Positions 1 to 64,000 of a stretch of DNA of 64,000 nucleotides are shown one piece after another. Within the stretch, counting starts at the first letter, position 1, and the number at the start of each line of letters is the position of its first letter. Location: contig CATNEN010000013.1 of NCBI GenBank assembly GCA_950097015.1, positions 1-64,000 on the forward strand, in the 5' to 3' direction. The DNA comes from Macrostomum hystrix (Eukaryota > Animalia > Platyhelminthes). The position numbers were made by a program, and so were the translations under genes. The notes under the pieces were generated by a model. The model was not told the DNA's origin, did no database searches, and saw only the letters and a list, made by a program, of their open reading frames with translations.

Positions 1-1
1 C

Positions 2-472
2 GCCGCCGCTACACGACTGCGACGCGCCGGGCCCAGCGAAGAGGCTCGGGCCCCACTAGCTGGTACCCTCTACCGCCTGCTGGACTTGTCAACCTACTTC
101 ACCATGTTCTACGAGGGCCGGCACTCGGCCGCCCTGCAGCTCCTGGATCATCTGCGCCTGCTGCCCTCCCGCCTAGACGCTGTTGACGCCCGGGTGCGCG
201 CCTTTGAATCGTCTGGTTCCGACGAGCTGCGCCGCTGCCTTCCAGACCTGCTGCTGACGTGCATGCGCCTGCTGCAGCTGCTCCATCGGGCCGCTGTGGA
301 CGCCTCCGCCCGGCCTGCTGGCGGCGGTGGACTGTCCGACCCGGCGCCGCCGGCGGCCGCTGAGATGCGCGAGCGCGCCCAGGCTCTGGTGGCGTTCGCC
401 GGCAAGCTGCCGTTTCGCCTGCCATCCAGTGTCTACGCCAGGCTAACCCAGCTCGAAGTGCAGATTGTCTGA
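2..472 (+). CDS. NUP93: Nucleoporin NUP93/Nic96, C-terminal exon (5' part lies outside the window)
   Basis: The frame is open from position 2 to TGA at 470-472. TLYRLLDLSTYFTMFYEG...LRLLPSRLDAVDARVRAFESSGSDELRRCLPDLLL...RAQALVAFAGKLPFRLPSSVYARLTQLEVQIV resembles the recalled NUP93 C-terminus (TFYLLLDLITFFDEY...ARTLITFAGMIPYR...NARLVQMEVLMN). Confidence 0.85.
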   Translation, partial: AAATRLRRAGPSEEARAPLAGTLYRLLDLSTYFTMFYEGRHSAALQLLDHLRLLPSRLDAVDARVRAFESSGSDELRRCLPDLLLTCMRLLQLLHRAAVDASARPAGGGGLSDPAPPAAAEMRERAQALVAFAGKLPFRLPSSVYARLTQLEVQIV

Positions 473-1448
473 GGCCTTGGATTTCAAGCCTAGTTTTAAT
501 CCTTCGAACCCTCTTCAACCCTCCCGGTTACAATCTGGGCATTGTGCGACCTTGGTGTGCTTAGTATCTTATAGGCAATGTTATTTTCGAATTTAGCAGT
601 TTGCTGCTATGCATTTTTCTAGTAATTAGCCATGTTATAATGAACTTTTCCTATTTCATCTGCAACTTATTATTCTGATGTGTTTTCAAGTCAGGTTTGC
701 CAATTGACTATTTGAATTTAATTATAGATTTGGGAGCTAATGCTTTGTTAGATCTAAATTTCTTAATTATAATTAATCAATAAATTCAAAATATAGGACG
801 GTGCTGCAAAAATCTTACAACAAATACCATCCCTGTGTTTGTTGGCTTCGAACTGGCTGTTTCTAGACACCTTACGCAGAATTTGTTTCTCTTTTGGTTA
901 ATTTTTTTAACAGTAATCAATAAATTAATCGATGAAGTTGATCAACACAGCTAAACATGTTTTAATCATGGAAAAGTGACCCTAAATATTTCGCGGTCAT
1001 TTAAAAAAGACGGTCTATATTTTCTCTAATACAGTAAATTCAATAAACTTTGGTATTAAAAGTTACTCTCAGCGGTAGTTAAATCTAAAAAAACGGTAAG
1101 GCAATCATCGTGTTACGCATTCAGCAATAAAAAGCCTACAAAAATAAAGTGCAGTTTCAATCGTACTCCGTGCTTCATGCTTTCAACTATACTGATAGGA
1201 AAACTATGGAAAACTTCAAGGGCATCGTTAAAGTAGTCATTAGGTATCTCGATGTGAAAATGTATTACAATTCTTTCATTTTATTTTTCAATCTATATCA
1301 ACTAGCTCGTATTTAAATGTTGAACTGTTTTTCAAGTGACTAAAGTTTTTTTAGCCCTTCGTTCTCCATAATTCCATGTTTCAATTACAGGTTGTTTAAC
1401 AACGAACAATTGAGTTTATTAGATCAGTGCTTTTGTTCAGAGTCTCGA

Positions 1449-4400
1449 TCACACCTGCAGCAGCAATGCCACACCGCCCAGCACCCACTTGGCCGGCTTC
1501 TCCTTGGTCTTGAGGTTGAATGTCCAAACGAAGGTCGGGCCGCGCGTCTTCGTCTTGTACACCGGGCAGGGGTACATGCTGCGCAGGTCCTGCCGGTCTA
1601 CCGGGATGGCCTTGATGAAGATGACCGGCACCACAGGGGCCAGCTCCTTGAGACGGGCCTCCTGGATCATGCCAGTCTGCGTGTCCCAGCGCGCACCCTC
1701 CATGTACAGGCCGTGGATGTAGGCGCCCTCTCTGGGCGGGCCAGCCATGTCTTCGCGGGTCTTCTTGGTGACGTCGCACTGCAGGCACATGCGGTCCAGC
1801 GGCCATTCGTTCTTGCGCGCCATCTGCTGCATGATGGCTGTGAGGAACGACTGCGGGTTGAACAGGCCGCCCAGCCACACAGCTGCTGGCAGCTGGAAGT
1901 CTGATGTCCAGCTCTCAAGCTCCTTGACACGCTGAAGCAGGTCGGCGTACCAAACTGTCAAGCCGAACAGAGATGGATAGGCGCGGCGTTCCCAGCTCTC
2001 CGGCACCTGGTCGAGGAACATCGAGTTGCTGAGGGCTTCCATTGCCGGTGTGATTGTGAGCTCGCCCTTCAGGCCGAGATCCAGCTCCTTGAGAGTTCGC
2101 CGGATCTCTGAGAGCAGCATGTTCATTCGCTCGCACTCCTGGAAAGCTACGACCACGTAGGGAGTGCGCTCCTCTGGTGGCACCTTGGCCTGAATCTCCA
2201 CGAGGTTGAACTCGTCCGGCAGCTTCTCCATGATCTCGTCCAGAATCTGCTTGATCTTCTCCTCCCTGGAGACTCCGCCGCCGCTGCCTGCGCCAGAGTC
2301 GCGCGGCTGCATTTCGAAGACTGTCTTGAATAGCTTCTCGCTGGTTGTTGTGAGGAACTCGATCTCGGCATTCGAGTGCAGGCCGTACAGATACGGGCTC
2401 TCGGGCGGCAGGCACTCATCAATGTACGCGTGGTAGCCTTTGAAATCTGAGTTCGGCGGGATTCGGAAACCTGGAGCCAAGTGAAGTTCACCGTCCAGCA
2501 TTTCCGGTGCCAGGTACTCCTCCAGGTAGGTCTTGCACAATTTGCGATCCCAGTCATCGGTAATGTGACCGCCATACATAATGTCACCAAACAGGTAGCG
2601 CAGGTCCTCCCATGGAACCTTGGAATTGGCTTCCAGGTAGTTGTAAAGCACGTTGACTGAAATTACGAGATCTCCAGTATTGAATGGGTACACTCGGTTC
2701 CAGCCTTGAGGTCCAAACTTGCGTCGCTCCGACACGACAGCATGGAAATAGCCGAGAGCAAACAGGATTGTCTTGAACTCGTTCTCGCGAGCGCACATCT
2801 CCAGTGTGTCTTGTTGAAGTTGTTACTGCGCCTTATGAAGATGGCAAACATGCCAGTCGGTGGTTCGTTTGTTATCTTGATAGCGTTCTCAAGAATGCCC
2901 TGCGGAATGATGTGCGACTCTGCGCTGGATGGCGGCTCTGCCGACACGTAGATGCGGTAGTTTTCATGCGCCGACTCCGCATACTCCTCCAGCTTCTTCT
3001 CCAGAACACCAAGCCACTGTGCCACCAGATGCACGTTCTGCAGCACACCCAGTTTCCCTCCTGTGCAGCCAAATCCATTGCTCGCTCTCGACCACTTCCT
3101 GACCTTGGCCCAAGCTGATGTTGTGGAAATTCTTGTGGTCCGAGTCGAAACCTAGTGTTCGGCCACGCTTCTCGACATCCTTCAGCGGGTCAACTCCAGG
3201 AGACAGAATGAGAAGATTGGTGTTGCAGGACCCGACTCCTCATAGGGACTTGGCGAACTCAAGAGTCGTACCCTCGACGTACTTCTGGCCCAGCTTTTCA
3301 GCCACAAAGTCTGTTACAGCGTAGTCATGCGGTCAGGACGCAGGGCGCGCATCATGCACAGTCGCTGCAGCGCAGTTTTATTTTTCACTCCTGTGGGAAC
3401 TTCCTCCTTCTCGGGGCACTCGCTCTCAACGAACTTCTTCCAGCGCTTTGCAGATCCTTCGATGTCGCGATCTAGGTTTCGGAACTCGTCCATGTTGGGA
3501 AAGCGCCTTCACGCCTCCCCAGCCATTGTTGGTCAAGAAGTCGACTGGCGTTGTGAGATTCGGTACGATTGGGAAGCGGAGCAGGAGTCCAGCTCACTCG
3601 GCTTGATCTCCTTGCTCATGAGGAGGATCTGGAAGGCCATCTGCGCGGTGAAGATGAGCTTGTCCCTTTCGAAAGAGAACCGCGGGTGGTGTAAACGTAG
3701 ATTGAGTAAGTGATGGAGTCAATCATAGTTCTTCACACGCTCCTTCAGGTCCTCATTTGGCTCAGCGCGATCAATGCCCTTGTCGAAGACGACGCGGAAC
3801 GGCCTTCAGGAGCAGAACTGGTACATCGGATTGATCTTGTTCAGATCATTGAGGCATGAAGTACAGCAGCGATGCCCGTCCTGCAGCAGATCGGTACCAC
3901 TCGCGAGCCTCGTTGATCTCTACTTCTGTCACCTTGGCTTGCGCAACCTTCTCTTCGATTTCGATGGCGTTCGCTTGTTAGTTTCCAGGTTCTCCACCAG
4001 GGCATAGTCGCCCAAGAAGTGCCCTCCGCAGCAGAGAGACGCGCCAGTAGGGAGTCTTTCGAGGTTTCTTCAGTGTGATCTTGAACTCGTTCTGCTGCCT
4101 TGTGAGGTCCGATTTAAGCTGCTCCAGATCTGGACGCTCCTTGCACGACAGACGCCAGGAGCTGGTCCTCGAGTCCATCGCGAGTCACAGTGAAGTTGAT
4201 CAGTGTCGTCTGTGCTTGCATCTCCGGTTTGTAATGAGGATTAGCTAGCTTTGGTCTGCAGGATCAGCTAAAGTCCGGGTTGTATTCCACCTCTTTGTCG
4301 CCTAGCTTGATTGCACGGCCCTTCTTAATTGTGTTACGGCCGAGCAGTGGGTCCAGGACCGGGTCCACATTCTCTTCGATCTGCTCCAGCAGGACTGTTG

Positions 4401-7400
4401 TCACCAGCGGAAACAGCGGCCTCGATCTTGTCCATGTAGCCTTTGTTGCCAGCCTAATGACCTCAGCGCATCTCCGTACCTGTTCTTGTCCACTTAATGC
4501 CTGTAGCTGGGGATCAATCATCAGCGGCCAGCGCTCGGCTTACTTGTCAGAATTGTGGCATTTTCGATTGACAGCGGTCACTGGGCAGACCCTCGTTATT
4601 CCAGGTGGCAATCTGAGCGTCATCTCCCAGCCATGGAGATTGGATCGATGTTCTCAGTGATTGGTACTCGCGTTTGGCAGACCCTTAAGGAATGGCAGCC
4701 CAGCTGGTCATAAGGTCCATACGGTACTGCTTTGTGAAGCAACGACGTAGGACAGGAAGGCGGCAGTGATGAGGACATCACCGGGCAGAGTCTTTTCCTG
4801 CTCCTTGTAGAGCTTAACTTGGTTGCCCAGCGAATGTTCTCTGAAGCCAGTCCACCGACAAGTCTGTTGGCCAAAACTCGATGGTCTTGTACGTGAGGTC
4901 GCTTCCTGCTGGCACTTCATCTTGTCAGCCGTAGCCTTCTCGAACTCGGCAGTAAGGATGCCCAGCTTGTTCTCCAACTCACGGATCTTTGGCACTGGAT
5001 GCCCTCTAGCTTCTCAGTAGCCGCTCGCAGCTGCTCGTTGGCCTCATCGAGTGCATCGCGCTTGGGCTTACAAAAGTGTATAACCTCGTAGTAACTACGA
5101 TGTGATTACCCAGGAGCACAGCCCAGAGGCGGGCCATCGACTTCGATCTTGATTAGCTCTGGCTCGAACTCCGGATCCTTGATTACCTGTCTACTTCTTT
5201 TAGGCAGTTCTCATGAATGTTGTCTTTATCGTAGTGAATCAGATTGTCCAGGAACTGATCGCCCTTGCCCAGTGATTCCCGCCTTGGTATTCTTCCAGCT
5301 GCGATCATTGACCTTGGGCACTTTGCCTGCCTGGTGCCAGTAGGCACATGACAGCGGCTGCCACCTTTACGACAGCCTCCGGAGGGGTACCGAACGACTT
5401 CATCTCAGTCAGATTGTTCTTGTTCAGTTGTGTTCAAGGGCGCTCCTGGGCAGCCTGCAGTGCGGGCTCAGCCTTGGCCAGATCTTCTTCGCATTCCTTC
5501 TGCTTGACTGTCACATTAGCCTTGATCTTCGACACCTTCTCCTCCTCCCTGATCGGCGAACGCCTTCTCTTTGCTGACCTTTCAGTCTCGGTGCCCACAA
5601 TTCCAGCAGCTTGTTTGCATCCTCGTTCTTCTGGGCCAGCTCTACTTCCTGTGCTGCCAGCTTTGCCTTGAGATCGTCCACCTGCTGGGCCGTTGACTCC
5701 AGTTTTCTCTAGACCGTTCTCCAGACGGCTCAGTCTTTCCTAGAGAGATCCGAGTGCTGACGCTTTAGCATGTTTTGGTAGAGGTTGATCTGCTCGAGGA
5801 ACGACTTCGGTGTGTGTAGTTGTAGCGTCGCTCGTTCAGTAGATATTCTGCGCTCTTCTCGTTCACCGATTTGTGCACAAAGCTCATGAACTGAGCCACA
5901 GTCTCTCTGGAGGCCTCGTCAGAAGCTCCACGTCCTGAAGGAAGCGCCTGGAAACCCCGAGATGAGAGCTTCTTTGGGCCATTCGTGGAACCCAATCAAT
6001 TGCCGTGCAGTTGACAAACGGCTGGGAATTTGCGAGCGCGAACGCGTAGTGCAGTTCCGACCGGGCTGAAGCACAGAATCACCTTTAGGGTTTCGTCGGA
6101 CCTTGCGATGAAGTACTTCCAGCAGTTCTCGCGGGTGTCCTGGAGGCCAACTCCTTTCACTTCGGAACGCATTCCGTTGATAACGTTCTCAACTTCATCG
6201 TCAGGCAGGAGGTCCGGGATTTCACCGGATGCCAGTAGATCGTTAACGAGCACGAGGAACTCTCGTCGGGCCACCTGTGCGTCGGTCATGAGGAAGACCA
6301 TGCCGATGTTCTTCAGGCCTGCTTTGATATATAGCTGCGCAAGGTCAGCCTTGAGGTCTGGAATGCTGTAGCCCTTGCGTAAGGTGATCTGGAACACTTC
6401 CAGGCTGCTGATGAAGGCGGCGAGGCGAGACAGCGACTGCTTGCCGGAGCCGCCGACGCCAACCAGGAGGGCATTGCCACGCGGCGATTCCAGAATGCGG
6501 TTGATGCGCAGAATGTGCGCAATGGCGTCCTCGAATAGCACCAGGTTCATCGCTGCATTGATCTCGTTGTCAGTTGTCCAGAGCATCCAGCAGGATCTTG
6601 TTGATGTCTTGGAAACTTCTCGACTGGCATGTACTCGGCTCTCCGATGCCTGTGGCAAAGTGGCAGTACATGTTAGGCGATGCAAATACCCACTGCTCAT
6701 CCACTGATCTTCGAATCCCTTCTTGACGATCTCCTTCACAATCTTCTTGTACGTCTCAATGTCGGCTTCCTCCGGTTCAGTTTGTCGCAGTAGACCCGCT
6801 CAGCCTCGTGCATGTACAGGCGGATGATGTCTGCTCGGCTGCTTCAGGCACTCAGGGAGGGTGAACAGCAGGCCCTGAAATATTTAGGTTATAAAATACA
6901 TTTTGGATTTGAAAAAAATGCTGAAATTCTTCTGTGGAAGTTCATAAATTCTTAGTCTGTGACACGATTTTTTAACTAATAAGCTCTTTCGAAATACGTT
7001 AAAAATTTAGTAGGATGAATGGAAATTTTCTATAGAATCATTAGACAAATCAGTAGTTATTTTTACCTGGAAGATGTTGCTGAGGTCGCGGAGGTTGAAC
7101 ACGTAGTGGAACTTAATAGCCGTCGGCAGGAAGACCGAAGCCATCTTATTGTGCAGCGTGAGCGCTGTGTCGGTGACGCTGCCCAGCCATCTTCTGCACA
7201 ATGGCCGGGAAGCTGTGGCATCTGCAAGTGCTGAGACAGGATGCTGTTGTAGATGGTGCGCACTGCGTCCTGACCAGGAAAGGACAGGGCGAACACGGCA
7301 AAGTGGCGCTGCAGACGCGGATTGATGGTGAAGCTGCCAGCTGTCGGGTTCATGCAGGCCACGTACTGCGTGTTGTGAATGTCCTTCAGGGTCAGCTTAC

Positions 7401-10400
7401 CCCGGTCGTACCAGTGGCTGTAGTCCAGGTGCTGTCGGATGAGAGTGTGCGGCTGCACTGTGAAGTATTTGTCAACCTCGGGCATATTCATGTCGTCGAT
7501 GAAGTAGATCAGCTTCTTGGTGCCTGGCGGACCAACAGTTCCTACCAGCCTTCTTCTCCAGCGGCTTCTCCAGCACGCGTTGCAACATCTCGGAGGTTGT
7601 GTAGAAGTTGAATGGCACATTGGCGATCATGTAGTCCTCGCCTAGGCCGCCGAGTTGTCGCCGAGCAGCACAGACTTGCCTGTGCCGGCGCCACCGATCA
7701 GCATGACCGGCCGCCTTCTTCTCGATCAGCAGGTCCAGGAAGTAGCGAATGCGCGTGGTCTCGGAAGTCGGCACCAGAGTGGCCTGTGAGTTTAAATGCA
7801 TTGTTAAGTTTACACTTTTGTCAGAAAATTATTTCCATAGGAAAGCTTGTGAGATTTTTAACCAAAAACGGGCTAGAGTGAAGAGCTTTTTCATTACAAT
7901 CAAAAAATGAAATATGCTTGTGAACTGTCTCAACTTTGTGTGAAAAGTAAAAACTCGTTTAAAGTATTGGCGACGACATCAAAGCAATGCTCGTGTGAGG
8001 TGCTAACATGACAACTACGCTCGTAGCTGTGACAACCTGTCTGGCGACCGTGAAAGCAGGCTATGCCAGACAGTTCACCTCATGCAGGTTGATCACCGGT
8101 CTCCGCGTCGGCTGCACCACCGAGACTGGTCGCTGCTTTGGGTCTGAATATGACTGCTGCTGCTGCTGTTGCTGCAACCTTAATGTGCCTTGCTGCTGCT
8201 GTTGTTGCTGCTGGTCCGTTGTGTGGCCTTGAGCCCCCGAATGCGAGGGCTGTGGTTTCTAATTTACGGATCAATTGTGTTTTCAGCTTTATTTCGTTCC
8301 TCAAATCGCTAATACTAGAACTAAAACGTTTCTTTCACCATGGTTAGTTTTAGTCAATATGTTAGTGCACTCAGAGACCAGATAAGTATTTTAAGTCATA
8401 CCTGTAGCGGAATATCCGGATCCAGCTCAAACTTCTGCACGATCTTAGTCCATGGCTCAAACTTCTTGGTCTCATTGTCGATGAAGTAGTCGAAAACAGT
8501 GCCCTGCGCTGGGAACTTGACTGTCTTGAACTCGGTCACCCACCACTTGGTGAATTCAACTCTGTGATCCACCAGCTGGTCCTGGAACATTGAGCCGCCG
8601 AAGGCCCAGACGCAGCAGAAGACGAAGTAGACCTCGTACCACTCTTTCGGGCAATCTTGCGGACAGTTCTCCTGCGTAACGAGGCACTCTAGTAGGGCGC
8701 ACAGCATCTGGATGTGCGCGATGTCGGCGATTGGCGTGATTTTCTTGAACCCTGTGGCGCAGCACGTCCAGGCAGGGTGGTACGTACTTCTCGAACAGGA
8801 TCTGGAGGTTGGCCTGCTCAGCTTGCACCTCGCGCGTTGCAAGCCAGGACGTGACGTACGGGTTCCAGCCCAAGTCCGCCGGGTTCAAGTACAGAATACC
8901 GGCACGAGACACAGTGGCTGGCGTCGCAGTCTTCAGGTGGCTGATCTCGAACAGCAGGCGCATGGAAGGTGTTAGAGGAATTCGCTCGTTCGAGGCGAGT
9001 GTAAGAATCTTATTATCGTCCATGACAGTGTTTAGAGACTCAATCCACATCGGGTCAATGTCTCCGTCCAGAACAATCCACTTAGGCCCGTCGTGAGTGA
9101 CGTTGGCAAGGTCGCGCATGATCACGGAGAAGAGTCCGTCCTTCCACTCGCGCGTCGCCGGATTGATGATGCCGAACAACTCGTCGTTCGTCACAGCCTT
9201 GGGGTTCAGGTCCACCGCCATCGGCTTCTTCTTCTGGTTTTGATAGGTCCTTGTTTAGGGCGCGCCACACCTTTGATTTACCAGTTCCGGCGTTACCAAG
9301 CACGAACACGGAGTGTCGCACGGCGAACAGTTCCTGCAGCTGCACAACCTTCAGGATGAAGTTGTCTTCTGGCTGAAGCTTGAGATCCAGTGTTGCAACT
9401 CGAACTTCTTTCTCGAAGTCGAGGTCGCGCTTCCTGGGCACGTCCAAGGCTGGGAACAGGTCTCCGATAAGGCCCATGAAGATGGGCAGGTCCATCGGTC
9501 ACGATCTTGGGAATGTTGAAATCTCGCAGCGCACGCATGAGCACCTGATCCTCCGGTCTCTGTGGATCGCCTCGCTTCAGTGCACCGGCAACCACCAGCA
9601 CGGACTTGATGGCTCTGAGACCCCAATCGTAGTGGTCTTGCTTGGACAGCAGCTCTCGGCAGAGCGAGTATAGTGTGATAAACTTTCTTGCCAGGAGACG
9701 AGCTTCGAGGAAGCCCTCGGCCACCATCATGATCTCAGCGATCAGCTCAAAGTCTGGCACCACCATGGCGCAGGGTCGGAACAGCGCCTTCAGGTTCTCA
9801 GGCAACTCAGTTCGGCCGGCGTAGCTGGAAATCGTAGGCATCCGTATTACGAGCTATCCGATCAAGTGACACAATTTAATGTAACAATCGAGCACATTAA
9901 GCACACACTTACCCAGGGTTCATTGTGATGAAAATGCCGACAGACGCCTCTAGGTTAATGTCCTCGCCAAGGAAGTCGAAGCGAGTCTTCTTGTACTTAA
10001 TGGCGTCCTGGATGCACTTCACCTGCACTGCAACCACGGAGAGCACCTCGACGGAGATGCGGTTGAACTCGTCGAAGCAGCCCCAGGCGCCGGACTGGGC
10101 CAGACCCTTGTAGATGTTGCCGACAGACTTGTAGTCCATCTGCTCGGAGCAGTTAAACACATACACCATGATGCCCAGCGCTCGGCCGAGATCCTTTGTT
10201 GTCTCCGTCTTTCCAGTACCTGTAAATAGGATTTGTTGGGGGCAGTGTAAGCAAGTAAAACATTCGGTGCTCTGATACTTCATCAATGCTTGTTAGTTAG
10301 TTCAGCAGCTTACCGGCGGGTCCGGCAGGAGCGCCGCTCATGATGAGATGCAAAGACTGCGTTAAGGTGATGTAGCAGCGATCCGTCAGGGGCGTGATCA

Positions 10401-13400
10401 CAAGGCGCGGTGTGTTGCCCAGGTATTCATGGGCGTACCGAAACTGAGCGTCGCAGATGTTGGTGAAACAGTCGCCCTTGATTCCACCCTTCTCGTCCTT
10501 TTCGTCCCAGCGATGGCGCAGCTGCGACAGCCAGGTGAAGGCTTGCGAGTTCTCAACCTTCTGTGTGATAAGCTTGCCAACGACGTCTCGGTTGTGCACA
10601 TCGATGGTACAGATGGTCATGATTTTTCTGACGGTCCTGACCACTCAACTCACCGATCAGCATTGAATGAGCGCGTTCAGCTGTGCGATCTGCTTTTTGT
10701 TGTAGTCCTTCAGGGAGTTCTCGTAACCTTCCTCGAGGCGGGCAAAGGCGATGTTGACCTCGCTGGACCAGCCGATCTGGCTGCCTGCCAGGGCTACTTG
10801 CGCCGGATAGTCGAAAATCCACTGGTCGCGAGGCTTCTCCTCATAGGTGCCAACGGCATCGGCAAGTGACTTGCGGACGGTGTCCCGCATTTCATCGAGC
10901 ACGCGATTCAACCACACCTCTACTTGGCCGTTCAAATCGATGGTCTTAGACAGCTTGACCTTCTCGCCATCCTTGGCGTACATGTCCGTCGCCATCTTTG
11001 TCTCTGTGCTACCTTCCTTCTTTAACTCAAGACGCGCAGTACTGTCAAACAGTTTGGTCAAATGCTTCATCACTGCTGGCGGCGAGTTGCCATTTGACAG
11101 GATGTCGAGCAGGTCAGCCGAGGACACGAAGTAGAATCGCGGGAAAGCCAGACGCTTGGTCTCCAGGTACTCCGCCAGAGCTTTTTCGCACAAAACTAGC
11201 TGGCCCTGAATAGCTTCGAGGCGCTCGTAGAGACGGGGTTTGCTGGTGGCCTCCACAACATTCTTCGTCACCTCCACCTCGGAGATTATCTCCTTGAAGT
11301 CTTTGTCCACTTGGTCGAAGCGCTCCGAGTCTTCTGGCAGCTGTTTGCGGATGTCCTCGGATCCGATGAAAATAGACTCCAGATGGGACCATGTCCTTTG
11401 CACTTCAAACCAGATCTGGATTACCTGATCAGCTGTGCTCAGCTTCTGCTGCCAAGAGTTAACCTCTGTGGCAAAGTGCGCGATGTACTTCGATGTAATC
11501 ATGTTTTGAAGCTGCACCTGATTGTCTTCCAGTGTCTCGATCAGCTCCTCGCTTGCCTTCAACAGGGTCACCTGAGTCCGCGGATGCTTCTCGTGCTCAA
11601 ACTCCATCTGCGCCCAGGTAACCTCAAGCTCTTTGAGTACCTTCTTCCATCGACATTTCCTTCACCGACTTGTCCACAATGTTGCGGACATCCTCCTCAT
11701 ACTTGTGCAAGTTGAGAGACAGCAGATCTGCCAGAGTGGTCTTTTCATTCATTGAAAACTTGACACCGGTTGCCTGCATTAGTTGCGCCCAGTGACGGTC
11801 TCGGATAGCCGGGTTCTGGAGTTCACTGACAGCTCGCAGGGATGTCATCATGTTCTTCACCTCCTCCTCAACGCCGGTGTACGCATCCCAAGCACGCATT
11901 TCTTTGTCCAGTGCGCGGATGTCTTTGGCAAAGCGCTTGCAGTCCAGGTCCATCTGTTCCACGTTGATCTCTCGCCAGGGCGTTGTCTTCCAGTCCTCAA
12001 TGGAAAAGCGGACTACGAAGATGTAGTCCCAAAGCTGCTTCAGCTGCTTCAGCTCCTTGCGGCACTGCTTCAGTTGCTTGTAATCCGGCACGGGCACCTC
12101 AAACAGACTGGCTGACTCACTGAGCTTCGCCATGCGATTCTCCATGTCTCCAATTTCAAGGTTCTTTGCGTCCATCTCCTCGTACGACTTTGGACACGAG
12201 TATTGGAATGGCCCAATCTTTCGGAACTGCTCTCGGTAGGTGTGCTGCGAAACGTCGAACTCCGCCGCTGTGCGCTTGATCTTCTGGATCTCGTTAGTCT
12301 GCAGCGGGCCCACCTGCTGTTTCACAGTGATGGCAATCTTCTTAGTGTTGTTCCACTTCTCTGGCAGAACTTCCAGCTGGCGGTACACGGAGTCCTCCAT
12401 CTCCTGATTGTAGGTCTTCAGGAGTTCGATCTTCTGCTTGAGTGGCTCAAACATCTCGTCTGTCTCAGCTTGGCGTTCCTTAACGCGCATCAGATAGTGC
12501 ATGACCGCCACCAGTCCATCGTAGTCTCCCTCTTCCAGCTCCTTTGAAAGACCAGCGTCGGTCTCCTTAATGAACTGTTCAAGCTCGTCGAGCGCTCTCG
12601 TGACGCTGTCGATGAGGTGCTGCTTAAACATTAGGGACCACCGCTTGATCTCGTTCAGCAGCGCTTGCTTGAACTTGGACGAATCAATCCTGAACCAAGT
12701 CTCAAACACAACAGTCCGGTCGATCTTCTCGACCTCTTCGTAGATGGTCTCATAGTTGTCGATCTGCTCCTTGAACTGCTCCAGCGTCGGCTTGCTCTCC
12801 GGGACGCCATCCTCGGCATGCGCGTCGATCTCCTCGGGTGTGAGGACGTGGCCGTACTTAAGGAACTGGTTCTTGAACTCTTCGCGATCCTCGACCCACA
12901 AGTACGCGTAGGTGTCGAAGCTGCTCTTGTACTCCATGGCCTTCTGCATGATGCGCTCCACCCGTTCCATAATCTCGGTACGCACTGCCTGGAGCTCGTC
13001 ATTGTCCTCCATTTCCTGTTGATAATGCTCGTGTCCTCTGTGTGCAGCCAGACGTGGGATGTATGACGCCTGGCGGTAGATGTCCGTTGTGATGCTGTCC
13101 ATCAGTTCGAAGAAGCCGTCCGCTTGTTCCTTGTCCAGCGACGGGTCGAAGACCAGGTTGGGCCGCTTCAGCTCCATAAAGGCCATAAAGAGCGGCGTGT
13201 TGCCCTGCCTGTCGGCTGTCTGATCGCGCAGGAAGTTCAATGAGCACATGATGAGTGTGATGAACTCATCCAGAACCTTGTCGTCCACGTAGTCGACGTA
13301 CGCTTTTCCACTCGTCACTGCCATCCGTGGCCTTGAACAGTTCGAGGTTCTCTTTGAGCAAGGCGTGAATCTTCTGTCCCTGTTCAGAGATCTCGTTCTT

Positions 13401-16400
13401 TCGCTTCTCCAGTCGATCTTTCCGGTCGTCCAAGTTCAGCAAAGTCTCATGCTTGCCCTCCTTGCGCTCGAACAGAGGTGACTTGTGCCAAGTGCTCATC
13501 AGCTTGACAATCTGCTCCACATTCTCCTTGGTGTGCACCACTCGCTTCTGAAGGTCGTGGACCATTTCCTTTACCTCTTCGATGTAAGCCTTGACTACAA
13601 TGCGGAGAGATGCATGAAGCTTTGGGTTTGAATCGTAAATTTTCGTGGATTTTATTATCAAAAGTGAATGCACTAATGGCGATGCTTACTCTCGCCCTTC
13701 CAGTTCAGGCTGGTCTCAGCTTGTTGCAGCTTGGCATCGATTTCGGCCAGCTGGCCCTCAATTAGCGGCATCTCCACCTCGAGCGTGTTCTCGCGCACGT
13801 AGTTGTACCACTGCACCGTCATGTTCAGGTTGATGATGTGCTCACGGAGCATATCGTTCTTAGAGTAGAGGTCCTCGGCCGCCGCCGGCGCCACCTCATT
13901 CGGCTTATTGTCCTCTGGAGCCGTGTCGGAGCGCAGGTGCAGGTACTTCACCTCGCGCAGGACCGCAATAAGCTGCGAGAATTCATTTCGAGTTCAATTG
14001 CTTTCTTGCTCTAATAATATGAGAATTCTTCTGTTTGTCGGGTGAGCAGGCTTGATAGAAAAACTGACTTACCTTGGGGTCAAAATTAACAGCAATTAGC
14101 TTAGTCGCCTGGTCGCGAACAATCAGCGGCTGGCTGAGATTCTCAGCACAGTTCTGGTCCACACCGCTGACCCATTCCTGGAAGGCTCGGCTCTGGAACC
14201 TGTATTGCAGCATAGCAAGTAGTTAGTTGTGTGAAAATTCAAGGTCAAATTGAGCATGATCCTTTCGCTAAACCAACTCACTCGTCCAGAAGCTGCAGCA
14301 GCTGTTCGTACTTCTTCTTGATGAGCTGCGCATCCTCGCTTTCGATTGCCCTGCAATGATTGGTCACAGTAATTATCTAGTGATGCTGTTCAATTGGTTT
14401 CTGTATAGCGCTCAAAACGCAATGTGATAAATGTCTGTTTTATTTAGCATCTACATCAATGTGAACTTTGTAGTACATACAAAAATCACGGCACTCAAAA
14501 AAGTGAAAAAAAAGGAACACTTGGTGATCGTTCTTTGAAACTCGACATTCCGGTTTGAGCAGGCCAAGCTATGTGATTCGGAGCTATTCTGGTATCATGA
14601 TAACATGAGCAATCTGGTGTGAGTTTCCCGCAGCAGACCTCTCCATTAGCCAGTGCTGGCAGTAGCGCACAGGCATGTGAATTTCGCTGGCAGACTGGTC
14701 CAGACTGCAATACAACAGTGCGCGTTGTCAGCTTTCAGAAATGTCCTTACAGCGTGCTAATTTCCGTGGGCTCAGCATGCAATAAGCGGGTCTGGGCTAG
14801 CTTGGTACGAGCGTAAATCAATATTAGGAAATTTGCCTGCCGATTGCAGTTAAACAAATCAATCATGCGCTAATGATTATTATGAATTGTATTCAAGAAG
14901 CTATTGTTAAAGCATCAGACTAGAATCCAGCGTTAGAAAATATGTTTAATTCGGCTAATGGTTAAACAGCTTTGGCTTAGGCTGCCTGTTTGGCTACTCA
15001 CCGCTCCAGGGCACTGAAAGTGGAACAAAATTAAAACAAAATGTTGTGCGCACTGTTTCAAACAAAATATTCTAGGCTCGTAGAATGCATATTTGGGTTG
15101 GGTGCACTGAAGGCGCGTTTGGAAAAACTCACCAGAAAGAAAAAATCAAACAAAAAGTACAAAAATTTACGAGAAAAAGCCATAAAGTTTTTTCCCCTGA
15201 ATTTTGAAATGTCATCTCAGGTGGGATGAAGATTCGACACTTCACGTAGCAAAATTGAAGGCTATTTAGCTTGATATAGTACATCGGATTTTGGTACTGA
15301 CCCTCTAATGAAAAAGGTAATTAAAGGTATTTAGGCGAGAAAATGCAGCAAAACAAGCAAACAAATATAAGCCATTGATTCTCTATCAAATAACAAGCAG
15401 ATAGCTGTAGCTCTTACTTAACGTAGTCACATTTGCAGTTCCTGAATAATATATAGACAGTTTATTCAATATGACCTTGGCTCAATATTTGTTTGGTTAG
15501 CAAACAAAAAAGGTCACTTAATTAAGAACTTAATTAATTATTACTGTTTGACATGACGGAGAAAGTTTAGCTGCCCAGTCCAATGCAAATATTTACTCAC
15601 GGGTGCTCAACATGCTTCAGATTGTCCATGGGAGCCGTGATTCGCTGTCTGAGCTCGACAGCCCACTTCAGCCGGCCCGTGACCTGCGGCACATTCTTGT
15701 GCACCGTGGCAAAGCCCGTCTCCTCGATGCGCTTGATCTGCCAGTCGTAGATCTCCTTGGCGTTGTCCATCTCCTTGTCCAGCATCTTGATTAGCAGCGG
15801 GTACTTCTGATCGAACTCGGCCTTGATCAGCGGCCGCTCAACCAGAGTCGAGAGAATGTCGATCAGCTGAAATTTTTCAAACATTCCATTCGAATCAGCA
15901 ATAGAAACGAAGATGCCTACTCACATCAGTAGTGTTCATCAAATCGAGTTTCAATTTTTAACGAGATTCGAAAGAAACAAACTCAAGACAGTGCATCCTT
16001 GCCGCTGCGACTCACCCTGAAGGCTGACTCTGGCCCTGAGCAGTCGTCAAAGGCCTGGCACACTATGGAGGCCAACCGTCTGTCGGTGTCCACAATCTGC
16101 TGGTGGAAGTGGTTGTAGTCGTCTAGGAACTCCTTGTTTAGAGGGTCCAGGACGTCGTAAGTCTTGTCACTGAACACCTTGTAGTGATTGTTGAACTCCT
16201 CGAAGATGTCTACAGTCAGCTTGCTGAGGCCACGGCCCTTCATGCCGCCATACTCGACCTTCTCGAGCTTCAGGAACTCGACCGCTGTGTCCATGATGTC
16301 GGCGACCATTGTGACGCGCTCCACAAAGGCGTCGTAGCGGGCAAACACCAGCGTGTTGGCAAAGTCCCACTCCATCGGCTCTCCCTCCTTGAAGTACTCC

Positions 16401-18166
16401 TTCACTTTTCCTCTGTACTCCTCGAATGTGTTCTTGAAAGTGCGCAGAATTGTCAGGGCCTTCTTAACTTTGTTGACCGTCTCTTCGACTTCACCTTTGA
16501 AGACTTCGCTCGGGTCCAGGAAATCACGACACTGGGAAGAGTTAAGTTATTTAGATCGTTTAAATTTAATACAAATTCGAGTATGACTCATGAGGAAAAA
16601 ATCTACATAGCCATGGTGTTCGTACTTAATACTCGTCGCTATTCATCCATTCCCTTACCGTCTTGATGAAGAGGTTGCAGATCTCCTGCAGCAGGACGAT
16701 AATTCTGGCCGGCACGCGGTAGTAGCGGCTGTTGGCCCAGATCAGGCACAGCACGTGGAACACCGGCCCAATCTGCTTCTGGCATTCGTCGAATTCCGCC
16801 TGCTCCAGGTCGGACAGGAAGTCGTTCAGTGGCTTCAGGTGCAGGCTAATATCCTGGGCCTCGTGAAGGGCCGCCACCACGCTGCGGAACATGTCTTTGA
16901 ATGGCGGCGAGTACGAGCTGCTGACGGCCTCCAGGATGTGGCCCATCTTCTGCACTTTGCTGCTTGTCAGCTTGAATTTAGTAAACAGAAAGGCTTATGG
17001 TCGCTTCAACTCACGAATGCTTCGTGAAAGCAATTCAGAAGCAGAAAAAAAGTTTACCCACCTGCTCGTACACATACTCCAGATTCGAGGACTTCCTGCT
17101 CCAGAAGTTGATCTCCGTAGCCGGCAGGGGATTCTTTCCCTCCAGCAGCTCCTGCGCCGAGTCCTTTTTCAGGATCTCGTGAATCTGGTGTGTCCACTCG
17201 ATCACCACCGTCTCGATGGCGTAGATCAAACTCCAGTCAATCTCTGACGCGGCCTTTGGTAGCCTGGAGGAAAGTAAGCAAAGTAAAGCATTCTAAGTAT
17301 ACTTGCATCTTGCCTAGATACCAACGATTCAATAACTTACTCTATATCGGCCTCTGGCTCGCCTTCCTCAGTAGGTGGGCCGGATTTTTTCAGCTTTTCG
17401 TTCACTTCGTCAATCTTTTCTCCTCCAACAGGCATTGGAAGGTGCGTCTTTCCTTGAGAATGGCCAAGAATCACTTCAGTGTGCTGTTTTAGCTGATGAA
17501 TCTGCTTGATGATGTCTTGCGAGACAACATAGGGCCAGGCTCCGTTGTTTTTCTCGTTTGAAAGCACTGGGAGGAGAACCTGAGGGTGTCACGCCGGTGA
17601 TAGTAAATATTTTAGAATACTGATGCTTGATAAAAGTGTTGAATACATTTAAACACGAAGGCAAAATTTTTTCGAGACTTGGAGCTTTATGAGTAAAAAT
17701 ATTGTTTTACGTCAGCAAGAACAAATAAAAAGCAAAAAATTAAATAGGCACAATACAGGATGGTGTTCTTTTTTTAAAGTAAAGATTTTTTTTTACTAAG
17801 TCTTACCTCATCAACAAAGCCAGCGAACTGGTCAAGTGGATTGTATGACAAATCGCCATAAGTCAGAACTTTCGCCATTTGAGCATCCTTTCCGATGGCT
17901 TCCTTTCCTTTCCTGAAGAAGAAGCAGCCTTTTGACTTGAGGAGGTTTGGGGTGCTGTATTGCGCTTGCAGTGCTCCCGAAGGAGTGGAGATAATAAAAA
18001 GCTGCATGTTGTCGTTCTTGTCCAAAAAGTCGTGGATTATGATGCGCTGATCCTCTAATTGATACATTTTCTGCCACCGGTCTCCCTTAGCCATACGTAG
18101 TGTTTTTAACACATAGTCAGCCAAGAACAAGACTCGTTTGTCTTCTATTTCAAGTTCACTCGCCAT
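1449..18166 (-). CDS. DNAH9: Axonemal outer-arm dynein heavy chain, beta type (DNAH9/11/17 family), full length, about 4500 aa, 14 exons, numerous indels
   Basis: Exons traced by GT-AG sites and phase: 18166-17807, 17579-17341, 17263-17062, 16970-16659, 16531-16016, 15866-15601, 14350-14282, 14199-14073, 13972-13690, 13594-10314, 10219-9913, 9824-8402, 7783-7067, 6874-1449 (sum about 13.5 kb). P-loops: GPAGTGKT (split by the 10220-10313 intron), GNAGTGKS (about 9290), GGAGTGKS (about 7690), GVGGSGKQ (about 6450). Also CFDEFNRI, and the C-terminus [41 protein letters not shown] typical of beta HCs. The symbol denotes the family; an invertebrate gene is co-orthologous to DNAH9/11/17. Confidence 0.95.
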
Positions 18167-19346
18167 GTTTCACACTTGCTGGATAAAGGTGAAACGGCGA
18201 AAAGATGAGCAAAACTCCGAGTTTCGACTCGCAAAATTGTTTGGTTATGCGACTTTGAAAAATCGTAATATCTATAACAACACCATTGACAGCAAATGTT
18301 AAAACAAAACTGAATAGTTTGTTTTAAAAAATGTGGTCCTACATGCTATGGGCACAATTTTCGGAGAAACAAAACAAATTTTATAATTTTATAATTACTT
18401 AAGACTTATAATAAACTATCCGATTTCAACGATTGATTGCCTTTGACAACGAGAATTGTGTAGTGTTGAGTTGAACTACAGCCTAGTAATGAAAAGTTCT
18501 ATTTTAAGCATAAGTCCTTAAGTGCTGTCTGACCTTATTTCAAAGTTTCAGTAAGCGTTGCACGGTGCTCTGGCTTGTATATGTATGTCAATCTGTTCAG
18601 GAATATAAAATATTCCTGCAGGCACAGTGGCTTGTGATACCTATCTTTATATATTTGTACTCACTTGTAGTGGTACTTAAATTAATAACATTTACAGTAT
18701 GAATTTTATTAGCTTAAGCCTTCTGGCCCTGGTTTATATATATTGTCAAGAGACTATAAAAATATATGGAGCAGGTATGTTTGTCTTCATTTTTATAAAT
18801 ATTTATAGATTTTTTTAATTCTATCACTAGCTAGCTTTTGTCATTTGTCATTGTACTTAAAATCTGAACTCTGTCACGGTGACTGCACTGACTAGGCCAC
18901 TGTGCGACCATAATTTAGTTTGAAGACCTTGCCTATTTGCCTCTTTAGTATCAGATTCATAATGAAAGAAGAGGTAATATTTAGTTTAATTAAATAAAAT
19001 TAAATATCTTCAAATGTATTTATTTAGGCCTACTACTTTACCATTTAATATTTAATACCAGCTAGGCCTATAGGAAATTTACATATGTATAGCCTATAAC
19101 CTGCAGTCCAAAGGAAGTAAAGCACCAGCTTATGATAAAAAGTATTTTTATAACCACTTCTCTATTCAACATTTGCCAAAATGGTCATTTGAATTTCTAC
19201 ATGTTTGTCTACTTTGATAATCTAGAAAGGCTCATATTGGCGATCTTTCGGTTTCCTGCTCTAAATTATTTAAACTCTTTTTTTCTAACTTTTCAAAGTT
19301 GTTCAGGTAAAGTTCAAGGTAAGTAAAATATTATGTTAATTATTAA

Positions 19347-20596
19347 TTAGACTGGATAGTAGTGGGTGATTCAGTATCTCTAGGATGTTGCTAAAGTGAT
19401 GTTCAGGGAAAGCTTGATGCCACATGAACTCCTGCAGGTAAGTTTCAAACAGGTTGTCGCTTGTTCCATGCATCGCTCAAAATTTGGCTTTACAATTCCC
19501 CCACATTCCCTCAACAGTATTTGTGTGAGCTGCTGGGTTGTTAGGGTCCCAGAAGTGCAATGACAGTCAGGTGATTGGCCAATGTGTTATAGGCAGCCCA
19601 TTGGTCCATAATTATGCTTGTTCCTGAGAGCATGGTCTGGCTGATTATGGGCATAAGGCTGTTGGCTGAGCAATTGGGAACAACAGCCAATGAGCACATA
19701 ACATGCGCAACCTCCCAAATCTTAGCTGGCCATGCGACTTAGTTTTTGCTCTATTCACAACTTAGTTTGCTCTCATTTGCGACTTAGTTCGTTTCATTGC
19801 TCTATTTACGACTTAGTTTGCTCTCATTTGCTCTCTTTTTCTCTCCCCTTTTTCCTTTTCTTCATGCCTTCCTTTTTTGTCCCTTGGTCCCCCCTTTGAT
19901 TTTTTTGCGCTTGGTCAATTGGTTTTTGCGTCTTACCTTGATTGGCCCTCGTTTCACCCAGCTGGTTCAGCCGGGTCGGCTGGGTGTTGCGCATGTATGA
20001 ATGAGCAGCAACCTGTACCTCTCTCAACCATTCCAAGCACCAATGACCTTCGTGGTACTGGCCCTGATGGTACTTGTGGTGTATAAATTTGGACTCATCA
20101 ATTCATCAACTCATCAACCACCCAGCTACATTGGATGATCCAGCAGGTACATGGCGCAAATGTTGCGGATGAAATTCAGCCAATCTACCACAGTTTCACA
20201 TCCGATTTGCACCTCTGTCCTAATGTCTTCAGCCCTCAAGATCTTTGACCAGAAATAGATGATGTCGATAATCTGGATCAGTGACAGATGGCTCCCTTCA
20301 AAAAAGGAGCCTTTTCGAATTGAATGGTGCCTCTTGCACTGCTTGCAGGACCAGCGCCAGCCATCGATGGAGTCCTCACCAAGATGTCACTGAAGTGACA
20401 TAGCAATGTCACAGGTCTCGCAATTCTTGCTAGTCGCAAGCAGGTGGTGCCTCGCCATCCAACGCATCGCCTCATCAAAATTGGGCACCAATGCAACTAG
20501 TCCTCGATGTTTGACATCAATGTCACACAGAACTATGCTGTTGAGGACTTTGGCGACTGGGACAATGGTCTGTGGCGCAGGAGGTCGACCAGCCAT
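19347..20596 (-). pseudogene. Merlin/ISXO2-like DDE transposase pseudogene (stops, frameshifts, nested insertion)
   Basis: Manual translation gives CETC...WRWSCKQCKRHHSIRKGSFFEGSHLSL...ETVVDWLNFIRNIC...LGG...IDESKFIHHKYHQGQYHEGHW.LGMVERGTG [insertion] CSLAVVPNCSANSLMPII...GTSIIMDQWAAYNTL...HTNTVEGMW...HGTSDNLFETYLQEFMW. There are in-frame stops near 20388 and 20127. Length is about 315 codons once the insertion is removed. Confidence 0.85.
19697..19999. mobile_element. 303-bp non-autonomous TIR element (MITE, hAT-like ends) inserted in the Merlin transposase
   Basis: Ends CATAACATGCGCAAC...GTTGCGCATGTATG form an inverted repeat with a 1-nt indel. Exact 8-bp direct repeats AATGAGCA flank it (19689-19696 and 20000-20007). 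Removing the element plus one TSD rejoins ERGTGC-CSLAVVPN in frame. Short internal GACTTAGTTTGCTCTCATTT repeats are present. Confidence 0.8.
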
Positions 20597-21477
20597 TCTG
20601 GCAGTAGCTGAAAAGTAAAAAAAAGTGTTAAAAAATGTAGAGCTGGAAACCGAAAGATCGCCCTCATATTAGCTTCACATTTTGCCCCCTTTTTACTCTA
20701 TCATTGTTCTATCATACATTAGCTTCTAAGCTACCAATAATGAAATTGTTATCTATAGACTGTTAGTCAACATTATTTTGCAAACAGATCTATTTGCTGT
20801 TATTCAAAGAAAAATAATGCTTTATTTGTCAACTGTGAAATTTAGTTTAATGGACTAAATAAATTTTAACAATGGGTTGAAAATTGTTTATAAACATAGC
20901 ATATAGCTACTAATTTTGTTAATAAACAAAATTTCTACTCAATGGCTTGCATTTTATAGAGTTCTGTCTCTCTTTTATGTTTGCTTTCCTTTTTTCAATC
21001 TTTTTATTTGTTTGTATGGGTTATATTTAGTGTGTTATCTAATATGTTTTGGATTTGCCATTAATCTATATTTTTTGTTTAGGCAGGAAAAAACTGTTTT
21101 GTACACATGATTTAATTTTAAATAATACTAAAATTACACACTATTATTGACTTATAGAGTTTAATATAGCAGCTTGGCCTATATAGCTTAAATCAAGTTT
21201 TTACAAGTGATGGATTGGATAGCTTTTTGCTTAATGTAACTATTAAGAAGAATCTGTTTAAAATTCGACTGAAAGTATCATTATTTATTTGAGTTTGTAA
21301 TATTTGCTTTCATTTGTACTAGAATAGCATTATAGTTTTCATTTCAATGGCATTATTGATATGACAAATATTATATTCCACCAAATTTCAGAGACCTGAC
21401 TAGCTGCTATCTGCATTTTCATCAAATTCAAATCTCACTTCTCTGCTAAAGCTGTAAATTTAAATCAGCATTGTAAA

Positions 21478-23776
21478 ATGTCCAGCTCCGCCTCGCCTCC
21501 CCGTCACTTCGTCCCCGGCCCACTGATTGAGCGGCAGTTGCGCCGCCTGGCCCAGCACGAGTACAGCGCCTCAGGCAGCTCCCTGATGGAGTTCATCATG
21601 CAGCCATTCTGGCGCCACTTGCTCAGCCTTGTACCAATGTGGGCTGCGCCAAATGCGCTGACTCTAACCGGATTGGCGCTCAATGCTAGCAGCGCCGGCC
21701 TCTTGCTGTGGTACTGCCCGGAGGCCAGGCAGAGCCCTCCAGCTTGGCTCTGTGTCTACGCCGCCGTGGCTCTGTTCAGCTACCAGACATTGGATGCGCT
21801 TGACGGCAAACAGGCTAGGAGGTAATTGCTAATGACAATGCGAATTCCTTAACCATAAGTATGATCTCTATGATCACCTTTAGATTCCCTCTGACCTCCA
21901 GAATAATAATACTCGTAATATAATATTTGCAGGAGGGTTGCGGACAATGGCACATAATTTCGTGACAGTTGACCCGCAGCCAGCGAGGAGGCAATTCTGC
22001 CCATTCCACTGAGTCCTGACCACACACGCACACAGATACTGTACGCAGGCACTCGCTCACACATGTGTGTACATCTGCCCTGACTTTCTCATCGTCAGAC
22101 AGTGTACACGTTCGCAGTGGCTTGGAGGTTGGCCCTCAAGTGTGTCAATTGCAAGACAAGCCCCCAAGCCTTCTCTCCGCGGCTGCGCCATAAATGAATG
22201 CGGCCTCGCCGCGGAATCGAGCTCAGGGACCTTGGTGCGTGAGGCAAACGCGTTAAACGCTCTGCCACCAACCCCCTGACTTCCAGAATCTCCTTCATCA
22301 CCTTGAGATTCTCTCTCTCCAGAATCTCCTTAAGCATTTTGTGGATTAAAAAATACAGAACATCTAGTCTCAGAGCATCTTGGGCCTTAAAATTAGCTCT
22401 CGGAAATAAACTTATACAGGACCAACACCGCTAATCCATTGGGCGAGCTCTTCGACCATGGCTGCGACGCGGCCAACACGCTGTTACTGTGCGTGTGTGT
22501 CTGCATCTCGGCTGGCTTTGGTCACGAGCCGCATCTGCTATTATTTATGGTCGGAGCACCGCAGACTGTGTTCTTTATGGCTCACTGGGTCGGCTACAAC
22601 ACTGGCCGGCTGCAATTCGGCTATGTTGACGTCACCGAAGCTCAGGCTGCAGCCATTGCTGTGTTTATAGTCACCGCCTGGGTGGGTATTGATATCTGGG
22701 CAGTGCAGCCGGCTGCCAACCTGCTGCCTTGGTTGCGAGTGCGACACTGCTTGGTAGGAGAATTTCCAGTGTTTTATTACCTCAGACGCTCATGAAATTC
22801 CCGCATTCCTCAGATGCTCAGGGTGAAATTCCCGCATTCCTCAGATGCTCAGGGTGAAATTCACGCATTCCTCAGATGCTCAGGGTGAAATACACGCATT
22901 CCTCAGATGCTCAGGGTGAAATTCCCGCATTCCTCAGATGCTCAGGGTGAAATTCCCGCATTCCTCAGATGCTCAGGGTGAAATTCACGCATTCCTCAGA
23001 TGCTCAGTGTGACACTCATTCCTCAGATGCTCAGGGTGAAATACACACATTCCTCAGATGCTCAGGGTGAAATTCCCACATTCCTCAGATGCTCAGGGTG
23101 AAATACACACATTCCTCAGATGCTCAGGGTGAAATTCCCACATTCCTCAGATGCTCAGGGTGAAATTCCCGCATTCCTCAGATGCTCAGGGTGAAATTCC
23201 CGCATTCCTCAGATGCTCAGGGTGAAATACACACATTCCTCATAATGAGCACCTAAATGAGCATACTGAATTAATCTCGGCACACGTCTCACATCCTGTC
23301 AACAGCCAATCTTCACCGTGGTCGCCTCAGTTCCGCTCCTTATCCGCCTGTCGGTCTCCCTGCTTAGTCCCGCCGGTCGTCGCAGCGTTGCCGGCACTAG
23401 CCGCCTTGGTCCCGGCCTGTGCTGGTCGGCGCTAGCCATGCTGATCGGCTTGTCCGCCGGAGTGGCCGTTCTTAACGGTGCCCTGTATCGCCGACCCTGC
23501 CTGCTAGCTATCGCCCTAGGCCTGCCGGCTGTCAAGACTTGCCAACGTTTAATAGTCGCTCAGATGACCCGCTCGGCGATTCGTACCCTCGACCTAGGCC
23601 TAATCTGGCCTGTTCTACTAGCCGGCGGACTGCGTTTCGGATCTCTGATTGGTTTGGACGAAGGTCTGGCCGTGTGGATTGTCATCACTGGCGCCGCTGT
23701 CGATTGCCTAATTTATTCTAGCCGGGTTTGCAGGCAAATCGCCGCTTACCTTGGCATTCGAGTGCTGCGTATTTGA
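21478..23776 (+). CDS. CEPT1: Choline/ethanolamine phosphotransferase (CDP-alcohol phosphotransferase), 3 exons, about 382 aa
   Basis: Exons 21478-21821, 22420-22753 and 23306-23776 have compatible phases. The spliced motif [26 protein letters not shown] is the CDP-alcohol phosphotransferase signature. N-terminal HEYSASGSSL...PFWRHL...WAAPNALTLTG and C-terminal VCRQIAAYLGIRVLRI match the CEPT1/CHPT1 family. Confidence 0.92.
21905..22275 (-). mobile_element. tRNA-derived SINE, copy 1 (CEPT intron 1)
   Basis: The minus-strand head GGGGTTGGTGGCAGAGCGTTTAACGCG...GAGCTCGATTCCG has Pol III A-box-like and B-box-like motifs. About 370 bp is homologous to 43591-43960. It has an ATT-rich tail and a possible 14-bp TSD CTGAC(C/T)TCCAGAAT (21891-21904 and 22276-22289). 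Confidence 0.75.
22781..23242. repeat. 31-bp minisatellite, about 14-15 copies (CEPT intron 2)
   Basis: Unit GAAATTCCCGCATTCCTCAGATGCTCAGGGT. Confidence 0.95.
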
Positions 23777-23914
23777 GTCGCATTGTTCGGCTTCTATTTA
23801 CTGAAACTTCAGTATTTGAGATTCTCTTTCACTTGAACTTCTTAGTTTTTATTAGTTTTGAAATTTGCTTTTTTCTATGTTTCTTTAGTACGAGCACATA
23901 ATTTGTCTGTCCTA

Positions 23915-24983
23915 GACAACTGTACTAGATGGATTGTGAGGTGGACACCTGTACTAGATGGATTGTGAGTTGGACACCTGTACTAGATGGATTGTGAGGT
24001 GGACACCTGTACTAGATGGATTGTGAGTTGGACACCTGTACTAGATGGATTGTGAGGTGGACACCTGTCCTAGATGGATTGTGAGTTGGACACCTGTCCT
24101 AGATGGATTGTGAGGTGGACACCTGTACTATATGGATTGTGAGGTGGACATCTGTACTAGATGGATTGTGAGTTGGACACCTGTACTAGATGGATTGTGA
24201 GGTGGACACCTGTACTAGATGGATTGTGAGGTGGACACCTGTACTAGATGGATTGTGAGGTGGACACCTGTACTAGATGGATTGTGAGGTGGACACCTGT
24301 ACTAGATGGATTGTGAGGTGGACACCTGTACTAGATGGATTGTGAGGTGGACACCTGTACTAGATGGATTGTGAGGTGGACACCTGTCCTAGATGGATTG
24401 TGAGTTGGACACCTGTCCTAGATGGATTGTGAGGTGGACACCTGTACTATATGGATTGTGAGGTGGACATCTGTACTAGATGGATTGTGAGTTGGACACC
24501 TGTACTAGATGGATTGTGAGGTGGACACCTGTACTAGATGGATTGTGAGGTGGACACCTGTACTAGATGGATTGTGAGGTGGACACCTGTACTAGATGGA
24601 TTGTGAGGTGGACACCTGTACTAGATGGATTGTGAGGTGGACACCTGTACTAGATGGATTGTGAGGTGGACACCTGTACTAGATGGATTGTGAGTCGGAC
24701 ACCTGTCCTAGATGGATTGTGAGGTGGACACCTGTACTAGATGGATTGTGAGGTGGACACCTGTACTAGATGGATTGTGAGGATGACACCTGTCCTAGAT
24801 GGATTGTGAGGTGGACACCTGTCCTAGATGGATTATGAGGTGGACACCTGTACTAGATGGATTGTGAGGTGGACACCTGTCCTAGATGGATTGTGAGGTG
24901 GACACCTGTACTAGATGGATTGTGAGGATGCCACCTGTCCTAGATGGATTGTGAGGTGGACACCTGTCCTAGATGGATTGTGA
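23915..24983. repeat. 29-bp minisatellite, about 37 copies
   Basis: Unit CCTGTACTAGATGGATTGTGAGGTGGACA, head-to-tail with no spacers. Confidence 0.97.
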
Positions 24984-25485
24984 TGGATAAAAGAAAAATG
25001 TTAACATTTTGTGTTGATTTTAAATTGCTTTGTTGTAAATCAAAGATTATAATAATTTAAAGTTTTATTGCTGTTTAGTTATAAAGAGTTTAGGCAGTGT
25101 TGTGCCTCGTATTTTACATTATTGTGTTATTTTACAACAATAGAAATGTTATTCTGTGTTGTCTCCTAGCGTTGTTTTGCAATTGATCCTTATTTAGTTA
25201 ATCCAGCTTACCACACGCTTATGTTTCTCATTGCGAGGCGGTATACTTAAATGAAAAAATAAAACTTTATGTTCCATAACCACACACTAATTTATTGACA
25301 CCTGTTTTGTAAAAATATTTTTGTCTCTCAATCTACTCCTAGTAGTAAAAATAGCTGATTTTATCAGCCCGCTTGTTTTTTAATAATCGTCTTGAGCGTC
25401 AGTCACGATACTCGCAATACTTCATTTGCTTTTTTAGTCATTGGCTTTGGCTTGCATTTCTACTGGATTGTGAGTAGCTCATTTG

Positions 25486-26335
25486 GTTTTGGGGATTCCC
25501 CAACAGTATGTCGTTCAGTATATGGAAATTCCCCATCAGTATGCTATTTGGTTTTGGGGATTCCCCACCAGTCTGCGATGTTGTATTGCGGATTCCCCAT
25601 CTGTATGAAATTTACTTTTGAGGATTCCCTATCTGTATAAAATGTAGTTTTGGGGATTCCGCATCTGTATGAAATTTAGTTTTGAGGATTCCCCCCCCTG
25701 TATGGAATGTAGTTTTAAGGATTCCCCATCTGCATGAAATGCAGTTTTGGGGATTCCTCATCTGTATGAAATTTTGTTTTGAGGATTCTCGATCAGTATG
25801 TCGTTCAGTGTATGAGTATAAAATTCGGTATTGGGGATTCCCCATCACTATGCAATTTAGTATTGGGGATTCCCTATCGGTACGCAATTTAGTATTGGGG
25901 ATTCCCTATCGGTACGCAATTTAGTATTGGGGATTCCCTATCGGTATGCAATTCTGTATTGGGGATTCCCCATCGTTATGCAATTTAGTATTTGGGATTC
26001 CCTATTGGTATGCAATTCTGTATTGGGGATTCCCCATCGGTATGCAATTTAGTATTTGGGATTCCCTATTGGTATGCAATTCTGTATTGGGGGTTCCCCA
26101 TCAGTATGCAATTCGGTATTGGGGGTTCCCCATCAGTATGCAATTATGTATTGGGGGTTCCCCATCAGTATGCAATTCGGTATTGGGGATTCCCCATCAG
26201 TATGCAATTCGGTATTGGGGATTCCCCATCAGTATGCAATTCGGTATTGGGGATTCCCCATCAGTATGCAATTCGGTATTGGGGATTCCCCATCAGTATG
26301 CAATTCGGTATTGGGGATTCCCCACCGGTATGCGG
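25486..26335. repeat. 32-bp minisatellite carrying the palindrome TGGGGATTCCCCA
   Basis: Unit TATTGGGGATTCCCCATCAGTATGCAATTCGG with period 32 (for example 26181 and 26213). Copies are degenerate on the left and near-identical on the right. Confidence 0.93.
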
Positions 26336-26600
26336 TTCTTAACTACCTATTATGAATTAAACAATGCATATTACAATCAGAGCCTGGCCTCTTTATTATT
26401 CTGGCATTCCCTAAATAAATTCAGGCCGGGGGGATGTGGTCAAGCTTTATTTTGTTCACAACGATAGCCACATTCAGTAAATCTTTTGGTATTGCTTTTA
26501 TCATTAGCTTCCTACAGAACGCGCTACCAGTCTGTATTGAAGTTAGGTCACGCTTTTTTAGTTTGTCACAAAAGCTAGCTGGCTTTGTTTAATTAATGTA

Positions 26601-28565
26601 CGAGGGGTGTTTCAAAAGTTTCCGGACTGACGTCACCATTTTGAGTTGAAATGGCCAAATCACTTGAAATTTGATATGCAATTGCAATAAGATTATTTTT
26701 ATTATGTCCTAAAATTTCAGCGCAATCGGATTAACTGATCAAAAGTTGTAATGAATTTTGCATTAAACATCAAAAACAACAAATACGATTTTTGGATTTC
26801 AGTTTCAAGCGATCACTCCTAATCACTGTCAGAGTCACTGATACCGTCGGCTGTGTCGCGAGGCTGACAGCTTGCGCGCTCTACGTACTCGCCTTCGATG
26901 GAGATGCACTTCTTGTAGCGCTCAATTAGCGCGTCGAAGCCAGCCTCCCAGAATTCAGCCTTCAGCTGACTAAGCGACTGATTGGTGGCATTGATGACTT
27001 CGTCACGAGTTGAGAAGATCTGACCACGCAGAGGCATCTTCATCTTACCGAATAAATGAATCGATACTGATCGATACCGAGCTTACAAGTTTCTCTCGAT
27101 GACACATGAGTTTTAGCCATAGACACATTAGACAACTGCGATGCGGCTTTAGCAGCTTAAAGCCGCATCAAAACGAAAAAGATTTTTAGCAGCCTACTAC
27201 GCTCTACCGTTCTGAAATGAGTCGACCGACCAACTCCGCGGACTTTGGGTCAAAACACAGCCAGCGCCACTTCATCATTGCATGTCAACGTCAAGGCAAG
27301 ACAGCGACGCATACGTTTGCAGAGGTATGCCAAGCATTCGGTGACTACGCGTTAGGTCGGTCGCAAGTGTTTGACCATCACCGACTTGCTGCTGGAGGTG
27401 CGACTAGTGTTGCTGATGCTCCACGATCAGGCCGTCCACGCTCCAGTACGGACGCCGGCACAGCCGCTGCTGTGCTGTCCTACCTGGAAGAGAATCCATC
27501 GGCAAAGCTACGTGAAATAGAGAGCAAGTTTGACATACCCTACGCTTCTGTCTGGCGCATTCTGAAACGCGAAGGATGGTCGAAGATCTGCGCCAAGTGG
27601 GTGCCACGTGACCTTACAGAAGAGCACAAGAAGGCAAGAGTGCGTTGCGCGCTGGAGAATCGGGCAGTGTGGGACGAGCTTGGAGACACCAAGTTCAAGG
27701 AGCTGACCATCACGATGGATGAGACTGTACTGCCCATGTTCCAGCCGTTAACCAAGCAGCAGACAATGCACTGGGGACCCAAGGGGCGCCATCCTCATCA
27801 GAAGGCAATGAAGTCATCCTGGACTCGAAATGTGATGTGCACTGTGTGGTTCGATGCTCGCGGAGTGCTGCTGGTTGACTATGTTCCACAAGGTCAGACT
27901 ATCAACTCAGATTACGTAATGGATCAGCTGAATCGCCTGCGAAGTGCAGTTTTGAGCAAGCGCCGCATAATGCGTCAGAAACCGTTTATTCTTTGGGACA
28001 ATGCGCGACCTCATGCTGCCGCTAGCACAAAGGCGAAGGTGGAGGAGCTCGGCTTTCGCCTGCTAAATCATCCTGCCTACAGTCCTGACCTCGCCATTGC
28101 TGACTTTCATTTATTCGGTAAGATGAAGATGCCTCTGCGTGGTCAGATCTTCTCAACTCGTGACGAAGTCATCAATGCCACCAATCAGTCGCTTAGTCAG
28201 CTGAAGGCTGAATTCTGGGAGGCTGGCTTCGACGCGCTAATTGAGCGCTACAAGAAGTGCATCTCCATCGAAGGCGAGTACGTAGAGCGCGCAAGCTGTC
28301 AGCCTCGCGACACAGCCGACGGTATCAGTGACTCTGACAGTGATTAGGAGTGATCGCTTGAAACTGAAATCCAAAAATCGTATTTGTTGTTTTTGATGTT
28401 TAATGCAAAATTCATTACAACTTTTGATCAGTTAATCCGATTGCGCTGAAATTTTAGGACATAATAAAAATAATCTTATTGCAATTGCATATCAAATTTC
28501 AAGTGATTTGGCCATTTCAACTCAAAATGGTGACGTCAGTCCGGAAACTTTTGAAACACCCCTCG
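26601..28565 (+). mobile_element. Mariner (Tc1/mariner, DD34D) element with 460-bp terminal inverted repeats
   Basis: TA dinucleotides flank both ends (26599-26600 and 28566-28567). The ends read CGAGGGGTGTTTCAAAAGTTTCCGG...CCGGAAACTTTTGAAACACCCCTCG. 26601-27060 is the reverse complement of 28106-28565. Confidence 0.95.
27217..28347 (+). CDS. Mariner transposase, intact, 376 aa
   Basis: Uninterrupted ORF with RSGRP (HTH linker), WVPRDL, ITMDET, WDNARPH and YSPDLAIAD. Exactly 34 residues separate the second and third catalytic Asp (DD34D). Confidence 0.96.
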   Translation: MSRPTNSADFGSKHSQRHFIIACQRQGKTATHTFAEVCQAFGDYALGRSQVFDHHRLAAGGATSVADAPRSGRPRSSTDAGTAAAVLSYLEENPSAKLREIESKFDIPYASVWRILKREGWSKICAKWVPRDLTEEHKKARVRCALENRAVWDELGDTKFKELTITMDETVLPMFQPLTKQQTMHWGPKGRHPHQKAMKSSWTRNVMCTVWFDARGVLLVDYVPQGQTINSDYVMDQLNRLRSAVLSKRRIMRQKPFILWDNARPHAAASTKAKVEELGFRLLNHPAYSPDLAIADFHLFGKMKMPLRGQIFSTRDEVINATNQSLSQLKAEFWEAGFDALIERYKKCISIEGEYVERASCQPRDTADGISDSDSD

Positions 28566-29248
28566 TACTTAGATTTTACTTACTCGAAGATGCACAGCTT
28601 TTTTCTTTTGTTTTTTTTCGATACGCACGTACTTGGTTTTTGCAGTCATGCAGTTTTTGCAGTAAAATGTGTGCAATAACAAAAAAATAGATGTCTAATC
28701 TGTCATATCAGTATTGGGTAAATAATGTAAATAATTACTACCGATTGAATTAATCTGTAACAATCTATTGATAATATTAGAGTGGAATAAATTGATAATT
28801 GATCACACCCATTAAGGGATCATGTGGATTATCCAGATTATGCAAAATGGAATGTATTACAACACGCATTCACAAATAAAGTTGTTAAATGCAATCACAG
28901 AATTTTATGGTTAGTAAACCTAGTCAAAGCCTTCTTTGGTTTTAGACTGTGGCCTTTAGGGGGCCAGGAGTTGACTGAATTGCATTTTATGTGCAAGGCT
29001 TTGTTCACAACGCTAGCCACATTCAGTAAATCTTTTGGTATTCCCCATCTGTATCTTCCTTACTGAGCCTCATTTGGAGCGAGCTCTGAATACGATATTG
29101 GGGCATGCTTGTATTCACAGCCAATGCTCCTTTGTCTCTGGTAGAACCTTCGAGCACGCATCAAAGCAATAGCCCACAATCTGCACCATCTCAGGTCGGC
29201 AGCCTACCAAGTCTCATCCCGTGTCATATACACCCTGTTTCAACACTG

Positions 29249-30078
29249 CCCTGCCTCATCTCTCCCCTGCCTCATCTCTCCCCTGCCTCATCTCTCCCCT
29301 TCCTTATCTCTCCCCTGCCTCATCCCTCCCCTGCCTCATCCCTCCCCTGCCTCATCCCTTCCCTGCCTCATCCCTCCCCTGCCTCATCTCTCCCCTGCCT
29401 CATCTCTCCCCTGCCTCATCTCTCCCCTGCCTCATCCCTCCCCTGCCTCATCTCTCCCCTGCCTCATCCCTCCCCTGCCTCATCTCTCCCCTGCCTCATC
29501 CCTCCCCTGCCTCATCCCTCCCCTTCCTTATCTCTCCCCTGCCTCATCTCTCCCCTGCCTCATCTCTCCCCTGCCTCATCTCTCCCCTGTCTCATCTCTC
29601 CCCTGCCTCATCTCTCCCCTGCCTCATCCCTCCCCTGCCTCATCCCTCCCCTTCCTTATCTCTCCCCTGCCTCATCTCTCCCCTGCCTCATCCCTCCCCT
29701 TCCTTATCTCTCCCCTGCCTCATCCCTCCCCTGCCTCATCTCTCCCCTGCCTCATCCCTCCCCTTCCTTATCTCTCCCCTGCCTCATCTCTCCCCTGCCT
29801 CATCCCTCCCCTTCCTTATCTCTCCCCTGCCTCATCCCTCCCCTGCCTCATCTCTCCCCTGCCTCATCCCTCCCCTTCCTTATCTCTCCCCTGCCTCATC
29901 TCTCCCCTGCCTCATCCCTCCCCTTCCTTATCTCTCCCCTGCCTCATCCCTCCCCTGCCTCATCTCTCCCCTGCCTCATCTCTCCCCTGTCTCATCTCTC
30001 CCCTGCCTCATCTCTCCCCTGCCTCATCCCTCCCCTGCCTCATCCCTCCCTCTCCTTCCTTATCTCTCTCCTGCCTCA
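29249..30078. repeat. Pyrimidine-rich 16-bp minisatellite
   Basis: Unit CCTGCCTCATCTCTCC with variants (CATCCCTCC, CCTTCCTTAT). Confidence 0.95.
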
Positions 30079-31208
30079 CTCTTCTTACTTACAAAAATGC
30101 AATTATCCCTGAGTAAACCAGTATTAGAGGATTTTAATTAAACAGCATCTCTACTTGTATCTCTGGGCTTGATTTGCAATCTAAGAGAATAAAATATTCC
30201 AAAGTCATGTCAATCGAAACACAAGCTGTGTGTAGGCTGTCAAAGCAGCAGAAACTAAAAAAGAACTTTTTAAGTCGGAGTTCCTGATTTACTCCAAAAT
30301 TTACTCATTTTACAATCGGATTAGATGAGCATTCCAGTAAAAAATACCTTGCTTCTGTGTTGTTTCTTTCAGCTGCACAATTTACTCGTGAGAAAAAGAA
30401 ATTAACAATTTTGACCTTACGAGTAATTCAAAGTGTTCTTCTAAAACAGTGAACCACCGTTAAGTCCATTGGACTCTATGGAAATCTTTAGCAAGCTCAC
30501 AGCATGTGGAGTCTTAGGAAGTGCCTCAGATTTTCGCAGCTGTCAATAAAGTCAATAAAGTCTTTTTTCTTGAAAAAATGAATATGCTCAGCAATAATTA
30601 AGATTTACAGTGCTGCGGTGGCAAGGCAGGTGGTTGGATTTGATATGGAGAGAGAATAGGAAGTCCGCAATTCGTGCTCAAGGAACAGCTGCGTGATTGT
30701 AGAGACAATGAGAGGCGACAGGCAATTATTGCCGCTGTCACCGGGGGTGAGTGTGCTCAAAGGTGACTCGGCTCCGGCCCCCCTTATAAAGAGTGATGCG
30801 AAATCAAAAGGAATTGCCAGTCAAAGCCATCTCGGGGAAATGGTCATTTTTCGCGCTAATAAAAAAGTCAAGAAGGAAGGCTGCTGAAGGAAAATTCGCG
30901 GCTCGCAGCAAAAGCCAACCGGATCAGATGCTCTCAGGTGTGCTCACAGGCATTGGCAGTGAGCAAGTTGATTTTTCAGCAGGCCTTAGACAAGCCTTTG
31001 AACTAGATGATAGAAAAGGTGAAAGCTGGAAATGCGTCTGGCGGGCAGCTCATTATCCGGCCGAGGCCTCGTTGCTGGGTCCTGATTATTCCATGCAGTC
31101 TGCAGCCTCTCTAATTGCATCGCTAAACTGAGGAAAGTCTGGCGAACGGCACAAATAATAATTCCCGAGTCGACAGAACGGCAGATGTGCACAATGGCCA
31201 GCCTCCCC

Positions 31209-32724
31209 TCAGTCCGCTTCGTCAGCACCCGCGGACTCAGCGTCCAGTGCGACTATTGAAGACGATGGCGGCTGATTCTGCAGCTCCGCTGTCACCAGCG
31301 CGTAGGAGACCGTGAGTGTTCGATGCGGCTGCGGCGATGGCGTCTGGGACGGCTGCGTCTGCTGCGGTGACTGCAGCTCCGCGGCGGCGTCTTCAGCGAC
31401 TGTCGAATGCCACCAGCGATGCCTTCGTCCATAGCGTTGCCTCTGCTGCTGTTGCGCTTGGCGCTGGCCCCGCCAGACGCGGCCGAGGCAGTTGAGGACG
31501 CGCCGCCGAAAGCCGCTGCAGGAGGCGAAATAGGCCAAGAAGTTGGTGGCGTTGTTAGCGAACATCAGCGTCTTCAGGCCGTCCAGAGCTACTCGGCCGG
31601 CGTCCGTGCGAGGCAGCCAGTTTGTGACCTTCAACAGCTGGCCGACTGAGGCCGGCAGGGTGGTGCAGATGTGGATGACGGTCAGGACGGCGAGAAGGCG
31701 GGTGGCGCTCTCTCGATTGCGACTGGCCTCAGCGACCCGGCGCAGCTGCTGCTTCCGCTGGCCGGCGGAGCCACGATTGCACTTCCGCTGCTGCTGCTGC
31801 TGCTGCTGCTGCAGTTTTTTTCATCGTTTCAATGGATGTTGATGAAAATGCTGTGGTGACTGAAGCGGCCGCAGCGGTGGCACTCGAAGCCAGGGATCGT
31901 CGACGGCGCACGGCGGCATAGATGTAGAAGTTGCAGAGCAGCAGCACCGTGTACGGCACCACCAGGTAGGTGACAATGTCCAGCTTGGCAAACCAGCGTC
32001 CGAAATTACGATCGTAGGCGCAACGAGTCGGCAGGAGGCGAAAATTGTCGTAGGGCGACCGGCCCAGTTGCGACCAGTTGAGCCATTGCGGCGGCTGCTT
32101 CGGTCTCAGAAACAGCGGCGTCGTCTCCTGCTGGCCGGATGCTGCATCGTCTTCGTACGATGCCGATGTCCCGGCTCGCAGGATTCGCACGCAGCTGACG
32201 GTGAAGCGGTGAAACACGATGGGAAAATTCTTGACCACAATGCCACCGGAGAGGAGGCCGAACGCGATAGCGAAGGTGCGGCCGGTGATGTGGCGGACGG
32301 CCGCGTGCGGAAAGGCCACCAGGAGGAAGCGCTCGACGCCCAGAGCGCAGAGTGCGTACACGGCCAGGTCGCTGACTGTGGCGACGGCGGCCTGGTGTAG
32401 GCGGCACAGCGCCGGGTGCAGGTCGCGAATGTCCAGGCCGAGAGTCTCAATCAGCCAGTATCGCGTGACGGCCAGCAGAAGGACAGCGCAGTCGGCCAAG
32501 GCCAGGAACACCATCAGGAAGCGGGTGGTGTCCCGGTGGGTGCGTTCCGTAGCCTGCAGGTAGGCGGTCACGGAGTTGCCCACCACGCCGCCCACAATCA
32601 GCAGGCCGCACAAGATGCAGAGGATCCATTCGGCGAGGCGCACCGCGGCGCTGCTGGAGGCGTAGTCTATGGAACAAACCGCAACTGACTGCTCGCGCTC
32701 CGCGCGGCCAGCTTCCGACATCAT
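31209..32724 (-). CDS. Class A (rhodopsin-like) orphan/peptide GPCR, single exon, one +1 frameshift
   Basis: TM1 VVGNSVT, TM2 LALADCAVL, TM3 ERF (DRY equivalent) and TM5 VVPYTVLLLCNFYI lie in ORF 31729-32736. TM6 ATRLLAVLTVIHICTTLP and TM7 FANNATNFLAYF lie in the adjacent frame ending at 31209. The frames join if one A is removed from the A7 run (T7 at 31815-31821). The first ATG is at 32724; the track's 32736 start is GTG. Confidence 0.85.
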
Positions 32725-33400
32725 GATACGCTGCACTTTTCAATGCCTAGAGAACTAGATTGGCAGCCCCTGGCTCACTAAAGTCAGTCGAACTTTAACC
32801 TGGCCTTAGTTTTATTGCTCCGCGGCTCCCTGTCAGACTCGTGGTTGGCCAGCATTCCGGCCAGCCAATCAGGTTCAGTCCTAGCCAGGGCTCAAACTGT
32901 GTCGCTGAAAATTTACTTAACAATCCCTCGTTTGTCTGAGTCCATCTGTTCCGCTAGTTCCTTATTGAATATTGTTCTTTAGTCTACTCAGTTAAGAAAT
33001 GTACTTTAGAAGCTAGAGTTCAGGATTCACTTTAAGCTGTCAAGAAAAGTCGATCTTTGATCTCCCTGTCAGCACAGCTGAATAGCACCTGTGACCTGTC
33101 ACATTTCATTTTCTGACAAACAATAGAAAAAATGTAACACTGGAAAAGTAACACCTAGCTTAAAAAGTAAAAAAAGTAATACAGCCATTATCTTACTTGT
33201 CAGTAGCTTTTTATTGCATGACTAAAAGACAGATTAAAACCATGTTAATCAAAAGAAGAAAATAATTCTGAAAGTCAATTATCACTCAGCAGATATTGCA
33301 GAAATCCGCGAATCGCAAAAATTGGCGAAATTGCCATAGAATATGAGTTGATAAGCAAATACAATTGGCTCCAATAGACGGAAAGTGACCAACAGCCTCA

Positions 33401-33985
33401 CTGATGTCATTCTGGCACACCTGATGTCATTCTTGCACACCTGATGTCATTCTTGCACACCTGATGTCATTCTGGCACACCTGATGTCATTCTTGCACAC
33501 CTGTTATCATTCTTGGATACCTGATGAGTCATTCTGGCACACCTGTTGTCATTCTTGGATACCTGATGAGTCATTCTGGCACACCTGATGTCATTCTTGC
33601 ACACCTGATGTCATTCTTGCACACCTGTTATCATTCTTGGATACCTGATGAGTCATTCTGGCACACCTGTTGTCATTCTTGGATACCTGATGAGTCATTC
33701 TGGCACACCTGATGTCATTCTTGCACACCTGATGTCATTCTGGCACACCTGATGTCATTCTTGCACACCTGATGTCATTCTTGCACACCTGATGTAATTC
33801 TTGCACACCTGATGTCATTCTGGCACACCTGATGTCATTCTTGCACACCTGTTATCATTCTTGGATACCTGATGAGTCATTCTGGCACACCTGTTGTCAT
33901 TCTTGGACACCTGATGTCATTCTTGCACACCTGATGACATTCTTGCACACCTGATGTCATTATTGCTTATCTGATGTCATTCTGA
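33401..33985. repeat. 20-bp minisatellite with variant units
   Basis: Unit CACACCTGATGTCATTCT(T/G)G, with interspersed GTTATCATTCTTGGATACCTGATGAGTC variants. Confidence 0.95.
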
Positions 33986-34370
33986 TGCACAAAATAACAT
34001 ACCTGTTGTCATCCTGGCATACCCAAAGTCACTTTGGCACATCTTTTGTTTGGCTATTACAGTACTGAAAAGTACAAAATCTGATTACAATAATTAAAAA
34101 GGTACGATTATATGCAAAAATACTTTTAACCAATTGCACAATGCTCCGATAGCACCTATTTACGAGGACAAAAATGTAATAAAGAAAATATTACAGGTAT
34201 CGATTTCGACTCAAGCAGTCAAGTTAGTCGAAATCGCACGGAATATTGCGGGTGAGAATATTGCATGCCCTGTAAATGATTCTCAATAAATTCAAGACAA
34301 TTAAATTTCGGCATCATAAGGATCTTCAGTAATGCGAAGCTAAAGAATCTTAAAGGTTTCATTTAAGTAT

Positions 34371-34628
34371 TTTAGGGATCATGAAATTTAGGAATGCTGA
34401 TGAAGTTTAGGGATCCTGAAGTTTAGGAATGCTGATGAAGTTTAGGGATCATGAAGTTTAGGGATCCTGAAGTTTAGGAATGATGATGAAGTTTAGGGAT
34501 CCTGAAGTTTAGGGATCCTGAAGTTTAGGGATCCTGAAGTTTAGGAATGATGATGAAGTTTAGGGATCCTGAAGTTTAGGGATCCTGAAGTTTAGGGATC
34601 ATGAAGATTAGGGATCCTGAAGTTTAGG
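34371..34628. repeat. About 16-bp minisatellite
   Basis: Unit GATCCTGAAGTTTAGG with GAATGATGATGAAG variants. Confidence 0.9.
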
Positions 34629-34803
34629 CAACGGTCCGAAGCTAAATACACGCATGATGTGGAGCAGTTTCAACTTCAACAATTGATAGATTCTTTTCTG
34701 TTGTCATCTCAGTCATTCTGTGGTCCTTTGCCTATTGAAACACGGTCGTAAAGAAGCTGAGCAAAAATTGAAGAAAAAAATGAGCCAAAAACATAAGGAA
34801 AAA

Positions 34804-37800
34804 TCAAGAATAATTCCAGCCAATGAGGGCGTGGCAGACCAGCAGGTACAGCATGGCAACGGTCACCGTGCACACCATCATGGGGAAGCCGACACTGCAA
34901 TGCGTGGAGGGTGGGTTTGGTGCCAGTGAAATGACAAATTGATTGCTAATAGGAGCTGCAAATAGCGCTTGAAAAGCTGAGAAGCCCGACTCAAAACTAA
35001 CGAAAAGCTGACAGAGCGAAGGAAAAGTGCAAAACAGCGATAATGCCTCGGCCACCCTGGATTAGTAAACAAGCGGCCTCTTTAAACAGAAAAAACTGCG
35101 CAGGCAAACTCAGCTACGAAAGGCGCCCAAAATGCACACAGAAATCTAACAGCCACAGCGCCCTCTCGCCCAGAACAGGCCGAGCAAACTTCTTTTTCCC
35201 TTTTTTGCCTCATCGAATTACTTCGCTTTCGGGATGCACTCAGTGCAAAAAAAACAGCACATGTTGAAGAGATCGTGATTGAGACTATTTAGACCAGGGC
35301 TCGGAAAAACTTGGTCCCCTGCCTAGATACTGCCAGCACTGCTCCGGAATCCATCTCTCTACACCGCCTTATCTCTCCCCTGTCTAATCTCCCACGCGTC
35401 TCAGCTCTCCAGTGTCTCATCTCTCCCATGTCTCATCTCCTCCGTGTCTCATCTCTCCCGTATCTCATTTCTCCCGTGCATCATCTCCCCCGTGTCTCAT
35501 CTCTCCCGAATATCATCTCTCCCGTGTCTCATCTCCCCCGTGTATCATCTCTCCCGTGTCTCATCTCCCCCGTGTCTCATCTCTCCCGTGTCTCATCTCC
35601 CCCGTGTCTCATCTCCCCCGTGTCTCATCTCTCCCGTGTCTCATTTCTCCCGTGCATCATCTCCCCCGTGTCTCATCTCTCCCGAATATCATCTCTCCCG
35701 TGTCTCATCTCCCCCGTGTATAATCTCTCCCGTGTCTCATCTCCCCCGTGTATCATCTCTCCCGTGTCTCATCTCCCCCGTGTCTCATCTCCCCCGTGTC
35801 TCATCTCTCCCGTGTCTCATCTCTCCCGTGTCTCATCTCTCCCGTGTCTCATCTCTCCCGTGTCTCATCTCTCCCGTGTATCATCTCTCCCGTGCATCAT
35901 CTCCCCCGTGTCTCATCTCTCCCGAATATCATCTCTCCCGTGTCTCATCTCCCCCGTGTATCATCTCTCCCGTGTCTCATCTCCCCCGTGTCTCATCTCC
36001 CCCGTGTCTCATCTCTCCCGTGTCTCATCTCTCCCGTGTCTCATCTCTCCCGTGTCTCATCTCTCCCGTATATCATCTCTCCCGTATCTCATCTCCCCCG
36101 TGTCTCATCTCTCCCGTGTCTCATCTCTCCCGTGTCTCATCTCCCCCGTGTCTCATCTCTCCCGTGTCTCATCTCTCCCGTGTCTCATCTCTTTCGTGTC
36201 TCATCTCTCCCATGTCTCCTGTCCTTGGCCAGTGAGGCTAGCAGCTCGTTTTAGTTCCACCGACTCACTAATATAGGCCCTGTTATCCTGAGCTGCAAGA
36301 CGCGGGGATTTTCAGATGAGATCCGCAGGCAACAATATAGAAACTGTACAGGACTGCAGAGGTTGCGCTAATGTCTTCCTACACTTTTATGAATGTTTCG
36401 GTGTCCTGATTTAGTCTTGAATATTCGCCCTACATCGTCTGTCTAATCCTCCCGGAGTAGAATTCCTGCGTAACACAGTTTTTGATGAGCCAGTTGCTGA
36501 TCCTGCCTCAGCGTAATCCCAATGGGCCAACGTCCCAGCTAGCTTAGTGCCGTAAATTAACACCAAATTTTTGTTAGGCAAGGTGGTCCTCCGTGTCTTC
36601 TTGTTAGCTGTCCTGCAGGCTTTAGCAGTGATTTATTTGGCAGGCCACTTGCTCCTCGCGAATTTATAATGGCACAGACTGAGGGGGCCAGTCTGCGAAT
36701 CTGTTTGCGAGATTAAGAGTAAAAGAGAAACGAAGCCAAGATAAAAGCGGGGAATAGTATCTCTAGAATTTACTTAAAAATATATTCTGAAATGGAATAG
36801 ATAATGTTAAACAGCTGTCTGTGGGTGGATGTGATGAACACTGGTGGTCTGGGGTGGGTGTGATGTACACTGGAGTTCTGGGGTAAGTGTGATGTACGCT
36901 GGTGTTCTGAGGAGTGTGTTATGTACATTGGTGTTCTAGGGTGGGGTGATGTACGCTGGTGTTCTGAGGAGTGTCTGATGTACATTGGTGTTCTAGGGTG
37001 GGGTGATGTACGCTGGTGTTCTGAGGAGTGTGTTATTTACATTGGTGTTCTAGGGTGGGGTGATGTACGCTGGTGTTCTGATGGGGATGTGTTTTACTCA
37101 TGTTATCTTGGGTGGGTGTGATGTCCACTGGTGATCTGGGGTGGGTGTGATGTCCACTGGTGATCTGGGGTGGGTGTGATGTCCACTGGTGATCTGGGGT
37201 GGGTGTGATGTCCACTGGTGATCTGGGGTGGGTGTGATGTCCACTGGTGATCTGGGGTGGGTGTGATGTCCACTGGTGATCTGGGGTGGGTGTGATGTAC
37301 ACTGGTGTTCTGGGGTGGGTGTGATGTACACTGGTGATCTAGGAAAAGTGTGATGCACACTCGTGTTCTGGGGTGGCGTGATGTACATTGGTGATCTAGG
37401 AAAAGTGTGATGTACACTGGTGTTCTGGGGTGGGTGTGATATATACTGGTGATCTAGGAAAATTGTGATGTTCACTGGTGTTCTAGGGTGGGGTGATGTA
37501 CGCTGGTGTTCTGAGGAGTGTGTGATGTACATTGGTGTTCTAGGGTGGGGTGATGTACGCTGGTGTTCTGATGGGGATGTGTTTTACTCATGTTATCTTG
37601 GGTGGGTGTGATGTCCACTGGTGATCTGGGGTGGGTGTGATGTCCACTGGTGATCTGGGGTGGGTGTGATGTCCACTGGTGATCTGGGGTGGGTGTGATG
37701 TCCACTGGTGATCTGGGGTGGGTGTGATGTACACTGGTGTTCTGGGGTGGGTGTGATGTACACTGGTGATCTAGGAAAAGTGTGATGTACACTCGTGTTC

Positions 37801-40800
37801 TGGGGTGGCGTGATGTACATTGGTGATCTAGGAAAAGTGTGATGTACACTGGTGTTCTGGGGTGGGTGTGATATATACTGGTGATCTAGGAAAATTGTGA
37901 TGTACACTGGTGTTCTGGGGTGGCGTGATGTACATTGGTGATCTAGGAAAAGTGTGATGTACAATGGTTTTCTGGGGTGGGTGTGGTGTAAAATGGCGGG
38001 AAGATTAATTTAATAATTTTATAACTAATAGTCCATCATTACGACTAATTATGGAAATAGATTAGGGAGAGGAGAAAAAATGAGATGCAGAGTGGATATT
38101 GTCGGGGATCGAGCCGCTGGGATCGCAGAGTCAGGCAAGGCGGATGGAAGGAAAGGCTCTGAAAATAGGGCTTCCTGAGCCTGGTAAGCGTTGAGCACAG
38201 CAAAGGAGTGAGTGGGAGTGAGCGGCAGATGATATTGAATAATGCATTCTAACTTAAGTGCTTAATGCTTAGAAAATCCATGCGATTATGACTAAATTTG
38301 GATTGAATGTTGCATTTTCAGATGCCCAATTTCTTCTGTCCTGGGCATTGACGTTTTCCTGAATTTAGTTTACCGGATTCCAATCTCCGTCAGGTGCTCT
38401 GTTGACGTCATTCTGTCAGAGGAAGACTGCAAAATAGGCAAGGCTGTGATGGAACGATATTTGGATATTTTTAGATTCTAAATCTCATCACTCATAGCTT
38501 CAAAAACTTATTTTTATATTTTCCCTAAATATTTTCCCGATCCCGATCGGCCGAAATACCGATTCCCAGAAATCTCGATTCACAGAAATCTTAATTCACC
38601 AAAATCTCGATTTACTGAGATCTCGATTCACAAAAAACCCTGTTCACCGAAATCCCGTTTCACTGAAATTTCGATTTACCGAAATCTCGAAATTCACCAA
38701 ATCTCAATTCACTACGATCAAAATTCACGAAAATCTCGATTCACGAAAATCTCGATACACCGAAATCTCGAATTAACTGAGATCTCGGTTCACCAAAATC
38801 TCGATTCACAAAAATCTAATTTCACAAAAATCTTGATTTACTGAGATCTCGATTTAACAAAATATCGATTGACAAAAAAACTCGATTCACCGAACTGGAA
38901 ATCTAGATTCTCCCAGTCGGCCCGGAAACCTAAATCTAAATTTAGAGTCCCCTAAATCGAAATTCAAGGAAATTCCAATCGCACCAAAATCGATTTTCTT
39001 AAATCTCTGAAATGCAATTTTAGCCAAATTCTAATTCAGCTCTTTGTAAAAAATCGGCATCAGATTGAAATTCAGATGCGCTCAACGAACAATTCGCTTG
39101 TCTTTGGGAACAACTCAGCTAATTAGGAGATATGCTTCATTTAGTTGCTGGCACCTGAGAACAGCTAAAGTACTTTTAGCCCCTAGCCTAAGCCGAACAG
39201 CAGCGAGCCCAGGCACGCACCGGAAGAACTGCACGAAGGTGAACGGGTAGCCGTTCTGCTCGGCGATGCCGGCGGCCACGACGTTGGCCGAGGCGCCGAT
39301 GACGGTGCCATTACCGCCGAGGCAGGCGCCGAAGGCCAGGGCCCAGACCAGTGGCAGGATGGGCAGCACGTCGGCGAGCTCCAGGATGATGGGGATCATG
39401 GCCGTGGTGAATGGGATATTATCGATAAAGGCGGAGGCCAGGGCGCTAACCCACAGGACGATGAGGATTGCCACGGGCAGCTGGGAGGATTCTGGCAAGC
39501 TCAGGATCACCTGCTTCATCTGGTCGCCAATCCAGGCGATGAGCTGCAGCTCGCGCAGGGCCTCCATCAGGGCGAACAGGGCGGCAAAGAAGATCAGCGT
39601 GCTCCACTCGATGCGGTGCAGCAGGGTGTCCATGTCGGCGAAGTCTGTCAGCACCAGCAGGGCGATACCACCCATTATAGCTATCCAACCTGCGTACGGG
39701 TGCGGAGGAACAACCAATTAATGCCGATTAACTACCGTACAATCTGCCGATTAACTACCGTACAATCTGCCGATTAACTACCGTACAATCTGCCAATTAA
39801 CTAACTGTACAATCTGCCAATTAACTATCGTACAATCTGCTGATTAACTAACTGTAAAATCTGCCGATTAACTACCGTACAATCTGCCGATTAACTAACT
39901 GTACAATCTGCCAATTAACTATCGTACAATCTGCTGATTAACTAACTGTACAATCTGGCGATTAACTACCGTACAATCTGCCGATTAACTAACTGTACAA
40001 TCTGCCGATTAACTACTGTACAATCTGCCGATTAACTACTGTACAATCTGCCGATTAACTACTGTACAATCTGCCGATTAACTACCGTACAATCTGCCGA
40101 TTAACTAACTGTACAATCTGCCGATTAACTACCGTACAATCTGCCGATTAACTAACTGTACAATCTGCCGATTAACTACTGTACAATCTGCCGATTAACT
40201 ACCGTACAATCTACCGATTAAACATCCTACAAATGACCGATAATCTATTTGACAAACTGCTGACGATCTGCTTGACGATATGCCCGTTTCATACGAAAAA
40301 ATCTACAATTTACCTTCATAACAATATGTCTCTTAAGTACTCCAGAATCTGCTAACGATCTACATTACAAATAATTAATAGATTATCTGTTATATTTTCT
40401 TCATGTGAAAATCAGAGAAATGACACATCAAGAAGCTGATTATCAATGAGAATAATCAGTAAATCGTTAAATAATTTAATCGTTACAATGACCCAATAAT
40501 TTCCACCAACATTATAATGTGCTAAATAATCACAACGATAGTCAAGAAATTCAAACACAGCAAATCATCAGCTAATAAGTCTGGCAAAGGGAAGGTTTTG
40601 AATCAGTGCATTAAAAAATGCCTACCAATTAAAATGATTTTTGCATACTCAAAATCAATAACCAATCGAAAGTGAATAATAGCACTTCATTCACACGCAC
40701 GGTAAGTGTTACTAATAGAGCTTCTGAAATTTAAAGGCTTAAGCGTACCAAGATCCAAGTGCAAGGCGTCGACAGTTGACGATAGAAAGAACAATAAGAT

Positions 40801-43800
40801 GACAACCGACAGTACAATGGTGCACTTCACTAGCAGCTCCTTGTCTTTGATGCCGTACTGGCATGTGGTTGGCAATTTAGTGGTATTTCGATTTTTTGGA
40901 ATTTATAGTGTCTATTAGCCTACTGATACAAGTAGTAAGTTCAGCATTAGTTTTTAGATTAAATTAGATTAAATTAGATTAAATATATATACTTCGATAA
41001 GTTATTTTCTATGCAGAAGATTGAGTCAGAATACAGCGTTGATATTAGTTAATATTGATTGTACAAATGCCGAACAGAACACCTTAACAGAACACTAAAC
41101 AGTGTTAAAATTTTCATTTGTAATGTGCGACCTAAATAGGGCCGTTTTAACTAAATAATTTATTGCAAGCATGCAGTTGCATTATTAAAATTATCTAACT
41201 ATTATAAAAATTTAACGAAATAAAGCAGTTCTTTTTAATTCGTTACTTCATAAAGCCTGTTAAATTTAACCATAACATTTTTTATAAGATGAGCTATAAG
41301 AATTATCGTTAGATTCGTTAGTTTGAAGATGTGCTACTAATGCTTACATTATACCTTTTTTATTACACTTCTCGAAAGAAATTAAAGTACAGAGATTCGT
41401 CATTTCATTAACCCCAAATAAAATCGTTAACGTAAAATGAGTTTTTTCTTTGTTAGTCAATGAATTTTTTTTAACGATTATGGACCTTAAAAGGGCCGTT
41501 TGATTAGAAAGCTAAATGAACAGTAAACGAACCTTCCGCTGCAGCTCGGCCAGTGTCTCCTGGAAGGGCTTGTCGGCGGTGGCCGTGACCTGGTGCACAG
41601 CCAGGCGGTGCTCCAGCTCGCAGATCTTTGCCTGCAGCAGAGCCTTGACAGCCGCCTGCTCGCTTGTCGTCACAGCGAAGCCGTAGGCTGTGCGACGCCA
41701 GACTTCAACTTCGCGACGAATCTCGGCTGCCACGGGATCCTCGGTTGATTCGAGGTCCTGGCGCCAGTAGACCAGGCGAAGCAGGGCGTAGGCGCTGACA
41801 GTGACCAGCAGGATGCCCAGGGTCATGTGCACGGTGAAGTTGGTGAATGTGACGCCCTGTTCTGCCAGCTCGGCGTTTGAAGCGATGATGACATTTGGCG
41901 GATCGCCGACTGCGGTGGCTGTGCCGCCGACGTTCGAGAACATCACCTGTGAAATATATGCTAGGCGGATTTGATTAAAAGGGCATTAGTGATTTATTCG
42001 AAACTCTGAATTCATCTGAGAAGTAAGGTAAGATTGGGCAATAATCTGCGACCCCGGTTAAAGTTCAGGATAAATCTGAGACCTCGGGTAAGATTGAGGA
42101 TTAATCTGAGACCTCGGGTAAGATTGGGGATTAATCTGAGACCTCGGGTAAGAATTAGGATTAATCTGAGAGTTAGTACAGGATGAAGAGCCCGAACCAG
42201 ACACCTGAGCAATGAGCAGCTGCCTAGGATCGAGCCGGAGAACCTCGCACAGCCGAATGGTGACAGGGGCCATGAGCAGGATGGTGGTGACATTGTCGAG
42301 GAATGCAGATATGACGGCTGCGAACAGGCAGAGCAGGGTCACCAGAGCCATTGTGCGACCCTTGGCCAAACGGAAAGCTAGCACGGCCACCCAGTCAAAG
42401 AAGCCGGACTCGGAGAAGATGCCGACCATCACCATCATGCCGAACAGCAGGCTGAGGGTCTCAAAGTCCAGCCAGGCGATCACTTCGGTGAGGCTGGGCC
42501 TCCGGTTCACCAGAGCCAGAACTGCCACACTCATCAGCGACCCCAGCATGGCGGCCAGGGATCTGTGCACCAGCTCGAATATGATCAGGCCATAGACAAA
42601 GACCAGCACCAGGGCAGCGTAGATCACTTCGTTATAAACCGCATTGGTTAGAGTTTCATAGGATACGGCCAGGGGAAGTGACTGCTCGTAGCTGGTGCGA
42701 ATCCGAATGCTCAGTTGGTCGCGATCTTTGTAACTGTTTCAAGGTAGAGGTGTGATGTACACGGGTGTTTTGGGGTGGGTGTGATATACAAGGGTGTTTT
42801 GGGGTGGGTGTGATGTACGTTGGTGTTCTGGGGTGGCTGTGATCTACGTTGGTGTTTTGCAGTGGGTGTGATGTACGTTGGTGTTCTGGGGTGGCTGTGA
42901 TCTACGTTGGTGTTTTGCAGTGGGTGTGATGTACGTTGGTGTTCTGGGGTGGGTGGGATGTACGTTGTTGTTTCGGGGTGGGTGTGATGTACGTTGGTGT
43001 TTTTGGGTGGGTGGGATGAAAGCGCCGATCCCAAACTCCATCGACAAAACTTACGCGGTTCGGCTGAGCGGAAAATATCGCTCACGAACAATTTCCTCGG
43101 ACATTTCGTTTTCCACCACGGGCACAATCGGCACGATCCAGATCTGTGAGCGGATAATTTATTGACTTCAATTGACCAATTTTGAATCGGTGCCACAATG
43201 GTTAAAGTATGATCTCTTTAAAACAAAGATCTCACCTGCGATTGCGACTCATTGTCCGCGCTGAACACCTCATCGATGGTGACCGTGATGTTTGTTGACG
43301 TGGCTGTCGGCGAGAACAGCAGCGCACCGCGCAGCTTCACCATCACCACCGAGTAGGCATTCGCTGACGGTGTCACGTTGATGGCTAACGGTGGCGGCGA
43401 GAAACGACATGGGTCACGTGATCAAGCATTAAGCTTTAGAACCCATTTGAAAACTCTATGGTTGGCCCTTCGTTAAAACTCCTGAATGATCCCAATCTAC
43501 ATTGCAATTAAATATTTTTTCATGCTACTTTCATCAGGTCTTCAGTAGTATAAACCTATCAAAATACCAAATCCATAAAAATTCGGTGGCGGGGGTCGGT
43601 GGCAGAGCGGATAACGCGTTTGCCTCTCGCACCAAGGTCCCTGAGCTCGATTCCGCAGTCGAGGCCGCATTCATTTGGGGCGCAGTCGCGGGTAGAAAGC
43701 TTGGGGGCTTGTCATGCAATTTACGCCCTTGAGGGCCAACCTCAAAGGCACAGTGAAAGTGTACACTGACTGCATGCCGATGAGAAAGTCAGGACAGAAG

Positions 43801-44529
43801 TATACACCTGTTTGAGAGTATGCCTGCGTACAGAATCTGCAGTGTGCGTGTGTGCTCAGGAGTCAGCGGAATGGGCAGAATTGCATCCTCGCTGGCTGCA
43901 GATTTACTGTCACCTAATGATGTGCCATTGCCCACAGCCCTCCTGTAGATAATACTACACGCACCGCCGAACACACAAATGCACAAAAAATCACTTGTGA
44001 CTCACACGGCGATCGAGCGCTGCTTACGGTGTACAGGTGAAATAAAGTCTCTTTTTCCGGTGTGACGGCAATTATGATCTGGGATTTGGGAACAATGTGA
44101 TTTTGTTACTCCGCAAATTATTGGGAAATTTCCTCTTAATGATGCGTCTCTTACACAGGAGATGATCACGATGGCAAAGATGACGCCGACCTTGATGTAA
44201 TACAGTCGCGACCGCGGCGGCCTCAGTTCGGCCTCGTCGCCGAAGGCGCTCTCAGTGCCGGCTCCGGCTCCTTCTTCAGCGATGCCCGGGGGCTGCTTGG
44301 AGCGGCTGGCTGCAGATTTTGACTGCAGCTGATCCATGGCCGCTTCCAGATCTGAGAAGCTCTTTGATCGGCGGCGTTGAAGTGCGCGGGCGCTGGCGCT
44401 GCCGCTTGCTGCAGCTCGCGAAGCGTTCTCAATGCGCAGCACGCTGTAGTCGGTGGTGTTGCTGGGCCCGGCCAGAAGTGGCGTCTTCTCGCCAGCCCTT
44501 AAAGGCTGCATTTCGGCGTCAGTGGACAT
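34804..44529 (-). CDS. OCA2: P protein / OCA2 (ArsB/NhaD-CitMHS family membrane transporter), 9 exons, about 765 aa
   Basis: Phase-consistent exons: 44529-44155, 44078-44006, 43384-43236, 43143-43055, 42733-42205, 41946-41533, 40857-40749, 39689-39221, 34894-34804. Motifs: [92 protein letters not shown], and C-terminal FFRVGFPMM...[12 protein letters not shown]. Confidence 0.94.
35367..36218. repeat. Pyrimidine-rich 16-bp minisatellite (last OCA2 intron)
   Basis: Unit CGTGTCTCATCTC(T/C)CC, related to the 29249-30078 unit. Confidence 0.95.
36821..37990. repeat. G-rich about 29-bp composite minisatellite with an internal 490-bp duplication
   Basis: Unit GTGTGATGT(A/C)CACTGGTG(A/T)TCTGGGGTGG. 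The marker ATGGGGATGTGTTTTACTCATG recurs at 37081 and 37571. Confidence 0.93.
38568..38892. repeat. Degenerate about 16-bp repeat
   Basis: Recurrent GAAATCTCGATTCAC(C/A) units with many substitutions. Confidence 0.8.
39722..40221. repeat. 23/24-bp minisatellite, about 21 copies (OCA2 intron)
   Basis: Unit CTGCCGATTAACTACCGTACAAT. Confidence 0.95.
42028..42170. repeat. 30-bp tandem repeat, about 5 copies (OCA2 intron)
   Basis: Unit GGTAAGATTGAGGATTAATCTGAGACCTCG. Confidence 0.88.
42749..43018. repeat. G-rich 29-bp minisatellite, about 9 copies, same family as 36821-37990
   Basis: Unit GTGTGATGTACGTTGGTGTTCTGGGGTGG. Confidence 0.92.
43591..43960 (+). mobile_element. tRNA-derived SINE, copy 2 (OCA2 intron 2)
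   Basis: The head GGGGGTCGGTGGCAGAGCGGATAACGCG...GAGCTCGATTCCG contains an A-box-like TGGCAGAGCGG and a B-box-like GCTCGATTCC. It is collinear with the reverse complement of 21905-22275 throughout. Confidence 0.75.
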
Positions 44530-46318
44530 GGTGAAAATTATCTAACTGCAGGCTGGCTGAAATAAAACCGTTTTGTTATTTCAGTATTATCGTATTTTTT
44601 CAATGAAACCAATGACACTTTTTCTGTTAAAAAGTAATTAGTAAGCGAAGTAAATTACGGCTCGTTTTAAAAAAATATATTAAAAAGAGAAGCCTTATAT
44701 ATAAAAATTTGATTTCCTTAGAATTGATCTCAATTGATGCATTATGTTTTTACAGCTGGAGTTATAATATATACTACTTATATAGTTTATCTTAAACTCT
44801 AATGACATTTTATCATAAATATTCGAAAAGTTTTTAAGCAACTTTATAATTATGAGCCGTAAATACAATTCTGTGGATAAAAGTAGTTCACTTTGTATTG
44901 TAAATAAAAATGTAATTACAGTACTAAGCTGATTAGCTACTGTATCACGGAAACTCGTATTGTCATTGGCACGTATGTCATGTATGACACAAATAACTAG
45001 GCATGGCATGCCTAATGAATAAAATTTGATGAATTTTAAATTTCTTAAAAATAAATATTCTATAATTAACCACTAAAAAACAAGTGTCGGTAGTGCAAAA
45101 ACATTTTTGCATATTGATGCGTTCTTGCATTAATGTCTGTGAGTACTCTGTTTTAATTTTTACGTATTAAAAGTATGAACTTTTTTACACTGCCTATGCT
45201 CCAAACCATAAGTGTCGGAAATAATTTTAAAAGCTAACCATCTTTGTCGATAAATTCGAGGTATGTATTGTATAGGTTATACGATAGAATTTTGTTCCTT
45301 TTTGAAACAAGTATCATTTGAACATTACTTATTCAACGAATTAAATTTAGAAATAACCGAATTCAAAGGATCGTTTTAGGTGACCAGTGAAATTGTTTAC
45401 AATTTCAAAAAATATTGTTGTACTTGCCGTTAACTGCGACTGTGTGTAAGAAATACATACATTTAAGTTACGTTTAAAATGGTGGGACAACAACAAAAAT
45501 ATCTTTAAAGTATAAATAGGAGCATGATTTTAACGACTTAGTAAGTTATAATACTAATTTATGTATTTTACATTGAAACTAGTTTGTCTCGATTATATGA
45601 TTATATTTGCATCGACACCCTTTATTTTAATCTTTAAACTTGCGAAAAGTGGAAAAGTTCCGACAAAAATTGTGTGGAAAACTACATTCGCTTATAACAC
45701 CAAGGACCACTCTACTTCTAGTGGTCCTTGTATAATATGTACTGTATTACTTTTCACTGCTTATGTAGTTAAAGAACTAATTGATATAAAAAATTAATTT
45801 TTTTTAATTTCTCTGTAAATTTTGCACTTAGAGAGAGATATTTATAGTTTATAACAATTCACTTTTCATACAAGCATCAGCAGGTACTGAAAAAACGACA
45901 AGTTTAACACAGCGTCGGAAATTTCGGACCAGGTCTCGGATAAACGCTCGTAGTAGATTAAAAGGCGGGTACACATTTATAATCATACGCCTTATTTGAG
46001 CATATAGTGCTGGTAAATATGATTACAAGCGAGAGGTCCTTTTTCTGATTAAAAGTTGTGATTTTGTATTACATCACGGATAATAGTTCTATATTCTGTA
46101 GTAAATGGTTGTAGTAAATATAGTTATGAAAATAATCTCTCTAGTCGTTGCTTCTTGAAAGAAACATTGGGAGCGTCGATCTAGACTAGACACGGCACAA
46201 ACAACACGTTTTATTAATATAACACATTGATATGTCAATAATAACGTGACAGAATTTGGACAAAGTAGAGGATTCACTTCGTTTCCTGAATGTAGTAGTT
46301 TCGAATTTAATTATCATG

Positions 46319-49300
46319 TCAATCTTCCAAAGTGATGCAATGCAGTCCGTCAACGACTTTGCTGGAACTGCGACAGGCCCAGCCGTTATCTCCAAAATGA
46401 TCGGGTTCCCCAACTCTGCCTCCCCTATTCGTGTGCGATCTATCCTGCCTATTGCCCGAGTGCCTTGTTGCTGCTGCTTGGACTTTCTTGGGATTGTCTG
46501 TTGGGCCGCAGTCATCTTCGGATCGACCCCGTTGCTCGCGCTTGTGCCGCCCATTTTTATTGCCTCGACGCAGCCCGATGGTGAAGGCATCGCGCAGTCG
46601 CTGACGAATTGAGTCTTCAAGCACTGGGATGTCTGCTATCGGCCCAGATTCTTTCCGTTCGTTTGACGAAGATATAACAGTTGCCGCTGCAGACGTTGCA
46701 CCCTTATTTTTCTTGCGCTTCATTCGGTCGCGTCGTTTTCCGACTGGCAGCTCCTTGAGCGCCACCTCGTCAACGTCGTCGCATTCGCTAGCGTCGATTT
46801 CTAGAACGAATGCGTCAGCTTGGTCTTCTTCTTCATCATTGTGGTCACCACCTTTGTCGACGGAGTTTTCAGAGTCGATGGACAGACGTCGCGGGCGATC
46901 CTTGGGCATGTCGAGCCGCTTGCCCCAGGAAGGACCCTCGTTATCGCTGCCACCGCCACCGGACGACTCGTCGTCGTCCTCCCCGCCAGCACCAGTGCTC
47001 GATCGACTGTGCTTCGGTGAGCTGGTCTTCTTCGCGAGCTTCTCGATTCCCTTCTTTTTTGATGGCAGCTGCGGTGTGTGCATGGGAGGGACCAATTATG
47101 TATACAAGCAGAAAGAACTTTTTATTGCATGCATGTACTACAGCTGATTTCGTGAAAGTTTTTGACAAGGTTAGTTGGATCAGCTCACCTTAATAATGGA
47201 CTCCATCTTTTTTAGCGGCTTCTTCCACTTGAATTTTGCTCCATTCTCGCTCTCTGATTCGCTGCGCTGAAAATTAAAATATAAATATATTAGTTTTATC
47301 ATCAAGACCTTGAATATTTAGCACGGACGACCAGGAGTGAAAGGACAGGAGACAAAATTTCTTAGAAAAAGAATAGAGAGTTGTTTCAGGAGCATGAACT
47401 TCAGGCACATAAGAGGGTATGTAAAGAAAAGAAAAAAATCAATTTTCACAAACAAGGCTTGACTGAAAACAATAAAGCTATAAAAATGGATATCGGTTGT
47501 TATCTCTGTAGCGTATTTTCAGCAAAAAATTGCCTTCTAAACTTTTTCAAAGAGTTAAGCGTACTTTTCTATCCTTCTGTTACTAGTGGTCCTTGAAATT
47601 AGCAATTTAATTTTCCTTTTGAAACAACAATTTCGGGAAAATTCTCGCAGCTTGGAGACTCACAGCCAGTGCGCGAGAGTTCGGCCTGGCTGCTCTCTGC
47701 TGATGCAAACCGAACACGTCGCTCGACGACTGGAACAGCCGGTCGCCTTCAACTGTTCCAGCGCTGTCAGCGCCGACGGCCAGGGGACAGCTGGGATTGC
47801 GCGAGTGACACCAACGTCCGTTGTCAGAATGCTGAGACTGCAGCATCTTAGGCTCTGCCGGGAATTCACCGCTGTTGATACCGATTCTTGATCGCGATGC
47901 AGTGTTCAGGCGCTCATCAAGTCGGCAATTCTAGCTTTATGTATGCTTCACTGCTGACTGCTGATGCTATTACAGATTTAAAACTGAGGCTTAATGCCAA
48001 AACTGCCGTAGGCCGCCAATTAGTTGACTGTGGACTACTAATCGAATATTCAAGCGCGGCAACCTTGATTGCCTCCTGAGAGCGTGCCAAGCACCGCAAA
48101 GCAAGGCTTCGGTGCAGAAACCGCCGCTAATAAGACCGCAAGAGGTTTATGCCCGGAGAGAGCGGAAATCTCTCAATGAGAGAGAGGGACACGGGCGACT
48201 GCATGGAGTTATGGTTGTTGGTGGAAGTCAATCAAAATCCAGCCTTAGGCCTCAGGAGAGCGCATAGCGTGTGCAAGGTGGGTGTGAGGACGGATCGGAA
48301 GCGCTCGGTCATTCTTTCTGGTTGCCATGGAGCTGGCAGTTGAATGCTGGTCTTTCCTAACCGCTCATTGAGGAACCACACAAAATTCTTTCTTGACTTC
48401 AGTAATGAGTTAAGTAAATGGCTTCCTTTTCTATACCCTCCTCGACTACTAAAAGTACAAAAGCAAAATGCCTAATAAATAATCTGATGTTAAGATTTTC
48501 AATCCTGATAGTCTGAACTCAAGCATCTATTGATGCGGGGACTGGTTTGTCAAGCAAGCAGAAATTAATTTATGCGGATGTCGACCCGTGCTCACCTCTT
48601 CCTCGACGGCCTGGACGGACTTATTTTTGTTCTTGTCTTTTTTCTCCTCGACTTTCTTAGCCTTCTTGTCGGCAGTCTTCTTCTTCTTCTTATCGTCTCC
48701 CGTCGCTTCTTCTTCGATTTTTCGTTCCTCATCAGGGTTTTCTTCCACGACATCGTTTGGGTCTTTCGACGACTCCGAAACGAGGTCGCGATCTCCGGCG
48801 CTGTCCCCTCGGCTGCTGCCGCTGCCCACCCCGCCGCCGCTGTTGCCGATTCGGGTCTTTCCTCCTCGGCCGTTAGGTCGCTTCCCGCCAGTCTTTTTCT
48901 TCCTCTGCTCGACCTCTTTTGAGCCCTCTCCATCGCTGCCGCAGTCGCCGTCGGCGTCACTGTCCGAGTTTTCCTTCTCGGCCTCGTCGTTCTCGCCAGA
49001 CATTCGCATCTTCCGCGCCACTCGATCCACCAGCGGCTCGCCTTCGATGATGTCTTCGAGTTGCTTCATCGACAACTTGCGCAGTTCCTGTCGACGGGCC
49101 TGCAGCCAGGACTTCTTTAAACCCGACGTCGATGATTCCTTGGACTTTCCGCGCTCTAGTTCAGCCTCAACTTCGGCCAACAGCTGCACGACCCGCTCTC
49201 TGACAGCCTCCGCCTGCTGCTGCTTCTGCTGGCTGGCGAGCCAGCGGGGATTCTTGCCCGAGAGCTTGCCGCTGAGGCCGCCGATATCGTCGCTGTCACA

Positions 49301-49357
49301 GTCGGCAGCGACAGAGAACATCTGCACAGCTGCGCTGTTGCTCTCCTGGCCCGCCAT
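46319..49357 (-). CDS. Uncharacterized low-complexity, highly charged protein (tentative 4-exon model, about 618 aa)
   Basis: GC-rich open exons 49357-48596, 47930-47664 (weak), 47266-47189 and 47068-46319 all join in phase 0 with GT-AG sites. The product is rich in Lys, Glu, Asp, Ser and Gly, with NLS-like clusters and no recognised domain. It could be two genes, since an alternative short terminal exon exists at 48332-48309. Confidence 0.55.
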
Positions 49358-50009
49358 GCGTGCGCAACAACCTTCAACTGAGTTAGACCAGCTGTTCTCA
49401 AAGTCTTCCCTTTGTTGGCGCTATTGCCGCGCGCTCACTTATTCTTTTAGTGTGGTTTCTTTTCGCCTTGTGGCTAATATTTAGCTGTTCTATGTAGACT
49501 TAAATCTACATAATGCCTTGCCAACGCAATCTGTCTGCATGTAGACCATAATGAATGAGGTGGGGAGGTGGGCGCCAGTGTTTGAGCAATAAATTTTGTT
49601 GCAGCTCTAGTATCCGACCCAGGCCCTACTATCTTCTTTCCTTCCAGCTTCTTTCATTCCGATTCAGCGAGAGAGGTAACCGCTGCCACTTCAATGGCGA
49701 AGAATAATGCCTCTAACAATTCGTCTATGGGGCTCTTCAAAGCAAAGAACAGCTCAGAGCAATTTCTGTGTTCACTTAATCGACAAAAAATTGAATTTCA
49801 ATGAATGACAATGAGCTCCGTGTTAGAGCTGGCCTGTCTGGATTCTCTCCGACTCAATCGACTCGTTTAATGATGCTCATAAACCTGCTCAAATGGCTTG
49901 GGTTTATATTATCATTTTTGTATGCGATTCTGTGAGTCTAGTACAATGAAAAAAGCATAAATTTAAAGTTATGAGTTTGTCGCAGTTTGGCCTATTTCAA
50001 CTACATGGG

Positions 50010-50303
50010 CATCATAGCCTGTGCAGACACTGTGTGTGCATCATAGCCTGTGCAGACACTGACTGCGTGTGCATCATAGCCTGTGCAGACACTGACTGTG
50101 TGTGCATCATAGCCTGTGCAGACACTGACTGTGTGTGCATCATAGCCTGTGCAGACACTGACTGTGTGGGCATCATAGCCTGTGCAGACACTGACTGTGT
50201 GTGCATCATAGCCTGTGCAGACACTGACTGTGTGGGCATCATAGCCTGTGCAGACACTGACTGTGTGTGCATCATAACCTGTGCAGACACTGACTGTGTG
50301 TGC
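50010..50303. repeat. 33-bp minisatellite, about 9 copies
   Basis: Unit CATCATAGCCTGTGCAGACACTGACTGTGTGTG. Confidence 0.95.
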
Positions 50304-51881
50304 TGATTTTTCTTGTTTTAGCTATAAAATTTGACAATTTGAAAGCTTTAAGCCAGGAAGTTGGTCAATTTCAAGCTGACGGTGCAGACACAATCTGTTC
50401 CAAGTTTGAATTGCGTTCTGTTAGACTTGGCCTCAGACTGGGCTTACTCAATCGCTCACTCATCTCTGGTCTAGAGATGCGGGGCATGAATAGTACAATA
50501 GCAATTTGCAAAGCGCACTAGCAGTCTGCGCACTTGAGTTCTGGCGTACCTCTGCAAGAGAAGCTGCAAGCTATCAAAATAGAGTTAAGGCACACAGCCA
50601 GACAATGCGTGCAGAATGAGGGGCGCTGTTTTCTGTTTTTCTTTCCGAGAAAAACTCCGTTGGCAAGGGCGTCATGTGAGCAAGACGATGACAGGATACT
50701 GAAGTCTAGTTTTAGTCAACTGTTTATTGACAATATTCCAAGTATTCTGCAATAGCTCGCGAAACTCTTGACTGCATGGGAAATAGTGAAATGTAATGGA
50801 GCAGCTGTTGACTCAAACTGCTTAAAATGCGCACGTCTATAATTTTGCACATTGTCACGCCTAAAAGTAGTAAAATCTATTCTACAGCTTGAGCCTCATG
50901 CGGCAGCTTTGGAGTTTTATTGGCTACTTCAGCTGGATCACAGTTTTGTTTGATCCGATTCAGCTCTTTGAGTTATAAGGTTTATTGTAATGCTTTAGTT
51001 AACAGTAGAATTACCAAGGGGGAATTCCCCGCCTGACAATTTTTGCTGCACCCGAACGGAGCTACGCAAGCACACGAAACTCAAGAACACGGGCCAACTT
51101 TTTGTTGCGCATCTTCTGAAACAATAATCAAGTTTTAAGTTTTAAAGTCGACAGCTCTTTTAGACCGTCGAGATATTCAATGCTTCTGGCCGAAGGTCCG
51201 ATTTATCCCAAAAGCACTAGTGTGTTTCATACACCCCTATCCACGAATTAGCACTGCGCCTCAGTGCGGCTTGCAAGCTGGCCTTCAAAATTTATCAGCA
51301 TGCCACCCAAATGTGCCATGTATCCTTTATCTATGTCAAGTACCTTTATCTTGACGGACTGCTGGACCTTAAAAGGCTACAACACTTGGAACTAGGCCAC
51401 TTTGGACACCCTGACGCGAATTTCCCCAATTTCACTGATCAAGACTAACTATTAGGCGCAGCTCAACCACAGGACACCCTCGCCTAGTCTGTCAACCAAT
51501 CAGTCACCACCCGACGCTGTTAACATTCGGGCGCTGCCAAATATATTTTCTAGGGGGAGGGAAATTTCCTCCCTTTGTTTAACAACGGGCGGCAAAATGG
51601 CTTAGTAGTCCTACTGTTGAGTGCCGTCCATTTGATCCCAGGCGACGTCCATTTGATCTTGACCAATCGTAGATGGCCCTGCGACAAAGGTTCAGACTCC
51701 GATCAATTTTTTAAGGTCAAACAGTAGTCAAGGTCAAACTGTAGTCACGCGTGGGATGCGTGACAGGTCGCCAAAACATAACCAATAACTCAAAACCTCT
51801 GTCATCACCATATATTTCCATGTAGGATTTTTGTCACATAAATATTCCGTTTTCGGTTACTTTCCAGCACAGTCTATGCAT

Positions 51882-54218
51882 TTATTCTGTGCCAAGAAAA
51901 TCGAAAATTCTCTTTAGCTTCTCTTCTCTGTCGCTTCTGGGCTCAGTAGCCTGAGGGCGCTTCAGCTTTTGATGCTTCGACCGTCGTTGGCTGCGGCTGG
52001 AACCAGGTGGATGAGGTAAATTGGAGACGAAGGGATTAACACTAGACGCACCAAGGGTACGCTTTCCCGCTTCCTTGCTGCACCTGAACAAAACAATTCA
52101 GGCTCACAAAATTCTAGAACACGGCGCAAAATTTGTTGTGCACCCTCTGAAATAAACATCAACCCCACCTCTCCAGAACGTTAAGATGTTCAAATGGTCT
52201 ACTTTTTCCTACTAGCGCTAAAGCCCTCTGTCAACAGTTCAGTACGAGCTCATATCAGCGCTTTTTTAATTACCCCTGAGATTCGTCTTCGTGTCTGCGT
52301 TTCGGCTTGTCGCCGCCTTCTGGCTTGTCGCCGCCATCCACCATTCGGACGTCATCGGGCCACAATCTCGCGAATCGCTGATTAGACTGATCAGAATCTC
52401 CCGACGTCGAGCCCTTTCTACGATTCCGATCGTCATCTCGACGAACTTGACGGTGACCACTGCGGCTATGACAGTGAGCTCGTCGCTGATTAGCCTTGGC
52501 TGAGTTCTCCGACTTCGGGTATTTTTTACGAGCCAGATCTCGATTTCTGTGGCCATTGTGCTGCCCGTGATCTTTGCGACTCCGATGGTGACCTTGACGA
52601 TCGATCAAAACCAGCTTACTAGAGACAAATCGAATCTGGAAACTCTGGCCTCTCTTGCCGCTCCGATTTGATTCGGCTAGTACAAAGCGAAGAGCAACGC
52701 CTTCGTGATGGCGCCTCAGCCTGCGCACCTCTCGCAGCAGGCGACGCAGCGAGAGCTGAAGAGTACAGGCGTTTCCATGACAACTGGCGCGCACACCTCT
52801 CAATCTATGTCCCTTGCCGTTGCTAACAGAATCCGTTGACGTTTTGGTTAGACTTCGACAATTTTTTGGAGCCTTTGAGCCGACAGGCAGAGCTACGAGG
52901 TTCTCGCCGACCTGGATTCGTTAACAAAGAAGTAAACGAGGAAAATATTTTTATCCCAGCAGGGGAGCTAAGAGTTTAAAATACCCGCCCTCTCTCAATC
53001 CGCTCTCCCAACCTGGTAAACAATGCGCCAGACCCGATCGCTGGGCATCTTGGCGAACACCTTCCCGTGCCAGAGGGTCAGTTGGCGTTGGCGCCACCCG
53101 GTGAGCGCCAGAGTGAACAGGTTCTTCAGCTTCAGCTTGACGACCTTCTTGGCATCGAGCGACCAGGCGACCGGGTAGACGGAGTCGCCGAACTGCAGCC
53201 GGCCGGCGTTGCAGCTAGGTCGGCACTCGTGCCAGGTGCGTGCACCGTGACCGGCGAGTCGCTTGCACCATACGGGCACCTTCTGACAGGTAGCGGGCAG
53301 CAGCTGCACAGCGGGGTAGCCGATCTTGCAGACGCTTTTACCTCCGGACGCTAGCCTGCGTCGGTGGTGTTTCGTTGGGTTGAAACTAGACGATCTTAGT
53401 TATGTTTTAAAACGTAAGAGTTAAAATCGCATGATAATAAAATCATTGTTACCATGCGATACACAGCAGAACGGTCCAGGCCAACAATAGTTTCGGTTGT
53501 AGCTAAAATTTTGAATAAAATTATCAGTCAAAATAGACTTAAACTCTTTGACGTAGTTCTGAAAAGCTTTTCTAGCCTAGATATCTGCTAATTGAAAGAA
53601 ATCAGCCTTGCTATGCTGACGCTCTGCTGACGCTCTGCTGACGCTCTGCTGACGCTCTGCTGACGCTCTGCTGACGCTCTGCTGACGCTCTGCTGACGCT
53701 CTGCTGACGCTCTGCTGACGCTCTGCTGACGCTCTGCTGACGCTCTGCTGACGCTCTGCTGACGCTCTGCTGACGCTCTGCTGACGCTCTGCTGACGCTC
53801 TGCTGACGCTCTGCTGACGCTCTGCTGACGCTCTGCTGACGCTCTGCTGACGCTCTGCTGACGCTCTGCTGACGCTCTGCTGACGCTCTGCTGACGCTCT
53901 GCTGACGCTCTGCTGACGCTCTGCTGACGCTCTGCTGACGCTCTGCTGACGCTCTGCTGACGCTCTGCTGACGCTCTGCTGACGCTCTGCTGACGCTCTG
54001 CTGACGCTCTGCTGTAACTAATTTTCCCTCAAGTCTAACTTAGTGCCATACTGAAAGCTGAGAACTAAAATGGTCTACGCTTATAAACCTGACCAGAGAT
54101 AGACTTTCATTCTGATGCTAATGCAGGTTTTCTAACTCTACTCAATGAGTAGATGCTAATTCTACTCATTCAGGTTTACAATCAAAATGCAACTTACTCG
54201 TCCCATATTAAAATCCAT
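51882..54218 (-). CDS. Orphan predicted secreted protein, 5 exons, about 417 aa
   Basis: Exons 54218-54198, 53502-53453, 53355-53013, 52911-52274 and 52083-51882 have canonical GT-AG sites and matching phases 0, 2, 0, 2. The spliced N-terminus MDFNMGRLQPKLLLAWTVLLCIAWLASGGKSVC looks like a signal peptide. A Cys/Trp-containing region and a basic tail follow. Confidence 0.65.
53615..54014. repeat. Perfect 11-bp tandem repeat, about 36 copies
   Basis: Unit GCTGACGCTCT, with no mismatches seen. Confidence 0.98.
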
Positions 54219-55082
54219 TGCGAAATTTATAAATAGTGAGTCTTTAGTTCGAATCGTCACTACAATTTAATAATTTTCTCTTCAAAAGTGTTCAGCCTCG
54301 AAAGAATTTTTCATTTTAATATCTTCTTGTCACATGTTTGATTATTCGGTTGAAAAAAATTCATTTCAAATACTTCGTGCCCAACTTGAGATTTTGTTGC
54401 CCCGAAAAATGGCCCCTTCAATTTATGGGTGGCCACCTGTTGGCGCCTAAAATATTAGTGCAACGACAGAAGTCAGTTTGAAAACGAATTATGAACAAAC
54501 TTCTGATTACAGTTTTTCTGCCTTTAAATCGAATCGAAGCAGCAATGTCACTGAGAAGCGGAAAAACCATCGACAGGGCCGCTGAGTTTGGTTTATTAGC
54601 ATGCAGAGTTAGCATTCGGGACTTTGGTTATTGCGACATGGTCAAGAGAAAAATTAGAGATGGTGTATAAAAAATATTTAATCAATAATTCCAGCAATCA
54701 GCATTGCAATCGGGAGCAATTACGTCAGAACTTTTTGCGAAACGTATTTTTGAAACAGAGTTTTAGAGTGCTAAAAAATCAACAGAGTGAAATAACTCGC
54801 AGTTGCGCTGAAAGAGTCCGACATTTAGAAAGTAGCTCACCCAAGCTGAGAACTGTCTTTATAGATGGCGCTTCGCAGGCATCCTGTACGATCTAAATAA
54901 ATCAAAATCGATAAAGCGACGTCAAAACTCATGCTCCTCATGTTGGGCTTTGAAAGATAGGTCATGCTTTTGGAGCAGGACACGGGAAATTAGAAGACGC
55001 CAAAAAAGGTATAAAAATTTTTCAAATAAATTTTTTAAGTCACGTGACCAAAAGCTTTTGGCTAGCACCCTCTCCAGCTTTG

Positions 55083-58000
55083 CTACTGAAGGCAGCAGGC
55101 CTTGGAGTTCTCAACTCGGTTGACTCGCCACTGGCTCACCAGCTGGGCGATCTTCATCCCTGCCGCCAGCGACGGGTTGGTCTCGTCTCCGCCTCCGCCG
55201 CCGGCGAGACCTCCGTGCTTGAACACAGCCTCCACCTGACGGCTTGGCAGATCCCCGACCGCCCGCATCAGGCTGGCATCCGTCGGGTCGGCGATGGTCA
55301 GCAGTGTCAGGGAGCCGTCGATGCCTCCGCAGGCGACGCCCCGACCGTCCAACGCGCTGACCATCGACTTAATCTCGGCGTGCACCTTGAAATCCGCTAG
55401 TAGAGCTGCGTCCTGCACCCGGATCAGTCGGATGGTCTTGCGGCCGCTGTGAAAGTGCACTATGTACTTATCGCCTTCGGTGAAGATCGTGATACTGGGA
55501 AACACGCCGTCGGATGTCTGTCGCCGGAGCACCCACTTGGAGTTTTGCGGCTTGCGCAGGTCCAGCAGCTTGACTCCGCCAACAAGCGGCGAGAACAGGC
55601 CGAATCGGCCGTCCGCTGTGCGCAGGCCCTGCCACTCGGCCACCGAGCGCACCAGCTGCTTCTTGCGCGAGTCCCACAGCTGGCCCTTCTCCTCGTCGAT
55701 GAAAGCGATCCAGCCCGGCTTGTCCGGCAAAGCCACAATCTGCTTCACCACCTTGACGCCCTCCAGCTTGGGCTTGGTCTTCTCCAGGAAGGAGCCAGTT
55801 TCTGCATTGTAGTAGGACACAATGAACTTCTCCTTGGCGGTGCAGGGCACGAGGATCTGGGCACTGTCGGCTGAAAATATTGGCGCCACAAAGTCAACAA
55901 AGTAATACTCGAACTCGTACAGCAGCTGCGTGCTGGGCATGGCGTAGCAGCAGATCGATGCCGTCTTGGAGGCCCTCTTCTCCATGCTGACCGCCAGCAC
56001 GCGGGCTCCGTCCGGCGACATCTCCAGCGCTTCGACTGGCCCGAAGTCATGCGACAGGAGCGACTCGCCGCCGGGAAGCGACCAAAACACGAGGCGCCGG
56101 CTGTCAGCTGACACGGCAACGCTGGCATCGTGGGAGATCAGCGCCTTAAAGATGACGGCATTGCCACTGGCTGAGAAGGTCTTCAACAGGACTCCGCGCT
56201 GCACATCCCACAGGCCGAGGTAGGTGCGCGCTACTGTGAGAGCCGTGCAGCCGTCCTTTGACAGGGAGATGAAGTCAATAGGTTTCTCCATGTGGTGAAT
56301 ATTGAACACGCGCTCCATGATGTTGTTGAAGTTCCACACCTTGATGGTCTTGTCCATGGATGATGAGATGACACGGTTGAGCACCACCGAGTTGGTCATG
56401 GAGACAATGCGGCCGAAATGGGCGTCCAGCTTCTTCATTAGGGTGCCTGTCTTGCAGGAGTAGGCCATGACTAGGTGCCTGACTGCGGAGATCATGAACT
56501 CGTTGCCGCGGCTGAAGATCAGAAGGTTCTGCATAGGGTTCTTGTTTGGAATGTTTTGATAGCCCTTGGGCAACGGGGCCCGGGCGCACGGACAACCCTG
56601 GGAGCTGAGGTGCCAAATCTTGAACTCGGTGGAACAGATGGCTACAAAAATGGTTTCATCATCGCTGAGCGTCAGGCCGACGAACTCGTCACTGTTCTCG
56701 ATGGACGAGTCCCATGCATAGTTGCCAGTGTCGACCCGTCTCGCGTAGCGATGAATGGTGAAGTTCATGGCTCCAGTTTCATCGCGTTTCGGCAGGAACA
56801 TGTGGCGCCTGCTGTTCCCCAATGCCAGGCCAGTGTGATACTCGATGCTGTTCTCCAGGTCGTGACTAAAGTAAACCCTGTACTCGCCCGCAACCTGTGT
56901 GTTGACAGTGCAGAAGTAAAATTCGCTAGGGCCGCGATAATCGAAGTGCACAATCTCCTCGCCCGAGTTCTGCAGCTCTCCGTTGCTGAGCAGCTCCGCT
57001 GCGTGGCTGAACTCAAACCACTGACGGGCGGTGAACGCCAGGCAGACCTCCGTAGTCACAAGAACTCCGCGCACGTCGAACTCTTTGGATAAGTTGTAGA
57101 AGCTGTGCTCCCCGGACACAATGTTGGTGAAGACCAGCTGGTTGTTGCTGGTGAAGCTGACGGCTCGCCTGTCCTCAGAGTCGATGCGCATCCCCTTCGT
57201 AATGCCCTGCAGGCCGTTGATTGGAATGTTTCGGAAAATTTCGCCAGTCTGCAAGTCCCAAATGATGAACTGGTTGGACACGGACACCAGGTACTTGCTG
57301 TCGCTGGTCACCTGCATGCCGTAGCAGGCGAACTGGTGTCCCTCCAGAGAGTACTCTAACGGTCCGCCAGGGGTGTACAGGTAGTGGTGCGCCGGCACCA
57401 GGGCGCAGTGTACCGGCCCTTCTCTGTCGCACTCGTGAATAAGGTGGCGCACCTTCTCGAAGATGGCGTAGTAAGGCAGCAGGCGACCGCTGATCTGCGG
57501 CCCGAGCATGTTGGGATCCTTGGTGATGATGCTGGCCGAGAGTCTGAGGCATTCGCTGAGGATGCGCGCGTTCCTGTCGCTAGTCTTGGCGATCATGCTG
57601 TCCAGGTCGGATAAGAGCGCTTGCAGCGGGAAGGCGCTGAGCTTGGCGTGCAGGAACTGGTAATTGAACAGGCACTCGCTGGCCAGCTCGGCCATGCGGC
57701 CCGACTTCAGCAGCTGAAAGGGCAGCTCGCTGAGCTTGCGCAGGTTGTACCGCACAGTCTTGCCGGCCTCGTTAACAAAGCCCAGCGGCTGCGGCGGCAC
57801 TTTTCTGTCGCTCTCCGACTGCACGTCTTTGAGGCCGAAGCGCTGTTTCTGCAACTCGCTGTAGACAAACGGCTTGGCGACGCCGGCCCACTTGCCCAGG
57901 TAATAGTCGGCCAGGTTGGAATGAATGCCCGACTTGAAGTTGAGGTTCTTGAAGTAGCGCTTCTCGCACACCTGGAAGAACTGCCGATGGTACCAATATA

Positions 58001-61000
58001 CGACGTCGACACCGTCAGCCTCCTTTTCGACCAGGAAGCCAGGAAGCTCGTTGCGAATTCGCGTCCACAGCAGGGGCGGGATGCGCCTGGTGGGCGGCAG
58101 GTGGTACTGGTAGACATCGTTGAGCACCTTCTCATCCAGTGATAGGTTATCCTCAAGTTCAGACTCCGAAATACCGCTCTTTGAGGCGGTGATGTAGGAG
58201 AAAGCATGCGTCACCAGGATCAGGCCATGCTGATTCTCGATGCGCTGGAACAGCTGCATGATGCTGTCGAAGATGTTGAATGACAGCACATTTTTCTCGA
58301 GGGCGTCGTAGGACTTCCAGCGGCAGATCTCGTCGAATACAATCTTGACGAATAGCGGCGAGGTCGACTTGCTGAGCGCCTTGTCGACCACCTGCCACTG
58401 CTGGCTGGTGATTGAGCGACTGGTCGACTGCAGCCAGGCACGCAGAACCTCCAGGGAGAGCGGCTTGCCGAGGTCTTCCAGTTTCAGGAAGTTTCCGGGT
58501 TTGTTCACTTTCAACTTCAGCGTCTTGAGCAGGTTGAAAAAATTTGGCAGGATTGAAACTACAATCTTCACATTCGGTGGAACCTCGTCTGGTAGCCAGA
58601 GCAGCACATGGGCATTGTTCTCAGGCGATAGCTCCTCCAGCGAGTCCAGAAACAACACCAGCGGTCTGACAGCGGAGGCAAAGTTCAGCAGAGCCTTAAA
58701 GTGCTGGATGAGGCGCGGCAGCTCCTCGGGGATGTCAGCGGTTGGCTGATCGTACAGGTAGCAGATGTGTCGGCAAAGATTGGTGAGCAGGACGCCAAGG
58801 GACGAGCTTTGAGGCGACGTGCCCAGAAGGCGGAAGATCACGTTTGGCTCCGTTGACTTCTGCCACTGCCAGATCTGCAGGCGAAGGATTTGTGCGTGGT
58901 AGAGTTAATTGAGCTCATCAATTATCGAAGAAACTGACTACTCAGAAAGTAGGCAGGCTAGGATTGGAATGCATAGAGCAGTCATCGAACGGACTCACCA
59001 GTGTGCTAGCCTTAGCCAGCAGGGAGGTCTTGCCGCAGCCAGGGTCCCCGTGCAGCACAAACAGCTGTCTATTGCGTGAGTCCTGGCAGTAGGTCTCAAT
59101 CTGCTTCAGCTCCGTCTCCCTGCCCTGGAAGACCTGTTCAAATTGTTGCGGCACATTTTTGGTATGCGCGATGGCTGATACATGACTTTTCTCTTCTGTA
59201 GCGTACTTCGAGCTAGCAGTATCTCAAACAAATAAGGACCATCAGTGGCAGCAGTCGTAGAACTTCAGTGACAGCAGTGATGGAGCTCCAGTGACAGCAG
59301 TGATGGAGCTTCAGTGACAGCAGTGATGGAGCTTCAGTGACAGCAGTGATGGAGCTTCAGTGACAGCAGTGATGGAGCTTCAGTGACAGCAGTGATGGAG
59401 CTTCAGTGACAGCAGTTATGGAGCTTCAGTGACAGCAGTGATGGAACTTCAGTGACAGCAGTGATGGAACTTCAGTGACAGCAGTTATGGAGCTTCAGTG
59501 ACAGCAGTGATGGAGCTTCAGTGACAGCAGTGATGGAGCTTCAGTGACAGCAGTGATGGAGCTTCAGTGACAGCAGTGATGGAGCTTCAGTGACAGCAGT
59601 GATGGAGCTTCAGTGACAGCAGTGATGGAGCTTCAGTGACAGCAGTGATGGAGCTTCAGTGACAGCAGTGATGGAGCTTCAGTGACAGCAGTGATGGAAC
59701 TTCAGTGACAGCAGTGATGGAACTTCAGTGACAGCAGTGATGGAGCTTCAGTGACAGCAGTGATGGAGCTTCAGTGACAGCAGTGATGGAACTTCAGTGA
59801 CAGCAGTGATGGAACTTCAGTGACAGCAGTGATGGAGCTTCAGTGACAGCAGTGATGGAGCTTCAGTGACAGCAGTGATGGAGCTTCAGTGACAGCAGTG
59901 ATGGAGCTTCAGTGACAGCAGTGATGGAACTTCAGTGACAGCAGTGATGGAGCTTCAGTGACAGCAGTGATGGAGCTTCAGTGACAGCAGTGATGGAGCT
60001 TCCGTGACAGCAGTGATGGAGCTTCAGTGACAGCAGTGATGGAGCTTCAGTGACAGCAGTGATGGAGCTTCAGTGACAGCAGTGATGGAGCTTCAGTGAC
60101 AGCAGTGATGGAGCTTCAGTGACAGCAGTGATGGAGCTTCAGTGACAGCAGTGATGGAGCTTCAGTGACAGCAGTGATGGAGCTTCAGTGACAGCAGTGA
60201 TGGAGCTTCAGTGACAGCAGTTATGGAGCTTCAGTGACAGCAGTGATGGAACTTCAGTGACAGCAGTGATGGAACTTCAGTGACAGCAGTTATGGAGCTT
60301 CAGTGACAGCAGTGATGGAGCTTCAGTGACAGCAGTGATGGAGCTTCAGTGACAGCAGTGATGGAGCTTCAGTGACAGCAGTGATGGAGCTTCAGTGACA
60401 GCAGTGATGGAGCTTCAGTGACAGCAGTGATGGAGCTTCAGTGACAGCAGTGATGGAGCTTCAGTGACAGCAGTGATGGAGCTTCAGTGACAGCAGTGAT
60501 GGAACTTCAGTGACAGCAGTGATGGAACTTCAGTGACAGCAGTGATGGAGCTTCAGTGACAGCAGTGATGGAGCTTCAGTGACAGCAGTGATGGAACTTC
60601 AGTGACAGCAGTGATGGAACTTCAGTGACAGCAGTGATGGAGCTTCAGTGACAGCAGTGATGGAGCTTCAGTGACAGCAGTGATGGAGCTTCAGTGACAG
60701 CAGTGATGGAGCTTCAGTGACAGCAGTGATGGAACTTCAGTGACAGCAGTGATGGAGCTTCAGTGACAGCAGTGATGGAGCTTCAGTGACAGCAGTGATG
60801 GAGCTTCAGTGACAGCAGTGATGGAGCTTCCGTGACAGCAGTGATGGAGCTTCAGTGACAACAGTGATGGAGCTTCAGTGACAGCAGTGATGGAGCTTCA
60901 GTGACAGCAGTGATGGAGCTTCAGTGACAGCAGTGATGGAGCTTCAGCGACAGCAGTGATGGAGCTTCAGTGACAGCAGTGATAGAACTTTAGTGACAGC

Positions 61001-63911
61001 AGTGATAGAACTTCAGTGACAGCAGTGATAGAACTTTAGTGACAGCAGTGATAGAACTTTAGTGACAGCAGTGATAGAACTTTAGTGACAGCAGTGATAG
61101 AAGTCCAACCTCGCAGAGCTTGGCACAGACGTGGAGGTGCTGCAGAATCTCGGACATTGTAACATCGTCCGACAGCAGGCGGTTGTACTTCATGCCCCGG
61201 TCGATGAGCTGCACCACTCTAGTATAGAAGGTGTCACAAAACTCGTCCACATAGGCTGAAACAGGGCGCGAGGTGGTGCTTGGCCTCGTTAATAATTAAT
61301 TCTGTGTAGAAAATCTGCTTTCTGAGTCAGCGCAACCCTGAGCTGGCTGGCAGTGGCAAATTGCCTGGCTCAAATCACTCGCCCCACTCTCACATTCTCG
61401 TCCGCCCCAGTTGAGAATTGCAAGCTATTGGTAAAAGAGAACTTGGGTTAGTTGAGCTTAAGTTTAGTTGAGGACTCATATGCTCTGTACACAAACCTGA
61501 GTGCTTCAACTGACAACGTTCGAGACAATTCATATGCAATATTCAGGTCTCTGTACAGACTAAACTATTACCAAAGATATTTGATTGCTTCCTGGACTGG
61601 ATCAGATTTGCGTGATTCCATCATCGACACACAATTTTACTGCTATATCATTGTACTAACCTACCTGAGTTCTCCCTCACTGATGCTTCATCTCAGCCAG
61701 CCTGAATCTCACCTGAGTTCTCCCTCACTGATGCTTCATCTCAGCCAGCCTGAATCTCACCTGAGTTCTCCCTCACTGATGCTTCATCTCAGCCAGCCTG
61801 AACCTCACCTGAGTTCTCCCTCACTGATGCTTCATCTCAGCCAGCCTGAATCTCACCTGAGTTCTCCCTCACTGATGCTTCATCTCAGCCAGCCTGAATC
61901 TCACCTGAGTTCTCCCTCACTGATGCTTCATCTCAGCCAGCCTGAATCTCACCTGAGTTCTCCCTCACTGATGCTTCATCTCAGCCAGCCTGAACCTCAC
62001 CTGAGTTCTCCCTAAAGTTCATGAAGCGACTCAAAGTCGGGGTCAGGCTCACCCCGATGAGTGTCCAGGTGAATACCGGCGGGGTCCACCCAGGGCTGTT
62101 TGTAGCGAACAATCGACGATGCCCTCAGCTTGCTGGGTATTTTAACGTCGCGCAGATTGTCCATGAGGTCCTGAGCCTCCTGGTCCACCTCCGTGCCGTT
62201 CATGTCGATGAAGTTGCGTGCCACCCGCCAGTTGGACAGAGTGATGCCCTCCAGGTGCCGCAGGAAGGCCAGCGTGTGCCGGCTGTTGTTCGGCGCCGTC
62301 AGAATGCCGTGAATGTTCTCGCGCTCGGTCACTGTTAATAGTCACGTGATTAGGAAGAACTCATTGGGGATTGCACGGCTGCTCATTTGGTAGTAGTGGA
62401 TAATAAAATAATAATAATAATAATTGATAACACCTGCCCTAATTGAGTCTGATGTGCAGTAGACAGCACCTTCACGACCTTCAAGTCGTGAGTCGGACGC
62501 TCCACTAGGCTACAGAAATAGTAGAGCTACTCATGACAACTGTACAGCTCATTGTTAAGCTTCGATTCAAATCTCAGACAATGCCCTCTCAGTTGAGCAG
62601 TGCCCAGGCCATTGTTCCGTTTTCTACATCAAATTATTAGAAGCAGAATAGTTCGCTGTCTGCTTTGTTATAAACTGTAAAAAGTATTTTTCTTGCTGGA
62701 AGTCACGCAGCACATCATCGACGTCACAGCTGCAGTGAGTTGAAAGTTTTCAACGAATCTTCAACGAAGTAAAAAATGCAAAATTTTTCTTACAAACTCT
62801 TCAAAGCTGTTTGCAATAGAAATACAGATTTTTTGTACTTTTGAGCCGGCAATTGTGAGCAATCCTTCACATGTCGCTAACTGGCTGCAGTCAGCTAAGA
62901 GGCCCCAAGTACAGTTTTTAGCAGCACATTTAAATATAGGTATACTGCGTGACTTCGGTGGAGTCATTGATGCGGAAGAACCCAATTTCGTCTCGGTACC
63001 TATTTTAAGTTAGCAAACTGGCAGAAGCGTTAACTGAGCAGAACTTTGACTGCGATCAACTCAGTCTGTTTGCGCTTCAGCAGTACAAACCTTGTCTTGC
63101 TTTGTTTGCCAAACTATAAAAAAGCACTAAAACGACTTCCTGAGCCTGTGCTGGAGTCAGTGATGAATGCTTTAAACAATGGACAGCTTTTGTTACATTG
63201 TTGCAAGATATGAAAATATAGCTAAAAGCTTTAAAATGATACATATAATTAGTCAAGAATTATTTGCGTTTCGCTTAACCATTAAAACTATTTGTAAAAA
63301 ATTCAGCGCTAATTTCTAGATCCTTTTAGCATTTTCATGATTAAGCGCGCGCCCGACCACTAGTGCAAGATCTATTTTTAGACATTTTCATGATTAAGCG
63401 CGCGCCCGACCACTAGTGCAAGATCTATTTTTAGAAATTTTCATGATTAAGCGCGCGCTCATCCACTGTGCAAGTTCTATTTTTAGACATTTTCATGATT
63501 AAGCGCGCGGTCATCCACTGCGCAAGTTCTATTTTTACACATTTTCATGATTAAGCGCGCGCCCGACCACTAGTGCAAGATCTATTTTTATACATTTTCA
63601 TGATTAATCGCGTGCTCATCCACTGTGCAAGATTTTTTTTCTAGACATTTTCATGATTAAACACACGCTCGTCCACTTGTGTTAGATCTATCTTAAGGAA
63701 TTTTCATGATTAAACACGCGCTCATCTACTAGTACAATGTCTAAAAGTACAAGCGCACCTACTCACCCGACATGAAATAGTTGTGCCGCTGGTCGGCGTC
63801 GATTTTCTGCTCCTGAAATAGCCGGTCAGTTGCCTGGCGGAAGATCAGCTGCATCTTGCCCATTGTTGTCCACCATTCGTTCTGGTGAGCTTCCATCATT
63901 TTTTGCATACC
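55083..63911 (-). CDS. NACHT and WD-repeat domain protein (NWD1/NWD2-like STAND NTPase), 5' exons outside the window
   Basis: Phase-consistent exons: 63911-63767, 62331-62053, 61255-61110, 59133-58999, 58874-55083. Walker A GDPGCGKT, Walker B LVLFLDSLEEL, and YFMSVTERE, RIPPLLWTRIR and YNLRKLSELPFQL typical of NWD proteins. WD repeats include LEGHQFACYG and LDAHFGRIVSM...SSSMDKTIKVWN. The protein ends ENSKACCLQ-stop. Confidence 0.9.
59243..61102. repeat. 23-bp minisatellite, about 80 copies, filling an NWD intron
   Basis: Unit CAGTGACAGCAGTGATGGAGCTT, with variant markers repeating at about 805-828 bp spacing. Confidence 0.98.
61663..62013. repeat. 48-bp minisatellite, about 7 copies (NWD intron)
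   Basis: Unit CTCACCTGAGTTCTCCCTCACTGATGCTTCATCTCAGCCAGCCTGAAT. Confidence 0.96.
63331..63735. repeat. About 53-bp minisatellite, 7-8 copies (NWD intron)
   Basis: Unit ATTTTCATGATTAAGCGCGCGCCCGACCACTAGTGCAAGATCTATTTTTAGAC, with starts at 63331, 63384 and 63437. Confidence 0.93.
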
Positions 63912-64000
63912 CTGCAAAACAATGGCATAGCAGAATCATTGCAGGTTGGATTTCCTACCAAAAGCGCTCACTAGCATCGAGATGAAATGTCATAATACGC

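Follow-up and report, generated by a model that had tools for sequence, protein, structure and literature searches.

Positions 26601 to 28565 of the window, a 64,000-nucleotide stretch of DNA at the start of contig C13 in the genome assembly of the flatworm Macrostomum hystrix, hold a mariner-type transposon with a total length of 1965 bp and perfect terminal inverted repeats (TIRs) of 460 bp each. The TIRs of mariners usually span about 28 to 32 bp and the whole element about 1.3 kb, traits that are typical of the group without strictly defining it, and the present element exceeds both. It is bounded by a TA target-site duplication, with one copy on the left (26599-26600) and one on the right (28566-28567).

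The left arm (26601-27060, reverse strand) duplicates the element's own 3' end in inverted orientation: when read against the sequence, it is the reverse complement of positions 28106-28565 over 460 of 460 nucleotides, with no mismatch. It consists of the inverted 3' untranslated region (UTR; 26601-26818) followed by the inverted stop codon and about the last 80 codons of the transposase gene (26819-27060), and 242 nt of each 460-bp arm are transposase coding sequence. An antisense open reading frame (ORF) in this arm (26819-27043, reverse strand) encodes 74 residues that match the C-terminal 74 residues of the transposase exactly. The right arm (28106-28565, forward strand) is the native 3' end, comprising about the last 80 codons, the stop codon and a 218-bp 3' UTR. 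A repeat search returned a single inverted repeat, pairing 26591-27060 with 28106-28575 (470 nt, 99%), in which the 10 nt beyond the true arms are a partial chance match between the flanks. For the 460-bp repeat itself, a chance origin is made impossible by its length and perfect complementarity.

Each arm ends in a 28-bp core that is presumed to be the transposase-binding TIR, CGAGGGGTGTTTCAAAAGTTTCCGGACT at the left terminus (26601-26628, forward strand) and its counterpart at the right terminus (28538-28565). When the whole element was scanned with up to 10 mismatches, the core was found at the two termini and nowhere internally; thus, the arms are not long TIRs of the IR-DR type with repeated binding sites. 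Between the arms lie the rearrangement junction (27060/27061), which carries an 8-bp direct duplication, ATCGATAC-TG-ATCGATAC (27060-27077, forward strand), then a unique 5' UTR of 156 bp (27061-27216, forward strand) seen only in copies of this mariner family, which includes a hairpin with a 13-bp stem (27140-27169), and finally the part of the transposase ORF (27217-28347, forward strand; 376 amino acids) that precedes the right arm.

The 376-residue protein scores 55.4 bits with Pfam Transposase_1 (cutoff 24) and also contains DDE_3. A phmmer search against solved structures aligned residues 12-357 to the full-length Mos1 transposase, and the catalytic domain also to human SETMAR. The N-terminal paired helix-turn-helix DNA-binding domain is recognizable from the Mos1 alignment, the Pfam families HTH_48, HTH_Tnp_Tc3_2 and HTH_32 scoring slightly under their cutoffs. 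The catalytic triad consists of D168 (27718-27720), D261 (27997-27999) and D296 (28102-28104), the last of which ends two bases before the start of the right arm at 28106. The 34 residues between D261 and D296 give the DD34D spacing. All three aspartates fall on catalytic residues in the SETMAR and Mos1 alignments and are invariant in comparison with ten relatives (59-74% identity), and every residue that is invariant across these ten relatives is kept in the ORF. By domain content and alignment, the protein belongs to the DD34D transposases of the mariner type, and its N-terminus is complete. Relatives with 59-75% protein identity sit on short contigs of public assemblies; the exact 376-residue protein was absent from the public-assembly protein collection that holds them, and scans of metagenome contigs with the protein pattern and the TIR pattern gave no matches.

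A first-pass annotation, made from the letters alone, had described the locus as an intact DD34D ORF preceded by 156 unique base pairs, with a 5' end that is a 460-bp inverted copy of the 3' end reaching into about the last 80 codons, and with TA at both ends. This description was accurate in each respect: the frame is open with its three aspartates in place, the arms agree at every base, the antisense ORF repeats the C-terminus, the length of the unique region is exact, and both TA dinucleotides are present.

Copies in the genome and movement of the element

The 220-Mb, 42-contig assembly was searched with the element as query, and the matches were locally re-aligned; the copy counts obtained in this way are lower bounds. 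The assembly contains at least three full-length and at least two internally deleted copies, together with at least five solo arm fragments (178-431 bp, 97-98% identity). The copy in the window (C13:26601-28565) and that on contig C35 (1238014-1239978) are both 1965 bp long with an intact ORF, and they are the same at every base. The third full-length copy (C12:2543997-2545961; 1965 bp) shows 12 differences and has a stop codon in place of W152. Internal deletions have shortened the copies on C29 (6869075-6870408; 1334 bp) and C1 (682397-683625; 1229 bp), both of which retain the two 460-bp arms; their deletion junctions show microhomologies of 4 bp (CACA) and 1-2 bp, a pattern commonly left by abortive gap repair once an element has been excised. 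A further copy on C25 (9339125-9340399) is truncated at its 3' end and about 97% identical, and retains the junction between arm and unique region.

The five copies with complete ends lie at distinct sites with unrelated flanks and have TA on each side. Six copies include the unique region, and all of them show the identical junction between element positions 460 and 461 (27060/27061 in the window), as a search that used this region as query bore out; such a common junction points to a single founding event. Recurrence of this junction at other TA sites was one of the checks proposed in the first-pass annotation, which had also raised the concern of a fold-back artefact. Long-read chimeras are able to create inverted duplications, and an assembly fold-back, or two separate copies lying next to each other, could in principle produce the arrangement seen in the window. 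However, three contigs carry the same 1965-bp structure between unrelated flanks, the junction is present in six copies, TA surrounds each complete copy, and the corresponding empty site is clean. The copy survey thus refutes the fold-back artefact and leaves this class of explanation with a vanishingly small probability; the structure, with its two 3'-type ends, is genuine.

The empty site is found on contig C31, where one TA (C31:3443877-3443878) stands between flanks that are 96-98% identical to those in the window. The left-flank match runs up to C31:3443878 and the right-flank match starts from C31:3443877, the overlap being one TA, and the order is flank-TA-flank on C31 as against flank-TA-element-TA-flank in the window. 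Positions 17040-38376 of the window are collinear with C31:3434000-3453000 at 93-99% identity, with minisatellites at the low end of this range, and two further stretches, 2001-6000 and 56001-60000, are 98-99% identical to C31 at the offsets that collinearity predicts. The start of C13 must be the alternative haplotype of the C31 end, or else a duplicate of that end which arose very recently. Under either reading, the C13 insertion postdates this divergence of 1-2%. The TA on C31 is single, clean and free of any footprint, which points to a site that never received the element and not to one that lost it by excision. Empty alleles were also sought for the C35 and C12 copies, and none were found. 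A paralogue of the C35 flank that lacks the element lies nearby, and at the site it is too diverged to serve as an exact empty allele.

Together, the five copies with complete ends, the two identical intact copies and the empty site show that the element moved recently as one unit, by cut-and-paste transposition into TA of the kind usual for mariners. The earlier description of the element as young is thereby upheld in part: the identity of the C13 and C35 copies and the empty site speak for it, but a decayed copy that has diverged by about 2.7% already contains the junction.

Origin of the inverted 5' end

The locus holds a real and recently active mariner. Very probably, the original 5' terminus of its ancestor was replaced by an inverted copy of the 460-bp 3' end, comprising the 3' UTR and about the last 80 codons, while the transposase gene remained complete. 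Two founding routes can be envisaged. The replacement may have resulted from a deletion between two neighbouring copies in head-to-head orientation or, while a gap in one copy was being repaired, from a switch of the repair template from one end to the other through its identical TIRs. A deletion between neighbouring copies, brought about by abortive gap repair, has been proposed for mariners of Rhodnius (PMC4678618). The 8-bp duplication at the junction resembles the templated filler of repaired breaks and may be of that nature. After the founding event, copies decayed in the usual manner, through a nonsense mutation, internal deletions at microhomologies and truncation.

The first-pass annotation had suggested a search for a progenitor with short TIRs. 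Whether queried with the complete element or with the unique region joined to the ORF start, the assembly yielded, at 90% identity or more, only copies with the same junction and no such progenitor, and the ancestral 5' end is therefore reconstructed from a sister family only. This sister family, represented in the same genome by deletion derivatives of about 770 bp, has an ORF that is 72-79% identical to that of the element. Its TIRs measure 45-61 bp, and its 5' and 3' ends agree base for base over about 34 nt. The terminal 28 bases of the element match both sister-family TIRs at 27 of 28 positions.

Two further interpretations of the 5' region were considered and rejected. The sequence 'TA CCGAGCTTACAAGTTTC' at position 27077 could have been a relic 5' TIR, in which case the element would be a whole copy with an inverted fragment added; MAFFT places the bases at 27077 within the 5' UTR, and nowhere inside the element does the TIR core find a match, even at 10 mismatches. 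The unique 156 bp could have been a remnant of a 5' UTR like that of the sister family; the similarity does not rise above chance, local alignments between the two regions scoring no better than those with shuffled sequence.

Another possibility is that the long TIR came first, as a non-coding repeat in the ancestor, and only afterwards extended inward. Long non-coding TIRs are indeed present in a second mariner family of the same genome, which is about 1.76 kb in length (for example, L029:1031-2787) and was recovered from genome matches of about 70% identity, with at least 15 hits. An intact ORF of 371 amino acids, with 60% amino acid identity to the transposase of the element, is present in all six of the copies sampled, and these copies are 98-99% alike. 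The TIRs of this family are about 200 bp long, and the right arm begins 33 bp past the stop codon. The family resembles the element in its transposase clade, in its insertion at TA sites, in its long TIRs and intact ORFs, and in the terminal 19 nt, which are identical between the two, whereas TIR positions 20-28 differ. In contrast to those of the element, its arms are non-coding and only 94.6% identical to each other, and it has many more copies. The statement in the first-pass annotation that mariner TIRs are about 30 bp long thus holds in general, but the TIRs of this other, apparently active mariner of the same genome reach about 200 bp.

The perfect agreement of the arms of the element can be followed across copies at two variable sites. 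Arm position 172 is A in both arms of the C13 and C35 copies and G in both arms of the C29 and C1 copies, while the C12 copy has G in its 5' arm and A in its 3' arm. Arm position 211 is A in the C29 copy alone, and there in both arms. Because identical independent mutations at mirror positions are very unlikely, the arms seem, from these two sites, to correct each other by gene conversion.

Mobility, autonomy and the hairpin

Constructs of Mos1 with two right inverted repeats reportedly go back to work by Auge-Gouillou in 2001. In vitro, giving Mos1 a right end on both sides improves its transposition 26-fold, a gain that has been traced to the natural ends, which differ at 4 of 28 bases; the Mos1 transposase binds the whole 28 bp, and small differences shift its affinity 5-10 fold (PMC4505599). 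For Mboumar-9, it is the left end that performs better (PMC4505599). The literature thus agrees with the first-pass annotation that Mos1 with two 3' ends is more mobile, but the same gain does not carry over to the present element, since the ends of the sister family match over about 34 nt and the element family is scarce. With sister-family ends that are already alike, no gain is predicted from two 3' ends here. The transposase would recognize the outermost 28 bp or so of each arm only, and the other 430 bp or so per arm, UTR and coding sequence alike, would travel as passengers.

The two identical intact copies (C13 and C35) would supply the transposase, and the element is plausibly autonomous, judging from its coding sequence. 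Mobilization in trans by another mariner family, with an ORF that is intact merely through youth, is quite improbable by comparison. This alternative draws on the second family, which shares the terminal 19 nt at 60% amino acid identity, has at least 15 hits and retains its 371-residue ORF in six of six sampled copies; on the fact that all published mariner lineages with end replacement are non-autonomous (PMC4678618, PMC4161770); and on the intact copies of the element being just two and mutually identical. However, TIR positions 20-28 differ between the two families and Mos1 binds all 28 bp (PMC4505599), and the ORF of the element keeps all residues that are invariant across ten relatives, including the three aspartates.

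The inverted arms also bear on the RNA that the element could produce. In the predicted fold of the full-length sense RNA, 459 of the 460 arm positions pair with their mirror partner, and the arms alone are predicted to fold with about -900 kcal/mol. The left arm would be missing from an mRNA started within the unique 156 bp, so that only transcription entering from the flanks would yield the hairpin. Hairpin RNA against the 3' end of the transposase gene is thus possible, conditional on read-through from flanking DNA.

Such transcripts could make the element self-limiting, if those spanning both arms folded into a double-stranded RNA of 460 bp and gave rise to small RNAs against the last 80 codons and the 3' UTR. 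This is an unlikely, though not a far-fetched, scenario. The predicted fold is stable, with 459 of 460 positions paired and 242 nt of the duplex coding; the element family is scarce (at least three full-length copies, at least two deleted copies and few fragments), and yet its rearranged form is not brand new, as the copy with about 2.7% divergence attests. The sibling family, whose TIRs contain no coding sequence, has at least 15 hits and intact ORFs in all six copies sampled, and Mu killer acts via read-through of an inverted partial duplication of a transposase gene (PMC3440606). On the other hand, a promoter in the 156-bp region would give a normal mRNA without the left arm and hence without the hairpin. 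The scarcity could equally stem from a recent origin of the active lineage, from drift or from the loss of a 5' transposition enhancer, and a family with two identical intact copies and a site that is occupied in one sequence and empty in the other has not been shut down.

The fuller version of this scenario, in which an autonomous transposon with a built-in 460-bp hairpin trigger throttles its own family while conversion keeps the arms perfect, has a lower probability still. If it applied, the element would be a natural self-limiting mariner, and its copies in transcribed DNA would throttle the whole family via double-stranded RNA. The second family, with long TIRs that lack coding sequence, provides a natural control for the hairpin idea.

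Comparison with known systems

Long TIRs are known from several other groups of elements. Elements of the Tc3/Bari3/Minos type (IR-DR) have long non-coding TIRs with repeated transposase-binding sites, whereas the present element has no internal copies of the binding site and half of each of its arms is coding. The LTIR/Lsra clade of aphids resembles the element in TIR length (about 460 bp) but has DD40D/DD41D spacing (PMC5490172), as opposed to the 34 residues found here. Mos1 constructs with two right ends, such as 3Tet3 (PMC4505599; PMC2642840), share with the element that both ends are of the 3' type, but they carry 28-bp ends only, without 460-bp arms.

With regard to RNA, the nearest parallel is Mu killer of maize (PMC3440606), which likewise consists of an inverted duplication of a partial transposase gene and a TIR, and from which a long hairpin RNA is possible. 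Mu killer, however, is a partial derivative that is confined to a single locus and does not move; it acts in trans on MuDR, which it silences by way of the siRNA and DNA-methylation pathways of plants. In the element described here, the inverted duplication forms part of a transposon that is mobile and apparently functional.

Two copies that are intact and identical, together with a site that is occupied in one sequence and empty in the other, are signs of a mariner that probably remains active in a laboratory genus of flatworms. It offers a natural test of how several hundred extra bases of inverted repeat affect mariner mobility, and of whether inverted coding sequence within an animal mobile element draws RNA-based silencing. 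The same genome supplies controls for both questions, namely the sister family with its 45-61-bp TIRs and the related family with non-coding TIRs of about 200 bp.

The replacement of one end by the other, which the first-pass annotation had named as a source of long-TIR derivatives, is documented in both Drosophila and Rhodnius (PMC4161770, PMC4678618). In Drosophila, seven sublineages of Dromar MITEs with unusually long TIRs arose by end replacement (Wallau et al. 2014, PMC4161770). Dromar7, Dromar11, Dromar28 and Dromar36 resemble the element in that one end was replaced by the other, which makes this a recurrent event in mariners, but their polarity is opposite (3' end replaced by 5' end) and they are non-coding (PMC4161770). 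In Rhodnius prolixus, the 5' part of Rpmar49 and Rpmar17 was replaced by the inverted 3' part (Filee et al. 2015, PMC4678618). The TIRs of Rpmar49 measure 221 bp and contain transposase homology, and 13 independently transposed copies have one structure (PMC4678618).

Rpmar49 and Rpmar17 are thus like the element in having long TIRs with transposase sequence and a single breakpoint that was amplified by transposition; here too, the inverted terminus contains transposase sequence and six copies share the breakpoint. They are, however, deleted and non-autonomous insect elements of about 0.9-1 kb (PMC4678618), whereas the element has 460-bp arms, a flatworm host and a whole 376-residue ORF, which is complete in the C13 and C35 copies. 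The end-replacement rearrangement is therefore already known, and the complete ORF is what is new here: end replacement can leave the gene whole, and its product can go on transposing for some time.

Paired variants in the two arms of the element

Two variable positions of the 460-bp arms were compared among copies L001-L006 of the long-TIR mariner. Arm position 172 (window 26772/28394) carries A/A or G/G across the two arms of a copy, with one G/A intermediate, and arm position 211 (26811/28355) is A/A in one copy only. These paired variants in both arms of a copy suggest arm-to-arm gene conversion.

The unique 5' UTR of the element contains a hairpin (27140-27169) with a 13-bp stem, formed by 12 Watson-Crick pairs and one G-U pair, and a 4-nt loop. 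Short palindromes of other sequence seem to lie at about the matching place in copies of the sister family, according to a MAFFT alignment that carries no statistical support.

Surroundings of the element and the counterpart on contig C31

The whole window (1-64000) is collinear at 98-99% identity with the terminal ~167 kb of contig C31 (G000:C31:3416980-3476173). Minisatellites differ in length along this stretch, including the arrays around the element, which are unequal between C13 and C31. The start of C13 is either a haplotype that escaped purging or a segmental duplicate of very recent origin.

Minisatellites crowd the neighbourhood of the element (22793-26333 and 29249-30050, and also 33401-38894), with periods of 31, 29, 32, 16, 20, 16 and 29. 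A 43-bp sequence a short way to the left of the element (26451-26493) has a second copy at 29000-29042; C31 carries the two of them as well. A 335-aa ORF on the minus strand (31729-32736), some 3 kb downstream of the element, appears hydrophobic with several membrane passes and may be a receptor-like gene or exon.

Related mariners in the same genome

The sister family, whose TIRs measure 45-61 bp, includes MITE-like deletion derivatives of ~770 bp each on contigs C30 and C12 of the assembly (L033:1168-1935, L034:1268-2036 and L036:1328-2103). These derivatives retain the 45-61-bp TIRs, are flanked by TA and have the end of the ORF fused to its start; their ORF-start segment has matches at at least 10 genome loci.

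A second mariner family of ~1.76 kb, with at least 15 matches in the genome, is exemplified by the copy at L029:1031-2787 (G000:C34, around 6295030-6296790), with further copies at L027, L028 and L030-L032. The six sampled copies are 98-99% alike and all encode an intact 371-aa ORF, and the family looks active. Its TIRs of ~200 bp are non-coding and 94.6% identical between arms, and its outermost 19 nt are the same as those of the 460-bp-TIR element, without a single difference.
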